Of a stretch of 64,000 nt of DNA, positions 1 to 64,000 are shown piece by piece. How positions within the stretch are numbered: position 1 is the first letter of the stretch; every line of letters starts with the position of its first letter. The notes under the pieces were generated by a model, which saw nothing but the letters and a program-made list of their open reading frames with translations, ran no database searches and had not been told where the DNA came from. The stretch lies in the NCBI GenBank assembly GCA_030652805.1, contig JAUSPT010000032.1, positions 6,973 through 70,972 on the forward strand, given 5' to 3'. This DNA is from a bacterium (lineage in GTDB: Bacteria > JAHJDO01). The translations under genes and the position numbers were made by a program.

Positions 1-121
1 TTTGCATTTCCTTTACCGTCTAGAACAAGTTTTAGATCAATATTGGTCTCTTTTGTATCACGTTTTACAATTCCTGTTCTTTTCATCTTCTTCTCCATAT
101 TTTTATCCACTACAGCAAGAT

Positions 122-1345
122 TTACCTTGTCTTATCCAATTCAAACGCTTTATGAAGGACTCGTGCGGCTTTTTTGCCTTCTTTCTTATCCACCAAACAT
201 GAAATCTTTATTTCAGACGTGCTTATTGTTCTGATATTTATTTTATTTTTACCAAGTATTTGAAACATCTTTGCAGCAACACCTGCATGGGTTCTCATAC
301 CAATACCTACTATTGAAATCTTAGCTATATTTTTATCACATTCTATTTTCTTAGGATTAACAGTGCTTTTTAATTTATCAGTAACATCAAGTGTTCTCTT
401 TATATCTTCTTTTGCAACAGTAAAAGATATGTCGGCCACTCCTTTTGCGCTTATATTCTGAATAATCATATCTACGTTTATATTTTCATCTGCTATATTA
501 TTGAAAATTGTTCCTGCAATTCCAGGCTTATCTGGAATACCAATAATTGATATCTTTGCCTCATCCTCGTTTAATATAACACTTCTAACTAATGCCTCTT
601 CCATTTTTCCCCTCTCTTTTGATACAACCACTGTACCTGTTTTGTTAATAAAGCTGGATCGTATATGAAGCGGTACTTTAAATCGCTGAGCTATCTGCAT
701 TGAACGCGGCGCCATTACCTTTGCCCCAAGGCTTGCCATTTCCAGCATTTCTTCATAAGTGATGCTTTTAATCTTCTTTGCCTGTGGAATTACCCTTGGA
801 TCTGATGTAAAGACTCCTTCAACATCAGTATATACTTCGCACTCATCTGCGCCTAGAGCTGCAGCAATTGCAATAGCACTCGTATCTGAAGCTCCACGTC
901 CCATGGTTGTTACATCATTATTAATACTTACTCCCTGAAATCCCGCAATAACTACAATCTTTCCTTTTTTAAGTTCTTCTCTTACTCTCTTTGCTCCAAT
1001 CCTCAAGATTCTGGCCTTTGTATGGGATGTGTCAGTAATTATTTCTACCTGAGACCCTGTAAAGGATATTGCATCATATCCTAAAGAGTGTATAGCCATT
1101 GTAATTAGTGCTATTGAGATTCGTTCTCCTGTAGAAAGGAGCATATCCATCTCTCGTCTTGATGGAGAATCTGTTATTTCTGCTGCCATTTTTATCAAAT
1201 TGTCAGTAGTTTTCCCCATAGCAGAAACGACTACTACCACATTATCATATCTATCTCTAGCCTTAACAATCAGTTTCGCTACATGCTTGATTCTCTCTGC
1301 ATTTGCTACTGACGTTCCACCATACTTCTGCACAATAAGACTCAT
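122..1345 (-). CDS. lysC: aspartate kinase
   Basis: 407 aa. N-terminus MSLIVQKYGGTSV and a kinase fold followed by C-terminal ACT-like repeats are typical of aspartokinase. Sits immediately downstream of thrC and hom. Confidence 0.9.
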   Translation of the reverse strand: MSLIVQKYGGTSVANAERIKHVAKLIVKARDRYDNVVVVVSAMGKTTDNLIKMAAEITDSPSRREMDMLLSTGERISIALITMAIHSLGYDAISFTGSQVEIITDTSHTKARILRIGAKRVREELKKGKIVVIAGFQGVSINNDVTTMGRGASDTSAIAIAAALGADECEVYTDVEGVFTSDPRVIPQAKKIKSITYEEMLEMASLGAKVMAPRSMQIAQRFKVPLHIRSSFINKTGTVVVSKERGKMEEALVRSVILNEDEAKISIIGIPDKPGIAGTIFNNIADENINVDMIIQNISAKGVADISFTVAKEDIKRTLDVTDKLKSTVNPKKIECDKNIAKISIVGIGMRTHAGVAAKMFQILGKNKINIRTISTSEIKISCLVDKKEGKKAARVLHKAFELDKTR

Positions 1346-1348
1346 AAT

Positions 1349-2422
1349 TTATATTCCTATAATTCTTAATATACTATTTATGTTCGGTTCTACTGTTATA
1401 GGTTTCTCAACGCTTCCTATTGCGCGATCCGGATCCTTTAAACCATGACCAGTAAGAACACAAACTGTTATCTTTTCTGAATGATTAGCTGAATTCTGCT
1501 GCTTTTTAAAATAATCATCCTTTGCCAATTTAATTATCCCTGCCACACTTGCTGCTGAGGCTGGTTCAACAAAAACCCCATCCTCCTTTGCCAGTAATTT
1601 ATAGGCTTCGAGAATCTCATCATCTGTAACTGCATATATTAGTCCTGATGACTCATCCCTTGCTTCCTCAGCCTTTTTCCAGCTTGCCGGATTACCAATT
1701 CTTATTGCAGTTGCAATAGTCTCAGGATTACGAACAATCTCCCCTCTTACAATGGGCGCTGCTCCCGCTGCCTGAAAGCCCAGCATTTTAGGAAGATTTC
1801 TAATTTTACCTGCTTCCTTATATTCCTTATATCCCATCCAGTACGCAGTAATGTTTCCCGCGTTTCCGACTGGAATTGCATGAAAGTCCGGCGATCTTCC
1901 ACCAAGCTGGTCACAGACTTCAAAAGCACCCGTCTTCTGCCCTTCTATTCTATATGGATTTATGGAATTTACCAGAGTGATAGGATAATTATCTGTTATC
2001 TCCCTGACTAGTTTGAGAGCATTGTCAAAGTTCCCCTTAATGGCAATAACCTTTGCGCCATGGATAAGCGCCTGAGCAAGCTTGCCCATTGCAATTGCAC
2101 CTTCTGGAATTAATACAATGCAATTCAGCCCCGCTCTGGCAGAATATGCAGCGGCCGATGCTGAAGTATTGCCTGTTGATGCGCACATTACTGCCTCTGC
2201 GCCCTTCTCCAACGCCTTTGAAATTGCCATTGTCATTCCACGATCTTTAAAAGAACCTGTTGGATTCGCTCCTTCAAATTTTAGAAATACTCTTGTTCCT
2301 GTTATATTTGAAAGCTTCTCAGAAAAAATTAAAGGAGTATTACCTTCATTTAACGTTACTATCGGAGTAGCTCGAGACACAGGAAGATATTTTCTGTATT
2401 GATTTATAACACCATTCCACAT
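1349..2422 (-). CDS. thrC: threonine synthase (PLP-dependent)
   Basis: 357 aa. PLP-lysine motif TGSFKDRGM. Lies in an operon with hom and lysC. Confidence 0.9.
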
Positions 2423-2425
2423 AAG

Positions 2426-2971
2426 CTAACTCGCTTTCTTAAAATCTAATCTTTGACTTATTATTAAAATTAGTTTTGCTGATAGATAACCGATCATGCT
2501 GCCTGCAACTATATCTAATGGATAATGAACTCCTATATAGACTCTGGAGAATGCAACCAGAAAAGCCAATAAATAAAATAATAGCCATTTTTTATAATAA
2601 CCAGACAACACTGCAGCCGTTGAAAAAGCAGTCTGAGAATGGCCTGATGGAAATGAGCCTACATATAATTTTTGTCCATATATATTCATATCCATAAATT
2701 GAGACAATGGCCTGGGTCTCTGAATAAGCTCTTTCAAGATATGAACAACTATGCCTCCCAAAAAGATAGTAATTAGTGATATGACGAGTATTAATAAAGC
2801 ATTTTTTCTGTCAAAGATTAATATGCTTACTACTATAAGTGGGATTAGGAAAAAACCATTTCCTAGTTGCGTCAATGTGAACATTACGAATCCCATACAT
2901 GAATTCCAGAGATGCTGATTAATAAATAGGAAAATTGACTGGTCTATTGATATAATGTAGTCAAGCATCAA
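2426..2971 (-). CDS. PAP2-family membrane phosphatase (undecaprenyl-diphosphatase-like)
   Basis: 181 aa, polytopic membrane protein. PAP2 motifs PSGHS and RVYIGVHYPLD are present. Confidence 0.7.
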   Translation of the reverse strand: MMLDYIISIDQSIFLFINQHLWNSCMGFVMFTLTQLGNGFFLIPLIVVSILIFDRKNALLILVISLITIFLGGIVVHILKELIQRPRPLSQFMDMNIYGQKLYVGSFPSGHSQTAFSTAAVLSGYYKKWLLFYLLAFLVAFSRVYIGVHYPLDIVAGSMIGYLSAKLILIISQRLDFKKAS

Positions 2972-4242
2972 TCTTCAACTCGTATGATCACGCTTTTTCT
3001 CTTAATAATATCCAACTTATCAATCTCTCTTATTGCTAAGCAAATATCCTTTTCCTTTGCCTCATGGGTCATCATAATAATTGGAACAGCGCCGCTTTGT
3101 TTTCTATCCTTTTGGATTACTGAAGCTATACTAATCTTACTCCTGCCCAATATGCCGGAAATTTTCGCAAGGACACCCGGTTTATCTACTGCTGAGAATC
3201 TAATATAATACCTTAATTTATTCTCTGATGTTTCTTTAATATCTAAACGATTGGTAAAGGAATAATCATCCATTACATTGCTTTTTGCGCTCATCTTTCC
3301 AACAATGTCAATAATGTCTGAGTAAACAGCATTGGCCGTTGGCATCTGTCCTGCCCCAAGCCCATAGAACATCATCTCTCCGATACTGTCGCCACGTAAA
3401 TATATAGCATTATACACATCGGACACAGAAGAAAGTAAATGTCCCTTGGAAATTAGAACTGGATGCACACGAACATCCAACTTATTTTCTTCTCTATTTG
3501 CTATGGCTAGCGGTTTAATTACATATCCTAATTCCTCAGCGTATTGAATATCCTCTAAAGTTATATTTCTGATTCCCTCTACATAAATGTGCCCCATATC
3601 AACCCTTGTTCTATAAATGATAGAGCTGAGAATTGCTATTTTATGAGCAGAATCAACACCGTCTATATCAAGAGATGCGTCAGCTTCCGCATACCCTAAA
3701 TCTTGAGCGTCTTTTAATGCCGCGGAGAAAGTCTGACCATCCAGAGACATCCTGCTAAGTATAAAATTAGATGTTCCATTAACTATTCCTAAAACAGATG
3801 TTATATCTGATGAACGGAAACTGTCTCTGACAGCTTTTATAATAGGAATGCCCCCTGCGACACTTGCTTCAAATTTTATATACACATTTTTATCTTTTGC
3901 CGCCTGAAAGATCTCATCACCATGAATCGCAAGAAGCGCTTTATTAGCCGTTACAACATGTTTCTTGTTTTTTAGTGCAGTAAGTATAAACTTCTTTGCA
4001 GGTTGTATGCCTCCTATTAACTCTACAATTATATCAATTGAGGGATCATTCAACACTCTGTTTACATCAGTAGTGAGTAAAGCTTTATTAATCTTCACAG
4101 ATCTAGGCGTTGTGATATCTAAATCCACTACATGTTTTAACTCTACCTGTTTCTCCTGCTGAATTATTTTTACAAGACCTGTGCCTATTGTTCCAAACCC
4201 TATAAGCCCAACCTTTTTCATCCCGGTCTCCACTGATTTCAT
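2968..4242 (-). CDS. hom: homoserine dehydrogenase
   Basis: 424 aa. NAD-binding motif GLIGFGTIGTG, a catalytic domain, and a C-terminal ACT domain. Confidence 0.9.
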   Translation of the reverse strand: MKSVETGMKKVGLIGFGTIGTGLVKIIQQEKQVELKHVVDLDITTPRSVKINKALLTTDVNRVLNDPSIDIIVELIGGIQPAKKFILTALKNKKHVVTANKALLAIHGDEIFQAAKDKNVYIKFEASVAGGIPIIKAVRDSFRSSDITSVLGIVNGTSNFILSRMSLDGQTFSAALKDAQDLGYAEADASLDIDGVDSAHKIAILSSIIYRTRVDMGHIYVEGIRNITLEDIQYAEELGYVIKPLAIANREENKLDVRVHPVLISKGHLLSSVSDVYNAIYLRGDSIGEMMFYGLGAGQMPTANAVYSDIIDIVGKMSAKSNVMDDYSFTNRLDIKETSENKLRYYIRFSAVDKPGVLAKISGILGRSKISIASVIQKDRKQSGAVPIIMMTHEAKEKDICLAIREIDKLDIIKRKSVIIRVED

Positions 4243-4430
4243 TAGAAAACTTGAACCATATCTTTTTTAGGTACATATATAATGACAGGATCATTATGCC
4301 CTTTTTTAGCAGCTTTTTCATAAACTTCATTAACATGATCTCCGCTACTAATAACTGTATCGTCTTCAAAGCTTTTAAGTGCTACATACTGCCCACTATA
4401 TTTTTTTTCTTTTACCAACTGAACGGTCAT
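4242..4430 (-). CDS. small conserved protein (DUF5678-like), function unknown
   Basis: 62 aa ORF whose stop overlaps the hom start. Charged, conserved-looking sequence (KKYSGQYVAL...IIYVPKKD). Confidence 0.4.
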   Translation of the reverse strand: MTVQLVKEKKYSGQYVALKSFEDDTVISSGDHVNEVYEKAAKKGHNDPVIIYVPKKDMVQVF

Positions 4431-4526
4431 TGTTATACCCTTCCCCTTTTTTCAGCCTATTAGTCACTTCGCTTTTACCTTAGTATTACGATATCACAAT
4501 GGGATATGTCCCTATTTATTCATTAA

Positions 4527-4823
4527 TCAATCATTTTCGTGTACTGCAGATACTCTGCCATAAATGAACTTAACATAATAAACTTTTAAAATCCCTTTAT
4601 AAACCCACCATTCTTCTTTTACTTCTATTCCAGAAAAAGAAGTAGAATGAGAAATGCGTTTACGTGTAGGTGCACCACAAAGAGACATAACTTCACTTTG
4701 GGACATACCAATCTTAACTTTTTTTGAAACATCTCCAGAGAGAAGACCGCAGGAACTAAGAAGAAAAGAACATATGAGAGTTATTGCAATCCAGAGTTTC
4801 TTGCCCTTCAGTTCATTTTTCAT
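4527..4823 (-). CDS. hypothetical lipoprotein
   Basis: Signal peptide with lipobox LLSSCG. The likely start is the internal Met (MKNELKGKK). Confidence 0.45.
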   Translation of the reverse strand: MKNELKGKKLWIAITLICSFLLSSCGLLSGDVSKKVKIGMSQSEVMSLCGAPTRKRISHSTSFSGIEVKEEWWVYKGILKVYYVKFIYGRVSAVHEND

Positions 4824-5146
4824 AATACCCCTTCCATTCTCCATTTTTTCAATATACCCTTTTCTTTAGAGTTTAGCTTTTCAGAATGATCTAATAGCTT
4901 GGCTACTATTTTTACATTAGTATTTTTATTAATTTTATTTTGAGGAAGCATGCTAGAAACACCTATTGCCTCTTCTTTGTATTTTAATAGCCATTCTGTC
5001 TGTTCTTTTACCAACTTTACTCTGCACATTTTGCCTCCCTTTCCGTTATTTTATCATAAACTGCTGGTTTTATTTTTTAGAAAAGATTCTATTTCTTCAA
5101 TGGCTTGTTTTACGTCATAAAGATATTTTTTGATTTCAAGCAACAT
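4820..5146 (-). pseudogene. decayed HepT (DUF86/HEPN) toxin remnant, frameshifted
   Basis: A 30-codon ORF (MLLEIKKYLYDVKQAIEEIESFLKNKTSSL*) overlaps the MNT stop and matches a HepT N-terminus. A second frame (4820-5029) continues with an EAIG-like segment but lacks the Rx4HxY motif. Confidence 0.35.
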
Positions 5147-5438
5147 AAATATTCTTTCTCGTACGATTTAAACTTTCTTTTAAAAATGGGTTTCTAACCG
5201 ACCCTTCAATTATAATGTCTACGGATCTATGGAAGACATTTCTTAATCTTTCTTTAAGCTCAAAATATCTATCAAAAAGATTGTCGTTTTCTTTTTGAGC
5301 AAATTCAACAATTATGTCTATATCACTACCTGCTCCAAAGTTATCGTTTGTAGCTGACCCAAATAAATCTAATTTTTTAAGATGCAATTCATTGCAAATT
5401 TTACTAACTTTTCCTTCATAGGGTTTTATGTCTAACAT
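5136..5438 (-). CDS. MNT-type nucleotidyltransferase (antitoxin of a HepT/MNT pair)
   Basis: 100 aa. Minimal nucleotidyltransferase motif GSxxxxxxxxxSDIDI (LFGSATNDNFGAGSDIDIIV). Confidence 0.75.
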   Translation of the reverse strand: MLDIKPYEGKVSKICNELHLKKLDLFGSATNDNFGAGSDIDIIVEFAQKENDNLFDRYFELKERLRNVFHRSVDIIIEGSVRNPFLKESLNRTRKNIYVA

Positions 5439-5555
5439 ATTTTTTACTCCTTGAATACTAACTGAATTGTATCACATAATCTTATCATTTTAAATACATG
5501 CCTGAGATTAAATCAGGGGCACATCCTATTTATTCCAAAGACATGTAACATATTA

Positions 5556-5711
5556 TCAATAGTCATCTTCCTTCAGTCTTATTCTTTTGAAGAGATTCTC
5601 TACGGGGATACCTTTTGTTCCATCCGCTATAGCCATTCTACCAGCCTGAACAGCTTTTATAGTTTCTTTATCCTGAAGTTCATCAAGAACATCTGTAAGA
5701 ATATTCGTCAT
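5556..5711 (-). CDS. small ORF (51 aa), hypothetical, translationally coupled to aspC
   Basis: Its ATG overlaps the aspC stop (ATGA). No stop codon for 51 codons. Sequence MTNILTDVLDELQDKETIKAVQAGRMAIADGTKGIPVENLFKRIRLKEDDY. Not in the ORF track because it is under 60 aa. Confidence 0.3.
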   Translation of the reverse strand: MTNILTDVLDELQDKETIKAVQAGRMAIADGTKGIPVENLFKRIRLKEDDY

Positions 5712-6904
5712 CTCAATTCTTTCAATGCGGATTCCATTCTATCAATACCTTCTTTTATGTTCTCCATTGATGTAGCGTATGACATCCTGATGTGGTATGG
5801 AGAGCCAAAGGCAGATCCAGGAATAACGCCGACTTTGGCAATGTCCAACAGGAAATTACAAAAATCAATATCTGTATTTATTCTGTTGCCATTATATTCT
5901 TTCCCGTAATACGCAGATATATTCGGGAATACATAAAAAGCCCCTTTCGGCTTCTGGCATGAGACATTGTCCATATCATTTAATCTTCCTACAATATAAT
6001 CGCGTCTTTTCCCGAACTCATTTACCATTTTAGCAACATCGTTTGTTTTTTTCTGTATGGCAGTTAAAGCCGCTTTTTGAGAAATGGATGTCGGATTGGA
6101 TGTGCTCTGGCTCTGAAGTTTGCCTGCTGCTTTTATTATGTCTGTATCTCCAGCCGCGTAGCCAATTCTCCATCCTGTCATGGAATAGGTTTTTGAAACT
6201 CCATTTACTACTATGGTGCGTTCTTTAATATCACTATTCAAAGACGCTATGCTAATATGTTGTATACCGTCATAAATTATTTCCTCATATATCTCATCTG
6301 CAATTACATAAATATCATGTTTGCAAGCAATATCTGCAATCTCCATTAATTCATCCTTTGAGTACACGGTTCCACATGGATTTGAAGGGCTGTTAATAAT
6401 CAGAATTTTTGTTTTCTCTGTTATAGCATTCTCCAATTCATCAGGTAAGATTTTAAAAGCATTCTTTTCAACGCCTTGTATAAAAACAGGTTTTGCACCG
6501 GCAAGCTTTACCATATCAGGATAGCTAACCCAATATGGTATAGGGATAATAACCTCATCATCCGGATTACACATAACCTGAATGAGGTTATAAAGGGAAT
6601 GCTTTGCTCCGCATGAGACAATAACTTGTTCCGACGTATAATCCAGCCCATTATCATTTCCAAACTTATCGCAAACTGCCTTCTTAAGTTCCAATGTTCC
6701 TGAAGCAGGTGTATATTTTGTGAAGCCATTCTTTATTGAAGATATAGCAGCATTCTTAATATATTCAGGAGTATCAAAATCTGGCTCTCCAGCACTAAAA
6801 CCAATTACATCTATCCCTTGCGCGCGCAATGTCTTTATTTTGGCACTGATAGCTAATGTAGCTGATGGCTTTATGCTTTTTATTCTATCAGATAATTTTT
6901 GCAT
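5708..6904 (-). CDS. aspC: aspartate/aromatic aminotransferase (class I PLP-dependent)
   Basis: 398 aa with class-I aminotransferase fold motifs: a GEPDF N-terminal region and a SKTYSMTGWR lysine region. Confidence 0.85.
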   Translation of the reverse strand: MQKLSDRIKSIKPSATLAISAKIKTLRAQGIDVIGFSAGEPDFDTPEYIKNAAISSIKNGFTKYTPASGTLELKKAVCDKFGNDNGLDYTSEQVIVSCGAKHSLYNLIQVMCNPDDEVIIPIPYWVSYPDMVKLAGAKPVFIQGVEKNAFKILPDELENAITEKTKILIINSPSNPCGTVYSKDELMEIADIACKHDIYVIADEIYEEIIYDGIQHISIASLNSDIKERTIVVNGVSKTYSMTGWRIGYAAGDTDIIKAAGKLQSQSTSNPTSISQKAALTAIQKKTNDVAKMVNEFGKRRDYIVGRLNDMDNVSCQKPKGAFYVFPNISAYYGKEYNGNRINTDIDFCNFLLDIAKVGVIPGSAFGSPYHIRMSYATSMENIKEGIDRMESALKELR

Positions 6905-6908
6905 TTAA

Positions 6909-7151
6909 CTATTCTCCTATCTCTGCCATCTTCTGTCCAACCCTGACTATGTCTCCCTCTTTGACAAGAATATCCTTCAAAACACCAGATACTGGCGCAG
7001 GAACATTAAACGTAGCCTTATCTGTCAGCATCTCAATTACATCATCTCCTTTGTTTATATTATCCCCTTTTTCGCACATCCAAAAGGAAACCGTTGCTTC
7101 TTCAATCCCCTCTCCAAGTTCCGGCAAAATAAAATCCACGCTATTATTCAT
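6909..7151 (-). CDS. stand-alone lipoyl-attachment domain protein
   Basis: 80 aa with the 2-oxoacid dehydrogenase E2 lipoyl-domain signature (PELGEG ... EMLTDKATFNVPAPVSGVL). No catalytic domain. Confidence 0.7.
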   Translation of the reverse strand: MNNSVDFILPELGEGIEEATVSFWMCEKGDNINKGDDVIEMLTDKATFNVPAPVSGVLKDILVKEGDIVRVGQKMAEIGE

Positions 7152-7226
7152 ACTTTAAATTATTCCAAAATTTCTTGCTACGGATTATATAACATAACTA
7201 CTCCTGCAATCAATAACAATAACGTC

Positions 7227-8081
7227 TCAGCTTGCAGATGCAAACAGCTCATCTGCCTTATATGAACTTCTGACAAAAGGACCTGAAGCAATAATAAAAC
7301 CTTTATCTTCGGCAAATTTTTTATATTCCTCAAACATTTCAGGCGTAATAAATTCTTTAACAGGAAAGTGATTTTGTGACGGAGATAAATATTGACCGAG
7401 CGTTAATAAATTACAGCCAACGCTGCTTAAATCGTCCATAACTCTTAAAACTTCTTTTTTTGTTTCTCCAAGCCCCAGCATTATACCTGATTTAGTGACT
7501 ATTTTTGAATCAAACTCTTTTATCATTCCAAGCAAATTAAGAGATATTCTATAATTTGCTTCCTGCCGCACATTCTCATATAAACTTGGAACAGTCTCGA
7601 GATTATGACCAAATACATCAGGCTTGCTCCGAGCAACCTGTTCTACACAATCCTCTTTGCCTTTAAAGTCAGGCGTAAGAATCTCTATTACAACATCCGG
7701 GATATTGCTTCTAATATCCATTATAACATCTGCAAATTGGCCCGCTCCATAATCCTTGAGATCATCTCTTGTTACGGAAGTTATAACAACATATTTTAAT
7801 CTTAATTCATAAACCGCCTTGCTTAATCTTTTCGGCTCATTTTTATCAACTGACAAAGGGATGCCATGCTTTACTGCACAAAATCTACAGTTTCGCGTGC
7901 AAACATCCCCGAGTATCATAAAAGTCGCAGTATGACGAGAAAAACATTCGCCTATATTGGGACACTTTGCGCTTTCACATACTGTATTTAAGCTTAGTTT
8001 TTTAAGAATATGCCTTGTCTCTTCTGTAGCCTTTATATCAGGTATTCTTTTTTTGAGCCAATCAGGTAATCTTTTATGCAT
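7227..8081 (-). CDS. lipA: lipoyl synthase
   Basis: Radical-SAM motif CTRNCRFC plus the N-terminal Cys cluster CESAKCPNIGEC. Confidence 0.9.
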   Translation of the reverse strand: MHKRLPDWLKKRIPDIKATEETRHILKKLSLNTVCESAKCPNIGECFSRHTATFMILGDVCTRNCRFCAVKHGIPLSVDKNEPKRLSKAVYELRLKYVVITSVTRDDLKDYGAGQFADVIMDIRSNIPDVVIEILTPDFKGKEDCVEQVARSKPDVFGHNLETVPSLYENVRQEANYRISLNLLGMIKEFDSKIVTKSGIMLGLGETKKEVLRVMDDLSSVGCNLLTLGQYLSPSQNHFPVKEFITPEMFEEYKKFAEDKGFIIASGPFVRSSYKADELFASAS

Positions 8082-8727
8082 ATCTCATATCTCTACTGAA
8101 ACAATTCCCAAATTCAGTTATAAGAATTTGTTTTGTTTTCTGCATATCAGTTTGTTTTTCTGTTAATTCATCCAGAGACGTTACTTTTTTATCTCTTATA
8201 CCACACGGAGTTATCATCCTAAAATGTTCCTTGTTCGGATTAATATTTATACAAAATCCGTGAAAAGTCGTCCATTTACTCACGCCAATACCTATTGCCG
8301 CAATCTTTTCATTTTCTATCCAAACGCCAGTGTAATTATTTATTCTGCCAGCCGCTATTTTGAAATGCGACAAGAATCTAATTATTACCTCTTCTAAGCT
8401 CCTCAGATAAAGATGTATATCCTTGTTCCATTGTGCAAGATTTATAATTGGATAACCTACTATCTGACCAGGCCCATGATAGGTTATATCCCCTCCCCTA
8501 TCTACCTCGTAAACTTTTATTCCATTTTTTTTCAGAACCTCATTACTGACAAGGATATTTCCCCTGCCGCCTTTTCTGCCTATTGTAAATGTTGGAGGAT
8601 GTTCTGTTAATATAAGTGTGTCTGGAATCTCATTCTTAATCCTTTCAGACAGTATTTTTTTTTGAAGATTATAAACTTCCATATAATCCTTAAGTCCAAT
8701 GTCTAACACATTACATACTGCTTTCAT
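8074..8727 (-). CDS. lipB: lipoyl(octanoyl) transferase
   Basis: 217 aa BPL/LPL catalytic-domain protein. Overlaps the lipA start. Confidence 0.85.
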   Translation of the reverse strand: MKAVCNVLDIGLKDYMEVYNLQKKILSERIKNEIPDTLILTEHPPTFTIGRKGGRGNILVSNEVLKKNGIKVYEVDRGGDITYHGPGQIVGYPIINLAQWNKDIHLYLRSLEEVIIRFLSHFKIAAGRINNYTGVWIENEKIAAIGIGVSKWTTFHGFCININPNKEHFRMITPCGIRDKKVTSLDELTEKQTDMQKTKQILITEFGNCFSRDMRYA

Positions 8728-8807
8728 CTAAATGCCCTTCCTCTTTGTCACAAAATCTATTCATAATTTTTAATTATTTTTTTATAACGTGCGTCTGAGG
8801 CGCGCTG

Positions 8808-9698
8808 TCAGGCGTCGCCTCCAACCGTCTTGTTAGAAGATCTTTTCTTGTCAGTTCTCGGCTCCAAGCACCAGAAATCATCCGTGATTCCCGCGCTCTC
8901 CAACATCTGGCTGGTTTTCTCAAAATCAATGTCATAGTGAGCGGTATGGCAGTCTGAACCGATGCTGAGACGAACTCCCTGCGATTTTAGTTCAGCCAGA
9001 TATTCCAGGTATTGGGAGACAAATCCTTCTGGATAGTGTGGATTCAACAGATTTGCCCCGATATTGATTTCGACCGCCGTATTATGCTTGATCGCCGCTG
9101 CGGCGAACTCTCGATGCATGGATCTCGGAATCACGCTGAAGTCATCAAACCATGGTTCTGCTGGATAATTGTTATTTTCGTCTTTCCAGTGTCCCATCCA
9201 CCACCAGGGATGTGCGACAATATCTACCAGGGGATGAGTTGCTAGAAACATGTTTTGTCTGTGATAATCTCGGATCACGGCCTTACGTTCCATCGGAACG
9301 TACATAGGCCAGTGTGTGCCGCCGATTACGTATTCGATCTGGTATTTCGCTATGTCTTCTGCAGTGATTCCTATCGCAAGGGAACATCCTTGTTGACCAC
9401 CCGAACGCAAGCCGTAGACAGGCTTATCGTGCTGACCGCTCGCGATTTCGTCAAGTTCCCATTGCGACACACAACTCGCCTCAACCCCGAAATGAAAACG
9501 AGAGGAAGGGGCGGTGAACAGGAATTCCTCTCGAGACCTGGCAATATCGGCCAGGTTGTACGGAGTGTGCAAATGATCCGTTAATCCAAAATCGCAAATA
9601 TCCTTTTCCTCTGCTTCACGAACAAGATCTGAGACTGTCATGCAAGCCCCGTCGCATGAGTTCTGTGAATGGATGTGCCAGTCGGATACCAACTTCAT
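8808..9698 (-). CDS. PHP-domain metal-dependent phosphoesterase
   Basis: 296 aa. N-terminal HxH motif (DWHIHS) and further His/Asp ligands characteristic of PHP. Local GC is clearly higher than in the flanks. Confidence 0.6.
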   Translation of the reverse strand: MKLVSDWHIHSQNSCDGACMTVSDLVREAEEKDICDFGLTDHLHTPYNLADIARSREEFLFTAPSSRFHFGVEASCVSQWELDEIASGQHDKPVYGLRSGGQQGCSLAIGITAEDIAKYQIEYVIGGTHWPMYVPMERKAVIRDYHRQNMFLATHPLVDIVAHPWWWMGHWKDENNNYPAEPWFDDFSVIPRSMHREFAAAAIKHNTAVEINIGANLLNPHYPEGFVSQYLEYLAELKSQGVRLSIGSDCHTAHYDIDFEKTSQMLESAGITDDFWCLEPRTDKKRSSNKTVGGDA

Positions 9699-9905
9699 TC
9701 CGTCGACCTTCTAACATTAATCAGTGAACATTTAGTTCTACTTTAATATTACCATAGCTCAGATTGCTTCGTCGTTCCAAAAGATTTCTGAACTTTGCAG
9801 CAAAATTATATTTCAACTTATACAAACGCAAGAATAATTGCAATAGAGAGCATTGACATCATGGTAGAGGTTACAATAATACTGCCATTATAAAGGACGC
9901 TGCTT

Positions 9906-11132
9906 TTAATCAAAACGTTTGATGGTCTTTGCGAAGATTTCCGCTTGACGATCCGCTTCAACAGTATCAAAATAATTGGTTTTCAGCATGATGATCCATG
10001 GCTGGATTTTCTCCCAGACAGGACAACTTCCACGCTCATAGCGGGGTAGCTTGCCTGCGAGCTGAGGATAACGATCCTTGTTCTCATCAACGGACTTGTT
10101 CAGGTTTGCGAAAACAGGTTCAAGATGAACAGGTTGATATGATCCGTAAAAACCGTCGCCTCCAAGCTCAATAAAAGTGGCTAAGAAGTCTGACCACACA
10201 ATATCATTACGCGTGATCCTTGCTGCGTAGTTCCAGTAAGCATTGACGTACCCTTCTGGGTTTTTCTGAGGAACAATCCACTCACAGTCATTAACGACAC
10301 TGTCAAATACATTAGCGCTGTATGTGCGCATCTTTGCCAGTTCATCGATACGCTCAAGTTCAGCTAGCGCTACCGCAGCGGCTATTTCAGGCAGACGCTG
10401 GTTCCAGCCTATACTATCGTGTCTCTGGTAATTCGGTTGGCAACGCAACTGTTCCGAGACTACATTATCGCCCGGTTTAAGAGTAAGATCTTTAAATCCA
10501 ATGGTAGCTGCCTTCCTAGCCGCAAGCGCCAGTGTATCATCTGAACAGATCAAGATACCGCCGTCACCGCAGGTCAGTGTTTTAGAAGACTGAAAACTGA
10601 AGCTGGCAAAATGGCCGATGGAGCCGGTTACGCGTCCTTTGTAGTAACCCAATATGCTCTGAGCATTGTCTTCAATAACAACAAGGTTATGCTCTTCGGC
10701 TAATTCCATGATTGGATCCATATCAGCTGGCAATCCACAGATGGAAACAGGAATAATTGCTCGTGTTCGTGGCGTTATGTGCTTGCGGATGGCGTCTATA
10801 CTGATAGTCCATGTATCAGGATCTACGTCAACAATTATCGGAATAGCATTGCAGTGCAACACTGCCGCCGGAGTTGAAAACACAGTAAAAGTCGGAACAA
10901 TTACCTCATCACCAACCCCAACGCCTGCGGCCATAAGCGCGCTCTGCATTGTAGCAGTGCCGTTGCAGTGAGCTATGCCGTAAGTCTGTCCGAAACGTTC
11001 CGCAAATTCACGCTCGAGCCTAGCAGTCATGCCCACAGAATGGGAATTGTGAAATCCAAAATCAAGAACTTGTTTCACATATTCATAGGACTTTGGTGCA
11101 ACACGCGGGATCCTTTTGGGTAAATTAGCCAT
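9906..11132 (-). CDS. DegT/DnrJ/EryC1/StrS-family sugar aminotransferase (ArnB/perosamine synthase-like)
   Basis: 408 aa. DegT-family PLP fold (GDEVIVPTFT ... SFQSSKTLT lysine region). GC-rich relative to the rest of the genome. Confidence 0.85.
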   Translation of the reverse strand: MANLPKRIPRVAPKSYEYVKQVLDFGFHNSHSVGMTARLEREFAERFGQTYGIAHCNGTATMQSALMAAGVGVGDEVIVPTFTVFSTPAAVLHCNAIPIIVDVDPDTWTISIDAIRKHITPRTRAIIPVSICGLPADMDPIMELAEEHNLVVIEDNAQSILGYYKGRVTGSIGHFASFSFQSSKTLTCGDGGILICSDDTLALAARKAATIGFKDLTLKPGDNVVSEQLRCQPNYQRHDSIGWNQRLPEIAAAVALAELERIDELAKMRTYSANVFDSVVNDCEWIVPQKNPEGYVNAYWNYAARITRNDIVWSDFLATFIELGGDGFYGSYQPVHLEPVFANLNKSVDENKDRYPQLAGKLPRYERGSCPVWEKIQPWIIMLKTNYFDTVEADRQAEIFAKTIKRFD

Positions 11133-11202
11133 AAGACAATTCTCCTTTCTCTTATTATCTATTTAATAACCTAACAATTGATATACAAACCAAAAAATCA
11201 AT

Positions 11203-12591
11203 TCAGTGCTTTTTAGGCAAACTTATAGCAATATTATCTACATCCTCTGCTGCTTCCATAACTGCCTCAGACAGTGTTGGATGTGCATGGATTGTTTCTG
11301 CAAGTTCCCTGTATGTACATTCAGCCTTTATTGCTAGCACACACTCAGCGATCAGTTCTGTTGCATGAGGAGCAATCATTCTCACTCCCAAAATCTCATC
11401 CGTATCCTTGTCAGCTATAATTTTAACCAAGCCTTCTGTCTCTCCTATACACATTGCTTTCCCACTTGCCATTAGAGGGAATCTGCCTATCTTTATCTCA
11501 TGAGTTTCTTTTGCTTTTTGCTCAGTTAAACCAACTCCTGCTACTTCAGGATCTGTATAAACACAGGATGGTATAGCCTTATAATCCATTTTTGAATCCA
11601 TACCCATTATATGCTCCACAGCCACAATTCCCTCCTTTGAAGCAACATGCGCAAGCATAGGGCCTGGCGTAATATCTCCTACCGCATAAATATGTGGAAT
11701 ATTTGTCTGCATATACTCATTTACAAGAATTCTATTTTTATCCAGTTTTATTTGATTCTCTTCTAATCCAATTCCAGAAATATTTGAACTCCTTCCAACA
11801 GCAACAAGCACTCTATCTACTTCAAATGTCTTATCTCCTGACAAATATACATTTGCTGCAGAGTCTCTTTTCTCTACTTTATTAACTTTTGTCTGAGTAA
11901 AAACTTCAATGCCTTTCTTTTTAAAAATGTTCTCAAGCTTACCTGCAATTTCATTATCTTCTTCCGGTAGTATATGAGTCATCATCTCAACTAGTCTTAC
12001 TTTGACTCCAAAAGAATTGAAAATATCTGCAAATTCACAACCAATAACACCTGCGCCTATTATTAAAATACTTCCGGGCAGATTCTCACAAGAAAGAACC
12101 TCTCTGCTTGTCTGGATTATCTCCCCATCTGTTGGAATATTAGCCAATTTCATAGGTTCTGAACCAGTTGCTATTATTATATTATCTGTCTCTACTTCAA
12201 ATTGTTCAGAATTATCTGTTGCTTTTATTATTCCTGAAGATGCAATTTCTCCTTTCCCTTTTATTATTTTAATATCATTACTCTTAAACAAAAATTCTAT
12301 ACCCTTTGTTAGCCTGTTAACAATCTGATTCTTTCTATTTATTATCTTTTCATAATTCAAGGTTATATCAGAAATATTTATGCCAAAATTTTCTGTATTT
12401 TTAAAAGTCCTATATATCTTTGCAGAATGAAGAATAGCTTTTGTGGGAATACATCCTCTGTTAAGACATGTTCCTCCAAGCACTCCATCCTTTTCAACAA
12501 CACAAACCTTTGCTCCTAACTGCGCTGCTCTTATCGCCGCAACATAACCACCAGGTCCTCCACCAATTATTCCAATATCATATTTTGCCAT
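11203..12591 (-). CDS. lpdA: dihydrolipoyl dehydrogenase
   Basis: FAD motif GGGPGGYVAA and redox disulfide GGTCLNRGCIPTK. Start taken at MAKYDIG; the ORF-track start at 12609 would overlap argS. Confidence 0.9.
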   Translation of the reverse strand: MAKYDIGIIGGGPGGYVAAIRAAQLGAKVCVVEKDGVLGGTCLNRGCIPTKAILHSAKIYRTFKNTENFGINISDITLNYEKIINRKNQIVNRLTKGIEFLFKSNDIKIIKGKGEIASSGIIKATDNSEQFEVETDNIIIATGSEPMKLANIPTDGEIIQTSREVLSCENLPGSILIIGAGVIGCEFADIFNSFGVKVRLVEMMTHILPEEDNEIAGKLENIFKKKGIEVFTQTKVNKVEKRDSAANVYLSGDKTFEVDRVLVAVGRSSNISGIGLEENQIKLDKNRILVNEYMQTNIPHIYAVGDITPGPMLAHVASKEGIVAVEHIMGMDSKMDYKAIPSCVYTDPEVAGVGLTEQKAKETHEIKIGRFPLMASGKAMCIGETEGLVKIIADKDTDEILGVRMIAPHATELIAECVLAIKAECTYRELAETIHAHPTLSEAVMEAAEDVDNIAISLPKKH

Positions 12592-12605
12592 TATTCTTTC
12601 CCCTT

Positions 12606-14273
12606 TCACATTTTCTCAGGCGCAGATATGCCAAGAAGCCTGAGTCCATTTGCCAGCACAATTCTGCTAGATTTAACAATCAACAACCTTGCAACTGTCA
12701 ATTCTTTATTTTCAGTAACAACACGGTGTTTATTATAAAAATTATGAAATATCCCAGCAAGTTTTAGTAAATATCCTGCTATTCTGTGAGGTGCGTAAGT
12801 CAGAGCGCTGATTTCGCATATATCTTTAAATCCAGCCAATGTCTTTGCTAATTCAATTTCCTCAGGCTTATTTAGAAGCTCTGTATTGACTTTATCCGTT
12901 TGTCCTATATCAATTTTATCCTCTTCAGAATGTTTTAATATATTACATATCCTTGCATGCGCATACTGGATATAATAAACAGGATTTTTAGAAGACTTTT
13001 CCTTTGCCAGATTTAAATCAAAATCAAGATGACTGCTCTGAGTTCTCATAAGAAAAAAGAATCTGGCAGCATCTTTGCCGACCTCCGCTACTAAATCTCT
13101 CATTGTCTCAAACCTGCCAGCTCTTTTAGACATTTTAATTTTCTCTCCACTGCGCATAAGATTAACCTGCTGAACTATAAAAACATCCAGCCATTTCTCA
13201 TCAATACCCAATGCCTTCATAGCCGTTTTTAATTTTGCTATATGCCCGTGATGATCGGGGCCCATAAAATCAATGGCTTTATCAAATCCCCTCTCAAACT
13301 TATCAAGATGATATGCAATGTCCGCCAGAAAATAAGTTGGCGCTCCATTTTTTTTGATTAAAACTCTGTCTTCGTCGTCACCAAACTTTGTTGATTGAAA
13401 CCACTCTGCATTATCTTTTTCGTATGTAAAACCACGCTCTTCTAATTTTTTCAAAGCATTAGTAATTTTGTCTGAATCATGAAGTGTTTTCTCGCTGAAC
13501 CACTTATCAAACTTAACTCCAAAATCCTCCACATCGCGCTTTTGGTCGCCTAATATCCTTGAAAGATAAAAACTCCTGCATCTATTTTTCACATCATCAT
13601 CTCTCTTGTTCAGCAAGCTCTTGCCATATTCTTTATCCAGTTCTTCTGCCATATCCTTTACGTAGTCACCATGATAGCCTTCTTCCGGAAATGGAAAATC
13701 GGGATTGTATATCTGTTTATACCTTGCAATAAGAGATTCAACAAATCTTGAAACCTGTTCTCCTGCATCGTTTATATAAAATTCCCTTTTTACGTCATAT
13801 CCATTAAACGAGAGAATATTGCACAAACTATCGCCAATAGACGCGGCTCTTGCGCTCACTACATTAAGGGGCCCGGTGGGATTTGACCCTACAAATTCCA
13901 CAAGGATCTTTTTCCCCTCTCCCGTATTACTTCTGCCATAATTCTCTCCTGCCAAAACAACTTCTTTAAAGATATCTATCCAGAACTTCTTGCTGATGTA
14001 AAAATTTATAAATCCAGGTTTAACCAGCAGAACTTTATCTATTAATAAATCTTTAGACAAGGACTGCTGAATATTTTTACATAACTCTTCACCTATACTA
14101 ATTGGAGATTCTTTAAATTTATGCGAGTGCATCATTGCTGCGTTTGTTGAAAAATCACCAAATTTCTCATCTTTTGTTCTTTCTACTGAAACAAGCAGAC
14201 CTCGGATAGAATATATTTTTTCAATACTTTCTTGAACTATTTTTATTATGTGTGTTTTCGCTTTGTTAATCAC
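12606..14273 (-). CDS. argS: arginine--tRNA ligase
   Basis: 555 aa, class I aaRS with HIGH-like and KMSK motifs (KMSKRAG present). Confidence 0.9.
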   Translation of the reverse strand: MINKAKTHIIKIVQESIEKIYSIRGLLVSVERTKDEKFGDFSTNAAMMHSHKFKESPISIGEELCKNIQQSLSKDLLIDKVLLVKPGFINFYISKKFWIDIFKEVVLAGENYGRSNTGEGKKILVEFVGSNPTGPLNVVSARAASIGDSLCNILSFNGYDVKREFYINDAGEQVSRFVESLIARYKQIYNPDFPFPEEGYHGDYVKDMAEELDKEYGKSLLNKRDDDVKNRCRSFYLSRILGDQKRDVEDFGVKFDKWFSEKTLHDSDKITNALKKLEERGFTYEKDNAEWFQSTKFGDDEDRVLIKKNGAPTYFLADIAYHLDKFERGFDKAIDFMGPDHHGHIAKLKTAMKALGIDEKWLDVFIVQQVNLMRSGEKIKMSKRAGRFETMRDLVAEVGKDAARFFFLMRTQSSHLDFDLNLAKEKSSKNPVYYIQYAHARICNILKHSEEDKIDIGQTDKVNTELLNKPEEIELAKTLAGFKDICEISALTYAPHRIAGYLLKLAGIFHNFYNKHRVVTENKELTVARLLIVKSSRIVLANGLRLLGISAPEKM

Positions 14274-14857
14274 TTCTTTTTCTCTTTTCCCAGAAACCAG
14301 TTTAATGCTTTAACTGACCTTGGATGAATTAGCACCTTTTTCTTTACTAAATATGGAATCTTCTTTCTTAGAATAAAAAGCATTGCTCTATCTATATCTT
14401 TCTCTGCTGCTTTTCTTGCATCTACTACTCCTTTATGACCTCTGGCTAATTCTATGAAATCTGCTACATATATAATTTTTGCGACATCGGACATCTTAGG
14501 AGCTGCTGTTGTATGATATCTTATTGCGCTTAATATTTGAGGGGCTGTTATTCCAAAAAGAACACTGGTGAGCTTACTGCCAACTGGAGCATGAAGCAGG
14601 GACTCTGTCCTTAATTCAAGTTTATCAACAGGAATTTTATATTTTTGAACATTATACACCAGTTCATTATATGACATTGATTTTGCGCAATCATGAAGAA
14701 GAGCTGCAAGCTCGACCTTCTTCTCTGAAGCACCAAATCTTTTTGCCAAGTCTAGTGCGGTTTCACATGTTGAAAGAGAATGAGCATATATTTGGTCATT
14801 AAGCATTCTTCTGAGTTTCTTCTTAATATTGTCCATAGCTATTAATAAATCATTCAC
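14270..14857 (-). CDS. HD-domain hydrolase (YqeK-like)
   Basis: 195 aa. HD motif LLHDCAK. Confidence 0.6.
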   Translation of the reverse strand: MNDLLIAMDNIKKKLRRMLNDQIYAHSLSTCETALDLAKRFGASEKKVELAALLHDCAKSMSYNELVYNVQKYKIPVDKLELRTESLLHAPVGSKLTSVLFGITAPQILSAIRYHTTAAPKMSDVAKIIYVADFIELARGHKGVVDARKAAEKDIDRAMLFILRKKIPYLVKKKVLIHPRSVKALNWFLGKEKKK

Positions 14858-14926
14858 GGCATTATATCATTTTGTTAGTATAAGGCAATATTGTAATGGA
14901 ATCACCTATCTGCTAATATAATCAAG

Positions 14927-16456
14927 ATGAAAAAAGCTTATATATACATAGGTCTTTGCATCTTTCTTCTTACCTTCATCTCAAGTGTGCTTACTGTTGT
15001 GGATTATGGTATAACCTGGGATGAACCAATCTATATTTCCTACATTCTTCATCAGATTGATTGGCTAATTTCTCCACATCCTTTCTTGGAAAGCACAATA
15101 GAAAAATTCTGGCAATTTGAACCACATCCACCTCTTGTAAAATATGTTATGAGTGGAGGTTTATTATTGCTGCATAAATCCATTGGCATTCTATACGCTT
15201 GTAGGATACCTATGTGCCTATTATTCTCTCTTCTTATAACCGCTGTTTATTTCTTTAGTTTAAGATACTACAATATTCATACTGCTCTTTTTTCCTCTTT
15301 ATCATTATTCTTAATGCCACGTGTTTTTGCGCATGGACATTTTGCAGTATATGATGTCCCTATTGCTCTAGCCTGGTTTATTGTGACCTGGGCATTTATC
15401 AAGGGAACTAATTCCCTGAAATGGAGTATATTTGTCGGTCTACTATGTGGACTTGCTTTATTAACAAAGGAGAACGCAGTATTTTTAATAATCCCTCTTT
15501 TATTGTGGGGACAAATATATAGAAGAAAATTTTATGCGAGGAATATATTCTTTATCTTTCTTCTTTCCCCTATAGTACTTATAGCACTCTGGCCAAGACT
15601 ATGGTACGACCCTTTTTCTAATATTATTAAGTTTTATATGTATCATGTTAAACATAATCCTGTTAATGTTTTTTATCTTGGAAAAACCTATGGTACACAA
15701 CTTGCTCCCTGGCACTATCCAGTCCTCCTTTTGCTAACAACCGTTCCCTCTGCAACGCTCTTATTATCAATCTACGGAATCCACGCATATATCAAAAAAC
15801 ATCTTAAAGATGAAATTTTAGGCATTGTCATTATAAATATTCTATTTTTATTAATACTAATGTCATTACCAATAGCCAAAAAATATGACGGCATAAGACT
15901 TTTTATGCCTATATTCCCTTTTTTAGCTGTGCTTGCAGGCGTAGGATTCTCTGAACTATATAAGAGAATAAGCACATTTACTAAAACATATAAATTCTTA
16001 GCAAATGGACTTTACTTATTATTGCTTCCTGCACTAATAAGTCTGGCATGCATGCATCCATATCAAACATCCTATTACAACATGTTTATTGGTGGAATCA
16101 GAGGAGCACATAAACTGGGAATGGAAACTACTTACTGGGGAGACTGCATTACAGGGAAAACCATAAAATTTATAAATAATAATACTCCGAAAAATGGACG
16201 CATTATATTTTGTCCGGTTGGCAGTTTTGTACCAAGATACTATAAAGAAACAGGTCTGTTGAGAAAAGACATAGAAATAGCTGACATCAATGATGAGGAT
16301 TTTGATTATCTGATTCTTTTGTCAAGACAGGGAATGTTTAATGACAAACTATGGGAAATATATAAACATGGGAAGCCGATATATGAAGTGTCTTATCAAG
16401 GAGTACCATTCTTAAAGATATACAAAAGAGATGTTCTTTTGCCCAAATCCTTTTGA
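14927..16456 (+). CDS. GT-C fold glycosyltransferase (ArnT/PMT family, GT39/83-like) membrane protein
   Basis: 509 aa, about 11 TM helices. A DE motif (WDEP) sits in the first periplasmic loop, followed by a C-terminal soluble domain. Confidence 0.6.
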   Translation: MKKAYIYIGLCIFLLTFISSVLTVVDYGITWDEPIYISYILHQIDWLISPHPFLESTIEKFWQFEPHPPLVKYVMSGGLLLLHKSIGILYACRIPMCLLFSLLITAVYFFSLRYYNIHTALFSSLSLFLMPRVFAHGHFAVYDVPIALAWFIVTWAFIKGTNSLKWSIFVGLLCGLALLTKENAVFLIIPLLLWGQIYRRKFYARNIFFIFLLSPIVLIALWPRLWYDPFSNIIKFYMYHVKHNPVNVFYLGKTYGTQLAPWHYPVLLLLTTVPSATLLLSIYGIHAYIKKHLKDEILGIVIINILFLLILMSLPIAKKYDGIRLFMPIFPFLAVLAGVGFSELYKRISTFTKTYKFLANGLYLLLLPALISLACMHPYQTSYYNMFIGGIRGAHKLGMETTYWGDCITGKTIKFINNNTPKNGRIIFCPVGSFVPRYYKETGLLRKDIEIADINDEDFDYLILLSRQGMFNDKLWEIYKHGKPIYEVSYQGVPFLKIYKRDVLLPKSF

Positions 16457-16511
16457 CAAAACTAGAGTGAGTTGATATAGTGTGAGACCTCTTAAAACAG
16501 GAAAATCTGAT

Positions 16512-17507
16512 ATGAATTTAATAGAAGAAATCAGAAATAAAGCAAAGTTTGACAGGAAAAGAATAGTCTTGCCTGAGTCACAGGATTTAAGAGTAATACA
16601 AGCTGCATCCATACTGGAAAAAGAGAAGATTGCTGACCCTATCCTATTAGGAAAAAGAGAGAATATAATTAAGGCAGCAAAACATGCCGGTATAAATATA
16701 GAAAACGTGAAAGTAATTGACCCAGAACAAAAAGTAACAGATGAAGATATTGAATTGTTTTATAATATGAGGAAACATAAAGGCATAAGTAAGGAAGATG
16801 CCTGTACACTAATTAAGCAGCCTCTATTATACGCTGCTTTGATGGTGAGAAAAGGCATGGCTGATGGTTCAGTAGCAGGAGCAGTAAATACTACTGCAAA
16901 TACACTGCGCGCTGCAATATGGCTAATAGGCCCTGCAAATGGTATAAAAGTAGTCTCAAGCTGCTTTGTTATGATTGTTCCGGACTGCGTTTATGGGGAG
17001 CATGGTGTTTTTATATACGCTGATGCAGGTATCGTGCCAAATCCAACATCTGAAGAGCTTGCTAGTATTGCCATAGCATCCGCAAAAACAGCCCGTATGT
17101 TCATAAAATCTGAGCCAAGGGTTGCTATGCTCTCATTCTCAACAAAGGGAAGCGCATCTCATAGTCTTATTGATAAAGTAATAAAAGCTACTGAGCTTGC
17201 AAAAAAAATGTGTCCTGATTTACAAATTGACGGAGAGCTACAAGCAGATGCTGCTATTGTTCCAGAAGTTGCAAAAATAAAGGCTCCCCAAAGTAATGTT
17301 GCAGGAAAAGCTAATGTATTAGTATTCCCAAATTTAGAAACAGGAAATATATCGTATAAACTTACTCAGCGCTTGGCAAAAGCAGAAGCAATCGGCCTAA
17401 TTCTTCAGGGACTTCGAAAGCCTGCTAATGATTTATCCAGAGGTTGCAGCACAAATGATATTGTTAATATGTCTGCTATTACAGCCATACAAGCTCACTC
17501 TGCATAG
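16512..17507 (+). CDS. pta: phosphate acetyltransferase / phosphate butyryltransferase
   Basis: Pta/Ptb-fold protein. Start placed at the ATG with an AGGA ribosome-binding site; the track ORF begins at an upstream GTG (16482). Confidence 0.75.
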   Translation: MNLIEEIRNKAKFDRKRIVLPESQDLRVIQAASILEKEKIADPILLGKRENIIKAAKHAGINIENVKVIDPEQKVTDEDIELFYNMRKHKGISKEDACTLIKQPLLYAALMVRKGMADGSVAGAVNTTANTLRAAIWLIGPANGIKVVSSCFVMIVPDCVYGEHGVFIYADAGIVPNPTSEELASIAIASAKTARMFIKSEPRVAMLSFSTKGSASHSLIDKVIKATELAKKMCPDLQIDGELQADAAIVPEVAKIKAPQSNVAGKANVLVFPNLETGNISYKLTQRLAKAEAIGLILQGLRKPANDLSRGCSTNDIVNMSAITAIQAHSA

Positions 17508-17556
17508 GATTAAGTTGTAAGTTAAATAAGTATTTAATGAAAAAAGGAGAATAACA

Positions 17557-17742
17557 GTGGCACTTCCAAAAAGGAAATTTTCAAAATCGAGACGGGATAA
17601 AAAACGCACGCATAAAAAGTTATCATTACCTGCAATGGCTACATGTTCACATTGTAGTCAGGTCAAATCTCCACACAGAGTTTGTCCTCATTGTGGGTAC
17701 TATAATGGTAAAAAAATAATTGAAATGAAGAAGGCTTCATAA
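17557..17742 (+). CDS. rpmF: 50S ribosomal protein L32
   Basis: 61 aa. Basic N-terminus and a CxxC...CxxC zinc ribbon. Classic rpmF-plsX-fabH-fabD synteny. Confidence 0.9.
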   Translation: MALPKRKFSKSRRDKKRTHKKLSLPAMATCSHCSQVKSPHRVCPHCGYYNGKKIIEMKKAS

Positions 17743-17743
17743 T

Positions 17744-18730
17744 ATGAAAATAGCAGTAGATGTTATGGGCTCTGATAAAGGGCCTTCTGTCGTTATACAA
17801 GGAGCGTTAGATGCTGCTAAAAAACAGACCTTTGACCTTGTGCTAGTTGGTGACGAGAAAATAATAAAAAGAGAGTTAATACAACATGGATATACGGGTT
17901 CTAATATCCAGATCAAACATGCGTCTGAAATCATAGCCATGCATGAACCTCCTTCTCAAGCTATTAGGCGAAAAAAAGATTCATCTATGATCAAAGCTGT
18001 AGTCTTGGTTAAAAATAAAGAGGCAGATGCTGTAGTATCAGCTGGCAATACAGGAGCATACATGGCATCCGCTACAATCTACATAAGGACAATAGAAAGT
18101 ATAGAGCGCCCGGCAATCGCTATCTTGATGCCTACTCTAAGTGAAGCTTCCCTACTGCTTGATGTAGGCGCAAATGTGGACTGTAGCCCTTTGAATCTTT
18201 ACCAATTTGCAATAATGGGAAATGAATACAGCAAGTATATCTTGAAAAAAGGAACTCCAAAAGTAGGTCTTTTAAACATTGGAGAGGAGGAACATAAAGG
18301 AAATGACTTAACAAAAAAAGCATATGAAGAACTAAAAAAAGCGCCAATTAACTTTGTTGGCAATGTAGAGGGAAGAGATATTTTTAATGGTAAAGTGGAT
18401 GTTATTGTTTGTGATGGTTTTATTGGCAATATAATCCTTAAGGCTGCTGAAGGACTGGGAGAAAATATATATCTTAAACTACGCAATGAGCTGAAAAGTA
18501 ATTTTCTCTCCAAAATTGGAGCTATGTTGAGTAGAGGAGCTTATAAGAATTTCAAAAAAAGTCTGAACTATGCGGAATATGGCGGCGCGCCTTTCCTTGG
18601 AATTAACGGTGTATGTATAAAAGCACATGGTAACTCCTCTTCTCTGGCCATCAAAAACAGCATTTTGGTAGCTGAAAAATTCGTAAACAACCGTGTTAAT
18701 GAACATATAAAAGAGAGGTTAAAGAACTAA
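17744..18730 (+). CDS. plsX: phosphate acyltransferase
   Basis: 328 aa PlsX family protein, positioned after rpmF. Confidence 0.9.
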   Translation: MKIAVDVMGSDKGPSVVIQGALDAAKKQTFDLVLVGDEKIIKRELIQHGYTGSNIQIKHASEIIAMHEPPSQAIRRKKDSSMIKAVVLVKNKEADAVVSAGNTGAYMASATIYIRTIESIERPAIAILMPTLSEASLLLDVGANVDCSPLNLYQFAIMGNEYSKYILKKGTPKVGLLNIGEEEHKGNDLTKKAYEELKKAPINFVGNVEGRDIFNGKVDVIVCDGFIGNIILKAAEGLGENIYLKLRNELKSNFLSKIGAMLSRGAYKNFKKSLNYAEYGGAPFLGINGVCIKAHGNSSSLAIKNSILVAEKFVNNRVNEHIKERLKN

Positions 18731-18733
18731 AAA

Positions 18734-19723
18734 ATGGAGAATATTAAAGCAGGTATTTTAGGAACTGGTTTTTATGTGCCAGAAAAAATTCTTACGAATG
18801 CAGACCTTGAAAAAATGGTAGATACATCTGACGAATGGATTACAACAAGAACAGGGATAAAAGAAAGACATATAATTGATGATAAACACACTACCTCTGA
18901 TTTGGCTATGTTTGCTTCTCAGGAAACTCTTAAAAATGCCGGCGTAGATGTCAAACAAATAGATTGTATTATTGTTGCCACTATAACCCCTGATATGCCA
19001 TTCCCTTCCACTGCATGCATTCTTCAGGATAAAATAGGAGCTAAAACTGTGTGCGCATTTGATGTGAATGCAGCATGCTGCGGTTTTATTTATGCCTTAA
19101 CAATGGCAAAAAATTTCGTTGAAAATAATACATTTACAAAAGTTTTAGTTGTCGCAGCAGACACACTTTCTAGAATCACAGATTGGACAGATCGTACAAC
19201 CTGTGTGTTATTTGGAGACGGGGCAGGTGCTGCTGTTATTGGACGTGCTATAGATAACAAAAGAGTTATTCTGGACTCATACCTCGGAGCGGATGGTTCA
19301 GCCTGGGATTTATTGAATATGCCCGGTGGAGGTGCACAATTTCCCGCAACACATAAAACGATAGATGAAAGACTGCATTTTCTAAAAATGAGCGGAAATT
19401 CTGTTTTTAAACTTGCTGTTAGGGCAATGACAAATGCTGCAGAAACAGTACTTGCTAAATGCAAGCTAAAAAATGAAGACATAGATATTGTTATTCCCCA
19501 TCAGGCGAACTTGAGAATTATAAACGCTCTAGCACGCAAACTCAACACTCCTCTGGAAAAAGTATGGATAAATGTTACAAGATATGGAAACGTCTCAGGC
19601 GCTTCTGTACCAATAGCAATGGCTGAAGCAGCTGCTTCGGGAAAATTAAAAGATGGACAGATAATACTTCTGGATGCTTTCGGCGCTGGTCTTACATGGG
19701 CATCAGCTGTTATAAGGTGGTAG
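18734..19723 (+). CDS. fabH: 3-oxoacyl-ACP synthase III
   Basis: 329 aa. Active-site Cys context (AACCGF) and a C-terminal GAGLTW region. Confidence 0.9.
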   Translation: MENIKAGILGTGFYVPEKILTNADLEKMVDTSDEWITTRTGIKERHIIDDKHTTSDLAMFASQETLKNAGVDVKQIDCIIVATITPDMPFPSTACILQDKIGAKTVCAFDVNAACCGFIYALTMAKNFVENNTFTKVLVVAADTLSRITDWTDRTTCVLFGDGAGAAVIGRAIDNKRVILDSYLGADGSAWDLLNMPGGGAQFPATHKTIDERLHFLKMSGNSVFKLAVRAMTNAAETVLAKCKLKNEDIDIVIPHQANLRIINALARKLNTPLEKVWINVTRYGNVSGASVPIAMAEAAASGKLKDGQIILLDAFGAGLTWASAVIRW

Positions 19724-19724
19724 A

Positions 19725-20672
19725 ATGAAGAAAATCGCATATGTATTTCCTGGACAAGGTTCCCAATATGTTGGAATGGCAAAAGACTTCTACCATGATT
19801 ATTCGTGTGCTAAAGATATTTTTCAATGCGCAAATAAAATTCTCAAATATGATATTGCAAAATTATGTTTTGAAGGCCCTATAGAAATTCTGAGCGCTAC
19901 AGAGAATTGTCAACCAGCAATACTTACAGCGAGTATTGCCTGTTTGGTTGTGCTTGATGAACTTCTTAAAAGAGAATCTGTTTCTTCTGTTGCAGGCCAC
20001 AGTTTGGGGGAATACTCTGCTTTGGTAGCCGCAAACGCATTGGATCTGGAATCCGCATTACTGCTTGTCAAAAAGAGAGGGCTTTTTATACAGGAATCAT
20101 CTCAGCAATATCCGGGAACAATGGCAGCGATTATCGGATTAGATGTAAAACAAGTAAAAAATATTTGCAAGATCTCCTATAAATATGGAATTGTACAGAT
20201 TGCCAATTACAATTGTCCAGGACAAATTGTCATATCAGGTGAACATAAAGCTGTTGATAAAGCAATAGAGGAAGCCATTTCTACAGGAGCTCGAAAAACA
20301 ATCAAACTAGCGGTGAGCGGTCCATTTCATTCCTGTCTAATGCAATCCGCAGAGGAAAAATTATATGATGAACTGCAAAATTACGACGTTAAAAATGCAA
20401 ATATTCCCATATATGCAAATGTTTCCGCAAAACCGATAACACAGCCCTCTGATATAAAAGAGGCATTGACTAAACAGATAACAGGTTCTGTACTATGGGA
20501 AGACTCAATTAAAAACATGATATCAGCAGGAATTAGTACATTTATCGAAGTAGGACCAAAGAGAGTATTATCAGGACTTATCTCAAGAATTGATAAGAAC
20601 ATCCAGGTTATTAATCTAAACGACGAACAAAGTCTGGATAAGACAAAAACCATTCTAAATAGTATGACGTGA
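19725..20672 (+). CDS. fabD: malonyl-CoA:ACP transacylase
   Basis: GHSLGE active-site serine motif. N-terminus FPGQGSQ. Confidence 0.9.
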   Translation: MKKIAYVFPGQGSQYVGMAKDFYHDYSCAKDIFQCANKILKYDIAKLCFEGPIEILSATENCQPAILTASIACLVVLDELLKRESVSSVAGHSLGEYSALVAANALDLESALLLVKKRGLFIQESSQQYPGTMAAIIGLDVKQVKNICKISYKYGIVQIANYNCPGQIVISGEHKAVDKAIEEAISTGARKTIKLAVSGPFHSCLMQSAEEKLYDELQNYDVKNANIPIYANVSAKPITQPSDIKEALTKQITGSVLWEDSIKNMISAGISTFIEVGPKRVLSGLISRIDKNIQVINLNDEQSLDKTKTILNSMT

Positions 20673-20684
20673 GAGGAGATCAAA

Positions 20685-21128
20685 ATGAAGGTTGTTTTAA
20701 AACAAGATATTGACAAGCTAGGAAGCACAGGGGATATAGTGAAAGTAGCAGACGGCTATGGCAGAAACTATCTATTACCACACGGATTAGCTCTTAAAGC
20801 AACTCCAGGTGCTGAGAAAGTTGCAGAACATATCAAAAAAGCTAAAGGCAGAAAAATACGGGAGGAAAAAGCAGGATTTGAAGAGATAGCAAAAAAACTT
20901 TCTAGTTTATCTTTAACAATTCCTGTTCAAGTTGGAGAAGATGAAAAAATGTATGGCTCTGTCACTTCTATTGATATTGCAAACATGCTAAAGCAAGAAG
21001 GAATAGAAATTGATAAGAAGAATATCTCATTAAAAGATCCAATTAAAAAGCTAGGTATCTTCAATATTCAGATCAAACTTCATCCAGAAGTAACAGCAGA
21101 AGTGAAAACGTGGGTAGTAAAGGCATAA
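20685..21128 (+). CDS. rplI: 50S ribosomal protein L9
   Basis: 147 aa. MKVVLKQDIDKLGSTGDIVKVADGYGRNYLLP is a canonical L9 N-domain. Confidence 0.9.
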   Translation: MKVVLKQDIDKLGSTGDIVKVADGYGRNYLLPHGLALKATPGAEKVAEHIKKAKGRKIREEKAGFEEIAKKLSSLSLTIPVQVGEDEKMYGSVTSIDIANMLKQEGIEIDKKNISLKDPIKKLGIFNIQIKLHPEVTAEVKTWVVKA

Positions 21129-21129
21129 T

Positions 21130-22110
21130 TTGTTTATTGATAATGTTGTCATACATGTAAAAGCAGGAGACGGTGGTAATGGATGTGTAAGCTTCCGCAG
21201 AGAAAAATGTGTTCCAAAAGGCGGTCCTGACGGTGGAGACGGCGGAAAAGGCGGAGACATCATTATTGAAGCTGTCCCCAATCAAAGAACTCTTATCAGT
21301 TTTCTGCATAGAAAACACATCAAAGGCAAAAATGGCCAGCATGGCAAAGGCAAAAAAATGTTTGGCAGAAACAGTCCTGACATTTTGCTGGAAGTTCCTG
21401 TCGGAACGGTTATAAAAGAGAATAATCAAATCATAGCAGATCTATGTCATCAGAGTGACAAGATCATAGTTGCGCGTGGCGGAAGAGGAGGAAAAGGAAA
21501 TGCCAAATTTTCCACATCTATCAGACGCGTTCCGCGAATCGCAGAAGAAGGCAAAGAAGGAGAAGAAAAGGATATTAGATTAGAGCTGCGCCTAATCGCT
21601 GATGTTGGGCTGGTTGGATATCCAAATTCAGGAAAATCCACTTTGCTTTCCCGCATATCACATGCCAGACCTAAAATAGCTGATTATCCATTTACCACTA
21701 TAGAGCCGCTTTTAGGAGTTGTAAAAGTACACGACTCATCCTTTGTAGCTGCTGATATCCCTGGATTGATAGAAGGCGCAAGCAATGGGAAAGGCATGGG
21801 AAACAAGTTTTTGGCTCACATAAGCAGAACAAAAATCATTCTGCATCTTATTGATATGTCTGATGAAAACGCATATTCAAAATTTAATGCTATTAATAAG
21901 GAATTATCTCTATATAATTTAGGTGATCGAGCCCAAATAATAGTTGCTAATAAGATGGACATAATTACTGCACAAACCAACCTAAAAGATTTTAGAAAAA
22001 AGTTGCATTCAAAGGAGATATTTGCTATTTCTGCACTCACTGGAGAAGGAGTAAAAAAGTTAATCTATTACATTGATAAACTACTGAACAGTGAAGAGAG
22101 ACAAATATGA
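21130..22110 (+). CDS. obg: GTPase Obg
   Basis: TTG start. Glycine-rich Obg fold (GGNGCVSF, GGDGGKGG) followed by a GTPase domain (GYPNSGKST). Confidence 0.9.
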   Translation: MFIDNVVIHVKAGDGGNGCVSFRREKCVPKGGPDGGDGGKGGDIIIEAVPNQRTLISFLHRKHIKGKNGQHGKGKKMFGRNSPDILLEVPVGTVIKENNQIIADLCHQSDKIIVARGGRGGKGNAKFSTSIRRVPRIAEEGKEGEEKDIRLELRLIADVGLVGYPNSGKSTLLSRISHARPKIADYPFTTIEPLLGVVKVHDSSFVAADIPGLIEGASNGKGMGNKFLAHISRTKIILHLIDMSDENAYSKFNAINKELSLYNLGDRAQIIVANKMDIITAQTNLKDFRKKLHSKEIFAISALTGEGVKKLIYYIDKLLNSEERQI

Positions 22111-23225
22111 ATAGAAAAGAGCTAATCAAGAGTTCCAAGTGCATTGTTATTAAGATAGGTACATATGTGCTGACCTCAGACACTGGGTTAAATAGAACAA
22201 GAATATCCAATATTGCCGAAGAAATAGTGGAACTGCGAAAACAAAATATTAAAATAATTATTGTGTCCTCAGGTGCTATAGGCGCAGGCATGAAAGTTTT
22301 GGGCATTGGGAAGCATTCATTGACAATATCAAAAAAACAAGCTGTTGCTGCTGTAGGGCAGAATGAGCTAATGCATACTTATAAAGAAATCTTCGGAAAA
22401 AGAGGATATCATACTGCGCAGATTCTGCTCACAAGAGATGACTTTAAGTCCAGACTTAGATACCTCAATATACGTAATACAATAATGGAACTATTTAAAG
22501 CGAATGTTATTCCTATTGTTAATGAAAACGACACTGTTGCAACTGAGGAAATTAAGTTTGGGGATAACGATACTCTTTCTGCACTTGTTGCTAATCTCTT
22601 AGATGCAGACCTTTTAATTATGCTTTCTAATATTGATGGACTGTTTACTGTTGATCCCCAAAAAAGTAAGCAAGCTTTTCTTATATCTGAAGTCGATAAA
22701 ATCCGATCTAAAATAGAGTCGTATGCTTCTGACTCAAAAACAGGGGTTGGAGGCATGTTGACAAAAATAACTGCAGCCAAAATGGGAACACAGTCAGGGG
22801 TGACTGTAATAATAGCTAATGGGCTTAAAAAAAATATTGTCTCTAGAATAATGAATGGAGAAAAAATTGGCACGATCTTTCTCCCAAAAATTGACAAAAG
22901 AAAAACAGGCCGAAAAAAATGGATAGCATTTGCTCATTATATAAGAGGGACAATTATTGTTGATAAAGGAGCAAAACAAGTTTTAATAAACAAAGGCAAG
23001 AGCCTTTTATCCACAGGCATTATTGCCTCAAAAGGAAAATATAACATAGGAGACGTAGTTGGAATTGCTGATGCCAGAGGCAGTGAATTTGCGAGAGGAC
23101 TGGTTAATTATTCAGATAAAGATGTAGCAAAAATTAAAGGGAATAAGACTTCCCAAATCGAAAGCATACTCGGTTATAAGTCTTATGATGAAGTAATACA
23201 CAGGGATAATCTGGTGATATTATGA
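22107..23225 (+). CDS. proB: glutamate 5-kinase (with PUA domain)
   Basis: 372 aa. Amino-acid kinase fold plus a C-terminal PUA domain. Overlaps the obg stop. Confidence 0.9.
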   Translation: MNRKELIKSSKCIVIKIGTYVLTSDTGLNRTRISNIAEEIVELRKQNIKIIIVSSGAIGAGMKVLGIGKHSLTISKKQAVAAVGQNELMHTYKEIFGKRGYHTAQILLTRDDFKSRLRYLNIRNTIMELFKANVIPIVNENDTVATEEIKFGDNDTLSALVANLLDADLLIMLSNIDGLFTVDPQKSKQAFLISEVDKIRSKIESYASDSKTGVGGMLTKITAAKMGTQSGVTVIIANGLKKNIVSRIMNGEKIGTIFLPKIDKRKTGRKKWIAFAHYIRGTIIVDKGAKQVLINKGKSLLSTGIIASKGKYNIGDVVGIADARGSEFARGLVNYSDKDVAKIKGNKTSQIESILGYKSYDEVIHRDNLVIL

Positions 23226-24463
23226 TAAGAAAAATCGCTCAGCATGCAAAAGATGCGTCAAGAGTGTTGGCAATTCTTTCAACAGAAGAAAAAAATAAAG
23301 CCCTTCTGGCTATTGCCAATGGTGTTAAAAAAAACAAATCTAAAATTTTATCTGCAAATATCATTGATATCAAACGTGCAAAGGGAAACAACCTGTCCCC
23401 TGCTTTAATAGACCGTCTAACTTTAACTCCACAGCGAATAGAAAATATTTGCAACGCCTTGGGGCAACTAACTAAACTCCCAGACCCTGTTGGCAGAATA
23501 CTTAGCAAGACAACCAGGTCAAATAAATTAAGAATAGAAAAGGTAAGCGTACCTATTGGAGTTATTGGTATAATCTATGAATCTCGGCCTAATGTCACTG
23601 TGGACGCAGCAAGCCTTTGTCTAAAAGCTGGTAACGCTGTAATCCTTCGCGGAGGAAAAGAATCTATAAATTCAAATATTGCTTTATATCAAATAATGAT
23701 AAATAGTCTGCGAAAAACAAAAGTTCCTCCTAGTTCCATTCAAATGATAAAAAGCACTGATCGTAAAATGGTGAATCGCATGTTAAAAATGGATAAATAT
23801 ATTGATCTTATAATTCCGCGCGGAGGTGCTGGCCTTATACAATTTGTTGCTAAAAATTCTACTATTCCTGTAATTAAACATAGTGACGGAATATGTCACA
23901 CTTATGTTGATAAACATGCAGATATTGATATTGCAAAAACTGTATGTTTCAATGCGAAAGTCCAGCGTCCGGGAGTATGCAATGCAATGGAGACGCTTCT
24001 TGTTCATAAAGATATTGCCAAGGTCTTTCTGCCTCAGATGATAGATATGTTCAGGAATGCAGGCGTTGAAATAAGAGGCTGTAGAAAAACCAAAGAAATT
24101 GCCCCTGAGATAAAACTAGCAAAGGAGAAAGATTGGTCAACTGAATATCTTGACTTAATACTTTCCATCAAGATAGTGTCCGCAGAACAAGAGGCAATCA
24201 ATCACATTAATACATATGGATCCTGCCATTCTGACGCTATAATTACAAAAGATAGTTCATCTGCAGATAGGTTTCTGAAAGAAGTAGATTCTGCTACTGT
24301 ATATGTCAATTCATCTACTCGATTTACTGATGGTGGCGAATTTGGATTAGGCGCTGAAATTGGTATAAGTACAGGCAAGCTGCATGCCAGAGGACCTATG
24401 GGATTGGAAGAACTCACAACTTACAAATACCTTATATTTGGCAATGGCCAGGTGCGAATATAA
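23222..24463 (+). CDS. proA: gamma-glutamyl phosphate reductase
   Basis: 413 aa aldehyde-dehydrogenase-fold protein. Coupled to proB. Confidence 0.9.
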   Translation: MIRKIAQHAKDASRVLAILSTEEKNKALLAIANGVKKNKSKILSANIIDIKRAKGNNLSPALIDRLTLTPQRIENICNALGQLTKLPDPVGRILSKTTRSNKLRIEKVSVPIGVIGIIYESRPNVTVDAASLCLKAGNAVILRGGKESINSNIALYQIMINSLRKTKVPPSSIQMIKSTDRKMVNRMLKMDKYIDLIIPRGGAGLIQFVAKNSTIPVIKHSDGICHTYVDKHADIDIAKTVCFNAKVQRPGVCNAMETLLVHKDIAKVFLPQMIDMFRNAGVEIRGCRKTKEIAPEIKLAKEKDWSTEYLDLILSIKIVSAEQEAINHINTYGSCHSDAIITKDSSSADRFLKEVDSATVYVNSSTRFTDGGEFGLGAEIGISTGKLHARGPMGLEELTTYKYLIFGNGQVRI

Positions 24464-25044
24464 TGCGCATTGGTATTATGGGCGGTACTTTTAATCCCAT
24501 TCATTATGGGCATCTTGTAAGCGCTTCCGAAGTTTGCAGCAAATTCAAGCTGGACAAGGTAATATTTGTTCCTTCATCCATTAATCCACTCAAAAACACA
24601 TCCAATCTTGTCGGAGCTCATCATCGTCTTAAGATGATAAAATTGGCAATAGCCGATAATCCCCGGTTTGAGGATTCAGACATTGAAATAAAAAGAGGAG
24701 GCGCATCCTATACTATAGATACGATTAAAACATTTGTAAAAAAATATGGCAAAGATGTTAATATATATTTCATAATAGGCACAGATGCTTTTTTGGAAAT
24801 AAATAGCTGGGCATCTCCTGATGCGCTTTTAAGAATGTGCAAGTTCATAGTAACAACCCGTCCAGGATATGATATTAAAGAGGCAAAACTTGTTTTTAAG
24901 AAGTATATTGAAATAATGAAGATTACCTATCTTAAAATCTCTTCTTCTGATATTCGAGAGAGGATAAAATCCGGTACTCCGATAAGATACCTATTGCCCA
25001 AGAAGGTTGAAGATTATATACAAAAACATGAACTGTATAAATAA
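24463..25044 (+). CDS. nadD: nicotinate-nucleotide adenylyltransferase
   Basis: 193 aa. HxGH motif (GGTFNPIHYGH). Confidence 0.85.
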   Translation: MRIGIMGGTFNPIHYGHLVSASEVCSKFKLDKVIFVPSSINPLKNTSNLVGAHHRLKMIKLAIADNPRFEDSDIEIKRGGASYTIDTIKTFVKKYGKDVNIYFIIGTDAFLEINSWASPDALLRMCKFIVTTRPGYDIKEAKLVFKKYIEIMKITYLKISSSDIRERIKSGTPIRYLLPKKVEDYIQKHELYK

Positions 25045-25047
25045 AAA

Positions 25048-25399
25048 ACAAGCAGGTCTATAAGCCGGATTCTGTAGCAGTTGACCATCTATCTTGTACC
25101 GACATTGCTATCGGTCTCTAGCGGCCTACCCAAGGGTTAAATTGAGACGAGCAGCCTCTTCCCTCTTACTTAGCCTTTCTCCAGATGGGGTTTGCCATGC
25201 GCCTGACATTACCATCAGACCGGTGTGCTCTTACCACACCATTTCAACTTTTCCAAGTGTCTAATTAGACACTTGGAAGTTTGCTTTCTGCTGCACTTTC
25301 CTCGGAATTGCTTCCATCCTATGTTACAGGACATCTTGCTTTCTGGAGCCCGGACTTTCCTCCCCGACATACATCGAGGCGGTCAACCGACCTGCTTGC
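25048..25399 (-). ncRNA. rnpB: RNase P RNA, bacterial type A
   Basis: On the minus strand the universally conserved GGAGGAAAGTCCGGGCTCC (P4) is present, with GGTAAGAGCACACC, ACAGAATCCGGCTTATAGACCTGCTTG, and a P1 pairing of GCAAGCAGGTC with GACCTGCTTGT. Confidence 0.85.
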
Positions 25400-25771
25400 T
25401 AATTTATCAGCTTCTTTATTATTGGCACGTTCTATGTGTGTAATATTGAATTTTTTAAATCCACCTTTTAGATGCTGAACCTGTTTATATAAGCGAAACA
25501 AGTTATCATCTCTGACTTTGTAAATGCCTTGTATTTGATTTGCAATAAGCTCGCTATCTGTAAAAATAGTAATATTCTGCACTCTCATAATCAGAGCTTC
25601 CTGCATAGCAAAAACTACAGCCATATACTCAGCTACATTATTTGTTGTAACTCCTATGTCTTGAGAAAATTCCCTTACCTTCTTCCCTTCACAAAAAAAC
25701 ACAATACCGATACCTGCTTTTCCTGGATTACCTTTAGATGCCCCATCAACGTATATAGTTAACTCATCCAT
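25319..25771 (-). CDS. rnhA: ribonuclease HI
   Basis: 150 aa. RNase H fold with DEDD residues (YVDGAS ... AEYMAV ... TDS ... NKEAD). The last roughly 27 codons run into rnpB. Confidence 0.8.
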   Translation of the reverse strand: MDELTIYVDGASKGNPGKAGIGIVFFCEGKKVREFSQDIGVTTNNVAEYMAVVFAMQEALIMRVQNITIFTDSELIANQIQGIYKVRDDNLFRLYKQVQHLKGGFKKFNITHIERANNKEADKLASRSVDRLDVCRGGKSGLQKARCPVT

Positions 25772-26491
25772 CTAATTATTTTCCTTTATATACAGTATAC
25801 GCGAACATCTCTCACATACAGCAACTCCGTTACCAGCCTTTGTATTATTTATAATCTGTGGAGGTAATTCCATATGACAGCCTCCACATGTTCCATCACT
25901 AATATTCACAATACCCACTCCATTCTTCAAATCTCTAATTCTTTCATATTTGGCTACAATAGCGTCACTTATAGCACTAACTAAATTCTTTCGATCTTCT
26001 TGCCTTTTTTGAAGCTCCTGTTCAATCTGGTCTACCTTCTTCTTATTATCTTGCTCTTCCTGTTCAAGTTTTCCATTCTCCAGCTTAATCTCCTCTGCCT
26101 TTTTTTCTATATTCTCATGTGCTACATCTGATTGTTCCATTAATGAGAGTATCTCATCTTCTAATATAGAATTTTTCTCTTGTATTTGTTCAATCTCATG
26201 CTGCAAAGAGGTATATTCTTTATTCGTCTTAACAGAATACTGTTGTGTTTTATATTTCTTTATTGCTTCTGTACCACTGTCAAGTTCGACCTCTTTTAAT
26301 TTTCTATTCTTCTGAATCTCCACAAACTCTGACTCTAAAACTGCTAACTCGTCTTTCTTTGCCTTAAAACTCCTATAATGAGCATCCATTTCTTTGGGTA
26401 TTCTTTTTATCTCTGTATCTAAATTTTTTATTTGCTCATCTAAATCTTGGACATTGACTAGTAACTTAATATCATTCTCTAGTTCTGTCAT
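25772..26491 (-). CDS. coiled-coil zinc-ribbon protein (COG1579 family)
   Basis: 239 aa. A long coiled coil followed by a C-terminal CGGCHMELPP...CERCSRILY zinc ribbon. Confidence 0.7.
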   Translation of the reverse strand: MTELENDIKLLVNVQDLDEQIKNLDTEIKRIPKEMDAHYRSFKAKKDELAVLESEFVEIQKNRKLKEVELDSGTEAIKKYKTQQYSVKTNKEYTSLQHEIEQIQEKNSILEDEILSLMEQSDVAHENIEKKAEEIKLENGKLEQEEQDNKKKVDQIEQELQKRQEDRKNLVSAISDAIVAKYERIRDLKNGVGIVNISDGTCGGCHMELPPQIINNTKAGNGVAVCERCSRILYIKENN

Positions 26492-26649
26492 TTACCTTTA
26501 CCTTGAGTATGCTTCTCTATGTCAGCCTCCTTCTTCATATAACACTCCTCGCAGTTATAAATCGCTCTTGCTTGTGTCCTATCATAACCTTTTTCAAGAA
26601 CAATCCTCTTTACATTGAGAACCTCTTTACCACACGTATCACATTTCAT
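26488..26649 (-). CDS. small C4 zinc-ribbon protein
   Basis: 53 aa starting at MKCDTCGKE, with a GGAG ribosome-binding site 8 nt upstream. The track ORF 26488-26718 is an upstream over-extension that runs through the tRNA. Confidence 0.5.
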   Translation of the reverse strand: MKCDTCGKEVLNVKRIVLEKGYDRTQARAIYNCEECYMKKEADIEKHTQGKGK

Positions 26650-26665
26650 ACTTAATCTCCCCATT

Positions 26666-26740
26666 TGGTGGGCGATACTGGGTTTGAACCAGTGACTTCT
26701 ACTCTGTGAAAGTAGCACTCTACCGCTGAGTTAATCGCCC
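26666..26740 (-). tRNA. tRNA-Val (anticodon CAC)
   Basis: Folds as a cloverleaf with acceptor GGGCGAT/ATCGCCC, D-stem ACTC/GAGT, anticodon stem CTACT/AGTAG with loop TTCACAG, T-arm ACTGG/CCAGT with loop TTCAAAC. CCA is encoded. Confidence 0.85.
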
Positions 26741-26797
26741 AAAAACTCACAGAAGTTTATATCACAAAAATTTTATATTTTCAAACTTACCTAAATC

Positions 26798-26876
26798 TGG
26801 TACGCCTGAGAGGATTCGAACCTCCGACACAGGGATTAGGAATCCCTTGCTCTATCCATTACTGAGCTACAGGCGC
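26798..26876 (-). tRNA. tRNA-Arg (anticodon CCT)
   Basis: Cloverleaf with acceptor GCGCCTG/CAGGCGT (one G-U pair), anticodon stem AGGGA/TCCCT with loop TTCCTAA, T-arm GGAGG/CCTCT with loop TTCGAAT. CCA is encoded. Confidence 0.8.
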
Positions 26877-26884
26877 ATATTCGC

Positions 26885-27397
26885 TCAATATTTTATCAAT
26901 GAACTTACTTCATATCCTTCAAGTTTCTCAGCGCCTTTCAGAAACGTAAGGTCTATAAGAAACACGATCTTTGATACATTTCCGCCAAGTTTCTTAACAA
27001 GTTTAACTGTTGCCAAACTTGTTCCGCCTGTTGCAAGAAGGTCATCTATAACCAGAACACTATCTCCATGTTTTATTGCGTCTTCATGTATTTCCAATGT
27101 ATCAGTGCCGTATTCCAGTGTGTATGTCTCCTTTATTGTCTTGTATGGAAGTTTTCCCGGCTTTCTGAGCGGAACAAACCCTGCTCCAAGCTTGTATGCC
27201 AACGCTCCGCCGAATATAAAACCTCTTGCTTCTACAGCAACTACAATATCAATCTTTTTTTCCTCGCATTCTTCTGCAAGTTTATCAACCGCCTCTTTAA
27301 ACGCATCTTTATCCTTAAGTAATGTAGTTATATCTTTAAAAATTATACCCTTTTTGGGGAAATCGGGCACGTCCCGAATCAAATCTTTTAAGTCCAT
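26885..27397 (-). CDS. apt: adenine phosphoribosyltransferase
   Basis: 170 aa. PRPP-binding motif VLVIDDLLATGGT. Confidence 0.9.
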   Translation of the reverse strand: MDLKDLIRDVPDFPKKGIIFKDITTLLKDKDAFKEAVDKLAEECEEKKIDIVVAVEARGFIFGGALAYKLGAGFVPLRKPGKLPYKTIKETYTLEYGTDTLEIHEDAIKHGDSVLVIDDLLATGGTSLATVKLVKKLGGNVSKIVFLIDLTFLKGAEKLEGYEVSSLIKY

Positions 27398-27421
27398 TTT
27401 ACCCTCCTTGTTAGTTCCATT

Positions 27422-28438
27422 TTACCTTAACCTAAAAATCATATATGTACTGGCAATGTATACCATAATTATAGCTATTGCGTCCCAACCAAGCTTAAGA
27501 AAGGATTTTTTTGATCTATAAATGATCCCAACTATCACAATCATCGTTAAAAGAATTCCCATAACTGCTGTCAGAATGTGCGTAGAAGATAGATAGGCAT
27601 ATATAGAACCTGTTCTGTATAAGACATCGCTGATTGGTATCAGCACTATATTGAGCATGTTGCTTCCAAATATATTTCCAATCGCCATATCAAAAAGACC
27701 CATTTTAACTGCTCCTATTGTTGCCATAAGCTCAGGAAGAGATGTTACTATCGCAAGGAAAAGGCTGCCAACAAAAGTTTCCCCTAATCCGGTTCCTACG
27801 GCTATAAGTTTAGCAGTGTGAGCAACCCATATACTTCCTCCAAAAATAGCTGCTGCACAAAACAGATAGCCAAAAATTGTCTTTGCAACGGAAACATTCT
27901 CATATTTTTTTTCTTCTGCCACTTCCCTATCCTGAGATTCATCAGAATGATGTTCATCAGAATTACGATATTGATATCTAAATGAAAGACGCATGCCTAC
28001 TAAATATATTCCTATTATCAAGAAACTTGCAGGACCTATAGAAAAGACTGACATTGCATCTTTCAATAACATGCCTAAAATCGCCACTACTGAGAGAATT
28101 GCAGAAATTGCACCCAGTAAAATTAACCCAAGATTTACTTTCCTTAAAATCGGGCCATGACCTTGAATAATATCGAGTATCGCGATTATAAAAAGATTAA
28201 ATATGATACTTCCAAGGACATTGCCTGCAGCTAAATTAGGAGCTTTCTCAATAACTACGGAACTGCACGTAGTGAAAAGTTCAGGAAGCGCTGTTGCACC
28301 GGCAAGAAATATCATTCCTACCCATGCCCGGCCAATACCTGTCTTTTCGGCAATTATATCCCCGTATTTTGATAACTTAAAACCAGCAAGAATAATTATA
28401 ATTGCGCCTATTGAGAATTGAATCCAAACATTTAGCAT
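27422..28438 (-). CDS. Na+/Ca2+ exchanger family (CaCA, YrbG-like) membrane protein
   Basis: 338 aa polytopic protein with two alpha-repeat regions (GNVLGS..., GNIFGSNMLN). Confidence 0.75.
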   Translation of the reverse strand: MLNVWIQFSIGAIIIILAGFKLSKYGDIIAEKTGIGRAWVGMIFLAGATALPELFTTCSSVVIEKAPNLAAGNVLGSIIFNLFIIAILDIIQGHGPILRKVNLGLILLGAISAILSVVAILGMLLKDAMSVFSIGPASFLIIGIYLVGMRLSFRYQYRNSDEHHSDESQDREVAEEKKYENVSVAKTIFGYLFCAAAIFGGSIWVAHTAKLIAVGTGLGETFVGSLFLAIVTSLPELMATIGAVKMGLFDMAIGNIFGSNMLNIVLIPISDVLYRTGSIYAYLSSTHILTAVMGILLTMIVIVGIIYRSKKSFLKLGWDAIAIIMVYIASTYMIFRLR

Positions 28439-29539
28439 TTATTTAACCAGTTTGGAAAGTTTTTTATTCTGCTTAATATTCTCTAAAAGTTTTTTTACTT
28501 TCTGTGCCTCTGTTTTCTTGCAGACCAGTACAACATCCCCTGTGTTTACAATGATTAAATCTGAAACACCTATAGCGGTTATTGGACTCTTATCCCCTAT
28601 TAATATACAATTCTTTGTATCAATGCCTATATAATCTCCTACAACGATATTGCCATCATCATCTTTTTTATAAACTTTCTCCAAAGCGAGCCATGAGCCT
28701 ACATCATTCCAGTCAAAGAGACCTTCTACAACGCTTACATTTTTCGCCCTCTCCATAACTCCGTAATCAATTGAGATCTTTTCCAGCTTCTCATACTCCT
28801 CTTTTATAACTTCATCCCTGAGTGAAGATGAAAGAGAATTGTCTATAACCTTTAGCGCATTATAAAGTTCAGGCATATATTTCTTAAACGCTTCTTCTAT
28901 GCACTTAGTTGTCCATACAAACATACCGCTATTCCAATAATACTCACCTTTCTTAAAATACTCTCTTGCAGTTTTCAAATCAGGCTTTTCTCTGAACTCA
29001 ACTACCTTAAAAATACCAGGCGTATCACTACCATACTCAGTAAATATTTTGTCTCCTCTGTGAATATATCCGTAACCAGTTTCCGGATAGCTTGGTTTTA
29101 TACCTATTGTAACAAGATCCCCTTCTTCAGCTGCTATACAAGCTGTAGTAATGGTCTTTTTAAATTGTCCAATATCCTTTATAATATGGTCCGCTGGCAA
29201 TACAACCGTAATGGAATTTTTGTCTCTTTTTTGAATAATTAAATTGGCAAGACCTATTGCTGCCGCAGTATTTCTAGCAAATGGCTCAATTATAATATTC
29301 TCTTTGGGGATATGAGAAACTTGTTTATGTATCTCATTTTCTAACCCAATTCGGGTGACTATAAAAATATTTTTTGAAGAAGTTAGAGCTTGCGCTCTTT
29401 TTACTGTTTCTTGAAGCATGGTATTCTTAGAACCTATTGGCAATAACTGCTTAGGATTTCTTTCCCTGCTCTTTGGCCAAAATCTCTCCCCGCTCCCTCC
29501 TGCCATAATAACAACATTCAACATAACCATGTCCCTCAC
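28439..29539 (-). CDS. mannose-1-phosphate guanylyltransferase
   Basis: Nucleotidyltransferase motif MAGGSGERFWP. About 360 aa. The true start is probably the internal MLNVVIMAGG. Confidence 0.8.
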   Translation of the reverse strand: MRDMVMLNVVIMAGGSGERFWPKSRERNPKQLLPIGSKNTMLQETVKRAQALTSSKNIFIVTRIGLENEIHKQVSHIPKENIIIEPFARNTAAAIGLANLIIQKRDKNSITVVLPADHIIKDIGQFKKTITTACIAAEEGDLVTIGIKPSYPETGYGYIHRGDKIFTEYGSDTPGIFKVVEFREKPDLKTAREYFKKGEYYWNSGMFVWTTKCIEEAFKKYMPELYNALKVIDNSLSSSLRDEVIKEEYEKLEKISIDYGVMERAKNVSVVEGLFDWNDVGSWLALEKVYKKDDDGNIVVGDYIGIDTKNCILIGDKSPITAIGVSDLIIVNTGDVVLVCKKTEAQKVKKLLENIKQNKKLSKLVK

Positions 29540-29632
29540 TTTTAATAATGCAAGAATATCACAAATTTAGTTTTAAATAAATAAAGAACTATGTCATAAT
29601 GTTGTCAAAGCCTGAATGATAAGGAACTTACC

Positions 29633-31108
29633 GTGGGAAAGAGCAAAAATTACATAGCTGTTGATCTGGGCGCAGAAAGTGGACGATTAACACTTGGTAA
29701 ATTCGAGGGAAAGAAAATAGTTCTTGAAGAGAAACATAGATTTGCTACAGGAGGCACAAGACTTAATAATACCCTCTATTGGGGCGCCATAAATTTCTTT
29801 AACGAGATAAAAAAAGGACTGCAAAAGTGTTCTAAGTCTAAAATCTCTGCAATTGCATTCGATAGCTGGGGCGTAGATTTCGGACTCATTGATAAAAATA
29901 ACCATCTATTAGAAAATCCTGTACATTATCGTGATAAGCGGACTGATGGAATGATGGAAGAATGTTTCAAAAAACTGTCGCGAGAAGAAGTATTTGAAGG
30001 GACAGGTATCCAGTTTATGCAAATAAATACACTTTATCAACTACTATGGATGAGAATAAATCAGCCCCATCTTCTTCAATCGAGCGATTGTCTCTTGCCG
30101 ATAGCCGCCCTGTTTACTTATTTCTTCTCCGGAGAAAAAGCAGCGGAATTTACCCTGGCTACTACCACTCAATGTTATGATCCTCGCAAGAATAGATGGA
30201 GCGGTGAAATTCTAGAAAGATTAGATATTCCCTGCAAAATAATGCCCCGTATTGTAAATCCTGGGACAGTTATAGGCAAACTACTACCGTCTATATCTTG
30301 TGAATTGGGAATATCTCAAATACCCCTCATTGCTACAGCGTCGCATGATACAGCTGCAGCAGTTGCGGCTGTTCCTGCTCAAGGAAATAACTGGGCATTT
30401 TTAAGTTCGGGCACATGGTCTTTAATGGGATGTGAAATAAGCAGTCCATTGATAAATAAGGAAGTCTTGAAAAACAATTTTACTAATGAAGGAGGCGTAA
30501 ACAATACATTTCGTTTTCTAAAAAATATCATGGGGCTCTGGCTGGTTCAGGAATGCAAAAGAAACTGGGAATCCAATGGTACAAAACTCCCCTACCCTGC
30601 TTTAACAAAAGAGGCAGAAAAGGCAAAAGCATTTCTCTGTTTTATCGATCCTGAAGACGCAACTTTTTTGAAGCCGGGCAATATGCCAGAAAAAATACAG
30701 AACTACTGTCGCAAAACAAATCAAAAAGTTCCATCGGATAGAGGAAGCATCTTGCGTTGTGTCATGGAAAGCCTGGCCTTTAAATATCGCCAGGTTCTTG
30801 AAAAACTTGAAGAAATGCGACAGCGAAAAATAGATGTGCTCCACATTGTTGGAGGAGGAATACAAAACAAGCTTTTATGTCAACTCACTGCGAATGCAAC
30901 TAAAAAACATATCATTGCCGGTCCTGTTGAGGCAACAGCAACTGGTAATATCCTGATACAGGCCATTGCAACGGGTGAACTCTCATCCGTTAAACAGGCA
31001 AGAGAAATTGTTCGAAACTCGTTTGAGCTCATCAGATATGAACCTGAACAAACAGATATATGGGAAGAAGCTTATGAAAGATATAAAAATCACAAATCAA
31101 AGACTTAA
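29633..31108 (+). CDS. FGGY-family carbohydrate kinase (rhamnulokinase-like)
   Basis: 491 aa with a GTG start. N-terminus AVDLGAESGR...HRF and an overall pattern resembling RhaB-type FGGY kinases. Confidence 0.75.
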   Translation: MGKSKNYIAVDLGAESGRLTLGKFEGKKIVLEEKHRFATGGTRLNNTLYWGAINFFNEIKKGLQKCSKSKISAIAFDSWGVDFGLIDKNNHLLENPVHYRDKRTDGMMEECFKKLSREEVFEGTGIQFMQINTLYQLLWMRINQPHLLQSSDCLLPIAALFTYFFSGEKAAEFTLATTTQCYDPRKNRWSGEILERLDIPCKIMPRIVNPGTVIGKLLPSISCELGISQIPLIATASHDTAAAVAAVPAQGNNWAFLSSGTWSLMGCEISSPLINKEVLKNNFTNEGGVNNTFRFLKNIMGLWLVQECKRNWESNGTKLPYPALTKEAEKAKAFLCFIDPEDATFLKPGNMPEKIQNYCRKTNQKVPSDRGSILRCVMESLAFKYRQVLEKLEEMRQRKIDVLHIVGGGIQNKLLCQLTANATKKHIIAGPVEATATGNILIQAIATGELSSVKQAREIVRNSFELIRYEPEQTDIWEEAYERYKNHKSKT

Positions 31109-31123
31109 CCTTGGAGCAATAAA

Positions 31124-32230
31124 ATGCAAACTATGAAAGCTGTTTTTTTATACACAGACAGACCGAAACATATGGAAACAGAAAACGTTTCAAAACCGGA
31201 TTGTAAAGCAGAAGATGTACTGATAAGAGTTACTGCTTGCGCTGTTTGTGGAACAGATGGAAGAATGTACGAAGGAACAAAAGACGTTACTAAAGGATCT
31301 GTCCCCCAAATCAGAGGATATGGTGAAGGCAAATTTATTATAGGTCATGAAATCGTAGGAATCATAGAAGAAATTGGTTCTGAAGTTAAAAATCCAGAAT
31401 ATGAGATTGGATGCAAAGTAATTCTGGTAACTTCCATAGGCTGCCAAAAAGAAGAGTGCAGACCTTGCAGAGAAGGCAACTACAATATGTGCGCCAATAA
31501 CCAGCCTATTGGATATTATTATCCTGGAGGTTTTGCTGAATACATATTAGTTCAGGATCATGCTGTGAAACAAGGCGTTATAATCCCTGTCACAACCGAG
31601 GAGCGTATTTTAGATGAACATCTGGCAATGGTTGAACCACTTTCCTGCGCAATAAACGGCCAGAATTATCTAAACATCAAAAAAGGAGAGTATGTTGCTA
31701 TAGTAGGAGCAGGTCCCATTGGTTTGATGCATGCGCTACTAGCAAAAGATAAAGGAGCAAAGGTTATACTGGCTGAATATTCTTCAGAAAGGCTCATAAA
31801 GGCAAAAGAATTTGGGTTTGACCATTATATTGCTACTAAAGAGACTGATTTAATGCAGAATATATCAGAAATTACTAAAGGCGAAGGTATTGACGTGGGA
31901 ATAGTTGCATGCTCCGTTAATAAAGTCGCAGAAGATCTTTTAGGAGCAATGGCTATGAAAGGAAGATTAAGCTTTTTTGCTGGATTCCCAAAACAGAATT
32001 CCATTTTAAAATTAGATGGGAACATAATTCATTATAAAGAAGTCTCTATTTACGGAGCGTTTGCTTCGCATAAAGCACAATTTGAGGAAGCTTTAAAGCT
32101 GATTGTCAGCAGAAAAATACTTATGGATAAAATAGTTACGCATACATTCCCTTTAGAGAATACAGTTGAAGCAATGGAAAAAATGCTGGATAAAAAGGGA
32201 AATGCTTTAAAAGTGGTTATAAAACCGTAA
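31124..32230 (+). CDS. zinc-dependent medium-chain alcohol/polyol dehydrogenase
   Basis: 368 aa. Zn-ligand region GHEIVG and NAD-binding motif GAGPIGL. Confidence 0.8.
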   Translation: MQTMKAVFLYTDRPKHMETENVSKPDCKAEDVLIRVTACAVCGTDGRMYEGTKDVTKGSVPQIRGYGEGKFIIGHEIVGIIEEIGSEVKNPEYEIGCKVILVTSIGCQKEECRPCREGNYNMCANNQPIGYYYPGGFAEYILVQDHAVKQGVIIPVTTEERILDEHLAMVEPLSCAINGQNYLNIKKGEYVAIVGAGPIGLMHALLAKDKGAKVILAEYSSERLIKAKEFGFDHYIATKETDLMQNISEITKGEGIDVGIVACSVNKVAEDLLGAMAMKGRLSFFAGFPKQNSILKLDGNIIHYKEVSIYGAFASHKAQFEEALKLIVSRKILMDKIVTHTFPLENTVEAMEKMLDKKGNALKVVIKP

Positions 32231-32251
32231 AAAAATATAAATAAGAGGAGC

Positions 32252-33055
32252 TTGAATGAAATGTCACAGCCTGGTTTGAAAGGAAAAACAGTTTTAGTAA
32301 CTGGTGCAGGACAAGGATTCGGAGAGGCTATAGCAGCATATTTTGCAAAAGAGGGATGTCTGGTAGCTGTTGCAGACATATCAGAAAAAAACGCAGAAAA
32401 AGTAGCTGGAGAAATAGAAAAAAAATATAAAAACAAAGCAGTTGCGATAGAGGCAGACGTAACACAAGAAGCCCAGGTAACCAATATGTTTGAGAGGATT
32501 GAGAAAGAATTTAAGAATCTGGATATATTAGTCAGTAATGCTGGAATTCTTATTGCAAAGGAAATAACAGAATTCCCTCTTAAAGAATGGAAAAGAGTGA
32601 TGGATGTAAACCTTATCGGCTATTTCCTGTGTGCCCGTGAGGCAGCAAAGATAATGAAAAAACAAAAGAAGGGCGTAATTATACAAATTAACTCTAAATC
32701 TGGTAAAAAAGGTAGTTTTAAAAATTCTGCATATGCTGCATCTAAATTTGGAGGCATAGGACTAACTCAAAGTATTGCTCTGGATTTAGCTCCCTATGGC
32801 ATAAGAGTCAATGCGGTTTGTCCTGGTAATTTTCTTGATTCTCCTTTATGGAAGAACAGTCTCTTTGACCAGTATTCAAAAAAATGGGGTATTTCAAAAG
32901 AAGAGGTAAGAAAAAAATATATTGAACAGGTCCCATTAGGAAGAGGCTGTACCTATGACGATGTTATCAATGCAGTAGCTTTTCTGGTAAGTGATGAGGC
33001 CTCTTACATAACAGGTCAGGCCATAAACGTAACTGGTGGACAGGAAATGAGATGA
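32252..33055 (+). CDS. SDR-family oxidoreductase
   Basis: TGAGQGFG glycine motif, NAG, and YxxxK (YAASK). Confidence 0.8.
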   Translation: MNEMSQPGLKGKTVLVTGAGQGFGEAIAAYFAKEGCLVAVADISEKNAEKVAGEIEKKYKNKAVAIEADVTQEAQVTNMFERIEKEFKNLDILVSNAGILIAKEITEFPLKEWKRVMDVNLIGYFLCAREAAKIMKKQKKGVIIQINSKSGKKGSFKNSAYAASKFGGIGLTQSIALDLAPYGIRVNAVCPGNFLDSPLWKNSLFDQYSKKWGISKEEVRKKYIEQVPLGRGCTYDDVINAVAFLVSDEASYITGQAINVTGGQEMR

Positions 33056-34257
33056 TAGAAGAACTGGAAGCTCGTCTTGATAATTTTGATAAAAATGTGA
33101 GAAAAAACGCCCTCTTAGAACTTATCAAGCTTAAAAAAGATGGGAAAGTTAAGTGGGCAGAGGAAAAAGAAATTTCAAACATGCATTGTCATAGCTTTTT
33201 CTCATTCAATGGATATGGCTATTCACCAATAAAGATAGCATGGCTATGCAAAAAAAATGGTATTAAACTTTGCCAAATAGTGGATTTTGACGTTCTGGAC
33301 GGAATTGAAGAGCTATTTTATGCAGCTGACTTATTAAATCTAAGAGCATCTGTTGGCATAGAAACTAGAGTTTTTATCCCGGAATTTAAAGATAAGGAGA
33401 TAAATTCTCCCGGAGAGCCTGGAATCTACTACTTAATGGGTGTGGGATTTACAAAACTTCCCTCTCCTGAATCCCCTATTTATAAGATATTAACTGATAT
33501 GTCTCATCGAGCACATATGCGAACCAGAAAAATGGTTGATATATTAAATGAATATCTGGATGACATCAGGGTTAAATATGAGACAGACGTTATTTCCCTG
33601 ACTCCCAATGGTAACGTCACGGAAAGACACATCTTAAGAGCTTTTTATAATAAATCAAAGGACGTTTTTAAAAACCCTGCAAGCTTCATCAGGTATTGGA
33701 CATCAAAACTTCCCGTCCAAGAAGAGGATATCAATAATAGTCTGGATAACCCTCATGTTTTATGCGAAATAATTCGTTCAAAGCTCATGAAAAAGGGTGG
33801 GATTGCCTATATAAAACCCGACTCAGCGACCTTCCCAGAGATTCAAACAGTAAATAAAATGACAACAGAATTAGGCGGAATACCATGCGCAACATGGCTT
33901 AATGGGCTCTCTGATGGTGAGAAAAAGCTGGAGGAATTACTTGCTTTATTAATCAGCAAGGGAATTTCAATGATGAACATAATCCCTGATAGAAATTACA
34001 ATATAAAGGATAAAAAAGAAAAAAGGATTAAAGTGAAAAATCTCTATAAAGCTGTGGAGATTGCAAAAAGATTTAATCTTCCTATAATAGCAGGCACAGA
34101 GATGAACAAGTTTGGGCAGAAACTTGTTGATGATTTTAATTCCAAAGAATTAAGCCCTATTAGAAAAACATTTATGGATGGTGCGAATTTTTTATATGAT
34201 CATACCTTAATGCAAAGAACCAAGGAGAAAGGAAAAAGGATAAATGAAGAATATTAA
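33052..34257 (+). CDS. PHP-domain-like metal-dependent hydrolase (uncertain)
   Basis: 401 aa. HCH motif near residue 45. Later SHRAH, GTEMN and DH motifs are consistent with a PHP/TIM-barrel phosphoesterase. No strong family recognition. Confidence 0.4.
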   Translation: MIEELEARLDNFDKNVRKNALLELIKLKKDGKVKWAEEKEISNMHCHSFFSFNGYGYSPIKIAWLCKKNGIKLCQIVDFDVLDGIEELFYAADLLNLRASVGIETRVFIPEFKDKEINSPGEPGIYYLMGVGFTKLPSPESPIYKILTDMSHRAHMRTRKMVDILNEYLDDIRVKYETDVISLTPNGNVTERHILRAFYNKSKDVFKNPASFIRYWTSKLPVQEEDINNSLDNPHVLCEIIRSKLMKKGGIAYIKPDSATFPEIQTVNKMTTELGGIPCATWLNGLSDGEKKLEELLALLISKGISMMNIIPDRNYNIKDKKEKRIKVKNLYKAVEIAKRFNLPIIAGTEMNKFGQKLVDDFNSKELSPIRKTFMDGANFLYDHTLMQRTKEKGKRINEEY

Positions 34258-34924
34258 TATCAAAAAACAGTTAATAGAAATAGGCAAAAAGATTGCTGAT
34301 AAAGGACTAGTTGTAGGTCCGGGCGGCAATATAAGCGCAAGGATTGGCAATATTGTTTATATGAAAGCCAGCGGCATTTGTTTTGAAGAGGCAAAAGCAT
34401 CAGACTATATAGGGGTTAACTTAAAAACAGGTAAGATTGTAGACGGAAGCAAAAAGCCCACATGTGAAATCGCTATGCATTTAGGTTGTTATCTTGAAAG
34501 AAAAGATATAACTGCAGTAATCCACACTCATCCTCCTACTGCTACTGCCGTCGGAATGCTCGGCATAACGCTTGAACCTTTTACACCAGATTTTGTTGCA
34601 CTCGTAGATTCTGATGTCCCAACTATAAACTACGTATGTCCATCAACCAAAGAGCTGGCAAATGAAATAAAAAAAGTTATAAAAAAACATAACGCTGTCC
34701 TGATGTGTAATCATGGACTCTTGACTGTTGGCTCAAATTTAGTGGAAGCTTATTACAGAACACTTCTCATTGAAGATGCCTGCAAAACGTTCGTAGCGGC
34801 AAAGTCACTGGGCAAGATGAAATTTTTTACAAGAGGTCAGGCTAAAGAGATTAATAATCTTAAAGCAGAGTCTTATAGAAAAGCATTGTTAAAAAAAAAG
34901 GAGTATGAGCTATGCCAGATGTAG
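34244..34924 (+). CDS. class II aldolase/adducin-family protein (fuculose-/rhamnulose-1-phosphate aldolase-like)
   Basis: 226 aa. GPGGNISAR motif and a His-rich zinc site HTHP. Confidence 0.8.
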
Positions 34925-35808
34925 ATAGTACCAAAAAGAAAAAGAATTTTTATACAGATATTCCTATGAAAACACCCGGTTTCTTTCTCAAGGGATCGGG
35001 TGCGTATGATTGGGGCATGAAGAATCGCCTGGCACGAATCTTTAAACCAGAAACTGGACGAACAGTAATGCTTGCAATAGATCATGGATATTTCCAGGGG
35101 CCAACAACAGGGTTGGAACGAATTGATTTAAACATTGTACCCCTTGTTCCATACGCTGACGCACTGATGCTTACACGCGGTATTTTGCGAACAACGATAC
35201 CTCCTTCATTCAATAAGGCAATTGTGATGCGTGCCAGCGGTGGACCGAGCATCCTGAAGGAACTCTCGAATGAAGAAATAGCTGTTGGTATCGAGGATGC
35301 TATCCGGATGAACGTGGCTGCAATAGCGATTCAGGTATTTATTGGAGGCGAATTCGAGACTCGTTCGGTACACAATATGACTCGCCTCGTCGATATGGGC
35401 ATCCGATACGGAATTCCGGTTATGGCAGTGACATCTGTCGGCAAGGATATGACCAGGGATGCAAAATATTTTCGCCTTGCCTGCCGCATTTGCGCTGAAC
35501 TGGGTGCACAGGTTGTCAAGACATATTATATCCCGGAGGATTTTGAAACAGTGACAGCCTCCTGTCCAGTGCCCATTGTGATGGCGGGTGGTAAGAAAAT
35601 TCCGCTCTTGGATGCTTTGACAATGGCTTATAACGCTGTGCAACAGGGAGCTGCGGGTGTGGATATGGGACGAAATATTTTTCAGAGTGAGTTCCCGACC
35701 GCCATGATTCAGGCAGTAAGTAATATTGTTCACAAAAATATGAAACCGGCCGATGCACTTGAGGTTTATAACACGCTGAAGAACAAAATGGAAAAGGAGC
35801 AGAAATAA
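34912..35808 (+). CDS. DhnA/FbaB/LsrF-type (DeoC superfamily) class I aldolase
   Basis: 298 aa. MLAIDHG motif, and a Schiff-base lysine context [11 protein letters not shown]-rich relative to neighbours. Confidence 0.75.
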
Positions 35809-36122
35809 ATAGAGTTATCCCTATCATTCGTGGACTTCTGGCGGAATTCTCCGGCAGCGATGACATCCCATATCACCGAGTTATCCTTAAATCGTTTACA
35901 ACCAAAGATACCCGGGATTTCGTAGCTTCATCTCCTCCTCTGTACTTAGATACACTTGAGTACGACGCGGCTCCAGAAAAGCTTCGGGAACATATCTCAT
36001 CGTCACTCGCCGATTATTCACGACAATACGCTGCAAAACCTCAGGTAATATTACTGCCTGATGCTGGAATCGTCCAGGTCATTGAAAAAGCGGCTAAGCC
36101 TGACCCTCCTCTTCGAAACGAA

Positions 36123-36911
36123 GTGGCTCTTCTTACAGGTGCCGCTGGGGCGATTGGTTCTGGAATATGCCGGAGGCTTCTGGAAAATGGCTGCCGAGTG
36201 GCCGCGACCGACTTGCCAGGAAAACGCCTCGACGACTTCGTCTCCGAGTTTAAGAAAAGTGCTGGTGATTACATCATCGGCGTTCCGCTCGATGTGACAG
36301 ACAAGGAGTCAGTAACAGACGGGTTTAACAGTGTTATCCGGGAATGGGGTGGTATTGACATTGTCCTTGTGAACGCTGGTATCCCGTTAATCTCATCAAT
36401 TATGGAAATGAACCTCAATGACTTTCGCCGACTGGAGAAGGTGAATGTTGAAGGCACCTTATTAACACTTGCAGAAGCCGGACGTCACATGTGTTTGCAG
36501 GGTACTGGCGGCGATATCGTTCTTACATCGACAAAGAACGTCTTTAGTCCAGGTGCTCGATTTGGCGCCTACAGCGCAACCAAGGCCGCTTCGCACCAGT
36601 TGGCCAGGATTGCTAGTCTGGAACTTGCTGAATTTGGAATTCGAGTGAACATGGTTGCGCCCGATGCAGTGTTCTCCGATGGAGAATGCAAATCCGGCTT
36701 ATGGAAAAAAATAGGTCCTGATCGCATGCGCCACAAGGGAATTGATGAAAAAGAACTCCATGAGCATTACCGCCAGCGCAATCTCCTTAAGACCACGATA
36801 ACAGCACAACATGTGGCAAATGCAGTATTGTTTTTTGTAACACGGCAGACACCTACTACCGGGGCTACAATTCCGGTGGACGGTGGTCTTCCAGATGCTA
36901 CTCCAAGATAG
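36123..36911 (+). CDS. SDR-family oxidoreductase (with an upstream startless in-frame extension from 35809)
   Basis: TGAAGAIG glycine motif and YSATK. The first start codon (GTG) is at 36123, but the same frame is open from 35809, directly after the upstream stop. Confidence 0.7.
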   Translation: MALLTGAAGAIGSGICRRLLENGCRVAATDLPGKRLDDFVSEFKKSAGDYIIGVPLDVTDKESVTDGFNSVIREWGGIDIVLVNAGIPLISSIMEMNLNDFRRLEKVNVEGTLLTLAEAGRHMCLQGTGGDIVLTSTKNVFSPGARFGAYSATKAASHQLARIASLELAEFGIRVNMVAPDAVFSDGECKSGLWKKIGPDRMRHKGIDEKELHEHYRQRNLLKTTITAQHVANAVLFFVTRQTPTTGATIPVDGGLPDATPR

Positions 36912-36925
36912 ACAACAGGTCTTTT

Positions 36926-37723
36926 TTATTCTGGAGTTTCAGAGATCAAAGAGCAGTCCTTCGGGATTCGTCCCGTAGAATTCCCCTTTATATTTTTTTT
37001 GAGAAGATAATCATTTGTTGATTGTATGGAATTTACAATTACAATAGAATCTTTTCGTATAACAAATTCAGAAAGACCTATTTCTGAAGTGGTTGGGTTC
37101 CAGTCATATGTATATCCTAATCGAGTCCAAGGATATTGTCTGGCGGCATAATAGGATGAAATAATTTTTTTATTAAACCAGTTTATATATGATTTTTCTG
37201 CATTTTCAGGAAATTCTAATTGAACTGATTTATCCCATATTTCGTTATCTGGACTTGGACGAAACAAGCTATCCGGTCTGACCCATAATTCTACAAAATG
37301 AGAATATCCGCTATTTTTAGGAAGGCCTAATAATTGTTCTGTTCTTAAATTTAGTTTTTCATTTTTATAATTATTATTAAACCAATTTTGAACTTCAGGA
37401 ACGATGGTTACCCATGTATCTCCCCAGAAGGTTTTTATAATTTTACTTCTTTTATAATTGTTAATATCTTTGGTCCAGGTAACAGTTAATACATATTTAT
37501 GGCCATTAATTTTCTCCCAACAGATATAGCCGTTTTTCTCATTAATATCAATAAGCCGGTTTGAGATTTCATCTTCTTCTGCAATCATGCTATCAATAAC
37601 AGCACTTTTATATAATGTATCAGTATCAACATGTTTAGAATCAATGATGTTTTTATTTGAACAGCCTAATAACTGTACAAAAATAAGAAGTAAAGTAATT
37701 TGTGTTTTTATATTGATTTTCAT
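36926..37723 (-). CDS. hypothetical lipoprotein
   Basis: 265 aa. Signal peptide with lipobox LLGCS. Trp/Asn-rich, no recognisable domain. Confidence 0.5.
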   Translation of the reverse strand: MKINIKTQITLLLIFVQLLGCSNKNIIDSKHVDTDTLYKSAVIDSMIAEEDEISNRLIDINEKNGYICWEKINGHKYVLTVTWTKDINNYKRSKIIKTFWGDTWVTIVPEVQNWFNNNYKNEKLNLRTEQLLGLPKNSGYSHFVELWVRPDSLFRPSPDNEIWDKSVQLEFPENAEKSYINWFNKKIISSYYAARQYPWTRLGYTYDWNPTTSEIGLSEFVIRKDSIVIVNSIQSTNDYLLKKNIKGNSTGRIPKDCSLISETPE

Positions 37724-37770
37724 GCTGACTGACTGACTTCTGTCATCATAGATATAACTTCTGCTCTCGC

Positions 37771-38568
37771 TTATTTCAACTTGTAATCCTGCAGCTTAAC
37801 AAAACTGAATCCCTTACTCTTAAGTTCCGGAACCGCGGCTATTATTCCCTCTGCGGTTTCCTTTTCAGGGTGGTTCATATGACATATTATTATATCACCA
37901 GGTTGAGATTTGAGCAGGGATTCCTTCACCTTTCCCGCGGAATAGCTTGCTCCTGCATCACCAAGCACGCTGAAACCGGCTATCTCATAACCAAGCTCAT
38001 TCACTATCTTCGCCGCCACTTCATCATAATAAGCGGTTCCTGACCTGTAGAACTTCGCCTTGCGCCCCGTAAGAGATTCTATTTTTAAAGCGTTTTTTTC
38101 TATTTCATCAACCACCTGTCCGACGTTTTTCGTGCCCTCAATACCGTAAATGGACTTTCCGTTTACTGAGCAGGGTCTATGCATTAAACCATGGTTTTCT
38201 ATTTCAAAAAGCGGGTTTGCTGCGAGCTTGTCAAATATATCAGGAAACTTGTCTATCCATCTTGCATTTATAAACAGTGTTGCCTGAACCTTCTCCTTGA
38301 TAAGATAGTTTACCAGCTTTGCGTCATAACTATCAGTTTTTGAGCCGCATGCATCTAACGTTAACGCGAGCACATTATCACTCGTATCAAGTTTTGTTTT
38401 CACTCCGGGAACATTCTCCGCCCACTGTTTCGGAACACGGTGAACATATTTGGCGATTATAATCGCCTTTGATTCTTTATACTCCAGTGAGTCCGCGGGT
38501 GCAAATCTGCATCCGGAAATTACAGGAAGACCATAAGCAGCAATCAACAATATTAATATTTTTACCAT
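37771..38568 (-). CDS. polysaccharide deacetylase (NodB-homology) family lipoprotein
   Basis: Signal peptide with ISGC lipobox. NodB-like motifs LTLDAC, HGLMHRP and RSGTAYYD. Confidence 0.6.
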   Translation of the reverse strand: MVKILILLIAAYGLPVISGCRFAPADSLEYKESKAIIIAKYVHRVPKQWAENVPGVKTKLDTSDNVLALTLDACGSKTDSYDAKLVNYLIKEKVQATLFINARWIDKFPDIFDKLAANPLFEIENHGLMHRPCSVNGKSIYGIEGTKNVGQVVDEIEKNALKIESLTGRKAKFYRSGTAYYDEVAAKIVNELGYEIAGFSVLGDAGASYSAGKVKESLLKSQPGDIIICHMNHPEKETAEGIIAAVPELKSKGFSFVKLQDYKLK

Positions 38569-38586
38569 TATTTGTTATGTGGCATT

Positions 38587-39024
38587 CTACTCACCAATAT
38601 CTTCATTCCACAGTTCTGGATTATTTTTGATAAACGTCTCCATAAGCTGACGACATTCTTTGTTATCAATAATAACCACTTCTACGCCTCGCGACCTTAC
38701 GTAATCTTCCGGCCCGCAAAATGTACGGTTCTCTCCAATAACTACTTTTGGAATTCTATAAAGAAGCACTGCGCCGCTGCACATATCACAGGGAGACAAT
38801 GTCGAGTACAACGTTGCTCTACGATAATCGGATGCTTTAATTCGTCCCGCATTTTCCAAACAATCCATTTCTGCGTGTAATATTGCACTTCCTTTTTGTA
38901 CTCGCTGGTTGTGACCGCGCCCAACTATTCGGCCATCAATAACAAGTACCGAGCCGATAGGAACACCACCCTCAGCCATCCCCTTTTTCGCTTCCTCAAT
39001 TGCAGCCTCTAAAAATTTATCCAT
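38587..39024 (-). CDS. cytosine deaminase, yeast FCY1-type (CDA fold)
   Basis: 145 aa. HAE and SPCDMCSGA zinc motifs. Near-identity of several blocks to Fcy1 (GRGHN, LYSTLSPCDMC, VIGEN, WNEDIGE). Confidence 0.85.
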   Translation of the reverse strand: MDKFLEAAIEEAKKGMAEGGVPIGSVLVIDGRIVGRGHNQRVQKGSAILHAEMDCLENAGRIKASDYRRATLYSTLSPCDMCSGAVLLYRIPKVVIGENRTFCGPEDYVRSRGVEVVIIDNKECRQLMETFIKNNPELWNEDIGE

Positions 39025-39046
39025 GTTTTCTCCTTAACAAACTGCG

Positions 39047-39880
39047 TCACTGGCTCAGTTCGATGCACGCGATAAAAGCCCTTTGTATTCTGATGAGTTC
39101 CAAGGGTCTGTCCACAGGAGTCATGTGGGCACTTCCCTGTATGACATGATACTGATGGTCATTGGCAAAGTCAGACTGCCATTTAGTAAAGGCAGGCGTA
39201 CACAAATCGTCGCTTCCGCAGGTTATAAGAACAGGGACATCCAGCCTGGACAGTTGCGAGGTTACGTCTACCGTTTTTAGATTCCCAGGTAAATTCAACT
39301 CCGAATCACTTGCAACCATAACGTCGTGGACTGCAGTATTTCGTGCGGCAATCAATTTCTTCATCGATTCAGGTAATGGCCAGGTGTGTGTCACATGCCG
39401 CCTTGTAAATTCCATACATGCCTCGTCATAGTCGCTCTTTGTCCCTACCCCGTTCAACTCATAGTCATCAATAATCTGCCCTGCTTTTCCATTCAAACAA
39501 CTCAAGCCCTGCTTAAGTTTTGGGGCAACATGATTGATGTAATAGGGAAAACTCAATACCGGACTATGGAGAGAAATGGACAATATGCCGTCGGGGTGTT
39601 TGGCAGCAAATCCAACAGCCAGAGTAGTTCCCCATGAATGACCAATCAAATGGTACTTCTTCAGTCCCAGACCGTCCCTAAACGCCTGAAACGCTACGAG
39701 ATTATGATGACTGCCTCCCGGACCGCCGTGCAGAACCAACGCAGCCGGCGCACTGCCGGAGCCAATTCTGCCGTACCATAATTTGTATGTATGACCGTCA
39801 TAGATGTAGTTGAGGAAACCTTCGTAATCATAATCAGGTTCTGTTAAGATTTTTTCCACAGATACTTGTTCTTCATTCAT
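39047..39880 (-). CDS. alpha/beta hydrolase, proline iminopeptidase (S33) family
   Basis: LHGGPGGS and GHSWGT nucleophile-elbow motifs. Start placed at MNEEQ to avoid overlap with the upstream gene. GC-rich. Confidence 0.75.
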   Translation of the reverse strand: MNEEQVSVEKILTEPDYDYEGFLNYIYDGHTYKLWYGRIGSGSAPAALVLHGGPGGSHHNLVAFQAFRDGLGLKKYHLIGHSWGTTLAVGFAAKHPDGILSISLHSPVLSFPYYINHVAPKLKQGLSCLNGKAGQIIDDYELNGVGTKSDYDEACMEFTRRHVTHTWPLPESMKKLIAARNTAVHDVMVASDSELNLPGNLKTVDVTSQLSRLDVPVLITCGSDDLCTPAFTKWQSDFANDHQYHVIQGSAHMTPVDRPLELIRIQRAFIACIELSQ

Positions 39881-40856
39881 GATCTCTTGTTTTTTTGTGG
39901 CTGGATATGTCTTGAATAATGCCGAACAAACGAGTTGCCTTATGGTTTTCATCCATTATCAACCACGATTGTATACGGATTGGAAATACGGTTCCGTCTT
40001 TTCTGATATATTCCTTTTCATACACGCCTGAGTACCCTGTTTTCATAACTTTCTTAAAAAGATCATTTTCCATTGCGTGCCATTTTGAAGGTGTGAGTTC
40101 CTGATAAGTAATGGACTTAATTTCTTCAGATGTATACCCGAGCATTTTAAGATAATTCCTATTGGCTTCGATAGTAATGCCATCTAAAGAATTGATAACT
40201 ATACCTTCGTCTTTGTACTTCCTAAGTTCATTAAGAAGAATGTTGTAACTATCAACATTCATTAATAAGCCAGGTCCCAATTCCTTGATTTCTTTAAGAA
40301 GTTTTTGAGAGGATTCAATACTCAAGTTACTATAGTTGATCTCTTTGATGTAGTATCCACTACCGACAACCCATCCGAATGGTTTAAACAGGAGTACGTA
40401 TGATCTCTTGGGTTGAGCTGTGGTCTGTCCCTTCCTCGGAAACCAGTACTCGACATACCCGCCACCAGCTTTGCCTTTTGTCAGGAATCTCTTTATGTAG
40501 AACGTGCCCTGATGGTCTCTGTCCTCAAGTCGATTCCTTCCCTCCACATCTTTTCGGCCGTACAAAACCACATTGACGCCTTCAGTCGTATCGGCCCAAA
40601 AATATCCTTCGGTACCGTACTTAAGTTCTCGCAGAAGGTCGGCACCAAGCTTCTTTGCCTGCTTAAGGTTCATTTCCCCCTGTTGATGTTTTGTGAAAAT
40701 TGCCTGAAGCATGCTGACCGCTGTTTCGACCTCATGCTTGATCAGCAGGTCCTGAGCCGACGAATTTTTCAGCTTTTCAATCTGCGTACAAGCCGGCAGA
40801 CAAAAAAATGAAATACTCAGAAGAACCACAAACATTGTCATCTTTGCCCTTTTCAT
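39873..40856 (-). CDS. Cache (sCache_2-like) + PAS domain protein without output domain
   Basis: Start at MKRAKM, preceded by an AAGGAGGAAGT ribosome-binding site. Signal/lipobox LPAC, then a Cache-like region (YFWADTTEGVNVV...GGGYVEYWF) and a C-terminal PAS domain. Confidence 0.55.
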   Translation of the reverse strand: MKRAKMTMFVVLLSISFFCLPACTQIEKLKNSSAQDLLIKHEVETAVSMLQAIFTKHQQGEMNLKQAKKLGADLLRELKYGTEGYFWADTTEGVNVVLYGRKDVEGRNRLEDRDHQGTFYIKRFLTKGKAGGGYVEYWFPRKGQTTAQPKRSYVLLFKPFGWVVGSGYYIKEINYSNLSIESSQKLLKEIKELGPGLLMNVDSYNILLNELRKYKDEGIVINSLDGITIEANRNYLKMLGYTSEEIKSITYQELTPSKWHAMENDLFKKVMKTGYSGVYEKEYIRKDGTVFPIRIQSWLIMDENHKATRLFGIIQDISSHKKTRDHE

Positions 40857-40908
40857 ACTTCCTCCTTTTTTATTGTTGAGTTGTTCAATGTCGCCTGCAT
40901 CCGTCTTG

Positions 40909-41421
40909 TTATGCTCCTTTTTTAAGCTTAATATTTTGTGTGTTTTGAATATAGTCAGATGCACAAATCATATATTTTTCAAAATTTTCAACGTCAGAAA
41001 ATTCGTTCCCATCACTTCCATATTTACGAATCAACTCTTGACGGTTTTTCATCTCAGAGCGGTCAAGCCATTGTTTGTCAAACAAAACTCCATAGATGAG
41101 ATACGTGGTCATTATCAATCTAATCATCAATTCTCGAATGCGTTTGTTTTGAGTGATTGCTTCTACAGCTTTTGGCTCAATGAGATTTTTGATAGTGTCA
41201 ACCTTGCTTTGAACATCTGGTTGTAGGCTATCATAGACTTTGACAAAATCATCACCCATCAAATAATTAACAACTTGTATTGCAAGAACCTTTGCAGAGT
41301 CTGGAGTCATCTGTGTTCCATACTGAGATGCCAGATCTAGGTATAGACAAAATCTAAGTTTCGAATCTAAATTCGCAATTGCATTGAGTTGGCTACGAAA
41401 ATTCTTTTTTAACCGAAACAT
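40909..41421 (-). CDS. hypothetical protein
   Basis: 170 aa ORF. No recognisable motifs. Confidence 0.4.
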   Translation of the reverse strand: MFRLKKNFRSQLNAIANLDSKLRFCLYLDLASQYGTQMTPDSAKVLAIQVVNYLMGDDFVKVYDSLQPDVQSKVDTIKNLIEPKAVEAITQNKRIRELMIRLIMTTYLIYGVLFDKQWLDRSEMKNRQELIRKYGSDGNEFSDVENFEKYMICASDYIQNTQNIKLKKGA

Positions 41422-41636
41422 ATAAATATCTTCAAATATAGGTAAATATCAAATTGTCAGCATAACAATTAACATATGAAATCCACGTTTTTTGCTTCTT
41501 TATTATAAAACTACCCGAAATATATCAAATTTTTATTGATTTAGTCAAATCAATTCCCGCTAACTTCTATATTTGCAATACAATACCAGTAAAAACGGAT
41601 TCCATATATCCTGGCTGTTGTGGCAGACTACCATTG

Positions 41637-42517
41637 TTACCCTCTTGGATGAAACTTCTGGTGAACTTCTCTGAGGCGGGCTCTGTCTATGTGAGTATAA
41701 ATTTGTGTGGTGGAAATATCTACATGACCAAGCATTTCCTGAACAGACCTTAGATCCGCGCCATGGGAGAGAAGATGTGTGGCAAAACAGTGCCTTAGTG
41801 TGTGAACTGTTATCTCTTTATTCATGCCCATTAATACGGAGTACCTTTTTATTATTTTCCATATCCCCTGTCTTGTATATCTTCTGCCAAGCCGGGTTAT
41901 GAAAAGCATATTGCTGTTACCTCTGGCAACATATTTGCTTCTTACTGCATCTATGTATTTTTTAACAGCTTTTTGAGCTTTTCTGCCAACAGGTATAATG
42001 CGCTCCTTTGAGCCCTTGCCAATACATTTCAGATACCCTTCGTGCAAATCTATATTATCAATAGGGAGATTGATAAGCTCTGATACCCTCATACCTGTAG
42101 CATAGAGGAGCTCAAGTATTGCTTTATCTTTTATTCCCTGTTCTTTATTATCTGGCAAAGCCAATAATCTCTCTACTTCATCCTGAGAAAGCACTTCTGG
42201 TAAAGACAAACCTGTTTTTGGAGAATCTAAATTTAGAGTAGGATCATCGTTTATTACATCTTCATTAACCAGAAACTTATAAAACATTCTTATAGCAACT
42301 AGATTTCTTGAAATGGAACGTATGGCAAGCTTGCTTTTTCTAAGATAAATAAGATAGGCTATTATATCTCTGGGACCTACACCTTCTATGCTGACACTAG
42401 ATTTTTTATCCAAAAAGCCTAAGAATTTAGTTAAGTCTCTCCTGTAAGCCTCTAATGTGTTAGCAGCGAGCCCTCGTTCTACTGAAAGATAATCTATAAA
42501 CTGGTCAAGTAATTGAT

Positions 42518-42521
<4 letters not shown>
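41637..42521 (-). CDS. tyrosine recombinase XerC/XerD
   Basis: 294 aa. N-terminal SAM-like domain and a C-terminal R..HxxR..Y catalytic domain (HTLRHCFATHLL ... TQIYTH). Confidence 0.85.
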
Positions 42522-45876
<3,355 letters not shown>

Positions 45877-45882
45877 ACAATA

Positions 45883-46866
45883 TCATTCCATGCTTTTTCT
45901 CAGTTCATCTATAGACACTGTGGCTGTTCCAAGCTTCCCAACAACAATACCTGCAGCATGATTTGCAATATATGCAGATTCATACATTGATGCTTTATTT
46001 CCAAGACACAATGCAAGCACTCCAACAACTGTATCTCCTGCTCCGGTTACATCAAAAACCTCTTTTGCAACAGTTGGAATATTGGCTACTTTGCCGTCTC
46101 TTTCAAAAAGGGACATTCCCTTCTCTCCGCGAGTGATTAATATTGAATTTGCCTGTAATAACTTTAATAAACTCTTCCCTACCCGCACTAAACTTTGTTC
46201 ATCCTTTATCTCTGTTTTAAGACTCTCTCCCGCTTCATGATTATTTGGTGTTATCATAGTTACGTTCTTGTAATATGTAAGATGTCTTGGTATAGGGTCA
46301 ACAATAATTGGATAATTAAATTCTCTGTTCAACTTTATAATTTGTTTAACTAGATACCGTGTTACAATGCCCTTCCCGTAATCAGATATGACAATGGCAG
46401 AAATTTCACGCATATTGGATTTGATATATGCAAGTATTCTTTTTGCTTCTGTAGACTTAATCTGGCTGACAAATTCCTTATCTGTCCTGACAACTTGCTG
46501 ATGTTGAGCAATGATTCTTGTCTTCACTATAGTTGGTCTTTTCTTGCTTAGAATAATTCCATCCTCATTCATGCCCTGTTTCTTTACCAACTGCAGAAAT
46601 TCTTCTCCTGCAATATCGTCTCCAATAATTCCTGTAATTAATGCCTCTGCACCAAGTGCACATATATTATTTGCAACATTAGATGCGCCACCCATCATAA
46701 TAGATTCGGAGCTGATTTTAACAACAGGCACAGGCGCTTCTGGGGAAATGCGCTCCACAGTGCCCCAGACAAATCTATCAAGCATCAGATCGCCTACAAC
46801 AAGCACTTTTGTGCTCTTAAACCCTGCTATCACGTGTCTCAACTGGTTTATATCTATACCTTTCAT
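45883..46866 (-). CDS. D-glycero-beta-D-manno-heptose-7-phosphate kinase (RfaE domain I / HldE kinase domain)
   Basis: 327 aa PfkB-family kinase. N-terminus KVLVVGDLMLDRFVWG is typical of RfaE domain I. C-terminal GAGD motif present. Confidence 0.7.
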   Translation of the reverse strand: MKGIDINQLRHVIAGFKSTKVLVVGDLMLDRFVWGTVERISPEAPVPVVKISSESIMMGGASNVANNICALGAEALITGIIGDDIAGEEFLQLVKKQGMNEDGIILSKKRPTIVKTRIIAQHQQVVRTDKEFVSQIKSTEAKRILAYIKSNMREISAIVISDYGKGIVTRYLVKQIIKLNREFNYPIIVDPIPRHLTYYKNVTMITPNNHEAGESLKTEIKDEQSLVRVGKSLLKLLQANSILITRGEKGMSLFERDGKVANIPTVAKEVFDVTGAGDTVVGVLALCLGNKASMYESAYIANHAAGIVVGKLGTATVSIDELRKSME

Positions 46867-47393
46867 GCCTTGAATCCTCTCTCTAATGCCTTAACATTTA
46901 TTGGGATAAGATTATGTCTCCTGGGAGGAAGGATTTTTTCTAAAGCTGACTTTAGAAAATCCAGCTTTACCTCACCAGTTTCCCTCGCAAATGCTCCTAA
47001 AACAATCATATTTGCTACCTTCAGATTCTCAAGCCCAATTGCCATATCATTTGCAGGAACTTCTACAACTCTTATTTTAGTCCTTATATCCTTATTTATT
47101 TTTACCAGACTACTGTTCGCAATTATGAGTCCATCATTCAAAACAAGTTTGGAAAATTTATCCAATGATGCCTGGTTCATTACAATAAGCGTATCCGGAT
47201 GTGATATAAATGGAGAAGCTATTTCTCTTTCCGATATAATAACTGAGCAATTTGCAGTTCCTCCACGCATTTCCGGCCCGTATGAAGGAAGAGAGGTAAC
47301 GTGTTTACCTTCTTTCATGCCGGCATATGCCAGCATCTTACCCATTGACACTATTCCCTGCCCGCCAAAACCTGCTACAAGAATCCGCTGCAT
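46863..47393 (-). CDS. porG: pyruvate/2-oxoacid:ferredoxin oxidoreductase gamma subunit
   Basis: 176 aa. GFGGQG motif. Confidence 0.85.
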   Translation of the reverse strand: MQRILVAGFGGQGIVSMGKMLAYAGMKEGKHVTSLPSYGPEMRGGTANCSVIISEREIASPFISHPDTLIVMNQASLDKFSKLVLNDGLIIANSSLVKINKDIRTKIRVVEVPANDMAIGLENLKVANMIVLGAFARETGEVKLDFLKSALEKILPPRRHNLIPINVKALERGFKA

Positions 47394-47411
47394 CTAAAAA
47401 CCACCTTTCAT

Positions 47412-47484
47412 GTCATTGCGAGTCAAAGGCGAAGCAATCTCGTCTTCTGGGATTACTTCGTCGCTAATACTTCTCGTAATGACA
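47412..47484. repeat. Imperfect 73-nt palindrome made of two inverted copies of a conserved motif (GTCATTGCGAG-N4-6-GCGAAGCAATC)
   Basis: Direct copy at 47412-47440 and an inverted, more diverged copy at 47450-47484. A third direct copy lies at 59655-59682. Sits between the porG start and the island. Confidence 0.55.
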
Positions 47485-47511
47485 TCTTTAATCATATTCT
47501 AAAAATTAAGT

Positions 47512-48195
47512 TTAAATTTTCTGCATAATGAACAGTTGCTTAAACCCTCGTAAATAAAAGTTGAATTCTCTTGCTCGTTTATGCCAAATTCCTGTATTGG
47601 ATGTTTGATTGTGCCGTGTAACACATATCATATCAACTGGTTTAAAATATTTTTCTAAAATAGCATACATTTGGAAACCAACTGGGATAAATCCAGTTTT
47701 TTTGCGCCAGTGGTCTCCAATAAGCCATGCCATATACTTTCCTATTTTTAAAATCCGATGCGTTTCCTTTGCAACTTTTCCTAATTCTTCAAAGAATTTT
47801 GTGCTTTCGCAAGAAATGTTACCAATATTATCAGGGTGTTCATTATATTTTATATTATCCGAATAAGGCGAATCAATAAAAACAAAATCTGCGACTTCAT
47901 TATCCAATGGTAATTTTCTAGCATCAGCTTGTTTTATATCTGCTCTGTAAGGCACTATATCAAATCCTAGCACCTCTCGATTTTCTTCCTTACAAACATC
48001 GATAGTAGTTCCACTTCCACACATAGGGTCAACCACCAAATCTCCTTCTTTTGTGTACCTTTGAAGTAAGTTCCAGACAATAAATGCAGGCGTAACACCT
48101 GGATATTTATTATTACCGTGTGGTTTATCCCCATAATTTTGGGTTGGAAAATCCCATAATGTTGTTGTTTCGAATGATGGGGTGGTATTTTTCAT
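47512..48195 (-). CDS. DNA amino-methyltransferase (N6-adenine or N4-cytosine)
   Basis: 227 aa. AdoMet motif I DPMCGSGTT followed by catalytic motif IV DSPY. Confidence 0.8.
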   Translation of the reverse strand: MKNTTPSFETTTLWDFPTQNYGDKPHGNNKYPGVTPAFIVWNLLQRYTKEGDLVVDPMCGSGTTIDVCKEENREVLGFDIVPYRADIKQADARKLPLDNEVADFVFIDSPYSDNIKYNEHPDNIGNISCESTKFFEELGKVAKETHRILKIGKYMAWLIGDHWRKKTGFIPVGFQMYAILEKYFKPVDMICVTRHNQTSNTGIWHKRAREFNFYLRGFKQLFIMQKI

Positions 48196-48196
48196 G

Positions 48197-49477
48197 TCAC
48201 CACCTTATATTTTTATCAAAAACCTTTTGCACTATGAATAAAAGTAATTTGTTAATTTCTATAAAAGTATTTTGTTCACTTTCACTTAGGTTGCTAACAC
48301 TACTTTTCTCTGCTTCCTTTGTGTGAACAACATTATTTCTAATTAAATAAATAATATCTGACAATAGATTAGCCATTTTATCTTTATCCCAGTTATTCGG
48401 CTCTATATCATTTTTGTTTATAACATCTTCACAAAATTTCTTAAAATTCTGAATTTTTGCAAATTCTTCCTTTATAAAAGGGAAATCATTTGAAATATCT
48501 TCAATTACTAATTTCAGCATCCCTCTTTCGCTTTTAGCATTTTCAATCTGTTTAAATTCTTTTTTAGTTTTAAGCTCCTTAAGGCCTTTTATATAATTAT
48601 AAAAGTATTTATAAAAATAAGACTCCAAAGCATGATATAGTTCCAGAAATTGATAACTTGGATCTAAGTTTTCCATTGCTGATATATAAAATTTTAGTGA
48701 GTCAATATTATATTGTTTTTTGTTTGATAATAACAAGGAATCCGTAGCTTTATCGTAGATTTCATTAATGTTTTGTGGCATATTTATTTTAAAAGGAGTG
48801 CGTGTCTTACGTTCAGTAAGTCCTAGGTCGGTACATAACCTGTATAATAACTTTTCTTGTAAAGTTTCTTTATCTTTTTTTACCTTTAAAATATATTTCA
48901 TGGGCTTAAACAAGGAACAAAAATTAATGTATATGTCAGTATCTACACTGAAAACATAATGATTCCTAATAAGCCTTTCTCTAAGTTGAAAAATATAGAT
49001 AGGCAATACCTCCTTTGGATAATATAAGTCTTCTTTACTATCTTCATTTATGAAGAAATATCCCCAGCAATATCTCCTTTTGGATAGAGAACTTTTGGAC
49101 AGAGGGAATAAGTCTGAGTTCTCTTCATCTTTTAAATTCACAAGAGGAGATTCTTTTAGTTCCAGATAAATATAGTTATTTAACTCTAATCTTTGACCAA
49201 TAGGTTTAGCGAACTCAATTGCAGTTTTGTTTAAGAATAAAATATCAAATATAGGTTTAGAGAATTTAATCTTTAACTTTGAAAAATCAACTCCATACTC
49301 TTTATTATCTCTTTTGTAGACAGCACTCTTTAGGGAGTCCAAGAATTCTGGTTTACTTTTCCACAAGCTATCTATTATCTCTTGAGGATACAAGGATATA
49401 ACTTCAGAGTAGAACTTTATAGCCTTTTGTTCATTTATATTGACCATGGACATTATCCTTGAGTTGCCCTTTGCCAT
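48197..49477 (-). CDS. hypothetical protein with C-terminal Rx4H motif (candidate HEPN-like or His-Me-finger nuclease effector)
   Basis: 426 aa, no recognisable domain overall. C-terminal LIRNNVVHTKEAE...N...N. Its reading frame overlaps both neighbours. Confidence 0.4.
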   Translation of the reverse strand: MAKGNSRIMSMVNINEQKAIKFYSEVISLYPQEIIDSLWKSKPEFLDSLKSAVYKRDNKEYGVDFSKLKIKFSKPIFDILFLNKTAIEFAKPIGQRLELNNYIYLELKESPLVNLKDEENSDLFPLSKSSLSKRRYCWGYFFINEDSKEDLYYPKEVLPIYIFQLRERLIRNHYVFSVDTDIYINFCSLFKPMKYILKVKKDKETLQEKLLYRLCTDLGLTERKTRTPFKINMPQNINEIYDKATDSLLLSNKKQYNIDSLKFYISAMENLDPSYQFLELYHALESYFYKYFYNYIKGLKELKTKKEFKQIENAKSERGMLKLVIEDISNDFPFIKEEFAKIQNFKKFCEDVINKNDIEPNNWDKDKMANLLSDIIYLIRNNVVHTKEAEKSSVSNLSESEQNTFIEINKLLLFIVQKVFDKNIRW

Positions 49478-50661
49478 ATCATCTCGAAGTTATTTTCACC
49501 TCCAAGGAATTCATTAAATCCATGAAAGAAAAAGTTTCTAAGGGTAATACCGATCTTTTTTGATCGGGCTTCTTCATCTTCAAGAATATTGCTTAGAATT
49601 CTGAGTTTTAATGGGTCTTCAATATTTTCATCAAAAATTCTGAAGAATTCGCTTTTCCTACTTTCGTAATTTTCATTATTTCTATTTCTATAGTTCCCAC
49701 ATGACGCGAAAAATCCTGACAAAAAAGGTGCAGAATTCATAAAACCGTTTCTTGATGTCCACTCTAACGATTTTTCATTTCCAAAATCATCTGACTCTTT
49801 CATTCTTTCCCTATACTTCTTCCAAAGTTTCTCATCTAAATTAAATAATAAATTTGAGAATTGTTCTATATCATCGTCACTGCACAATTTCAATGTATCT
49901 GAATGTTCTTCAATAAATCGCATCCTTTCCAGTTCTGCCACAACTATATTTGTTTTATCCACTATTGGATCACGAGTATTAAAAGCAGTAAGAGCTTCAA
50001 CTATGTTTGCAAAACTATACTGATATGGTTTTTTTGAAGGAGAAGAATCTTTGTACGTAGAAAATCTCATATCTTCTATTCCACGTTTTGTGGCAATATT
50101 TGATATCGCTTCTTTAAGTGGTATATATAGAATTTCGAGTTGATGGCGCATACTCATTTTAAATTGTCCTGTATTTAATACCAATATCTTATACAAGAGA
50201 GCGTTTGTTTTTATAGAGTACCACAACTCAGCTCTTATTCTCGAACTTTTGAAGTGCTTTAATTTTTCAGGTTTATCTTTCAATTCGTCAATTACATTTA
50301 AAATACAATATGTTCTTTGCAAACCATCTAATATTGAAAGCGATTTCTCATTTACTTTATCGTTTATTATATCTTCTATTCTTTTCGTATCTTCAATATC
50401 CTTTATGCTATCTGAAAATTCTCTGCTTGCCACCAATGAAAGTGGGGGCATAATTGTATTGCTTTTTAAATCTTCTTTTAAACGATTATAGACATCATTT
50501 TTTCTGGAAATAACTTTCCCTCTCTGTATGGGCAAATTCTCTAAATTGTTTTTGACTAATTCAATGTAGTTACCGATACCTATATCTATTAGCAAACATT
50601 TTCCACTTACTTTCTTATCTTCCTTTAAGTCAAATACTCTAATTTTATTATTTATGCCCAT
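49453..50661 (-). CDS. DUF262 (ParB/Srx-fold, GmrS/DndB-like) domain protein
   Basis: 402 aa. N-terminal LPIQRGKV (P-x-Q-R) and LDGLQR (the DGQQR/DGQHR motif) are typical of DUF262. No attached DUF1524. Confidence 0.6.
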   Translation of the reverse strand: MGINNKIRVFDLKEDKKVSGKCLLIDIGIGNYIELVKNNLENLPIQRGKVISRKNDVYNRLKEDLKSNTIMPPLSLVASREFSDSIKDIEDTKRIEDIINDKVNEKSLSILDGLQRTYCILNVIDELKDKPEKLKHFKSSRIRAELWYSIKTNALLYKILVLNTGQFKMSMRHQLEILYIPLKEAISNIATKRGIEDMRFSTYKDSSPSKKPYQYSFANIVEALTAFNTRDPIVDKTNIVVAELERMRFIEEHSDTLKLCSDDDIEQFSNLLFNLDEKLWKKYRERMKESDDFGNEKSLEWTSRNGFMNSAPFLSGFFASCGNYRNRNNENYESRKSEFFRIFDENIEDPLKLRILSNILEDEEARSKKIGITLRNFFFHGFNEFLGGENNFEMIWQRATQG

Positions 50662-50917
50662 TTTTCACTCCTTTTAAAGTTTTCTCCTTACTGTTTTTGT
50701 CCCAATTATAATAAGTCTCCATTACTTTGTTATACATCTCACTTTCAAATCTTTCATCCCTTTTGGCACCAAGAATATTGCTCAAATGGACTTGTGCAAA
50801 AAGTAAATACTCTCTCCGTTTGATAACGTCTGGTGGATATGGTGTAAAATTGGGTCTATTAACAAAGAGTTCATAGTCAATTTTCTTGAATTCTTGCTCA
50901 ATTTGTTTCTTGGTCAT
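50648..50917 (-). CDS. small hypothetical protein
   Basis: 89 aa ORF whose frame overlaps both neighbours within the island operon. Confidence 0.4.
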   Translation of the reverse strand: MTKKQIEQEFKKIDYELFVNRPNFTPYPPDVIKRREYLLFAQVHLSNILGAKRDERFESEMYNKVMETYYNWDKNSKEKTLKGVKNGHK

Positions 50918-51593
50918 TTTTTATTCTCTCCTTCAATAATAATTTTTTTAAATCTTGAAATATTTGATTAAAATTCTTTACCTTTTTGCTTTCTTCGATG
51001 TCTCTGAATATATATGAACCGTCTAACTCGTATTCAGCAATTATTCTGCTTTTCGTTATATCTTTATCTTTGTAAGTAAATATCGTATCATTATCAGTAG
51101 AGACAAGCACTATTTTTATATCCTTCGTTATTTTGCTTGTTCTTAATTTCAACTTCCAATAAGCAGCCTGTGCAACTCTTTCTCTCAGACTGGCCTTACA
51201 TGAAATAATCATTTTTACAGAACAGTCACTTTTATTATAGACTATTATGTCAGCATCAGGTACTACTGAGTGTTTATCATAAAACACTTCCACATTTCTA
51301 CGTACTTTATCTAATTTCTCATTCAGCTTTTTCCTTGAAAGTCTGTTATCGTTTGTTATACCAATATTCTCGTCTAAATTTTGGATAAAATCCTTAACAA
51401 TGAAAGTTATCAACTTTTGCAGATTATGCCCACTCCAGCTATTCCATGCTTGATTAGGATCTTTTCCTCTCCTCATAGCTTCACTTTTGTACTTTTTTTT
51501 AATATCAGAGAATATCTTACTCACGAAATTAAAGTCATTTGGACTTTTCTCCCTTTCCATTAAATATATTTTTTTCAAGTCCTTAAAAGTCAT
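50898..51593 (-). CDS. candidate PD-(D/E)xK restriction endonuclease
   Basis: 231 aa. VPDADIIVYN...KMIISCK resembles a PD-x(n)-(D/E/S)xK catalytic core. Lies directly downstream of a methyltransferase. Confidence 0.45.
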   Translation of the reverse strand: MTFKDLKKIYLMEREKSPNDFNFVSKIFSDIKKKYKSEAMRRGKDPNQAWNSWSGHNLQKLITFIVKDFIQNLDENIGITNDNRLSRKKLNEKLDKVRRNVEVFYDKHSVVPDADIIVYNKSDCSVKMIISCKASLRERVAQAAYWKLKLRTSKITKDIKIVLVSTDNDTIFTYKDKDITKSRIIAEYELDGSYIFRDIEESKKVKNFNQIFQDLKKLLLKERIKNDQETN

Positions 51594-51597
51594 AATC

Positions 51598-52986
51598 TCA
51601 CTCCTTTAAACCAATTACAATATACTCGACAGGATATGCTTGCGAATTCGCATTGTCATTACTTGCAAACCTGCCAGTCTTTTCATCTCTTTTCTGCGGA
51701 AGTATCTTTGAAGGGATTTCTCTTTTTATAATCCTGTCAAGTTTAAAGCCTGAATGTTGCAAACTTTCCGCAAAGACTTCTGCATTTAGTATGTTTACTC
51801 CTTTAAGTTTAGTATCGCCAATGACATAGCAACATCTGCTACCATGCTTTAAAATTCTGAAACTTTCATCAAATACTTCTTCCATATCAATAAAAAATGC
51901 TTCGATTTCTTTTGCCATTTTCTTGCTTTTTGTAGACATTTCAAAAACAATGTCCCTAGCAATTTCACTTTTTAATTCTTTGTCTTCGTACCCTTTGTAT
52001 GAAGTCCCAATAAACTCTTTTTTGTATTCCCCTAAATCATCTACCAAGTCAAACCAGATTGTTGATAACTGATGTAAATCAGCATATTCATAGCTTGTAA
52101 CATAAGGACTTGAACTTACTATTAAGTCAACACTCTCATCAGAAACAGGTTGTCTCCTTGCATCATCAATCTTGATGTTTAGATAATTATTTAGGTTCTT
52201 TCCCATTAATCTCTCAGGAATAACACGATAAAAAGCTTCATTACCTCTCTGCATTTTCCTTAAATGCCTTCGCAATACGTTATAGGGCTTTATCTGCTGT
52301 TTTTTAAAATCTCTTGTTGGTTTTGTGCTCACCTGTAACCATATAGAACAATTTTTCAAGATGTGACTGAAAGCAACGAGGAAAAAGTCCCTGATAGTCC
52401 TATCTTTTTCGTTATAAATAACTCTTAATATTTTCCCAAGCTCAATCTTATTTTCTGTAGTGAACCAGTAATTAATTCTGTCTACATGTTTTTGTGGAAT
52501 TAAAGGATTGATTTGTTGTCCATCCAAAAATTTTAATCTTGATAAAATTTTTATTATTTTTTTATCAAGATATTCAGGATTTATAGGTGTTGCCTTTACT
52601 TTCGTCATTAGACAAGCTATTTTATTAATATCTGTTCCACTAGCTTTAAAGCCTCTCGATATTGCAGTGACTATAGTAGTTCCACAACCCATAAATGGAT
52701 CATTTATATGGGCGTTCTCATCAGATATGTATTCATCAACAAGTTTTTCAACCAACTGAGGAATAAATTTAGCGGGATAACGATGATAACAATGAGTCCA
52801 TTTAGCAGTATCTGACGGCTTATACTCTATAAAAGACCAATCTTTATCAATTTCTTTTTTATTAAAAACTTTGATAATTTTGTTAGCTAGATTTTCTCTT
52901 TCAGATTCAATAAATTGAACAGGAAAAATACCTTCATGGATGTTTGTATTGACTACAGCTCTCTGCATTTCTCTTTCCTCAAGCAC
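51598..52986 (-). CDS. DNA amino-methyltransferase, alpha-class architecture (motif I ... TRD ... motif IV)
   Basis: 462 aa. DPFMGCGTT (motif I) near residue 100 and SSPYVTSY (SPPY-like motif IV) near residue 290. Confidence 0.8.
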   Translation of the reverse strand: MLEEREMQRAVVNTNIHEGIFPVQFIESERENLANKIIKVFNKKEIDKDWSFIEYKPSDTAKWTHCYHRYPAKFIPQLVEKLVDEYISDENAHINDPFMGCGTTIVTAISRGFKASGTDINKIACLMTKVKATPINPEYLDKKIIKILSRLKFLDGQQINPLIPQKHVDRINYWFTTENKIELGKILRVIYNEKDRTIRDFFLVAFSHILKNCSIWLQVSTKPTRDFKKQQIKPYNVLRRHLRKMQRGNEAFYRVIPERLMGKNLNNYLNIKIDDARRQPVSDESVDLIVSSSPYVTSYEYADLHQLSTIWFDLVDDLGEYKKEFIGTSYKGYEDKELKSEIARDIVFEMSTKSKKMAKEIEAFFIDMEEVFDESFRILKHGSRCCYVIGDTKLKGVNILNAEVFAESLQHSGFKLDRIIKREIPSKILPQKRDEKTGRFASNDNANSQAYPVEYIVIGLKE

Positions 52987-53727
52987 CTATCCGCTTTTAT
53001 CCTTAATCACCCCAAGAGGATAAGTCTTTATTAACGTATTATCAATCCACTCCGCAGCTTTCTGTGGAGTCATAGCAAGGTTAACAGGACACTGAGACAG
53101 AACCTCAACCATTGAAAACCCCTTGTCTTCCAGCTGTACTTGAAAAGCTTTTTTGATGGCTTTTTTAGCTTTAATAATATTTGCCGGTTTATTCACTGCC
53201 ACTCTTTCTATATAAATAGATCCATCCGTAATAGCCAGCATTTCTGAGATTTTTATTGGGTATCCAATTAGCCTGGCATCTCTGCCTAAAGGAGTTGTTG
53301 TTGTCTTTTGACTAAGTAATGTTGTGGGAGCCATTTGTCCGCCTGTCATTCCATATACGGTATTATTTACAAATATTGTGGTTATTCTTTCCCCGCGATT
53401 TGCTGCATGAATTATCTCTCCTGTGCCTATAGCAGCAAGATCTCCATCTCCTTGATATGTAAATACAACTTTATCAGGATGAACCCGCTTTATTCCTGTT
53501 GCAACAGCAGGTGTTCTTCCATGCGCAGCTTCAGTCATATCTATATTAAAATAATGATACATAATAACTGCGCACCCAACAGGAGGAACTCCAATAGTTC
53601 TATCCTGAATGCCAAGTTCATCTATTACCTCACCTATTAACCTATGGACAATCCCATGCCCACAACCCGGGCAATAATGAAATGGTTTGTCTGTCATAGA
53701 TCTTGGCCTGCCAAATATCTTCTTCAT
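52987..53727 (-). CDS. porB: pyruvate/2-oxoacid:ferredoxin oxidoreductase beta subunit (TPP-binding)
   Basis: 246 aa. N-terminal CPGCGHG and a TPP-binding GDG region. Confidence 0.85.
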   Translation of the reverse strand: MKKIFGRPRSMTDKPFHYCPGCGHGIVHRLIGEVIDELGIQDRTIGVPPVGCAVIMYHYFNIDMTEAAHGRTPAVATGIKRVHPDKVVFTYQGDGDLAAIGTGEIIHAANRGERITTIFVNNTVYGMTGGQMAPTTLLSQKTTTTPLGRDARLIGYPIKISEMLAITDGSIYIERVAVNKPANIIKAKKAIKKAFQVQLEDKGFSMVEVLSQCPVNLAMTPQKAAEWIDNTLIKTYPLGVIKDKSG

Positions 53728-53729
53728 CT

Positions 53730-54812
53730 CTATTCTTTCTTTTTTGTGCCTTTGTGCCTTTGTACCTCTAATTCTTTAATTCTATTTACTATCTCTTCTG
53801 ACGTAGGAACTCCTCCACCCATTCTTCCATAAAAATACACAGGGCATCTTCCCAGAACCGCAAGTTTTACATCTTCAACCATCTGTCCTGCGCTCATCTC
53901 CACAGTAAGAACATACCTGACATTATTACTTATCTTTCTTATTATTGCTGATGGATAAGGCCATAATGTGATAGGTCGAATCAACCCGGCTTTTATCCCC
54001 TCTTTTCTCAAAAGAAACACAGATTCTTTGCAAATTCGAGCGCACATTCCATAAGCTACCAGTATTATCTCTGCGTCATCTGTCAACACTGCTTCGTATT
54101 CTACAAGCTCTTTCTCTATTCTTCTATACTTGTTCTGAATTTTCTTATTATGCTCTTCCAACTCTCCAACTTTCAGCATCAGAGTCCTGATTATATTTGC
54201 CCTGCGGCCTTTTGCGCCGGTAAGCGCCCATGTTTTTGGGGGAAGCTTCAACTCTTTTATTTTTCTTATTTCCAATGGCTCCATCATTTGCCCGAGGAAA
54301 CCATCTCCCAATATCATCACAGGATTTCGGTATTTATCTGCCAGGTAAAAAGCTCTGGCTGTCCAGTCATAAAGCTCCTGAACAGAGGCAGGCCCGATTG
54401 TAATAAGTCTATAATCTCCATGTCCTCCACCTTTTACTGCCTGAAAGTAATCTGCCTGAGAAGGAGTTATATCTCCCAATCCCGGACCAGCACGCATTAC
54501 ATTCACAATTACACACGGCAGCTCTGCGCCTGCAATATAGGAGATTCCTTCCTGTTTAAGACTTATTCCAGGACTGGATGAAGATGTCATAGCTCTTGCG
54601 CCGGCCGCTGACGCGCCAAAGACCATGTTAATGGCAGCAAGCTCACTTTCAGATTGGATAAAGACACCTCCAAGTTCACCTAATCTCTCTGCCATATATG
54701 CGGTTAATTCATTCTGCGGAGTTATAGGATAACCGAAATAATGCCTGCATCCCGCCTGAATCGCGGCCTCTCCAACAGCGCCATTTCCACTCATTAAGAC
54801 TTTCTCTGTCAT
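53730..54812 (-). CDS. porA: pyruvate/2-oxoacid:ferredoxin oxidoreductase alpha subunit
   Basis: 360 aa. Typical N-terminal MSGNGAVGEAAIQAGC and transketolase-like domains. Confidence 0.85.
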   Translation of the reverse strand: MTEKVLMSGNGAVGEAAIQAGCRHYFGYPITPQNELTAYMAERLGELGGVFIQSESELAAINMVFGASAAGARAMTSSSSPGISLKQEGISYIAGAELPCVIVNVMRAGPGLGDITPSQADYFQAVKGGGHGDYRLITIGPASVQELYDWTARAFYLADKYRNPVMILGDGFLGQMMEPLEIRKIKELKLPPKTWALTGAKGRRANIIRTLMLKVGELEEHNKKIQNKYRRIEKELVEYEAVLTDDAEIILVAYGMCARICKESVFLLRKEGIKAGLIRPITLWPYPSAIIRKISNNVRYVLTVEMSAGQMVEDVKLAVLGRCPVYFYGRMGGGVPTSEEIVNRIKELEVQRHKGTKKKE

Positions 54813-54822
54813 TCAGTATCCT

Positions 54823-56694
54823 CTATATTAATCCAAGTAAGAATACCCCTTTTTTTGAATATAGGCAAGTAGTAAATCTGGCTATGAATTCATTGAACCT
54901 CTCCTCTGCACCGTATTTCCAGTTGAATGAACGATATGTATTAGAGACTCTTTTGACCTCAGAGGCGTTATATAATATGTGTGTAATATGCGTGTCCCTC
55001 AATTTAGCATAAATAATGCTGGCATTCTCAGATGCGTTAGATATCTCCACAATATCGTTAACATCAAGAGGGCTACTTCCAACATAATCCCTATCGCAGT
55101 AGAAACTCTGATTCTCTCCTACGAATAGGATTTTACTATTTTCTGGTAACTTTTCATTAATAAATTTGAACGCACCATACTGGTAAAGATTTTTTGATAG
55201 GAATTCTTCCTTTGTTACTTTCCCATACGCTGCATCAAAAAAGTTAAAACCAACAGTCGCTGCAAATTTAAATGTGTTCCAGCATAAAAATCCAATAACA
55301 AGAATGTGTAACACTATTGAAATTATCTTACTCTTTTTAAAATTAACCAGAGCATATGCTGTCAATATACTTGCAACGGCTAAACAAGGAAGCAAGAATC
55401 TAATTATCCGATGCGTAAAGAACATCCAGAGTATAAAAACTAGTATAGTGTATGATATAAGTATTTTTATATTCCTATTAAGCCTGGTAAAAAATAATAC
55501 AGGCAATATTAACAAAATTACGCTCCCCTGCCTATCCAGAGGCATTTTCCATAATAGAGAGACAATATGCAATACGTTCATATCCTTTGATATGTGAAAT
55601 CTTGTAAACCTCTGGACAAGTTCTCTGTTCCAGTCAATGCCGCCAAAGATGTTATAAAACAACGGATATACTGGGTTATGAGTATATATAAGATTCTTTA
55701 TAAGCCATGGTAAAAAAGCGAGAGACGCAAAGAATATAAACAAGAGCACACTTTTGCATGTATTCTTGAGAATGCTCTCTTTCTTTTGAAGTATAAAAGT
55801 CATAATAAAAATAAGTGCAGTAGGAATAAAATATAATGCTCCTGTGTATTTAGTGCCGATTGCAAATCCACAAAATATACCGGCAAGCATTAACCATGTT
55901 GCCTCGTTCTTAGAAGACCAATTAAGAATACAAAAAAGCATTAGTAGACCATAAAGCACTAATCCAAGATCATTAAAGGCATAGGTTGATGATAAACACG
56001 CTACAGGCATATTATAAAATATTGCGGCTGCCAAAAGGCCTACATTCCTGCCGAAGTATTTTCTTCCAGTAACAAAGATTGTTAAAACACATAAGATACC
56101 TATAGAAAAATGTATTAGTTTTGCCAATATCTCATCCTTTATTACTAGGGCAAGGGTATAGAACATCTCTGCTCCGAAAGGAAGATTTGAATACATATTG
56201 TGAGGGATAAAGAATATCCTGCCGGCTCTCACATAGAGTTTTGGAAATGCAAGATGGTATGAAAGGGTATCATAGTTCAAAGGAGGTGCCAATGCGCCTG
56301 TAAAGGCAAGAAATATTGTTAGTCCTATTGATATTATCAAAAACTTGTTAAATGCGGAGATATATGGAAGTTGAGATATTATCTCTTTTGAAAATCTTTC
56401 AGAAAAGCTAGATTTTAATTTGCTAAAAAAGTATTTGATCTCCCTGATTGAAACTATGCATAGCATTAATAATACTGAGTACAGACAAAATCTATTTAAC
56501 CCTTTAGCAAAACCAATAAGCAGCACTAGAATAGATAGTACTCCCAATCCCAGTCCAAATGATAGGGACATTTCCTCAAGAAGGGACTTCGTCCTCAATT
56601 TAAAAAGATCTAATAGCTTTTTACCAAGTCCTAAAATTGATGTAAAAATAAATGCGAGCAGAATAATCTGGGAGAATATATATTGGAATTTCAC
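54823..56694 (-). CDS. large polytopic membrane protein (possible GT-C-like glycosyltransferase), unknown function
   Basis: 623 aa with at least 12 hydrophobic helices and a C-terminal soluble domain. Start overlaps the porD stop. Confidence 0.45.
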   Translation of the reverse strand: MKFQYIFSQIILLAFIFTSILGLGKKLLDLFKLRTKSLLEEMSLSFGLGLGVLSILVLLIGFAKGLNRFCLYSVLLMLCIVSIREIKYFFSKLKSSFSERFSKEIISQLPYISAFNKFLIISIGLTIFLAFTGALAPPLNYDTLSYHLAFPKLYVRAGRIFFIPHNMYSNLPFGAEMFYTLALVIKDEILAKLIHFSIGILCVLTIFVTGRKYFGRNVGLLAAAIFYNMPVACLSSTYAFNDLGLVLYGLLMLFCILNWSSKNEATWLMLAGIFCGFAIGTKYTGALYFIPTALIFIMTFILQKKESILKNTCKSVLLFIFFASLAFLPWLIKNLIYTHNPVYPLFYNIFGGIDWNRELVQRFTRFHISKDMNVLHIVSLLWKMPLDRQGSVILLILPVLFFTRLNRNIKILISYTILVFILWMFFTHRIIRFLLPCLAVASILTAYALVNFKKSKIISIVLHILVIGFLCWNTFKFAATVGFNFFDAAYGKVTKEEFLSKNLYQYGAFKFINEKLPENSKILFVGENQSFYCDRDYVGSSPLDVNDIVEISNASENASIIYAKLRDTHITHILYNASEVKRVSNTYRSFNWKYGAEERFNEFIARFTTCLYSKKGVFLLGLI

Positions 56695-56894
56695 TTATAT
56701 ATTTGAATCGCTATATCAGGACAAACTAACCCACAGAATGTACAGGATGTACATTTCTCTGGACAGGCAACCTCTGCAGGGAAAAAACCCTTTGAATTTT
56801 GCATCTTTGATATATTTAATGCTTTTCTGGAGCATACTGATATACAAAGCCTACACCCTTTGCATCTCTCCTTGTCTATAACCACGTTGGGCAT
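56691..56894 (-). CDS. porD: 4Fe-4S ferredoxin (POR delta subunit)
   Basis: 67 aa with two CxxCxxCxxxCP clusters. Confidence 0.8.
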   Translation of the reverse strand: MPNVVIDKERCKGCRLCISVCSRKALNISKMQNSKGFFPAEVACPEKCTSCTFCGLVCPDIAIQIYK

Positions 56895-56907
56895 AACAGA
56901 GCACCTT

Positions 56908-57810
56908 TTACTTATCCCGAATGCTTTCGGGATTTACTGAATGTCCACTCCACTTGAGCTTTTTCCTGAGTATTGTAAAAAAATCATTTTCAGGTAACGA
57001 AATTAACTTCAAAGTATATGGAGCTTTTTTTATAACTAGTTTATCAGGATGCAGCAAGTCAAACTTAATCTGTCCATCAATTGTTAACGCTATTTTATTA
57101 GTCTCAAATATTGGCTCAACAGAAATAGAGCTTTTTTCTGAAACAATAATAGGTCTGTTAGTTAGTGTATGAGGACATATTGGAGTGATAATTATCGCTT
57201 TTAGAGCAGGATGCACAATCGGGCCTCCGGCTGAAAGAGAATAGGCTGTGGAACCTGTTGGAGTTGCTATAATTAATCCATCTGCAATGTATGTAGTCAC
57301 ATATTGCTTATCTATCGAAGTCTCAAGTTTTAGAACTCTTGCAATTGCTTCTGTGGTTATTACTGCATCATTAAGTGCAGAAAAAGGAAAAATCTTCCCT
57401 TCTCCCTTTCTTAAAACATATCCATTAATCAGCATCCGATTTTCAATAGAAAACTTGTTGCCTAAAACCTGTTCCAGAACTTCGTATATTCGCGAATAAT
57501 TAATCTCTGTGAGAAAACCGAGTCCACCAAGATTAACTCCAAGAATTGGTATGCCTGATGATGAAACAAGCCTTGCTGCACTAAGTAGTGTTCCATCTCC
57601 ACCTAAAGCAATCAAGACATCTATATTGGATAATAATTCTTCATTTTCTACGGCAATTTTTTTATCTAAAAGCATCTCTGAGCAATCATGAGACACAAAG
57701 ACTCTTATCCCTTTTTTGCCCAACCAGTTAGATAAATCCCTAGCCAGTTTTAAAGCGGATAACTTCCTAGGATTACCGACTATGCCAATTCTCGTTATGT
57801 CTTTAACCAT
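56908..57810 (-). CDS. nadK: NAD+ kinase
   Basis: GGDGTLL and NxGxLGFL motifs. Confidence 0.85.
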   Translation of the reverse strand: MVKDITRIGIVGNPRKLSALKLARDLSNWLGKKGIRVFVSHDCSEMLLDKKIAVENEELLSNIDVLIALGGDGTLLSAARLVSSSGIPILGVNLGGLGFLTEINYSRIYEVLEQVLGNKFSIENRMLINGYVLRKGEGKIFPFSALNDAVITTEAIARVLKLETSIDKQYVTTYIADGLIIATPTGSTAYSLSAGGPIVHPALKAIIITPICPHTLTNRPIIVSEKSSISVEPIFETNKIALTIDGQIKFDLLHPDKLVIKKAPYTLKLISLPENDFFTILRKKLKWSGHSVNPESIRDK

Positions 57811-57825
57811 TGCTTTTTTTTTACC

Positions 57826-58788
57826 TTAAAACCTGAACTTAGTTCTGCCAAGCAAATCATGAAGGTGAACAACTCCTTCAGGTACGTCTTTTTTGTTAAG
57901 TATCAACAACGAAGTTATTGAGTATTTTTCCATTTTTTCAAGAGCTTCTACCGCAAGAGAATTCTTATCAATTGTTTTCGGATCTCTACTCATAAACGTG
58001 GTAACTTTTTTATTCAAAAAACCTTCAACTTTAACACTGCGCCTAACATCTCCGTCCGTAACAATACCTTTTAATTTCCTATCAGCATCTAAAACCAATG
58101 CAAACCCAAATCCTTTTGCGGAGATTTCTGCTATTGCTTCTCTCATCGTAATATTATGTTTAACAATTGGAATTTGTCTTCCTGTTTTCATAACATCTTT
58201 TACTTTGAGACTTAATCTTCTTCCCAAACTACCGGCCGGATGCAGAAGTGCGTAATCCTCTCTTTTGAAATCTCTCTCTTCAAGAAGCGCTATAGCGAGT
58301 GCATCTCCCATTGCAAGCGTTGCTGTAGTACTCGCTGTTGGAGCAAGACCCAGCGGACAAGCTTCCTGCTTAACCCCTATGTCTAAAACCAGATCGCTGT
58401 GTCTCGCAAGAGTTGAATTCTTTCCACCCGTCATCGAAATTATTTTAGCTTTTCTCTTCTTAAAAAAAGACAAAAGATTATTTATTTCCTCTGTCTCTCC
58501 GCTATTTGATATTGCTATAACAATATCACTCTTTGTTATCATTCCTAAATCACCATGGGAACCTTCTGAAGGATGAAGAAAAAGCGATGGAGTACCTGTG
58601 CTGGCAAGTGTAGCAACTATCTTCTTACCTATAATTCCTGACTTGCCTATGCCTGTTACAACAACCCTTCCTTTACATGATAGCACGAGCTTTACAGCAT
58701 CCTCAAAACTCTTATTCAATTTCGGAATTAAATTTCTTATTGCTTCTGCTTCTATTCTTAATACTTTTTTTGCAGTTTTTAGAATCAC
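57826..58788 (-). CDS. kdsD: arabinose-5-phosphate isomerase (SIS + CBS pair)
   Basis: 320 aa. An SIS domain followed by two CBS domains. Adjacent to kdsA. Confidence 0.85.
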   Translation of the reverse strand: MILKTAKKVLRIEAEAIRNLIPKLNKSFEDAVKLVLSCKGRVVVTGIGKSGIIGKKIVATLASTGTPSLFLHPSEGSHGDLGMITKSDIVIAISNSGETEEINNLLSFFKKRKAKIISMTGGKNSTLARHSDLVLDIGVKQEACPLGLAPTASTTATLAMGDALAIALLEERDFKREDYALLHPAGSLGRRLSLKVKDVMKTGRQIPIVKHNITMREAIAEISAKGFGFALVLDADRKLKGIVTDGDVRRSVKVEGFLNKKVTTFMSRDPKTIDKNSLAVEALEKMEKYSITSLLILNKKDVPEGVVHLHDLLGRTKFRF

Positions 58789-58792
58789 TAAA

Positions 58793-59614
58793 TTATCCCT
58801 CTTTAACCTGTTTATCGATAGATATTGCTCTTTTTAATAGATCCGGCAATTCTTTAACTGATATCATATTTGCCCCATCACAAAGAGCTTCATCCGGACT
58901 AATATGAACCTCTAAAAAAAGGCCTGCGCAGCCTACCGCAACAGCAGCCTTAATAAGAGGTTCTACAAATTCTCTCTGCCCCCCGGAAGATGTTCCCATA
59001 CCTCCCGGAAGTTGGACACTATGTGTTGCGTCAAATATAACAGGATATCCAAGGTGCGCCATTGTGGAAAGCCCGCGAAAGTCAACAACTAGGTTATTAT
59101 ATCCAAAACTAGTTCCTCTTTCTGTTAGTAAAATGTTATCATTTCCCGTTGAGAGAATTTTACCAATAACATTTTTCATATCCCATGGAGACATAAACTG
59201 TCCCTTTTTCACGTTTATCACCTTACCTGTTTTACCCGCGCTTACTAACAGATCAGTTTGTCTCGACAGGAACGCTGGTATCTGTATAACGTCTAAAATA
59301 TCCTTTGTCATAGCAATTTCTTCTTTTGAATGAACATCCGAGAGGACAGGGATATTAAACTGCTCCTTTATTTTTGAGAGCACGCCCAACGCCTTATTTA
59401 TTCCAATTCCTCTAAAAGAACTGACGGACGACCTATTAGCTTTATCATAAGATGCTTTATATATAAAAGGTATTCCTAAATCATCTGTTATTCTCAACAG
59501 CTCTTCTGCAATCTTAAAAGGAATTTTCTCATCTTCAATAACACATGGCCCTGCAATCAAAACAAGGGGAGATGTATTGCTTATCTTTATATCATGTAAT
59601 ACTATCTCTTTCAT
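58793..59614 (-). CDS. kdsA: 3-deoxy-8-phosphooctulonate synthase
   Basis: 273 aa DAHP/KDO8P synthase fold protein (LIAGPCVIE). Confidence 0.9.
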   Translation of the reverse strand: MKEIVLHDIKISNTSPLVLIAGPCVIEDEKIPFKIAEELLRITDDLGIPFIYKASYDKANRSSVSSFRGIGINKALGVLSKIKEQFNIPVLSDVHSKEEIAMTKDILDVIQIPAFLSRQTDLLVSAGKTGKVINVKKGQFMSPWDMKNVIGKILSTGNDNILLTERGTSFGYNNLVVDFRGLSTMAHLGYPVIFDATHSVQLPGGMGTSSGGQREFVEPLIKAAVAVGCAGLFLEVHISPDEALCDGANMISVKELPDLLKRAISIDKQVKEG

Positions 59615-59654
59615 TCGATATTTCCTCTTAGCTTTAAGTATTCATTCACACTGC

Positions 59655-59682
59655 GTCATTGCGAGTGTCAGCGAAGCAATCT
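59655..59682. repeat. Third copy of the GTCATTGCGAG...GCGAAGCAATC motif, upstream of kdsA
   Basis: Both 12-mers (GTCATTGCGAGT and GCGAAGCAATCT) are identical to the copy at 47412-47440. Lies about 40 nt upstream of the kdsA start. Confidence 0.5.
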
Positions 59683-59700
59683 TGCTTGTGCTGCATACTT

Positions 59701-60549
59701 CTATCCGGTAAATTTCTTGAACTTGTTTATTAGAAGCGCTGTGATTTTTCCGGGCTTTCCGTTTCCTATCTCCCTTCCATCAAGTTTTATTACCGGGATA
59801 ATTTCAGCCGCTGTTCCGCTCAAGAAGCATTCATCAGAAGTATAGACTTCATACCTTGAAAAAATAAGTTCTTTAACCTTCAAACTTTCCTGCTCGGCAA
59901 GCTTTATAACTATTCCCCTTGTAATCCCGTCTAACGCGCCAATGGATGTAGGCGGAGTGATAAGAGTATCATTCCTATATATAAATATATTATCCCCGCT
60001 GCATTCAACAACATTGCCAGAGGAATTCAGCATTAGTGCTTCATTAGCGCCAGCATTTACCGCTTCAATCTTGGCAAGAATATTATTTAGATAATTCATG
60101 GATTTTATCTGAGGATTTAGAGCGCTAACAGGTGTTCTTTGCGTAGATGCAGTTATGATTTCCATTCCTTTCCTATAAAGTTCTCTTGGATAAAGAGCTA
60201 TTTTGTTAACAATGATAACAATCGATGACTTAAGACACGTTCTTGGGTCAATACCCAGATCTCCTATGCCTCTTGTTACTATCAATCTTACATATCCATC
60301 CTTCAATCCGTTAACTTTATGAGCTTGCCTAACGGCATTCCTCAATTCTGCCTTTGATAAAGGTACTTTTAATTTGATCGCCTTTGCAGAATCATAAAGC
60401 CTATTTATATGTTCATCCAGCATAAAGATATTGCCATTATAGATCCTGATTCCCTCAAAAACTCCGTCTCCATATAAAAACCCGTGATCATATACAGAAA
60501 TATTTGCCTTTGACGTTGGAAAGAATTTTCCATCAATATAAACTTGCAT
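59701..60549 (-). CDS. ilvE: branched-chain amino acid aminotransferase (class IV PLP)
   Basis: 282 aa fold type IV aminotransferase (YGDGVFEGIR). Confidence 0.85.
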   Translation of the reverse strand: MQVYIDGKFFPTSKANISVYDHGFLYGDGVFEGIRIYNGNIFMLDEHINRLYDSAKAIKLKVPLSKAELRNAVRQAHKVNGLKDGYVRLIVTRGIGDLGIDPRTCLKSSIVIIVNKIALYPRELYRKGMEIITASTQRTPVSALNPQIKSMNYLNNILAKIEAVNAGANEALMLNSSGNVVECSGDNIFIYRNDTLITPPTSIGALDGITRGIVIKLAEQESLKVKELIFSRYEVYTSDECFLSGTAAEIIPVIKLDGREIGNGKPGKITALLINKFKKFTG

Positions 60550-60591
60550 AATAAAACCCCCATGTTAAGAGACTAAATTTTACCAATCCTA

Positions 60592-61431
60592 TCATATCAA
60601 TAAAAAATTGTCTATAAGTCGTGTTTCGCCTATACGACAAGCGATTATAATTAAACTGGTTTTTGAAATCTCAGAAACATGTGAAAAATCCTCAGGATTG
60701 ACTATGCCCACATAATCCAAGTACGCCAATCTCTCTTTTTTTATCACACTCCTCATGCATTCTAACACATTATCAGATTTCTTTTCTCCATTCTTTATCA
60801 TTCCCTCTGCTTCCCGTAAAGACCTGTATAATACCAGAGCTGCCTTTCTTTCCTTAGAAGATAAATATTTATTCCTTGAACTCATTGCCAAACCATCCTT
60901 TTCTCTAACAGTGGGTACAACAACAATCTTTACGTTAAAATTTAGATCTCTTACCATTCTTTTAATAATTGCAACCTGCTGAGCATCTTTTTGGCCAAAA
61001 TAAGCAATATCAGGGTCTACAATGTTGAAAAGTTTCCCAACAATAGTGCATACTCCTCTAAAATGTGCAGGTCTTGTTTTCCCTTCCCAGATTTTATCCA
61101 TATTTTCAACACTAATAACGGTGGAAAAACCTTTAGCATAGATATGCTTCGTATCTGGATAAAAAACAACATCTACTCCTGCCCTTTCCGCTAGTTTCCT
61201 ATCCGTATCAAAATCTCTCGGGTATTTTTTGAAATCTTCTCCTGGGGCAAACTGCATTGGATTCACAAATATACTCATAACTACAATATCACAATCCTTT
61301 CTTGCTCTATGTATAAGACTCAAATGCCCGTTGTGAAGATACCCCATTGTTGGAACAAGACCAATGCTTTTATTATGGATTACTCTCTTAGATAATTGCT
61401 GCATGTCCTGAATAGTCTTAACAATCTTCAT
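60592..61431 (-). CDS. panC: pantoate--beta-alanine ligase
   Basis: PTMGYLHNGH HIGH-type motif. Confidence 0.9.
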   Translation of the reverse strand: MKIVKTIQDMQQLSKRVIHNKSIGLVPTMGYLHNGHLSLIHRARKDCDIVVMSIFVNPMQFAPGEDFKKYPRDFDTDRKLAERAGVDVVFYPDTKHIYAKGFSTVISVENMDKIWEGKTRPAHFRGVCTIVGKLFNIVDPDIAYFGQKDAQQVAIIKRMVRDLNFNVKIVVVPTVREKDGLAMSSRNKYLSSKERKAALVLYRSLREAEGMIKNGEKKSDNVLECMRSVIKKERLAYLDYVGIVNPEDFSHVSEISKTSLIIIACRIGETRLIDNFLLI

Positions 61432-62225
61432 TTGTAGCTATGCTCTTTATCCGGGAACTTTCCTGCAGTTACATCTTTTTTATAGTCCTCAAGTGCTTTT
61501 GTGATCTGTTCTGCCAAATTAGCATACTGTTTAACAAATTTTGGAACATGTCCTGTTTTTAAGCCCAGCATATCGTGTGTTACCAATATCTGTCCGTCAC
61601 AGTATGGCCCTGCTCCAATCCCAATAGTTGGAATATGAAGTTTCTTTGTTATATCCCTTGCGAGTGCATACGGAACACATTCAAGAACAATGGCAAAAAC
61701 CCCTGTTTTTTCGAGCAGCAAAGCATCTTCAATGAGTCTTTTAGCTTTTTCGGGGGCTCTTCCCTGAACCCTGTATCCTCCAATCTGATGAATTGATTGA
61801 GGGGTCAGACCTATATGACCTAACACTGGAATCCCTGCTTGAACAATCCTATACACAGTATCTTTTATCTGCTTTCCTCCTTCCAGTTTAACTGCCTCAG
61901 CTCCTGCTTCTTTTATAAATCTACCTGCATTTTCCAAAGCCTTCTCCTGACTCACCTGATACGACATAAATGGCATATCTGCAACAAGTAACGAATCTGG
62001 ATTAGCTCTCGATACAGCTTTGGTATGATGTATCATTTCATCCATTGTTACTGGTATAGTATTTTTGTATCCGAGAATCATAGATGAAAGCGAATCACCA
62101 ACAAGAATCAAATCAATATCTACCTGGTTAATAATTGCGCTCATCCAATAATTGTAAGAAGTAAGCGCAACAATCTTTTTTACCCCTTTCATACTTCGAA
62201 TTACTACAGTTGTTTTCTTCATCAC
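61428..62225 (-). CDS. panB: 3-methyl-2-oxobutanoate hydroxymethyltransferase
   Basis: 265 aa KPHMT TIM-barrel protein. Overlaps the panC start. Confidence 0.9.
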   Translation of the reverse strand: MMKKTTVVIRSMKGVKKIVALTSYNYWMSAIINQVDIDLILVGDSLSSMILGYKNTIPVTMDEMIHHTKAVSRANPDSLLVADMPFMSYQVSQEKALENAGRFIKEAGAEAVKLEGGKQIKDTVYRIVQAGIPVLGHIGLTPQSIHQIGGYRVQGRAPEKAKRLIEDALLLEKTGVFAIVLECVPYALARDITKKLHIPTIGIGAGPYCDGQILVTHDMLGLKTGHVPKFVKQYANLAEQITKALEDYKKDVTAGKFPDKEHSYK

Positions 62226-62241
62226 ATTATCCTTATAAATG

Positions 62242-62898
62242 TTACATTTTTGTAAATATATCTGAGGAAACAGGTTTATAGTATTGAGTGCCTCCTCGCA
62301 TGTCTTTTATTGTTTTAATCAAATCATTAAGGTCTATCTTGCTATGAACAAAATCTATCTGGTCAGTATCCACAAAAAGCAACGGGCTGTCTTTATATAG
62401 AAAAAAGAAATGGTTATACGCCTTATTAAGCTCTTCTATATATGTCTCGGGAATTTCCATTTCATATTGCTTTCCTCTATTTTTTATGCGTTGAATCAAA
62501 ACCGAGGTGGATGCTTGAAGATATATTACTAAATCGGGCGCAGGAATCCTCTTAGCCAGCAGAGGTTCAAGATGATTATATAATCCCAATTCATCCTCAT
62601 TAAGATTAAGATACGCAAATATTCTATCCTTTGTGAATAAATAATCACACACAACAGTCCTTTTGAAAAGCTCTCTTTGCAATATTTTTTGCTGCTGGCT
62701 ATATCTTGAGAGAAGAAAGAAAATCTGAGTTTGAAAGGCATATTCTTCTGCATTCCCATAAAACTTCTCCAGAAATGGATTTTCTTCACTTTTCTCAAGA
62801 ACCAGTTTACCATTAATCTCTTTTGACAGCTCTCTAGCAAGAGAAGTCTTTCCTACACCAATAGTGCCTTCAATAACAATATACTTGCCTTCTAACAT
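62242..62898 (-). CDS. deoxynucleoside kinase (dAK/dGK family)
   Basis: P-loop IVIEGTIGVGKTS, followed by ERS/DR-like motifs. Confidence 0.75.
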   Translation of the reverse strand: MLEGKYIVIEGTIGVGKTSLARELSKEINGKLVLEKSEENPFLEKFYGNAEEYAFQTQIFFLLSRYSQQQKILQRELFKRTVVCDYLFTKDRIFAYLNLNEDELGLYNHLEPLLAKRIPAPDLVIYLQASTSVLIQRIKNRGKQYEMEIPETYIEELNKAYNHFFFLYKDSPLLFVDTDQIDFVHSKIDLNDLIKTIKDMRGGTQYYKPVSSDIFTKM

Positions 62899-63381
62899 TT
62901 ACCCTATTTTCCTAACAATCTGTTCTTCTGTTATCTCATCCAGCAACTGTTTCACAGACTTTCCAAGAACAGGATGTATAAAATCCCTAACAATCTCAGC
63001 TAAAGGAGCCAGCACAAATGCTCTTTTATGCGCTTGAGAATGAGGAATTTTCAAAACCTGTTCATTCAAAACAATATCCTTAAAAAAAATTATATCTATA
63101 TCTATTTCCCGAGGACCCCAAACAAAGGAATTTTCTCTTCCTATAGAAAGTTCAATATTTTTAATGATCTTCAATAAGTTTCCAGGCTCAATATCTGTCT
63201 CAACTTCAACTGCGCAATTCACAAACCACGGCTGTTTCTCTATGCCAACAGGACTTGTTTCATAAAACGAAGAACACTTCTTGACCTCAATCTGCTGGTT
63301 TTGAGACAACAGGCGAATAGCTTCCTGAATATTTGCCTTGCGATTTCCTATATTTGAACCAAGGCTTAAATATATACACAT
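62899..63381 (-). CDS. folK: 2-amino-4-hydroxy-6-hydroxymethyldihydropteridine pyrophosphokinase
   Basis: 160 aa HPPK fold protein (IYLSLGSNIG). Confidence 0.85.
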   Translation of the reverse strand: MCIYLSLGSNIGNRKANIQEAIRLLSQNQQIEVKKCSSFYETSPVGIEKQPWFVNCAVEVETDIEPGNLLKIIKNIELSIGRENSFVWGPREIDIDIIFFKDIVLNEQVLKIPHSQAHKRAFVLAPLAEIVRDFIHPVLGKSVKQLLDEITEEQIVRKIG

Positions 63382-63390
63382 TAAAGTTCA

Positions 63391-63450
63391 AAATCCGAAA
63401 TCCGAAATTCTAAATCCGAAACAAATCCTAAATTCAAATTTTCAAATTTC
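63391..63450. repeat. Short degenerate tandem repeat (AAATCCGAA-like units) upstream of folK
   Basis: aaatccgaaatccgaaattctaaatccgaaacaaatcctaaattcaaattttcaaatttc. An 8-9 nt periodic A/T-tract-like repeat between folK and dapB. Confidence 0.45.
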
Positions 63451-63474
63451 TTAAACCGTTTTGAATTTTGTGTT

Positions 63475-64000
63475 TTAGTCATTTGATATTGTTTTGTGCT
63501 TCGTATTTCGTGCTTCGAATTTGTTATTTAACACATCTTTCATATCATAAAGCCCTGCTCTTTGGGTGCTGATAAATTTTATTGCTTTAATAACTCCTTG
63601 CGCAAATGTATCTCTTGTGGTAGCGATATGCTTTAGTTCTATTCTTTCGCCAGTACCTCCAAATATAACTGTATGCTCTCCAACTATATCGCCTGCTCTA
63701 ACAGCATGTATCCCAATCTCATTTCCTTTTCTTTCTCCAACCAGCCCTTCCCTGCCATAGACAGCCATATCTTTAAGCTTTTTACCTTTTACGTTTGAAA
63801 TAATTTTAGCGAGAGTTTTTGCTGTACCACTTGGAGCATCCTTCTTAAACCTGTGATGAGCCTCTATAATCTCCACGTCATATTCATCTCCTAATATGCT
63901 TGACGCCTGCTCAACAAGTTTACACAAAAGATTAACACCAACACTCATATTTGAAGAAACAAGACAGGCAACTATGCTAGAGATATTTCTTATCTCAGAT
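63475..64000 (-). CDS. dapB: 4-hydroxy-tetrahydrodipicolinate reductase (C-terminal part; continues past the window end)
   Basis: DapB C-domain motifs EAHHRFKKDAPSGTA. The ORF is open to the window edge. Confidence 0.8.
   Translation of the reverse strand, partial: SEIRNISSIVACLVSSNMSVGVNLLCKLVEQASSILGDEYDVEIIEAHHRFKKDAPSGTAKTLAKIISNVKGKKLKDMAVYGREGLVGERKGNEIGIHAVRAGDIVGEHTVIFGGTGERIELKHIATTRDTFAQGVIKAIKFISTQRAGLYDMKDVLNNKFEARNTKHKTISND

Follow-up and report, generated by a model that had tools for sequence, protein, structure and literature searches.

A probable ATA start, overlapping an aldolase stop codon, for a long-form short-chain dehydrogenase gene

The aldolase-dehydrogenase locus

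The window, that is, the whole stretch of 64,000 nucleotides analysed here, derives from a bacterial assembly (GCA_030652805.1, contig JAUSPT010000032.1) and carries a seven-gene operon-like run on its forward strand. The genes encode, in order, a rhamnulokinase-like FGGY kinase, a Zn-ADH, a sorbitol-6-P-dehydrogenase-like short-chain dehydrogenase (SDR), a PHP-domain protein, a class II aldolase, an LsrF-like class I aldolase and a long SDR, and from 33052 onward the gene junctions in the run overlap. The features considered are the following.

29633-36911, forward strand: seven-gene operon-like run (ORFs, Pfam, NCBIfam)
34244-34924, forward strand: class II (FucA-like) aldolase, 226 aa (PF00596, 158 bits)
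34897-36917, no strand assigned: GC-richer block, 95% identical to relative L001 (blastn, composition, boundaries)
34912-35808, forward strand: DhnA/DeoC-type class I aldolase, LsrF-like, 298 aa, complete, with its TAA at 35806-35808 (NF006081)
35794-35799, forward strand: Shine-Dalgarno (SD) sequence AAGGAG, within the 3' end of the aldolase gene and 5 nt before the ATA at 35805 (sequence)
35805-35807, forward strand: proposed ATA start, overlapping the aldolase stop as ATAA (SD spacing, frame, alignment)
35805-36122, forward strand: N-terminal alpha/beta module of 106 residues, hereafter the extension (homology, dN/dS, predicted fold)
36123-36911, forward strand: classical SDR core, the 262-aa ORF annotated publicly from GTG 36123 (PF00106, motifs)

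The kinase scores 499.8 bits against the rhamnulokinase model TIGR02627, below the cut-off of 528, and a match to NF009050 in the run reaches 386.7 bits (cut-off 307). The class II aldolase, which overlaps the next gene by 13 nt, has L-fuculose-phosphate aldolase as its best NCBIfam match, below the cut-off. The class I aldolase matches NF006081 with 503 bits (cut-off 297) over model positions 1-291 of 291, a full-length match at the equivalog level which, on sequence grounds, identifies it as LsrF-like. It is 74-86% identical to aldolases adjoining long SDRs in other phyla, and its dN/dS is 0.07. Other lsr genes are absent from the run. The relative L001 carries a GH106 gene.

The last two genes lie in a block whose flanking sequence is not shared with L001 on either side. 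Between 34950 and 36900 the GC content is 0.46-0.53, the window as a whole having 0.37, and GC3 is 0.44 in the aldolase and 0.47 in the SDR, against 0.23-0.33 in most genes; the deviating composition reported in the first-pass annotation therefore holds. Genes at 8808-11132 and 37771-40964 are similarly GC3-rich, so that the block is not unique in the window.

According to the sequence, the translation and the ORF list, the frame of the long SDR is free of stops from 35772 to the TAG at 36909-36911, an in-frame TAA (35769-35771) closes it on its upstream side, and GTG 36123 is its first ATG, GTG or TTG. This confirms the open, start-less frame previously noticed before the SDR gene, although the left limit proposed for it (35809) was slightly too conservative, the frame beginning at 35811/35772. 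The leader comprises 117 codons (104 if counted from 35811), and the frame overlaps the last 37 nt of the aldolase. At the local composition, the chance of finding no stop in 117 codons is P = 0.0024, that of finding no canonical start in the leader is P = 0.015, and that of finding neither is P = 3e-5. The window has 57 open frames of 200 codons or more, and this leader is the extreme among them; the next longest start-less leaders, of 64 and 61 codons, both resemble shadow frames and not genes. A genome-wide habit of start-less genes was rejected, since the window contains no other and the remaining long leaders are shadow frames or normal overlaps.

The long SDR and its N-terminal module

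A classical SDR is defined by a Rossmann fold with TGxxxGxG, NAG and catalytic Ser...YxxxK motifs and by a Pfam adh_short match above the gathering score. The gene product is such a protein: its translation shows the motifs TGAAGAIG, VNAGI, STKN and YSATK, and its core scores 138.5 bits against PF00106 (cut-off 26.6). Solved SDRs in the PDB match it by Foldseek with TM 0.82-0.90, normalised to target length. No structure in that search spanned the whole protein, the alignments extending over ~260-277 columns, which corresponds to the length of the SDR targets (about 250 residues), and matches in the PDB sequence search were confined to the core. The best NCBIfam match of the core is the C-terminal part of bifunctional aldolase/SDR models (NF006194, 392.5 bits, model positions 430-703).

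The supposition that the extension is genuine protein sequence is borne out by homologues which carry it. The long SDR query matched 5031 proteins at E <= 0.001; among the best 120 matches listed, 118 are stand-alone proteins of 366-428 aa, 56-74% identical to the query, which align over 99-100% of its length and cover the segment encoded by 35811-36122 too. The RGLLAEPSG helix and the module are collinear between the window SDR and this long-form family, and no family member without the module was present among the matches listed. None of these homologues starts at the position equivalent to 36123 and all include the extension, so that the refuting condition set in the first-pass annotation failed. 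In the AlphaFold model (pTM 0.89), residues 1-30 have a pLDDT of 92-94 and residues 41-100 one of 81-96. Since the 118 stand-alone matches align across the extension and the model folds it confidently, it is a real domain, a conserved N-terminal module and neither junk nor linker; the alignments place it in a large family of stand-alone SDRs of 366-428 aa. The pairing of the long SDR with an LsrF-like aldolase is conserved in the family.

By BLASTP, the extension also matches P0151 (E 4e-14) and P0155 (E 5e-13) with 36-42% identity, and both proteins carry PF00596 upstream of the matching segment. Hence the kinship with bifunctional rhamnulose-1-phosphate aldolase/SDR fusions claimed earlier stands, through the NF006194 match of the core and the match of the extension to the post-aldolase segment. 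A DhnA-type aldolase as fusion partner does not, because the known bifunctional proteins carry a class II aldolase (PF00596) and not one of the DhnA/DeoC class I; the extension as linker of a DhnA fusion was rejected on the same ground. Nor does a recent split of a fusion gene find support, the stand-alone form being a large family in which every junction examined has its own canonical start.

Comparison with relatives gave a dN/dS of 0.25 for the extension against L001 (10 synonymous and 8 non-synonymous changes; p = 0.006) and of 0.20 against L032 (18 and 12; p = 6e-5). No stops or indels were found in its SDR frame across relatives, the other two frames containing 3 and 7 stops. These substitution patterns indicate that the extension is translated and is under purifying selection in the SDR frame.

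Public annotation treats the gene as short: P0005, 100% identical, is annotated at 262 aa and P0001 at 329 aa. Together with the lack of any canonical start upstream of GTG 36123 in frame, this could be taken as the sign of a crippled gene, expressed as the core only from GTG 36123 (or from a GTG at the FVAS position in relatives) or decaying as a pseudogene after loss of its start. However, the extension is under purifying selection in all three lineage comparisons, with neither stop nor indel, which excludes a pseudogene. GTG 36123 is not preceded by an SD, and a start there would omit the residues ahead of the Rossmann beta1 strand; where P0001 is annotated from a GTG, the window has GTA, so that this codon is not conserved; and the family, among the matches listed, retains the module throughout. 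A crippled gene is very improbable, and the 262-aa and 329-aa proteins of the public annotation are truncated forms.

Nor is the missing start to be ascribed to a sequencing or assembly indel at ~35800-35810, for which the sole argument is how often such errors occur a priori in MAGs. Five independent assemblies from different samples, namely those of the window, GCA_018812485.1, SRR2544004, SRR27458548 and Ga0222657_1011794, share the junction GAAAAGGAGCAGAAATAAATA without any change; they represent three related lineages with 5-10% nucleotide divergence. Sequencing error, suggested in the first-pass annotation, is thereby excluded, and the probability of such an indel is practically nil.

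Probable initiation at the aldolase stop codon

Every other family member examined begins at a canonical codon, in most cases ATG, which lies 8-25 codons before the RGLL motif; the members examined at the DNA level have ATG, and a few of the listed matches start with V or L, corresponding to GTG or TTG. Relatives L004-L009 have a canonical start in that zone, whereas no such codon is present there in the window, L001-L003 or L032. In L004 the TAG of the aldolase directly adjoins the ATG of the SDR, in L008 a 1-nt gap separates the two, and tight coupling of the two genes is ancestral. The canonical start has been lost in the lineage of the window, presumably either by an ATG to ATA change in an ATGA overlap or by a small deletion at the junction; between LK[DN]K and RG, the window is 7 nt shorter than L004.

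The start must sit at the junction, because in L032 the SDR frame opens only 6 codons upstream of the ATA, and 3 codons beyond the ATA the almost invariant helix VIPIIRGLL already begins. The sequence AAGGAG, found also before the aldolase ATG and before further genes of the window, is identical here in L001, L002, L003 and L032. A near-cognate start was defined as an AUN or CUG codon 4-9 nt after an SD, in a conserved frame and at the N-terminal boundary of the family. ATA 35805 has these properties and is conserved in relatives, and no other near-cognate codon of the SDR frame lies at SD spacing. In the alignment the ATA falls opposite the conserved hydrophobic L in the 'RLAxIAP' N-terminal helix of the family.

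It is therefore probable that the SDR initiates at ATA 35805, coupled to the aldolase stop, giving a product of 368 aa. The strong AAGGAG 5 nt upstream would position the ribosome at the ATA, and ribosomes terminating at the overlapping aldolase stop would probably feed it by reinitiation. The ATAA would be a derivative, by one G to A transition, of the common ATGA overlap, and coupling of this kind would link production of the SDR to that of the aldolase. Among gene pairs with a 4-nt overlap and an internal SD, termination-reinitiation is widespread (PMC6728339). Of the unconventional translational coupling proposed in the first-pass annotation, it is the unconventional start which remains, most simply as a near-cognate ATA coupled to the aldolase stop.

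Two points count against an ATA start: in E. coli, initiation at AUA is weak and IF3 discriminates against it, and the resulting N-terminus would be ~3 residues shorter than that of the shortest credible homologues (MSRLA...). Initiation at AUA amounts to 1-2% of that at AUG in E. coli reporters (bioRxiv 10.1101/063800); it reaches 7.5-15% in older phage cases, and in vitro, given an optimised initiation region, AUA matches AUG (PMC5499595). P0098 was rejected as an exact match to the ATA-equivalent start, its TTG being a mis-call with an ATG 38 nt upstream.

That the 22-nt junction is unchanged in three lineages does not by itself amount to compelling statistical evidence (~2-3 changes expected), and a frameshift model predicts the same conservation as an ATA start. 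A scan of a genome collection returned neither the species of the window nor a relative closer than 70%, and no outgroup at 74%-87% identity was found.

Further non-canonical codons lie downstream in the right frame (ATC 35817, ATC 35823, ATT 35826 and CTG 35838) and are listed as possible starts in translation table 11. They are, however, 17-38 nt from the SD, and their use would remove part or all of the nearly invariant VIPIIRGLL helix (pLDDT 94); initiation at one of them is quite improbable.

Ribosomes might instead slip by -1 just before the aldolase stop and continue in the SDR frame, which would yield a fusion of the class I aldolase with the SDR (~666 aa), a non-homologous counterpart of RhaEW. 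The candidate slip points are tRNA-Lys on AAA 35803-05 with TAA in the A site, and GAA-AAG 35791-96. The geometry is suitable, inasmuch as the SDR frame is -1 relative to that of the aldolase, the two share 37 nt (22 nt in L032), an A-AAG slip site lies in the shared part, and the junction is invariant in three lineages. RhaEW demonstrates that an aldolase and a dehydrogenase work when joined in one polypeptide (PMC3870299), and one natural in-frame DeoC-SDR ORF, P0157 (676 aa, 100% coverage of a chimeric query), hints that a class I aldolase-SDR fusion can exist. Nevertheless, P0157 comes from a single contig (5918 nt), against thousands of cases in which the genes are separate; it retains the Met of the SDR and may owe its fusion to an assembly indel, and none of 37 matches to the extension place it after a DeoC domain. 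Inspection of 35772-35808 revealed no X XXY YYZ heptamer but only single-tRNA sites (A-AAG, G-AAA), and folding of 35780-35900 gave no downstream RNA structure (MFE z = +0.56). No SD is found 10-14 nt upstream of the slip sites, which AAGGAG overlaps or abuts. The SD is 3 nt from the AAA codon, a spacing which, judging by dnaX and prfB, favours +1 and not -1 slippage, and a +1 slip here would meet TAG 35810. A frameshifted fusion is thus improbable. It is doubtful, moreover, that the ATAA junction is a selected device, whether as obligate IF3-sensitive AUA reinitiation fixing stoichiometry or as a stop-proximal -1 slip re-creating the RhaEW architecture with a class I aldolase.

With the ATA start, which we favour, the gene is likely to be a full-length and functional long-form SDR of 368 aa (35805-36911), composed of module and core. 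Gene callers limited to ATG/GTG/TTG cut this enzyme by 106 residues (39 in a relative), losing a conserved and well-folded domain, and truncated models are already present in public databases. A non-canonical start with its misannotation is an ordinary event, here in an interesting enzyme family, and the locus offers a natural example of a gene kept functional over a dS of about 0.3 without any canonical start codon.

Comparison with known systems

The SDR is probably a RhaW-like aldehyde (lactaldehyde-type) dehydrogenase, which would cooperate with the neighbouring aldolases in a pathway for 6-deoxy sugars. As a stand-alone protein, the RhaW half of RhaEW is widespread, its inter-domain segment included, and the partnership of this protein with a highly conserved LsrF-like class I aldolase suggests a non-orthologous replacement in deoxy-sugar catabolism.

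SD-associated -1 frameshifting near gene ends is exemplified by B. subtilis cdd, at CGA-AAG, and by dnaX. The window shares with these the A-AAG motif and an SD-like element near the end of the upstream gene, but its SD spacing is wrong for -1 and it has neither heptamer nor structure. Among genes with non-canonical starts, E. coli infC and pcnB begin with AUU. Like these and the AUA cases reviewed in PMC5499595, the window has an AUN codon behind a good SD, kept in relatives; it differs in that its AUA overlaps the upstream stop (AUAA) and has no known autoregulatory logic. The ATGA/TGATG reinitiation pairs (PMC6728339) likewise have a 4-nt stop-start overlap, an SD inside the upstream gene and, probably, consecutive enzymes, but the start partner in the window is ATA and not ATG, and its coupling is predicted.

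RhaEW, or PRK08324 (B. subtilis YuxG, Chloroflexus Caur_2283; PMC3870299), provides in its C-terminal part the best matches of the SDR core, and its post-aldolase segment is homologous to the N-terminal module. The gene context is also alike, with a rhamnulokinase-like kinase and aldolases in the window and GH106 in L001. RhaEW, however, includes a class II aldolase domain in the polypeptide, whereas the 379-aa open frame of the window has no PF00596 match, and the middle region of RhaEW is ~90 residues longer. The window SDR is far under the whole-protein cut-offs of the corresponding models (392.5 against 686 for NF006194, 205.3 against 567.75 for TIGR02632), only model positions from about 410-430 to the end being matched. 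Its adjacent aldolase is a non-homologous, DhnA/LsrF-like class I enzyme. The closest counterparts are the stand-alone long-form SDRs, annotated as 'SDR family NAD(P)-dependent oxidoreductase', which differ from the window lineage in having a canonical start and share with it the full-length alignment, the module and an LsrF-like partner (59-74% identity).

The start-less frame and its surroundings

The short-chain dehydrogenase (SDR) gene and the aldolase gene before it are arranged as follows.

34912-35808, + strand: DhnA-type aldolase gene, with its stop codon TAA at 35806-35808
35772-36911, + strand: SDR frame, preceded by an in-frame TAA at 35769-35771, open from 35772 to its stop at 36909-36911

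The SDR frame overlaps the final 37 nt of the aldolase gene in the -1 frame, and its earliest ATG, GTG or TTG is the GTG at 36123, leaving a start-less leader of 117 codons (104 if counted from 35811). With the local base composition, a run of 117 codons would lack stops with a probability of 0.0024, and both stops and canonical starts with 3e-5. The window has 57 open frames of 200 codons or more; the runner-up start-less leaders among them reach 64 and 61 codons, and these look like shadow frames rather than genes. The open frame ahead of GTG 36123, reported in the first-pass annotation, is thus confirmed by the sequence, the ORF list and the chance estimates.

The segment had also been called compositionally foreign. 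It is indeed GC-richer (0.46-0.53 versus 0.37 in the window; GC3 of 0.44 and 0.47 in its two genes versus 0.23-0.33 in most window genes), but it is not unique, as a few other window genes share the raised GC3. Genes at 8808-11132 and 37771-40964 have a GC3 of 0.42-0.53 in a genome mostly at 0.23-0.33; among them are those for a polysaccharide deacetylase, an alpha/beta hydrolase and a Cache/PAS sensor. The window also has a tyrosine recombinase gene (41637-42521). The genes for tRNA-Val(CAC) and tRNA-Arg(CCT) occupy the minus strand at 26666-26876 and are crossed, on the + strand, by a spurious open frame (26730-27521).

Together, the aldolase and SDR genes make up a discrete GC3-rich block (34897-36917), 95% identical to L001 (GCA_018812485.1, an assembly of a relative) and set in unrelated flanks, which would fit its acquisition from a GC-richer donor ahead of the divergence of the three lineages. 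Collinear blocks of ~95% nucleotide identity to L001 are found at 34897-36917, 37728-38562, 38580-39673 and 39884-40517; they tend to consist of the GC3-richer genes and have their edges at gene boundaries, with unrelated sequence in between. An A9 homopolymer (34891-34899) sits at the upstream edge of the first, inside the class II aldolase gene at its 3' end and directly before the Shine-Dalgarno sequence (SD) of the LsrF-like (DhnA-type) aldolase; these two aldolase genes overlap in the window and lie 55 nt apart in the metagenome contig Ga0222657_1011794 (L032). Relative to L001, where only ~10 nt separate the SDR from the polysaccharide deacetylase gene, the window carries an insertion (36918-37727) with a minus-strand ORF (36926-37723, 265 aa, 30% GC) that has an N-terminal hydrophobic segment and no Pfam match.

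In the more distant loci L004-L009, an LsrF-like aldolase, 74-86% identical, is always near the SDR, whose canonical start, mostly ATG, precedes an invariant RGLL by 8-25 codons. The two genes directly adjoin in L004 (TAG|ATG) and are 1 nt apart in L008, with a ribulose-phosphate epimerase gene between them in other loci. The window's junction, GAAAAGGAGCAGAAATAAATA, recurs in three assemblies of the 95% relative (GCA_018812485.1, SRR2544004, SRR27458548) and in Ga0222657_1011794, where the extension is 90% nucleotide-identical, and none of these four has a canonical start upstream of the module. Among the loci compared, the start-less SDR occurs only in the window's lineage. A sequencing indel, one of the causes first proposed, can be dismissed with near certainty because five independent assemblies carry the same junction. 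The start could have been lost through an ATG to ATA change in an ATGA overlap, or through a small deletion, given that L004 has 7 nt more at the junction; sequence searches found no outgroup at 74%-87% identity.

Selection on the leader and its fold

Pairwise comparisons of the leader (p against neutrality)
Window vs L001: dS 0.139, dN 0.035, dN/dS 0.25; synonymous/non-synonymous 10/8; p = 0.006
Window vs L032: dS 0.271, dN 0.053, dN/dS 0.20; synonymous/non-synonymous 18/12; p = 6e-5
L001 vs L032: dN/dS 0.24; p = 1e-4

The SDR core gives similar ratios (0.17-0.27), and the leader is free of stops and indels in the SDR frame in these comparisons, while its two other frames contain 3 and 7 stops, with ratios of 0.6 and 2.7. 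This pattern of substitution indicates that the leader is translated. A pseudogene, or a product limited to the core, is very improbable because the leader has a core-like dN/dS and an intact frame.

The translated frame 35811-36908 matched 5031 proteins (E <= 0.001), and 118 of the 120 best matches are stand-alone proteins of 366-428 aa, with 99-100% query coverage, whole leader included, and 56-74% identity. The remaining two come from public annotations that are cut short: P0005 (262 aa, 100% identical) corresponds to the window's SDR gene annotated from GTG 36123, and P0001 (329 aa, 95% identical) to a relative's gene annotated from a lineage-specific GTG. In an AlphaFold model built with a 54-sequence alignment (mean pLDDT 85, pTM 0.89; block means 92-94 for residues 1-30 and 81-96 for residues 41-100), the leader is predicted as a compact alpha/beta module preceding the Rossmann core. 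The leader is a genuine protein domain.

Where translation may begin

A -1 frameshift fusing the aldolase with the SDR would suit the frame relation of the two genes, and the overlap offers single-tRNA slip sites (GAA-AAG, or AAA before TAA); yet the heptamer and a downstream structure (z = +0.56) are absent, and the SD spacing is wrong by the yardstick for a -1 slip, the spacing at dnaX and prfB. One natural in-frame DeoC-SDR ORF was retrieved with a chimeric query (P0157, 676 aa), but it derives from a single 5.9-kb contig and retains the Met of the SDR. On balance, frameshifting is considered unlikely. The fused ORF, at 1681-3711 of L100 (ENA ERZ25039473 contig_23523), joins the LsrF-like aldolase in frame with the long SDR, whose own Met lies 12 residues after the aldolase finishes; the fusion could be real, or it may be an artefact of a homopolymer indel, the assembly being of long-read style.

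The SDR frame of L032 opens just 6 codons before the ATA, and the nearly invariant helix (V/I)(A/I)P(I/V)(V/I)RGLL starts 3 codons past it; between these limits, ATA 35805 is the sole near-cognate start codon. Initiation at a downstream ATC, ATT or CTG is quite improbable, as the conserved helix would be lost and these codons are far from the SD. A perfect AAGGAG (35794-35799), a motif also found ahead of the aldolase ATG and several other window genes, ends 5 nt before the ATA. The ATA and the overlapping aldolase stop together read ATAA, a single transition away from ATGA, a common form of stop-start overlap. The ATA aligns to the conserved hydrophobic L of the family's 'RLAxIAP' (46/54 sequences), so an initiating Met would be conservative there. 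Measured against AUG, AUA starts work at 1-2% in E. coli reporters (bioRxiv 10.1101/063800), at 7.5-15% in older phage cases and equally well in vitro when the initiation region is optimised (PMC5499595), which makes such a start workable, and termination-reinitiation is widespread at 4-nt overlaps with an internal SD (PMC6728339). Given the frame limits, SD spacing, ATAA overlap, alignment and published AUA activity, we propose that the SDR would be initiated at AUA 35805, probably coupled to aldolase termination, yielding a 368-aa product.

A non-canonical start codon that defeats gene callers, here in an uncultivated bacterial lineage, is an explanation of a familiar type; the evidence for a gene kept under selection without any canonical start is unusually clean, and the ATAA coupling geometry is testable.

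Gene context and relation to bifunctional enzymes

The SDR is the last gene of a tightly packed + strand run (29633-36911), which comprises:

rhamnulokinase-like FGGY kinase, + strand (TIGR02627, 499.8 bits, just below the cut-off of 528)
Zn-dependent alcohol dehydrogenase, + strand
sorbitol-6-P-dehydrogenase-like SDR, + strand
PHP-domain protein, + strand
FucA-like class II aldolase, + strand
LsrF-like class I aldolase, then the long SDR, + strand, at the end of the run

A GH106 gene (PF17132) lies upstream in the 95% relative. By analogy with RhaEW, the SDR would probably oxidise the aldehyde that an aldolase releases from a 6-deoxy-ketose-1-phosphate. LsrF-like aldolases with 74-86% identity, always near a long SDR, extend across Latescibacterota, Anaerolineaceae and Hydrogenedentota MAGs (L004, L005-L009, L026, L027), in some loci accompanied by split transketolase-like genes, ribulose-phosphate epimerase, a RuBisCO-like protein and an FGGY kinase, in what looks like a conserved, uncharacterised sugar-phosphate module.

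The extension alone matched 37 of 1.84 billion representative proteins. In 35 the match lies near the N-terminus; most of these are fragments, and both that were checked against Pfam proved to be SDRs. In the remaining two, P0151 and P0155, it comes immediately behind the aldolase domain of a bifunctional class II aldolase-SDR protein (pairwise E of 4e-14 and 5e-13; 36-42% identity). The SDR core best matches the C-terminal part of the NCBIfam 'bifunctional aldolase/short-chain dehydrogenase' models (NF006194, 392 bits, model positions 430-703). The resemblance to such fusions suggested in the first-pass annotation therefore holds. In locus L099, a long SDR gene (711-1927) precedes one for a class II aldolase of 399 aa (2014-3213), the reverse of the RhaEW domain order and split into two genes; the annotated TTG start of the SDR protein P0098 (MARIAPIV...) is probably wrong, as translation from an in-frame ATG 38 nt farther upstream yields MSNNASNQ..., an N-terminus typical of the family.

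Since both extension and core match bifunctional aldolase/SDR proteins, the window's SDR corresponds, as a separate gene, to the RhaW half of RhaEW-type enzymes (PMC3870299) together with part of their inter-domain segment. The family of stand-alone RhaW-like proteins that have a class I aldolase as partner is uncharacterised; in the known bifunctional enzymes the fusion partner is a class II aldolase, whereas the window's upstream neighbour is of class I.

Follow-up and report, generated by a model that had tools for sequence, protein, structure and literature searches.

What are six restriction and defence genes doing between the genes for the beta and gamma subunits in an oxidoreductase operon, and how did they get there? 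The question is raised by a bacterial DNA stretch of 64,000 nucleotides (the window), in which a sequence-only reading had recognised a restriction/defence block inserted into the operon. Empty sites in relatives bear out this core claim. The reading that we regard as fairly probable, taken as a whole, is a promoter-less cassette in which a restriction-modification operon encloses a Dazbog pair. It was inserted between beta and gamma, is read through from the host operon and holds Dazbog as a second line.

The split operon

The coordinates of all six co-directional ORFs were reproduced (Table 1). With longest-ORF starts, the junctions from M1 to M2 are a 4-nt gap, overlaps of 20, 14 and 25 nt and a 1-nt gap, as first described. 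These starts are probably too long for two genes, M1 and the fifth gene, DzbB'. An ATG at 52968 with a GAGGA 7 nt upstream is, from its sequence context, probably the true start of M1. A spacer of 118 nt separates the end of M2 from gamma.

Table 1. Genes and repeats at the split oxidoreductase operon; positions refer to the window.
Feature	Position	Strand	Evidence or description
Delta (ferredoxin) subunit	56691-56894	minus	NCBIfam delta-subunit models; 67 aa
PMT_2/GT39 membrane glycosyltransferase	54823-56694	minus	Pfam PMT_2 6e-13; 623 aa
Alpha subunit	53730-54812	minus	NCBIfam NF005507; 96.7% aa identity to L082
Beta (TPP-binding) subunit	52987-53727	minus	Pfam TPP_enzyme_C
M1	51598-52986	minus	Pfam N6_N4_Mtase 7e-14; PADLOC MTase_II 1.8e-54
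R	50898-51593	minus	Pfam RE_BsaWI 2.8e-25
s89	50648-50917	minus	Conserved three-helix protein of the restriction-modification backbone; 89 aa
DzbA	49453-50661	minus	PADLOC DzbA 1e-80, full length
DzbB'	48197-49477	minus	Divergent Dazbog component B (likely); annotated start 49447
M2	47512-48195	minus	Pfam N6_N4_Mtase 3e-22; PADLOC MTase_II 1.8e-28
8-nt direct repeat TTTTTAGA	right copy 47393-47400, left copy 47498-47505	minus	Brackets the palindrome
Nested-hairpin palindromic repeat	47411-47484		TGTCATTGCGAG ... GACGAAGCAATC-type inner stem ... CTCGCAATGACA
Gamma subunit	46863-47393	minus	Pfam POR 5e-39; 176 aa

The earlier label pyruvate:ferredoxin oxidoreductase did not hold. The alpha subunit passes only the VorB-type subfamily model NF005507 (549.6 bits, cut-off 399), and the pyruvate-specific equivalog models for PorA, PorB and PorC scored far under their cut-offs. 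Judged by these profiles, the split operon encodes a generic four-subunit 2-oxoacid:ferredoxin oxidoreductase. The delta-alpha-beta-gamma gene order agrees with operons of the 2-oxoglutarate/2-oxoacid type. Among the 80 distant loci, 72 have delta on the 5' side of alpha. The PMT_2/GT39 gene between delta and alpha (GC 0.340) is present in the related contigs L082 and L115 and in none of the 80 distant loci. It is an older lineage-wide insert outside the defence cassette.

The restriction-modification backbone

M1 is an amino DNA methyltransferase of the N4-C/N6-A family, with the SAM motif DPFMGCGTT and the catalytic motif SSPY, and shares 72-81% identity with all other cassette copies. M2 is a small second amino DNA methyltransferase (DPMCGSGTT, DSPY; 63-86% identity to other copies). 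R begins 4 nt past M1 as a separate endonuclease gene beside the methylase. It is a BsaWI-family PD-(D/E)XK type II endonuclease with the motifs PDADII ... SCK-ASL-RER. Together with s89, these genes have the features of a type II restriction-modification operon, M1-R-s89-M2.

The R family profile matches the structure of BsaWI (W^CCGGW; PDB 4zsf; PF18643) with an E value of 6e-5, with SK..RER aligned to SK..RDR. Both share two marks of the CCGG family, the catalytic D...SK and the R-(D/E)-R recognition motif; the corresponding stretch of BsaWI reads SK-TSI-RDR. R differs in being too dissimilar for a single-sequence match and in having two amino (N4/N6) methylases as partners. Residues D113, D115, S131, K133 and R137-E138-R139 are invariant across eight cassette copies. 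Because the S-K...R-E-R motif of BsaWI is conserved, a recognition site with a CCGG-type core is predicted for R. The window cassette has no CCGG (2.4-3.0 expected). Other copies do contain CCGG and WCCGGW; avoidance within cassettes is not consistent (13 observed and 20 expected over eight copies), and none is seen in the host window (observed/expected 1.15).

The Dazbog pair

Residues 8-396 of DzbA cover positions 3-382 of the 393 in the PADLOC DzbA model; a Pfam search gave no match. The protein carries a DUF262-like motif, DGLQR. It shares this DGxQR-type motif with the DUF262 modification sensors GmrSD, BrxU and SspE, whose reported role is sensing modified DNA. It differs from them by having no DUF1524 nuclease domain and a separate HEPN-like protein as partner.

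The window DzbB' has no match in PADLOC. Its homologues (35-57% identical) match PADLOC DzbB at 1e-11 to 8e-16, hhalign relates DzbB' to DzbB with a probability of 78%, and eight of ten sampled matches of the DzbB' profile hit DzbB only. DzbB' is thus likely homologous to DzbB, as a divergent subfamily. This subfamily is rare, with 72 matches in 1.84 billion representatives. The C-terminus is HEPN-like, with the Rx4-6H motif, here as an invariant R-N-x-x-V-H, in a four-helix up-down bundle. By analogy, DzbB' would be the effector, probably an RNase.

To our knowledge, activation by a CCGG-modifying phage methylase is the sole functional clue to Dazbog. The canonical system functions with two genes and acts in an abortive-infection-like manner; its trigger is the cytosine methylase of phage SPR, and escaper phages are unmethylated at CCGG (bioRxiv 10.1101/2022.08.27.505566). 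The likeness to canonical Dazbog (Millman et al. 2022) consists in the full-length DzbA match and a DzbB-superfamily protein directly next to it in the same order. Identity between the window DzbA and the tested Bacillus Dazbog reaches only about 27%. Canonical Dazbog is a free-standing two-gene unit, whereas DzbB' was found only nested in one restriction-modification operon. A free-standing pair was considered for the window and rejected: at every locus seen, the pair is nested within M1-R-s89-...-M2.

Conservation and cargo of the cassette

The order M1-R-(s89)-DzbA-DzbB'-(s89)-M2 is found at every fetched locus with a DzbB' relative (L086-L091 and L094-L105), as far as the contig extends; M2 is truncated in the lineage of L089-L091. 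The lowest identities are 34% (DzbB') and 53% (DzbA), and the neighbouring genes are typical of different phyla. Judged by these comparisons, the cassette is conserved and spreads horizontally. What the sequence-only reading called an island did not accrete from separate systems; it is one conserved nested cassette. Insertion of restriction-modification genes into operons is already known; the nested cassette across distant phyla appears to be undescribed.

The Dazbog pair is located between s89 and M2, and other genes occupy this position elsewhere. L110 and L111 have a different two-gene cargo there, and WOR-3 bacteria have an unrelated pair of 144 and 511 aa as a module in the slot. Another lineage carries an AbiV-like HEPN gene in place of M2. 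The backbone alone, M1-R-s89-M2, is encoded in L112, L113 and L114; the two layers may simply be linked and not functionally coupled.

In the preferred reading, methylation of host sites would fall to M1 and M2, and cleavage of unmethylated incoming DNA to R. DzbA and DzbB' would form a second line after restriction and, by analogy with the Bacillus Dazbog, would cause abortive infection once a phage methylates its DNA to evade restriction. The restriction layer would be functionally coupled to an abortive response to phage self-methylation.

Two other views of the gene set are possible, each held with clear doubt. The six genes may be independent systems (restriction-modification, Dazbog and a spare methylase) linked only by proximity in a permissive operon slot, a view that we consider rather unlikely. 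It agrees with the backbone that lacks cargo or has unrelated cargo, with canonical Dazbog working as two genes, with plasmid Dazbog adjoining various unrelated restriction systems or none, and with R alleles that are shuffled independently of DzbA similarity. Against it stands the DzbB' subfamily, which is found only within this backbone, down to 34% identity and with the gene order kept; this argues for long-term selection for linkage. The CCGG-family fold of R and the CCGG methylation reported as Dazbog trigger also speak against independence.

The other view, equally tentative, is that of a carrier operon M1-R-s89-M2 with a slot for interchangeable abortive-infection modules, in which Dazbog guards restriction in the manner of PrrC. 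Dazbog would stay silent under the amino-methylation of the host, and the HEPN RNase would fire when a phage methylates CCGG-type sites. The anticodon nuclease PrrC is kept latent by EcoprrI and becomes active once a phage has overcome restriction (PMC1484252, PMC3458546). Both are cases of an abortive-infection effector gene within a restriction-modification locus. PrrC is one ABC-ATPase/RNase protein in a type Ic hsd locus with T4 Stp as trigger, whereas the window encodes a putative DUF262-like and HEPN-like pair in a type II operon.

The nested cassette is more useful than the insertion itself, as a Dazbog subfamily is embedded beside a nuclease with a CCGG-family fold. It offers a clonable 5.5-kb system for three questions: does Dazbog back up restriction, is DzbB an RNase of the HEPN type, and by what means are host and phage methylation told apart?

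Insertion into the operon

Breakpoints were located by blastn and junction sequences against the close-relative contigs L082, L083, L115 and L116, which share 87-94% nucleotide identity and identical flanking genes. The insert comprises 5596 nt on the minus strand (47394-52989), one base off the boundaries 47394-52990 first given. It took the place of 8 nt (GAATAGTG or GATTAGTG) at the ancestral beta-gamma junction. In the four contigs, beta and gamma are 2 nt apart without an insert, and the junction reads GGA-GA(A/T)-TAG-(T/C)G-ATG. Comparison with further loci, as had been proposed, gave the same picture: beta adjoins gamma in L084, a 73%-identical relative, and the delta, alpha, beta and gamma genes are contiguous in all 80 distant loci, where beta and gamma are 1-204 nt apart. 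The beta subunit lost its last codon and has its TAG stop at the edge of the insert; it ends in KDKSG here and in KDKSGE or KDKSGD in relatives. Gamma is intact, with 176 aa here and in L082 and 93.2% amino acid identity. The earlier suggestion of an old insertion is not supported, since the event took place after divergence from the approximately 90%-identical relatives.

The sliding-window GC and tetranucleotide analyses suggested earlier both set the block apart. With a GC content of 0.313, compared with 0.378 in the remainder of the window, it ranks lowest of the 5.6-kb segments (mean 0.373, sd 0.022); its tetranucleotide distance of 0.262 is the largest (mean 0.140, sd 0.036). The GC3 of the island genes is host-like (0.26-0.33; host genes 0.26-0.37), which makes composition by itself weak evidence for a foreign origin.

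An ancestral cassette that relatives lost by deletion is very improbable. The sole argument for it, an indirect one, is that restriction-modification systems are sometimes lost. It is opposed by the adjacency of beta and gamma in three related lineages (L082; L083; L115 with L116), in L084 and in the 80 distant loci, and by the outlying composition of the block. Independent deletions would also have to restore the lost codon and the exact 2-nt spacing before the gamma ATG.

The search confirmed that no tRNA, integrase or transposase is located within or adjoining the block. The junctions show no duplication around it, only the 8-nt replacement. A classical genomic island or integrative element, considered as a candidate, was rejected for want of an integrase, transposase, tRNA target or flanking direct repeats. 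The arrangement, which lacks a recombinase, a tRNA and a clean duplication of the target, points to illegitimate recombination as the route of arrival. Insertion of type II restriction-modification complexes, acting as mobile units, into operon-like clusters has been described (Kobayashi and co-workers; reviewed in PMC2993543). The window resembles such insertions by a methylase/endonuclease block without a mobility gene in a co-directional host cluster and by the empty site in relatives. It differs by the added second defence system and small conserved protein and by the loss of its own promoter region.

The 73-nt imperfect palindrome noted between M2 and gamma is real, with arms at 47412-47422 and 47473-47483. 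Its RNA folds at -28.4 kcal/mol (z = -3.4), and fold energies for the element range from -28 to -33 kcal/mol. The family is also present in L072 and L062 and partially in L002 and L104. In unrelated genomes the palindrome stands alone; one of these, an Omnitrophota genome, has it in the same gap between beta and gamma. Other cassette copies do not carry it at their 3' ends, and Rfam has no match. By this distribution, the palindrome is classed as a separate MITE/REP-like element outside the cassette. The TTTTTAGA repeat may be its target-site duplication; an 8-nt shared word was matched in 53 of 5000 shuffles. Insertion of the element at the boundary between cassette and gamma probably followed the arrival of the cassette.

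An integron-like or recombinase-delivered cassette, with the palindrome as recombination site, would explain the tight co-directional ORFs, the imperfect 3' palindrome and a tyrosine recombinase 5 kb away. It has hardly any probability left: the palindrome occurs alone in unrelated genomes, other copies lack it at their ends, AAC...GTT core sites are absent from it, and there is no IntI. The nearest recombinase, a XerC/D-like gene (41637-42521), is conserved in relatives without the island.

Least probable of all is a chimera from assembly or binning, in which the block was joined to the operon by error. The DNA comes from a metagenome-assembled genome, and the left junction, beta/M1, is present in one assembly only. 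Against a chimera, the two block ends join host sequence at one and the same position within the 8-nt junction, and an independent Logan assembly (run SRR13727525) yields an identical 11.5-kb contig (window 40699-52185, 100% identity) from M1 through the M2-gamma junction and gamma into host genes.

Expression of the cassette and of gamma

The sequence-only reading had considered the block to be transcriptionally embedded in the operon, which is plausible. The distance from the beta stop to the M1 start is at most 18 nt. Other cassette copies have sigma-70-like promoters (TTGACA-17-TATAAT-like) upstream of M1. As these at most 18 nt leave no room for a promoter, the window cassette is probably transcribed by read-through from the oxidoreductase operon.

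The insertion is a nucleotide-resolved natural case of a restriction system inside a central-metabolism operon that was not destroyed. The downstream gamma gene stays intact and gains a new ribosome-binding sequence: it is now preceded by the SD-like AAAGGTGG, which derives from inserted DNA. Gamma, now 5.6 kb downstream, would be translated via this sequence brought by the insert.

Insertion of a six-gene cassette into an oxidoreductase operon

Six genes lie between the beta and gamma subunit genes of an oxidoreductase operon, on the minus strand, which carries every gene between approximately 43 kb and 64 kb of the window. They encode a methylase (M1), a BsaWI-family endonuclease (R), an 89-aa protein (s89), the Dazbog pair DzbA and DzbB' and a second methylase (M2). 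This block, here called the cassette, is an insertion. The close relatives are decisive. The genome L082 (GCA_043824255.1) shares 91-93% nucleotide identity over window positions 59642-52990 and 47387-41638. Its flanks carry the same genes: on the beta side, KdsA-like, KpsF-like, NAD kinase, delta, GT39, alpha and beta; on the gamma side, gamma, PfkB, metallophosphatase, LigA, metallo-beta-lactamase and XerC/D-like. Only 2 nt separate the beta stop codon from the gamma ATG, with no insert. The site is also empty in L083, a JGI metagenome contig, and in two relatives with 87-90% identity, L115 (GCA_030611945.1) and L116 (ENA contig). A 73%-identical relative has a beta-gamma gap of 13 nt. Distant homologues agree: in 80 fetched loci from many phyla, with beta subunits 58-69% identical, gamma directly follows beta without exception (gaps of 1-204 nt). 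Recognisable delta and alpha genes are directly upstream in 72, and homologues of the island genes or of the membrane protein occur in none of the 80. The sequence-only reading of a split operon is thereby confirmed, and its block limits were one base off.

The insert comprises 5596 nt (47394-52989). The junction in the relatives reads ...AGC GGA GA(A/T) TAG (T/C)G ATG. The corresponding window sequence is ...AGC GGA, followed by TAG GTG CTT at the insert edge, and GGTTTTTAG at the other edge before ATG. Compared with the relatives, the insert took the place of 8 nt of the ancestral junction. The beta gene is shorter by its final codon and now stops at the TAG on the insert edge. A clean target duplication was not present at the edges, which have only the trinucleotide TAG in common, and direct or inverted repeats flanking the insert were at chance level. 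An independent Logan assembly (run SRR13727525) reproduced window 40699-52185 at 100% identity; the left junction (beta to M1) was seen in one assembly only.

The search for a vehicle gave no plasmid match for R, only matches of at most 31% identity on plasmids for M1 and no s89 relative in viral contigs. An XerC/D-like tyrosine recombinase gene (41637-42521; Phage_integrase, 3.5e-51), 5 kb downstream of the insert, is also kept in relatives without the island and therefore probably has a housekeeping function. Restriction-modification complexes are known to insert into operon-like clusters with no mobility gene linked to them (PMC2993543), and the operon-splitting insertion is a further example.

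Features of the oxidoreductase locus, with the range of identities of other cassette copies to the window copy
Feature	Position	Strand	Identity to window copy
Delta subunit, ferredoxin-type, 67 aa	56691-56894	-	
PMT_2/GT39 membrane glycosyltransferase, 623 aa	54823-56694	-	
Alpha subunit	53730-54812	-	
Beta subunit	52987-53727	-	
Six co-directional ORFs	51598-52986 (first) to 47512-48195 (last)	-	
M1			72-81% (short end fragments higher)
R	50898-51593		two allele groups, 78-81% and 35-39%
s89			57-69%
DzbA			53-86%
DzbB'			32-75%
M2			63-86%
Spacer between last cassette ORF and gamma, 118 nt			
Gamma subunit	46863-47393	-	
Nested-hairpin palindromic repeat	47411-47484		
Palindrome half copy	59655-59690		
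Palindrome copies in L072 (Omnitrophota)	L072 1053-1136 and 3159-3259		
Palindrome copy in locus L062	L062 19005-19097		

Host operon, composition and expression

Among NCBIfam models, the alpha subunit passes the VorB-type subfamily only (549.6 bits versus a cut-off of 399), and pyruvate-specific models score far under their cut-offs. Therefore, the putative enzyme is best called a four-subunit 2-oxoacid:ferredoxin oxidoreductase, with no particular substrate assigned; its earlier naming as pyruvate:ferredoxin oxidoreductase is not upheld. The GT39 gene between delta and alpha, whose start overlaps the delta stop, is a second, older interruption of the same operon. It is kept in L082 and L115 and missing from all 80 distant loci. 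L115 has a KilA-N domain gene (6025-6846) between the glycosyltransferase and alpha genes. As this is yet another intergenic gap, foreign genes have entered the operon at three separate sites between genes in this lineage.

The lower GC content noted for the cassette was confirmed. The block has a GC of 0.313 versus 0.378 for the rest of the window; no other 5.6-kb window is lower (mean 0.373, sd 0.022), and its tetranucleotide distance of 0.262 is the most deviant (mean 0.140, sd 0.036). The GC3 of the cassette (0.26-0.33) is host-like. The composition agrees with a foreign origin and is insufficient as proof alone. Two stretches of high GC (0.45-0.49 vs 0.37) are located at 34500-37000 and 9000-11000. 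The former ranks second among the tetranucleotide outliers of the window and contains DeoC-type aldolase and short-chain dehydrogenase genes, the latter a DegT-type aminotransferase gene.

Three lineages of relatives (87-94% identity) lack the cassette, which dates its insertion after the splits from them, and the description of an old insertion lacks support. Gamma is intact, with 176 aa in both the window and L082 and 93.2% amino acid identity; the genes differ in 16 synonymous and 12 non-synonymous codons.

Sigma-70-like promoters precede M1 in other copies (TTGACA-17-TATAAT in L110, similar in L089 and L114). At most 18 nt separate the beta stop from the M1 ATG in the window, which leaves no space for a promoter, so transcription of the cassette probably depends on read-through from signals of the host. 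Indirectly, this supports the proposed transcriptional embedding. Promoter and terminator pattern scans of the region were at background level.

A palindromic repeat ahead of gamma

The spacer before gamma contains a nested-hairpin palindrome with outer arms TGTCATTGCGAG...CTCGCAATGACA and a GACGAAGCAATC-type inner stem, which recur in unrelated loci. In L072, one copy is just upstream of delta and one is in a beta-gamma gap without cassette. The palindrome family is common to unrelated uncultivated bacteria. No copy was found after M2 in other cassettes. The palindrome is an element separate from the cassette. It is bracketed by the 8-nt direct repeat TTTTTAGA; an equally long shared word occurred in 53 of 5000 shuffles. 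The right copy of this repeat reaches into the gamma ATG, taking in its A. These features suggest that a MITE-like element inserted once the cassette had arrived. The palindrome segment provides an SD-like AAAGGTGG ahead of gamma.

A terminator function was rejected: the terminator scan was empty in the spacer, and the sole U run begins about 11 nt past the stem. An Rfam family or an attC site was rejected as well, with no Rfam match and no conservation at cassette ends. A literature search with the palindrome strings gave nothing relevant. The half copy in the window is located where the synteny with L082 (92% identical) stops, at 59642; beyond this point, the window carries protein-coding genes and L082 (1-1490) 5S and 23S rRNA genes.

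The cassette genes

The ORF overlaps and gaps of the sequence-only reading are right for longest-ORF coordinates, which probably extend two of the genes too far at their 5' ends. For M1 (462 aa), the likelier start is ATG 52968, with GAGGA 7 nt upstream; the annotated start of DzbB' is 49447. M1 and M2 (227 aa) belong to Pfam N6_N4_Mtase and match PADLOC MTase_II (1.8e-54 and 1.8e-28), identifying them as predicted amino-methyltransferases. Single-sequence PDB searches gave generic methylase matches only, in which N4-C and N6-A are not separable.

R (231 aa) matches Pfam RE_BsaWI (2.8e-25), and a profile of eight cassette copies matches BsaWI itself (4zsf, E 6e-5). In CCGG-family nucleases, recognition of the CCGG core falls to an R-(D/E)-R element. 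A CCGG-type recognition site is predicted for R because its invariant S-K-x3-R-E-R aligns to S-K-x3-R-D-R of BsaWI. Single-sequence PDB searches with R and DzbA yielded chance-level matches only and no specific function.

The fourth gene is a full-length PADLOC DzbA match (1e-80). The fifth gene and s89 have no direct PADLOC, Pfam or NCBIfam match. Several lines indicate that the fifth gene, DzbB', is a likely divergent member of the DzbB superfamily. Homologues 35-57% identical match PADLOC DzbB at 1e-11 to 8e-16. Its profile matches canonical DzbB of Bacillus cereus and Moritella plasmids (probability 78%, E 1.8e-5) with the common motifs NPxxxFLxLYxxLES and YxIRNxIVH, and 8 of 10 sampled weaker matches hit DzbB and nothing else. 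An invariant R370-N-N-V-V-H375 corresponds to the Rx4H signature. The subfamily is rare, as the profile finds just 72 proteins among 1.84 billion representatives. The s89 protein is real and strongly conserved: it counts 91 homologues, with 53-83% identity in the aligned ones. A three-helix bundle is predicted for it (pLDDT 84); fold and family searches indicated no function.

A conserved carrier with a cargo slot

All fetched loci of DzbB' relatives have the order M1, R, DzbA, DzbB' and M2, as far as contigs reach; s89 follows either R or DzbB'. The loci comprise L086-L091 (look-ups) and L094-L105 (a metagenome scan). Neighbouring genes are entirely different between loci, for example archaeal-type Alba, HTH_10 and EarA genes in one and SLH-domain proteins in another; one cassette locus is in Melioribacteraceae. 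Gene order thus points to a single conserved cassette rather than a cluster of independent systems. The R allele groups (L086-L104 vs window) do not follow DzbA similarity, which implies an exchange of modules inside the cassette; M1 stays at 72-81%. Both R groups retain the catalytic and RER motifs.

The restriction-modification backbone M1-R-s89-M2 occurs without cargo in L112 and L113, labelled Bathyarchaeota, and in L114, found by following s89. In L110 and L111 (WOR-3), an unrelated pair of 144 and 511 aa occupies the slot between s89 and M2. Since the backbone occurs alone or with other cargo, the structure is nested: a Dazbog pair within a restriction-modification operon within an oxidoreductase operon. 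The searchable library yielded no account of such a conserved carrier with a slot for cargo inside it, nor of a Dazbog subfamily restricted to an operon of this kind; this absence is not proof of novelty. In L089-L091, M2 is cut down to a fragment of 87-99 aa, followed by an AbiV-like HEPN gene.

In L114 (3223-7630), M2 of the cargo-free backbone is immediately followed by a TIR-TPR gene. An additional s89 copy neighbours another methylase and an uncharacterised protein of 380 aa, with an M2 remnant next in line. The association of s89 with methylase and nuclease genes is therefore a wider one.

A possible two-layer defence

Plasmid DzbA/DzbB pairs with strong matches to both PADLOC models had assorted restriction or cytosine-methylase neighbours in 4 of 6 inspected loci. 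Unlike DzbA/DzbB' here, canonical plasmid Dazbog is not embedded in one fixed operon. Dazbog of Bacillus mycoides behaves as abortive infection and turns toxic upon expression of the cytosine methylase of phage SPR; CCGG is unmethylated in escaper phages (bioRxiv 10.1101/2022.08.27.505566). The DUF262 domain of DzbA was suggested to sense modified DNA (bioRxiv 10.1101/2022.08.27.505566; PMC10952713).

In the cassette, M1 and M2 would mark host DNA and R would cut unmarked DNA. Foreign methylation is a standard phage escape from restriction, and DzbA/DzbB' may provide a second layer answering it. The HEPN-like domain of DzbB' would halt the cell. The layers could coexist, with amino-methylation as the host mark versus a C5-methylase as the known Dazbog trigger. 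The closest known logic is that of PrrC: it invariably accompanies a type I restriction locus, which keeps it silent until an anti-restriction factor of the phage switches it on (PMC1484252, PMC3458546). A real functional coupling of both layers may be proposed tentatively, at somewhat less than an even chance. Mere linkage of the restriction and Dazbog layers is about equally or slightly less likely.

Avoidance of CCGG or WCCGGW was rejected as an indicator of the R site; it was uninformative, with CCGG not under-represented in the window (observed/expected 1.15). GATC is under-represented in the window (0.54) and in L082 (0.45), as are CTAG (0.58) and GGCC (0.70). This scarcity could stem from other restriction pressures on the lineage.

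Follow-up and report, generated by a model that had tools for sequence, protein, structure and literature searches.

A predicted Dazbog gene pair nested within a BsaWI-like type II restriction-modification operon

Introduction

Three adjacent minus-strand genes in a bacterial DNA stretch of 64,000 nucleotides (the window) raise the question of which defence system they encode. The preliminary description of this DNA took them for a novel three-gene module, perhaps a split GmrSD-like system with its own protective methyltransferase. The open reading frames for proteins of 402 aa (49453-50661), 426 aa (48197-49477) and 227 aa (47512-48195) are confirmed, and so are the motifs quoted for them: the 402-aa protein carries LPIQRGKV and LDGLQR, the 426-aa protein has IRNNVVH, and DPMCGSGTT precedes DSPY in the 227-aa protein. 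These are genes and not chance reading frames: each has conserved homologues, and the motif residues of the 402- and 426-aa families are invariant. Their interpretation is, in our analysis, a different one. The 402- and 426-aa proteins correspond by homology to the pair DzbA and DzbB of Dazbog, an anti-phage system reportedly described by Millman et al. in 2022, and the conserved unit reads M1-R-(s89)-DzbA-DzbB-M2, where M1 and M2 are methyltransferases, R is a putative restriction endonuclease and s89 is an 89-aa gene. The range first flagged, 47512-50661, was too narrow, as three further co-oriented and closely spaced genes (50648-52986) belong to the unit.

Results

A six-gene cassette splits an oxidoreductase operon

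The unit spans 47512-52986 on the minus strand, with its genes in the order M1, R, s89, DzbA, DzbB and M2. The features are:

51598..52986, minus strand: M1, amino-methyltransferase (Pfam N6_N4_Mtase, E=7e-14; PADLOC MTase_II, E=1.8e-54)
50898..51593, minus strand: R, putative restriction endonuclease (Pfam RE_BsaWI, PF18643, E=2.8e-25)
50648..50917, minus strand: s89, putative 89-aa protein (homologues in restriction-modification loci with and without Dazbog)
49453..50661, minus strand: DzbA by sequence, 402 aa (PADLOC DzbA, PDLC03835, E=1e-80)
48197..49477, minus strand: DzbB by homologues and by profile comparison to canonical DzbB, 426-aa reading frame
47512..48195, minus strand: M2, amino-methyltransferase, 227 aa (Pfam N6_N4_Mtase, E=3e-22)
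47394..47511, no strand: spacer of 118 nt separating the cassette from the oxidoreductase gamma-subunit gene downstream, with a 13-nt inverted repeat inside

All six reading frames are intact in the window. Their junctions overlap or are 1-5 nt long: s89 shares 20 nt with R and 14 nt with DzbA, and the start of M2 is coupled to the stop of DzbB in TGAcATG. The GC content of the cassette is 0.29-0.32, compared with 0.36-0.43 in its flanks. Because of these tight junctions and the low GC content, we read the six genes as a single operon. The cassette interrupts a 2-oxoacid:ferredoxin oxidoreductase operon. In the spacer downstream of the cassette, the inverted repeat occupies 47410-47422 and 47473-47485; direct repeats flanking the cassette, as a signature of insertion, were not found. 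A scan of the cassette for promoters and terminators returned sites no more often than in shuffled sequence.

A divergent DzbA and DzbB pair

The 402-aa protein is identified by its sequence as full-length DzbA, the sensor component of Dazbog. Residues 8-396 align with positions 3-382 of the 393 in the PADLOC profile. The protein is a stand-alone ParB/DUF262-type putative NTPase with QR, DGLQR and LN motifs, and in the alignment of its homologues Q46, R47, D112, G113, Q115, R116 and N163 are invariant. The window's DzbA does not reach the Pfam model DUF262/GmrSD_N (PF03235), which is matched weakly by 4 of 20 members of its clade (best E=0.0015), while more distant homologues (24-32% identity) do match it. 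We assign DzbA to DUF262 because of the PADLOC match, the homology to PF03235-bearing relatives and the motifs; this supports the original view of the first gene as a stand-alone DUF262-type (ParB-like) protein. Comparison of the DzbA profile with the PDB gave no meaningful match.

Direct searches with the 426-aa protein of the window returned no match in Pfam, NCBIfam or PADLOC, and the DzbB model gave none at E<=0.1; the protein is thus identified only through its homologues and through profiles. Its homologues match PADLOC DzbB (PDLC03836) with E values of 8e-16 to 4e-5, and those that are 35-36% identical to it with 8e-16 to 1e-11. When aligned by hhalign with 31 canonical DzbB sequences, the family gives a probability of 95.5% and E=1.5e-8 over 215 columns, with the YHxLES/YQVIE and IYxxRNxIVH motifs in register. 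By this alignment the homology is demonstrable for the C-terminal half only, as the N-terminal halves are unalignable. A profile search run exhaustively over 1.84 billion representatives returned only 70 matches, and among the remote ones DzbB was the sole PADLOC match in 9 of the 10 tested. These comparisons identify the 426-aa protein, at the level of sequence, as a divergent DzbB, the effector component of Dazbog. Since it escapes the DzbB model, tools that need both genes would probably not call this locus Dazbog.

The reading frame of DzbB probably starts at Met9 or Met11, for a true length of 416-418 aa; such a start agrees with the alignment of homologues, with the annotation at NCBI and with a stop/start overlap, TAATG. 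The N-terminal region of the protein is alpha/beta, and its C-terminal part (residues ~258-423) is a HEPN-like helical domain that carries YHxLES and an Rx4H motif (R380, H385). Within the stretch R380-N-N-V-V-H385, all 20 aligned sequences keep R380, N381 and H385, and the stretch aligns with the canonical motif RNxIVH. Family members match HEPN_Apea and MauJ in Pfam, and the helical bundle resembles HEPN toxins and AbiV, not DNA nucleases. The C-terminal domain thus has both the Rx4-6H motif and the all-alpha fold of the HEPN superfamily, and is a predicted RNase. IRNNVVH had been read either as a HEPN Rx4H motif or as a degenerate His-Me finger; the invariant residues and the HEPN-like fold favour the former, and the latter falls with the lack of any DUF1524 or His-Me match.

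The restriction-modification backbone

M1, the first gene of the cassette, encodes an N4/N6 amino-methyltransferase of ~456-462 aa in which motif I (DPFMGCGTT) precedes motif IV (SSSPY). Its true start is probably the ATG at 52968, which is preceded by the ribosome-binding site GAGGA. R (231 aa) is, judged by its sequence, a BsaWI-like type II restriction endonuclease of the PD-(D/E)xK type, with PD at 112-113, SxK at 131-133 and RER at 137-139; P112, D113, S131, K133, R137, E138 and R139 are invariant in its family. The sequence of R alone found no real match in the PDB, and the family profile was required: it matches the BsaWI structure 4zsf (E=1.7e-4), with SSKVTLRER aligned with QSKTSIRDR. 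BsaWI recognizes WCCGGW, and the R-(D/E)-R motif of BsaWI-family enzymes is the motif of CCGG readers. Avoidance of CCGG or WCCGGW was not seen in the 64-kb window.

M2 is a circularly permuted N4/N6 amino-methyltransferase. Its PDB matches are 2zie (4.8e-10) and the N4-cytosine methyltransferases 8s9m/8s9n (~1.5e-8); by sequence, both methylases of the cassette are compatible with N4-cytosine and with N6-adenine as the target base. M1 and M2 are both PF01555 methylases in the same operon as R; across the nested lineages described below M1 is 47-81% identical, and M2 is 64-83% identical across lineages. M2 is the cognate methylase of R and not of Dazbog, because R and M2 are adjacent in ~55 Dazbog-free loci. 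M2 was first proposed to be a protective enzyme belonging to the three-gene module; it belongs instead with the BsaWI-like R two genes upstream of Dazbog. The putative 89-aa protein s89, which matches nothing in Pfam, NCBIfam or PADLOC, is likewise part of the restriction-modification backbone; its homologues take varying positions in such loci.

Recurrence of the nested arrangement

Fourteen independent lineages, some bacterial and some probably archaeal, share the order M1-R-(s89)-DzbA-DzbB-M2, with differing housekeeping flanks. Wherever enough flanking sequence is available (14/14 lineages), the divergent Dazbog clade is nested in a BsaWI-like operon, and this linkage is kept down to 35% identity in DzbA (locus L151) and ~23% in DzbB. 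The position of Dazbog relative to s89 varies: it comes before this gene in some lineages and after it in others. Homologues of the three genes first flagged do therefore co-occur elsewhere, as the proposed gene-neighbourhood check asked. A chance juxtaposition of the genes was rejected.

The backbone also exists by itself. In the ~55 related loci without Dazbog the genes follow each other directly, as M1-R-M2 or as R-M2, and in the tree of R the Dazbog-carrying and Dazbog-free operons are interspersed. In related operons the same slot holds other defence cargo: a Cas3/DpdF-like helicase, a HATPase and HEPN proteins (HEPN_Swt1). The survey of genome contigs also covered 33 Dazbog loci that are canonical or still more distant, and no BsaWI-like R lies close to any of them; one (L028) has a full-length M1-like methylase, and L045/L046 have a 110-aa M1-like fragment. 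A scan of viral contigs found no member of the nested clade. One viral contig (L144) carries a second, differently arranged Dazbog-like pair beside a BsaWI-like R and an M1-like methylase.

Genes are broken in several related cassettes: DzbA is frameshifted in L053, DzbB is split by an IS element in L152, and M2 is truncated in L004 and L009. M2 is reduced to a remnant in two Dazbog-carrying lineages. The R of the window is divergent, with 37-41% identity to its counterparts in the other nested lineages; among themselves, these counterparts share 70-85% identity. The R of the nested locus L053 is 81% identical to it, which argues that the window's R is one member of a conserved sub-lineage and no isolated degenerate copy.

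Discussion

Two probably autonomous layers inherited together

The sequences establish the identities of the genes, the nesting of a divergent Dazbog system in a BsaWI-like type II restriction-modification operon (between its R and its M2), the recurrence of this nesting across lineages, and the HEPN-like fold and motif. We consider it probable that the two systems are mechanistically autonomous layers that are inherited together, and that the whole is a mobile defence cassette; the trigger, the RNase activity and the independence of the layers are inferred. The independence of the restriction-modification system is suggested by its BsaWI identity, the ~55 Dazbog-free loci and the interspersed tree of R. 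In the restriction layer, M1 and M2 would methylate the host DNA, and R would cut unmethylated incoming DNA. In the Dazbog layer, DzbA may detect foreign DNA modification, for example the marks of a methylase that a phage encodes and that would make its DNA invisible to R. DzbA would then turn on the HEPN domain of DzbB, and the predicted cleavage of RNA would lead to growth arrest, that is, to abortive infection. The presumed trigger is taken from experiments on the Bacillus system, a homologue ~30% identical, which became toxic upon expression of the cytosine methylase of phage SPR and whose escaper phages had lost CCGG methylation (bioRxiv 10.1101/2022.08.27.505566). Nesting may benefit Dazbog in two ways: an addictive restriction-modification operon would provide co-transfer and stable retention, and Dazbog would always be accompanied by resident methylases that it tolerates.

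The linkage is more persistent than simple hitch-hiking predicts, and together with the arrangement in L144 this leaves room for functional coupling. In a coupled module, DzbA would read methylation at the site of R, probably of the CCGG type; the N4/N6 marks of M1 and M2 would be tolerated, and a foreign mark such as 5-methylcytosine would fire the HEPN RNase of DzbB. Alternatively, DzbA and DzbB might guard the restriction-modification complex, as PrrC guards EcoprrI, and the six genes would be one integrated system. The constant order in 14 lineages, even at low DzbA and DzbB identities, is consistent with such coupling, and the variable position of Dazbog relative to s89 points to capture or rearrangement that has happened more than once inside the same operon. 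The trigger of Bacillus Dazbog, a CCGG-modifying methylase (bioRxiv 10.1101/2022.08.27.505566), also fits the R-(D/E)-R motif of the R family, and a link to methylases is also on record for Menshen, another DUF262 system (PMC12065111). We nevertheless hold coupling to be unlikely. Close relatives of the backbone exist without Dazbog or with unrelated cargo, all 33 other Dazbog loci surveyed lack a neighbouring BsaWI-like R, M2, DzbA and DzbB decay independently in related cassettes, and CCGG is not avoided in the window. A bolder form, which we regard as similarly doubtful, joins an integrated two-sided methylation sensor at a single site with the R/M2 junction as a dedicated slot for capturing and swapping defence genes. 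In this form R would destroy DNA without the amino-methylation of the host, and Dazbog would answer a foreign mark at that site, such as 5-methylcytosine written by a phage at CCGG, with HEPN-mediated abortive infection; if true, a phage could escape neither by remaining unmethylated nor by self-methylation.

The divergence of the window's R and the broken genes in related cassettes could also indicate a decaying remnant, non-functional in this genome, for example through an aberrant R. This is improbable given six intact and tightly coupled reading frames, the retained residues of R (PD, SxK and RER), of DzbA and of the DzbB Rx4H motif, and the closely similar R in L053. Least credible of all is the split GmrSD/SspE-like restriction system proposed at the outset, in which a DUF262 NTPase, a separate DNA nuclease and a dedicated methyltransferase would together perform modification-dependent restriction. 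The DUF262-type motifs are present, and translational coupling joins the three neighbouring genes, but none of the six proteins (0/6) matches DUF1524, His-Me or HNH. The C-terminal domain of the 426-aa protein is HEPN-like and not DNA-nuclease-like, the pair is homologous to an abortive-infection system, and M2 pairs with R where Dazbog is absent and is decayed in two lineages where it is present.

We thus favour two autonomous layers. Dazbog is established as protective; the present locus reveals a divergent branch that standard models of the second gene miss, and its sequence supports a HEPN-type RNase domain as the proposed effector. A literature search, whose reach did not extend to the original Dazbog paper, found no description of a Dazbog mechanism, of DzbB as a HEPN protein or of nesting in restriction-modification operons. 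The placement of a modified-DNA sensor inside a DNA-methylating operon makes two properties testable, namely tolerance of the resident methylation and cover against self-methylating phages.

Comparison with known systems

PrrC is an anticodon nuclease with a HEPN-type motif, an abortive-infection RNase encoded inside the type Ic EcoprrI restriction-modification locus as a second defence line. It is a single protein, which the type I complex keeps silent until an anti-restriction peptide of a phage releases it. The cassette resembles PrrC/EcoprrI in having a HEPN-motif abortive-infection RNase, here a predicted one, inside a restriction-modification operon; it differs in its separate DUF262 sensor and its type II host operon. 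The guardian concept is cited in the Bacillus Dazbog work (bioRxiv 10.1101/2022.08.27.505566). The defence-gene slot between R and M2 extends the idea of such embedding from type I systems and BREX to a type II family. With BsaWI-family (CCGG-family) type II systems the operon shares the RE_BsaWI domain, the aligned PD...SxK and R-E-R motifs, the adjacent amino-methyltransferases and a backbone, M1-R-M2 or R-M2, that is common in metagenomes. Unlike these, it has two foreign genes inserted between R and M2, two methyltransferases and an 89-aa gene together with R, and an unusually divergent allele of R.

Dazbog is a two-gene abortive-infection system (bioRxiv 10.1101/2022.08.27.505566, Stokar-Avihail et al.; PMC10952713), and its DzbA is a DUF262 protein (same two sources). 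The window's pair is likewise a two-gene operon, a DUF262-type DzbA followed by DzbB, with a homologous C-terminal half of DzbB and a shared RNxxxH. It departs from canonical Dazbog in a DzbA that is ~30% identical to the canonical protein and falls below the Pfam DUF262 model, and in the constant residence of its clade in a BsaWI-like operon.

BrxU, GmrSD and SspE are DUF262-DUF1524 modification-dependent enzymes, and BrxU is embedded in a BREX locus (PMC10952713). The cassette shares with them a DUF262-type sensor of modified DNA, here a predicted one, in a methylation-based defence locus, where it would cover phages that evade the methylation-dependent layer; in contrast, it has a separate HEPN-like effector in place of a DUF1524 His-Me nuclease, and the predicted outcome is abortive infection and not cleavage of modified DNA. 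Menshen (NsnA-B-C) combines a stand-alone ParB-DUF262 sensor with a separate effector, mostly an RNase, and its authors noted an association with methylase genes and nearby nucleases (PMC12065111). The division into a stand-alone ParB-DUF262 sensor and a separate effector is common to both, whereas the ABC ATPase NsnB and the effector NsnC, an inactive PIN protein, are required by Menshen and absent from the cassette of the window, where the predicted sensor and effector are the two Dazbog proteins.

A six-gene cassette splits a housekeeping operon

The flagged open reading frames of 402, 426 and 227 amino acids lie exactly where the preliminary description placed them, with all of its quoted motifs present. 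They are, however, not a three-gene unit but the final three of six tightly packed, co-oriented genes, with M1, R and s89 upstream.

Genes of the cassette
51598-52986, minus strand: M1, 462-aa ORF; N6/N4 DNA methyltransferase (Pfam)
50898-51593, minus strand: R, 231-aa ORF; BsaWI-type restriction endonuclease (Pfam PF18643, E=2.8e-25)
50648-50917, minus strand: s89, 89-aa ORF
49453-50661, minus strand: DzbA, 402-aa ORF; PADLOC DzbA, E=1e-80
48197-49477, minus strand: DzbB, 426-aa ORF; divergent DzbB
47512-48195, minus strand: M2, 227-aa ORF; N6/N4 DNA methyltransferase (Pfam)

The genes overlap or are separated by just 1-5 nt; the DzbA/DzbB junction reads TAATG and that ahead of M2 reads TGAcATG. 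The GC content of the cassette is 0.29-0.32 versus 0.36-0.43 in its flanks. Pfam places the cassette between the genes for the beta (52987-53727) and gamma (46863-47393) subunits of a 2-oxoacid:ferredoxin oxidoreductase, so a housekeeping operon has been split. The low-GC 5.5-kb cassette interrupts this operon (46863-54812) about 18 nt from the beta stop to the probable M1 start, and the gamma gene starts 118 nt downstream of M2. NCBI annotates the cassette proteins as hypothetical, from an unclassified bacterial MAG (184-kb contig).

In the spacer after M2 (47410-47485), two 13-nt arms (ATGTCATTGCGAG / CTCGTAATGACAT) form an inverted repeat around a 50-nt loop, perhaps a repeat element or a hairpin at the transcript end. 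Its core, GTCATTGCGAG, has one further copy at 59655-59665, a count not above chance. Across the whole window GATC (observed/expected 0.52), CTAG (0.57), GGCC (0.69) and GATATC (0.45) are under-represented, which may reflect other restriction systems of this organism; CCGG is not (200 observed versus 177 expected).

The central pair is a divergent Dazbog system

The 402- and 426-aa proteins, proposed earlier to belong to a novel system, are DzbA and DzbB of Dazbog. The PADLOC DzbA model matches the 402-aa protein over its whole length. Its assignment to DUF262 rests on that match, on invariant QR, DGxQR and LN motifs in the family and on PF03235/DUF262 in remoter homologues (24-32% identity); the Pfam search of the protein itself gave no match, and its clade scores below threshold.

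The 426-aa protein has no direct match in Pfam, NCBIfam or PADLOC. Its family is small, with 25 clusters among 5.8 billion proteins; a profile search of 1.84 billion representatives gave 70 matches (E<=0.001), full-length in only about a dozen. Homologues at 35-36% identity and remoter nested partners match PADLOC DzbB through their C-terminal halves (8e-16 to 4e-5), and of ten remote matches from that profile search that were tested, nine match no PADLOC model but DzbB. For comparison we collected 31 canonical DzbB proteins, each encoded directly downstream of a canonical DzbA in genome contigs; both of the two scanned match the PADLOC DzbB model. Profile-profile alignment of the two families (probability 95.5%, E=1.5e-8, 215 columns) pairs YHxLES with YQVIE and IYxIRNxIVH with iYxvRNxivH. 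The 426-aa family keeps R380, N381 and H385 (Rx4H) without exception, and likewise Y281, H282, E285 and S286. The protein is thus a divergent DzbB whose C-terminal domain is HEPN-like. The IRNNVVH stretch had been read as either a HEPN motif or a degenerate His-Me finger; the former reading holds, and neither DUF1524 nor a His-Me finger is in evidence in the protein. Its N-terminal half neither aligns with canonical DzbB nor has a recognizable fold. No description of a HEPN effector domain in DzbB was found in the literature searched.

The host operon is an ordinary type II system

The R-homologue profile matches the BsaWI crystal structure (4zsf) with the SxK and R-E-R motifs aligned, and PD, SxK and RER are invariant within the R family. 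Searching with the R profile yielded 356 relatives; we retrieved and annotated 80 of them. Among these 80, M1-R-M2 are directly adjacent without Dazbog in about 25 loci, and R-M2 occur without M1 or Dazbog in about 30. Because M2 adjoins R in these roughly 55 Dazbog-free loci, it is the cognate methylase of R and not, as first suggested, a protective enzyme of the Dazbog pair; M1-R-M2 is a widespread, ordinary type II restriction-modification (RM) system. On a neighbor-joining tree of R, operons with and without Dazbog are interspersed, which implies that the insert has repeatedly been lost, gained or exchanged.

The window R is only 37-41% identical to R of most other nested cassettes, whereas those are 70-85% identical among themselves; it shares 81% identity with R of L053 and 57% with R of L054. 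The window M1, DzbA, DzbB and M2 do not stand out in this way. The divergent R keeps its catalytic and recognition motifs, which suggests allele replacement or fast evolution confined to R.

The s89 family is conserved (79-92 aa; window 50648-50917, L016 1348-1593, L002 9303-9551, L113 6689-6934) and matches nothing in any library searched. It accompanies the RM backbone with and without Dazbog, and might regulate the RM system. The gene lies variously upstream of R, in the R/DzbA gap or in the DzbB/M2 gap; Dazbog is on one or other side of it, depending on lineage.

The nested arrangement recurs

Homologue neighborhoods, together with scans of genomes and metagenomes that we annotated using our own HMMs, revealed the order M1-R-(s89)-DzbA-DzbB-(s89)-M2 in 14 independent lineages (window, L016, L001, L002, L004, L007, L009, L011, L053, L115, L150, L151, L152, L153). 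The co-occurrence of the three flagged genes is thereby confirmed. The housekeeping flanks differ in every lineage. The L002 host belongs to Melioribacteraceae; contigs L001 (neighbors Alba, HTH_10, EarA) and L007 (ADP-dependent kinase, RIO1, ribosomal L30) are probably archaeal, and the L009 cassette is on an integrase-linked element. A Cloacimonadota contig (L018), truncated at the 5' end, carries DzbA-DzbB-M2. The linkage is kept down to 35% DzbA identity (L151). Over eight compared lineages, identities are 47-81% for M1, 64-83% for M2 and 70-85% for R (excluding the window R), and 44-76% for DzbA and 23-68% for DzbB; the Dazbog genes therefore evolve much faster than the RM genes.

In 33 further loci, comprising 31 canonical ones, L018 and L019, Dazbog is by contrast a unit of just two genes amid unrelated neighbors. 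In an archaeal MAG (L028 6977-10554) a canonical pair is followed directly by a 430-aa M1-like methyltransferase, with no BsaWI-like endonuclease detected nearby. A viral contig (L144 577-6921, IMGVR_UViG_3300001567_000038) encodes a remote Dazbog-like pair of 380- and 434-aa proteins (IYNIRNGIVH motif) beside an M1-like methylase, two ~255-aa proteins, a divergently oriented BsaWI-like endonuclease and tail-fibre-like genes.

Related operons carry other cargo. The R/M2 slot holds a 1064-aa helicase with DpdF-like matches (PADLOC 'possible alternative Cas3', 3e-205) in L076 (1855-5049) and L120 (2707-5919), a 144-aa protein with a HATPase_c_3 protein in L113 (6958-8933), and two unknown proteins in L125 (737-1843); a HEPN_Swt1 / PDC-M34B protein occupies the M1/R gap of L007 (4739-6310). 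Parts of nested cassettes decay independently of one another. M2 is cut to 92-99-aa remnants in L004-6 (L004 9071-9370, followed by an AbiV-type HEPN gene) and L009/10 (L009 9464-9742), DzbA is frameshifted in L053 (2833-4080), and DzbB is interrupted by an IS200/605 Y1 transposase in L152 (1685-3422).

Possible mode of action

Dazbog is an abortive-infection system of two genes, the first with DUF262; expression of the phage SPR cytosine methylase elicits its toxicity, and phages escaping it lose CCGG methylation (bioRxiv 10.1101/2022.08.27.505566; PMC10952713). Taken together with the anatomy of the cassette, the best-supported reading is two autonomous layers, RM and Dazbog. The identities of the genes, their nested order, its recurrence and the HEPN-like nature of the DzbB domain are established by the present analysis; the trigger, the RNase activity and the autonomy of the layers are inferred. 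M1 and M2 would protect the host while R cuts DNA lacking methylation. DzbA would sense foreign modification and activate the HEPN domain of DzbB, a predicted RNase whose RNA cleavage would arrest growth. Because it is nested inside an addictive RM operon, Dazbog would be co-transferred and retained.

Functional coupling, meaning that Dazbog is triggered by foreign modification of the site that R recognizes, or that it guards the RM system in the manner of PrrC, is favored by the unusually persistent linkage and by the second, differently arranged neighborhood on the viral contig. We nevertheless consider it unlikely, as the RM backbone clearly works without Dazbog, the slot accepts unrelated cargo, and canonical Dazbog is without an RM partner, no BsaWI-like endonuclease lying near any of the 33 further loci. 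The split GmrSD-like system of the preliminary description is contradicted by the lack of any DUF1524/His-Me sign, by the match of the pair to Dazbog and by the attachment of M2 to R. The odd divergence of the window R from most others might point to an inactive remnant; this too is unlikely: the six ORFs are all intact, every key motif is retained, and the window R is 81% identical to that of L053.

Comparison with known systems

At the family level the window pair belongs to Dazbog and its host operon to BsaWI-like RM systems. New are a divergent Dazbog clade whose DzbB is missed by the current model, support for a HEPN-type effector domain in DzbB with predicted RNase activity, and conserved nesting in a type II operon whose cargo slot is reusable. 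For a possible mode of action the closest analogies are BrxU within BREX and PrrC within EcoprrI, where PrrC guards the RM system. An association with a methylase has likewise been noted for Menshen, another DUF262 system (PMC12065111).
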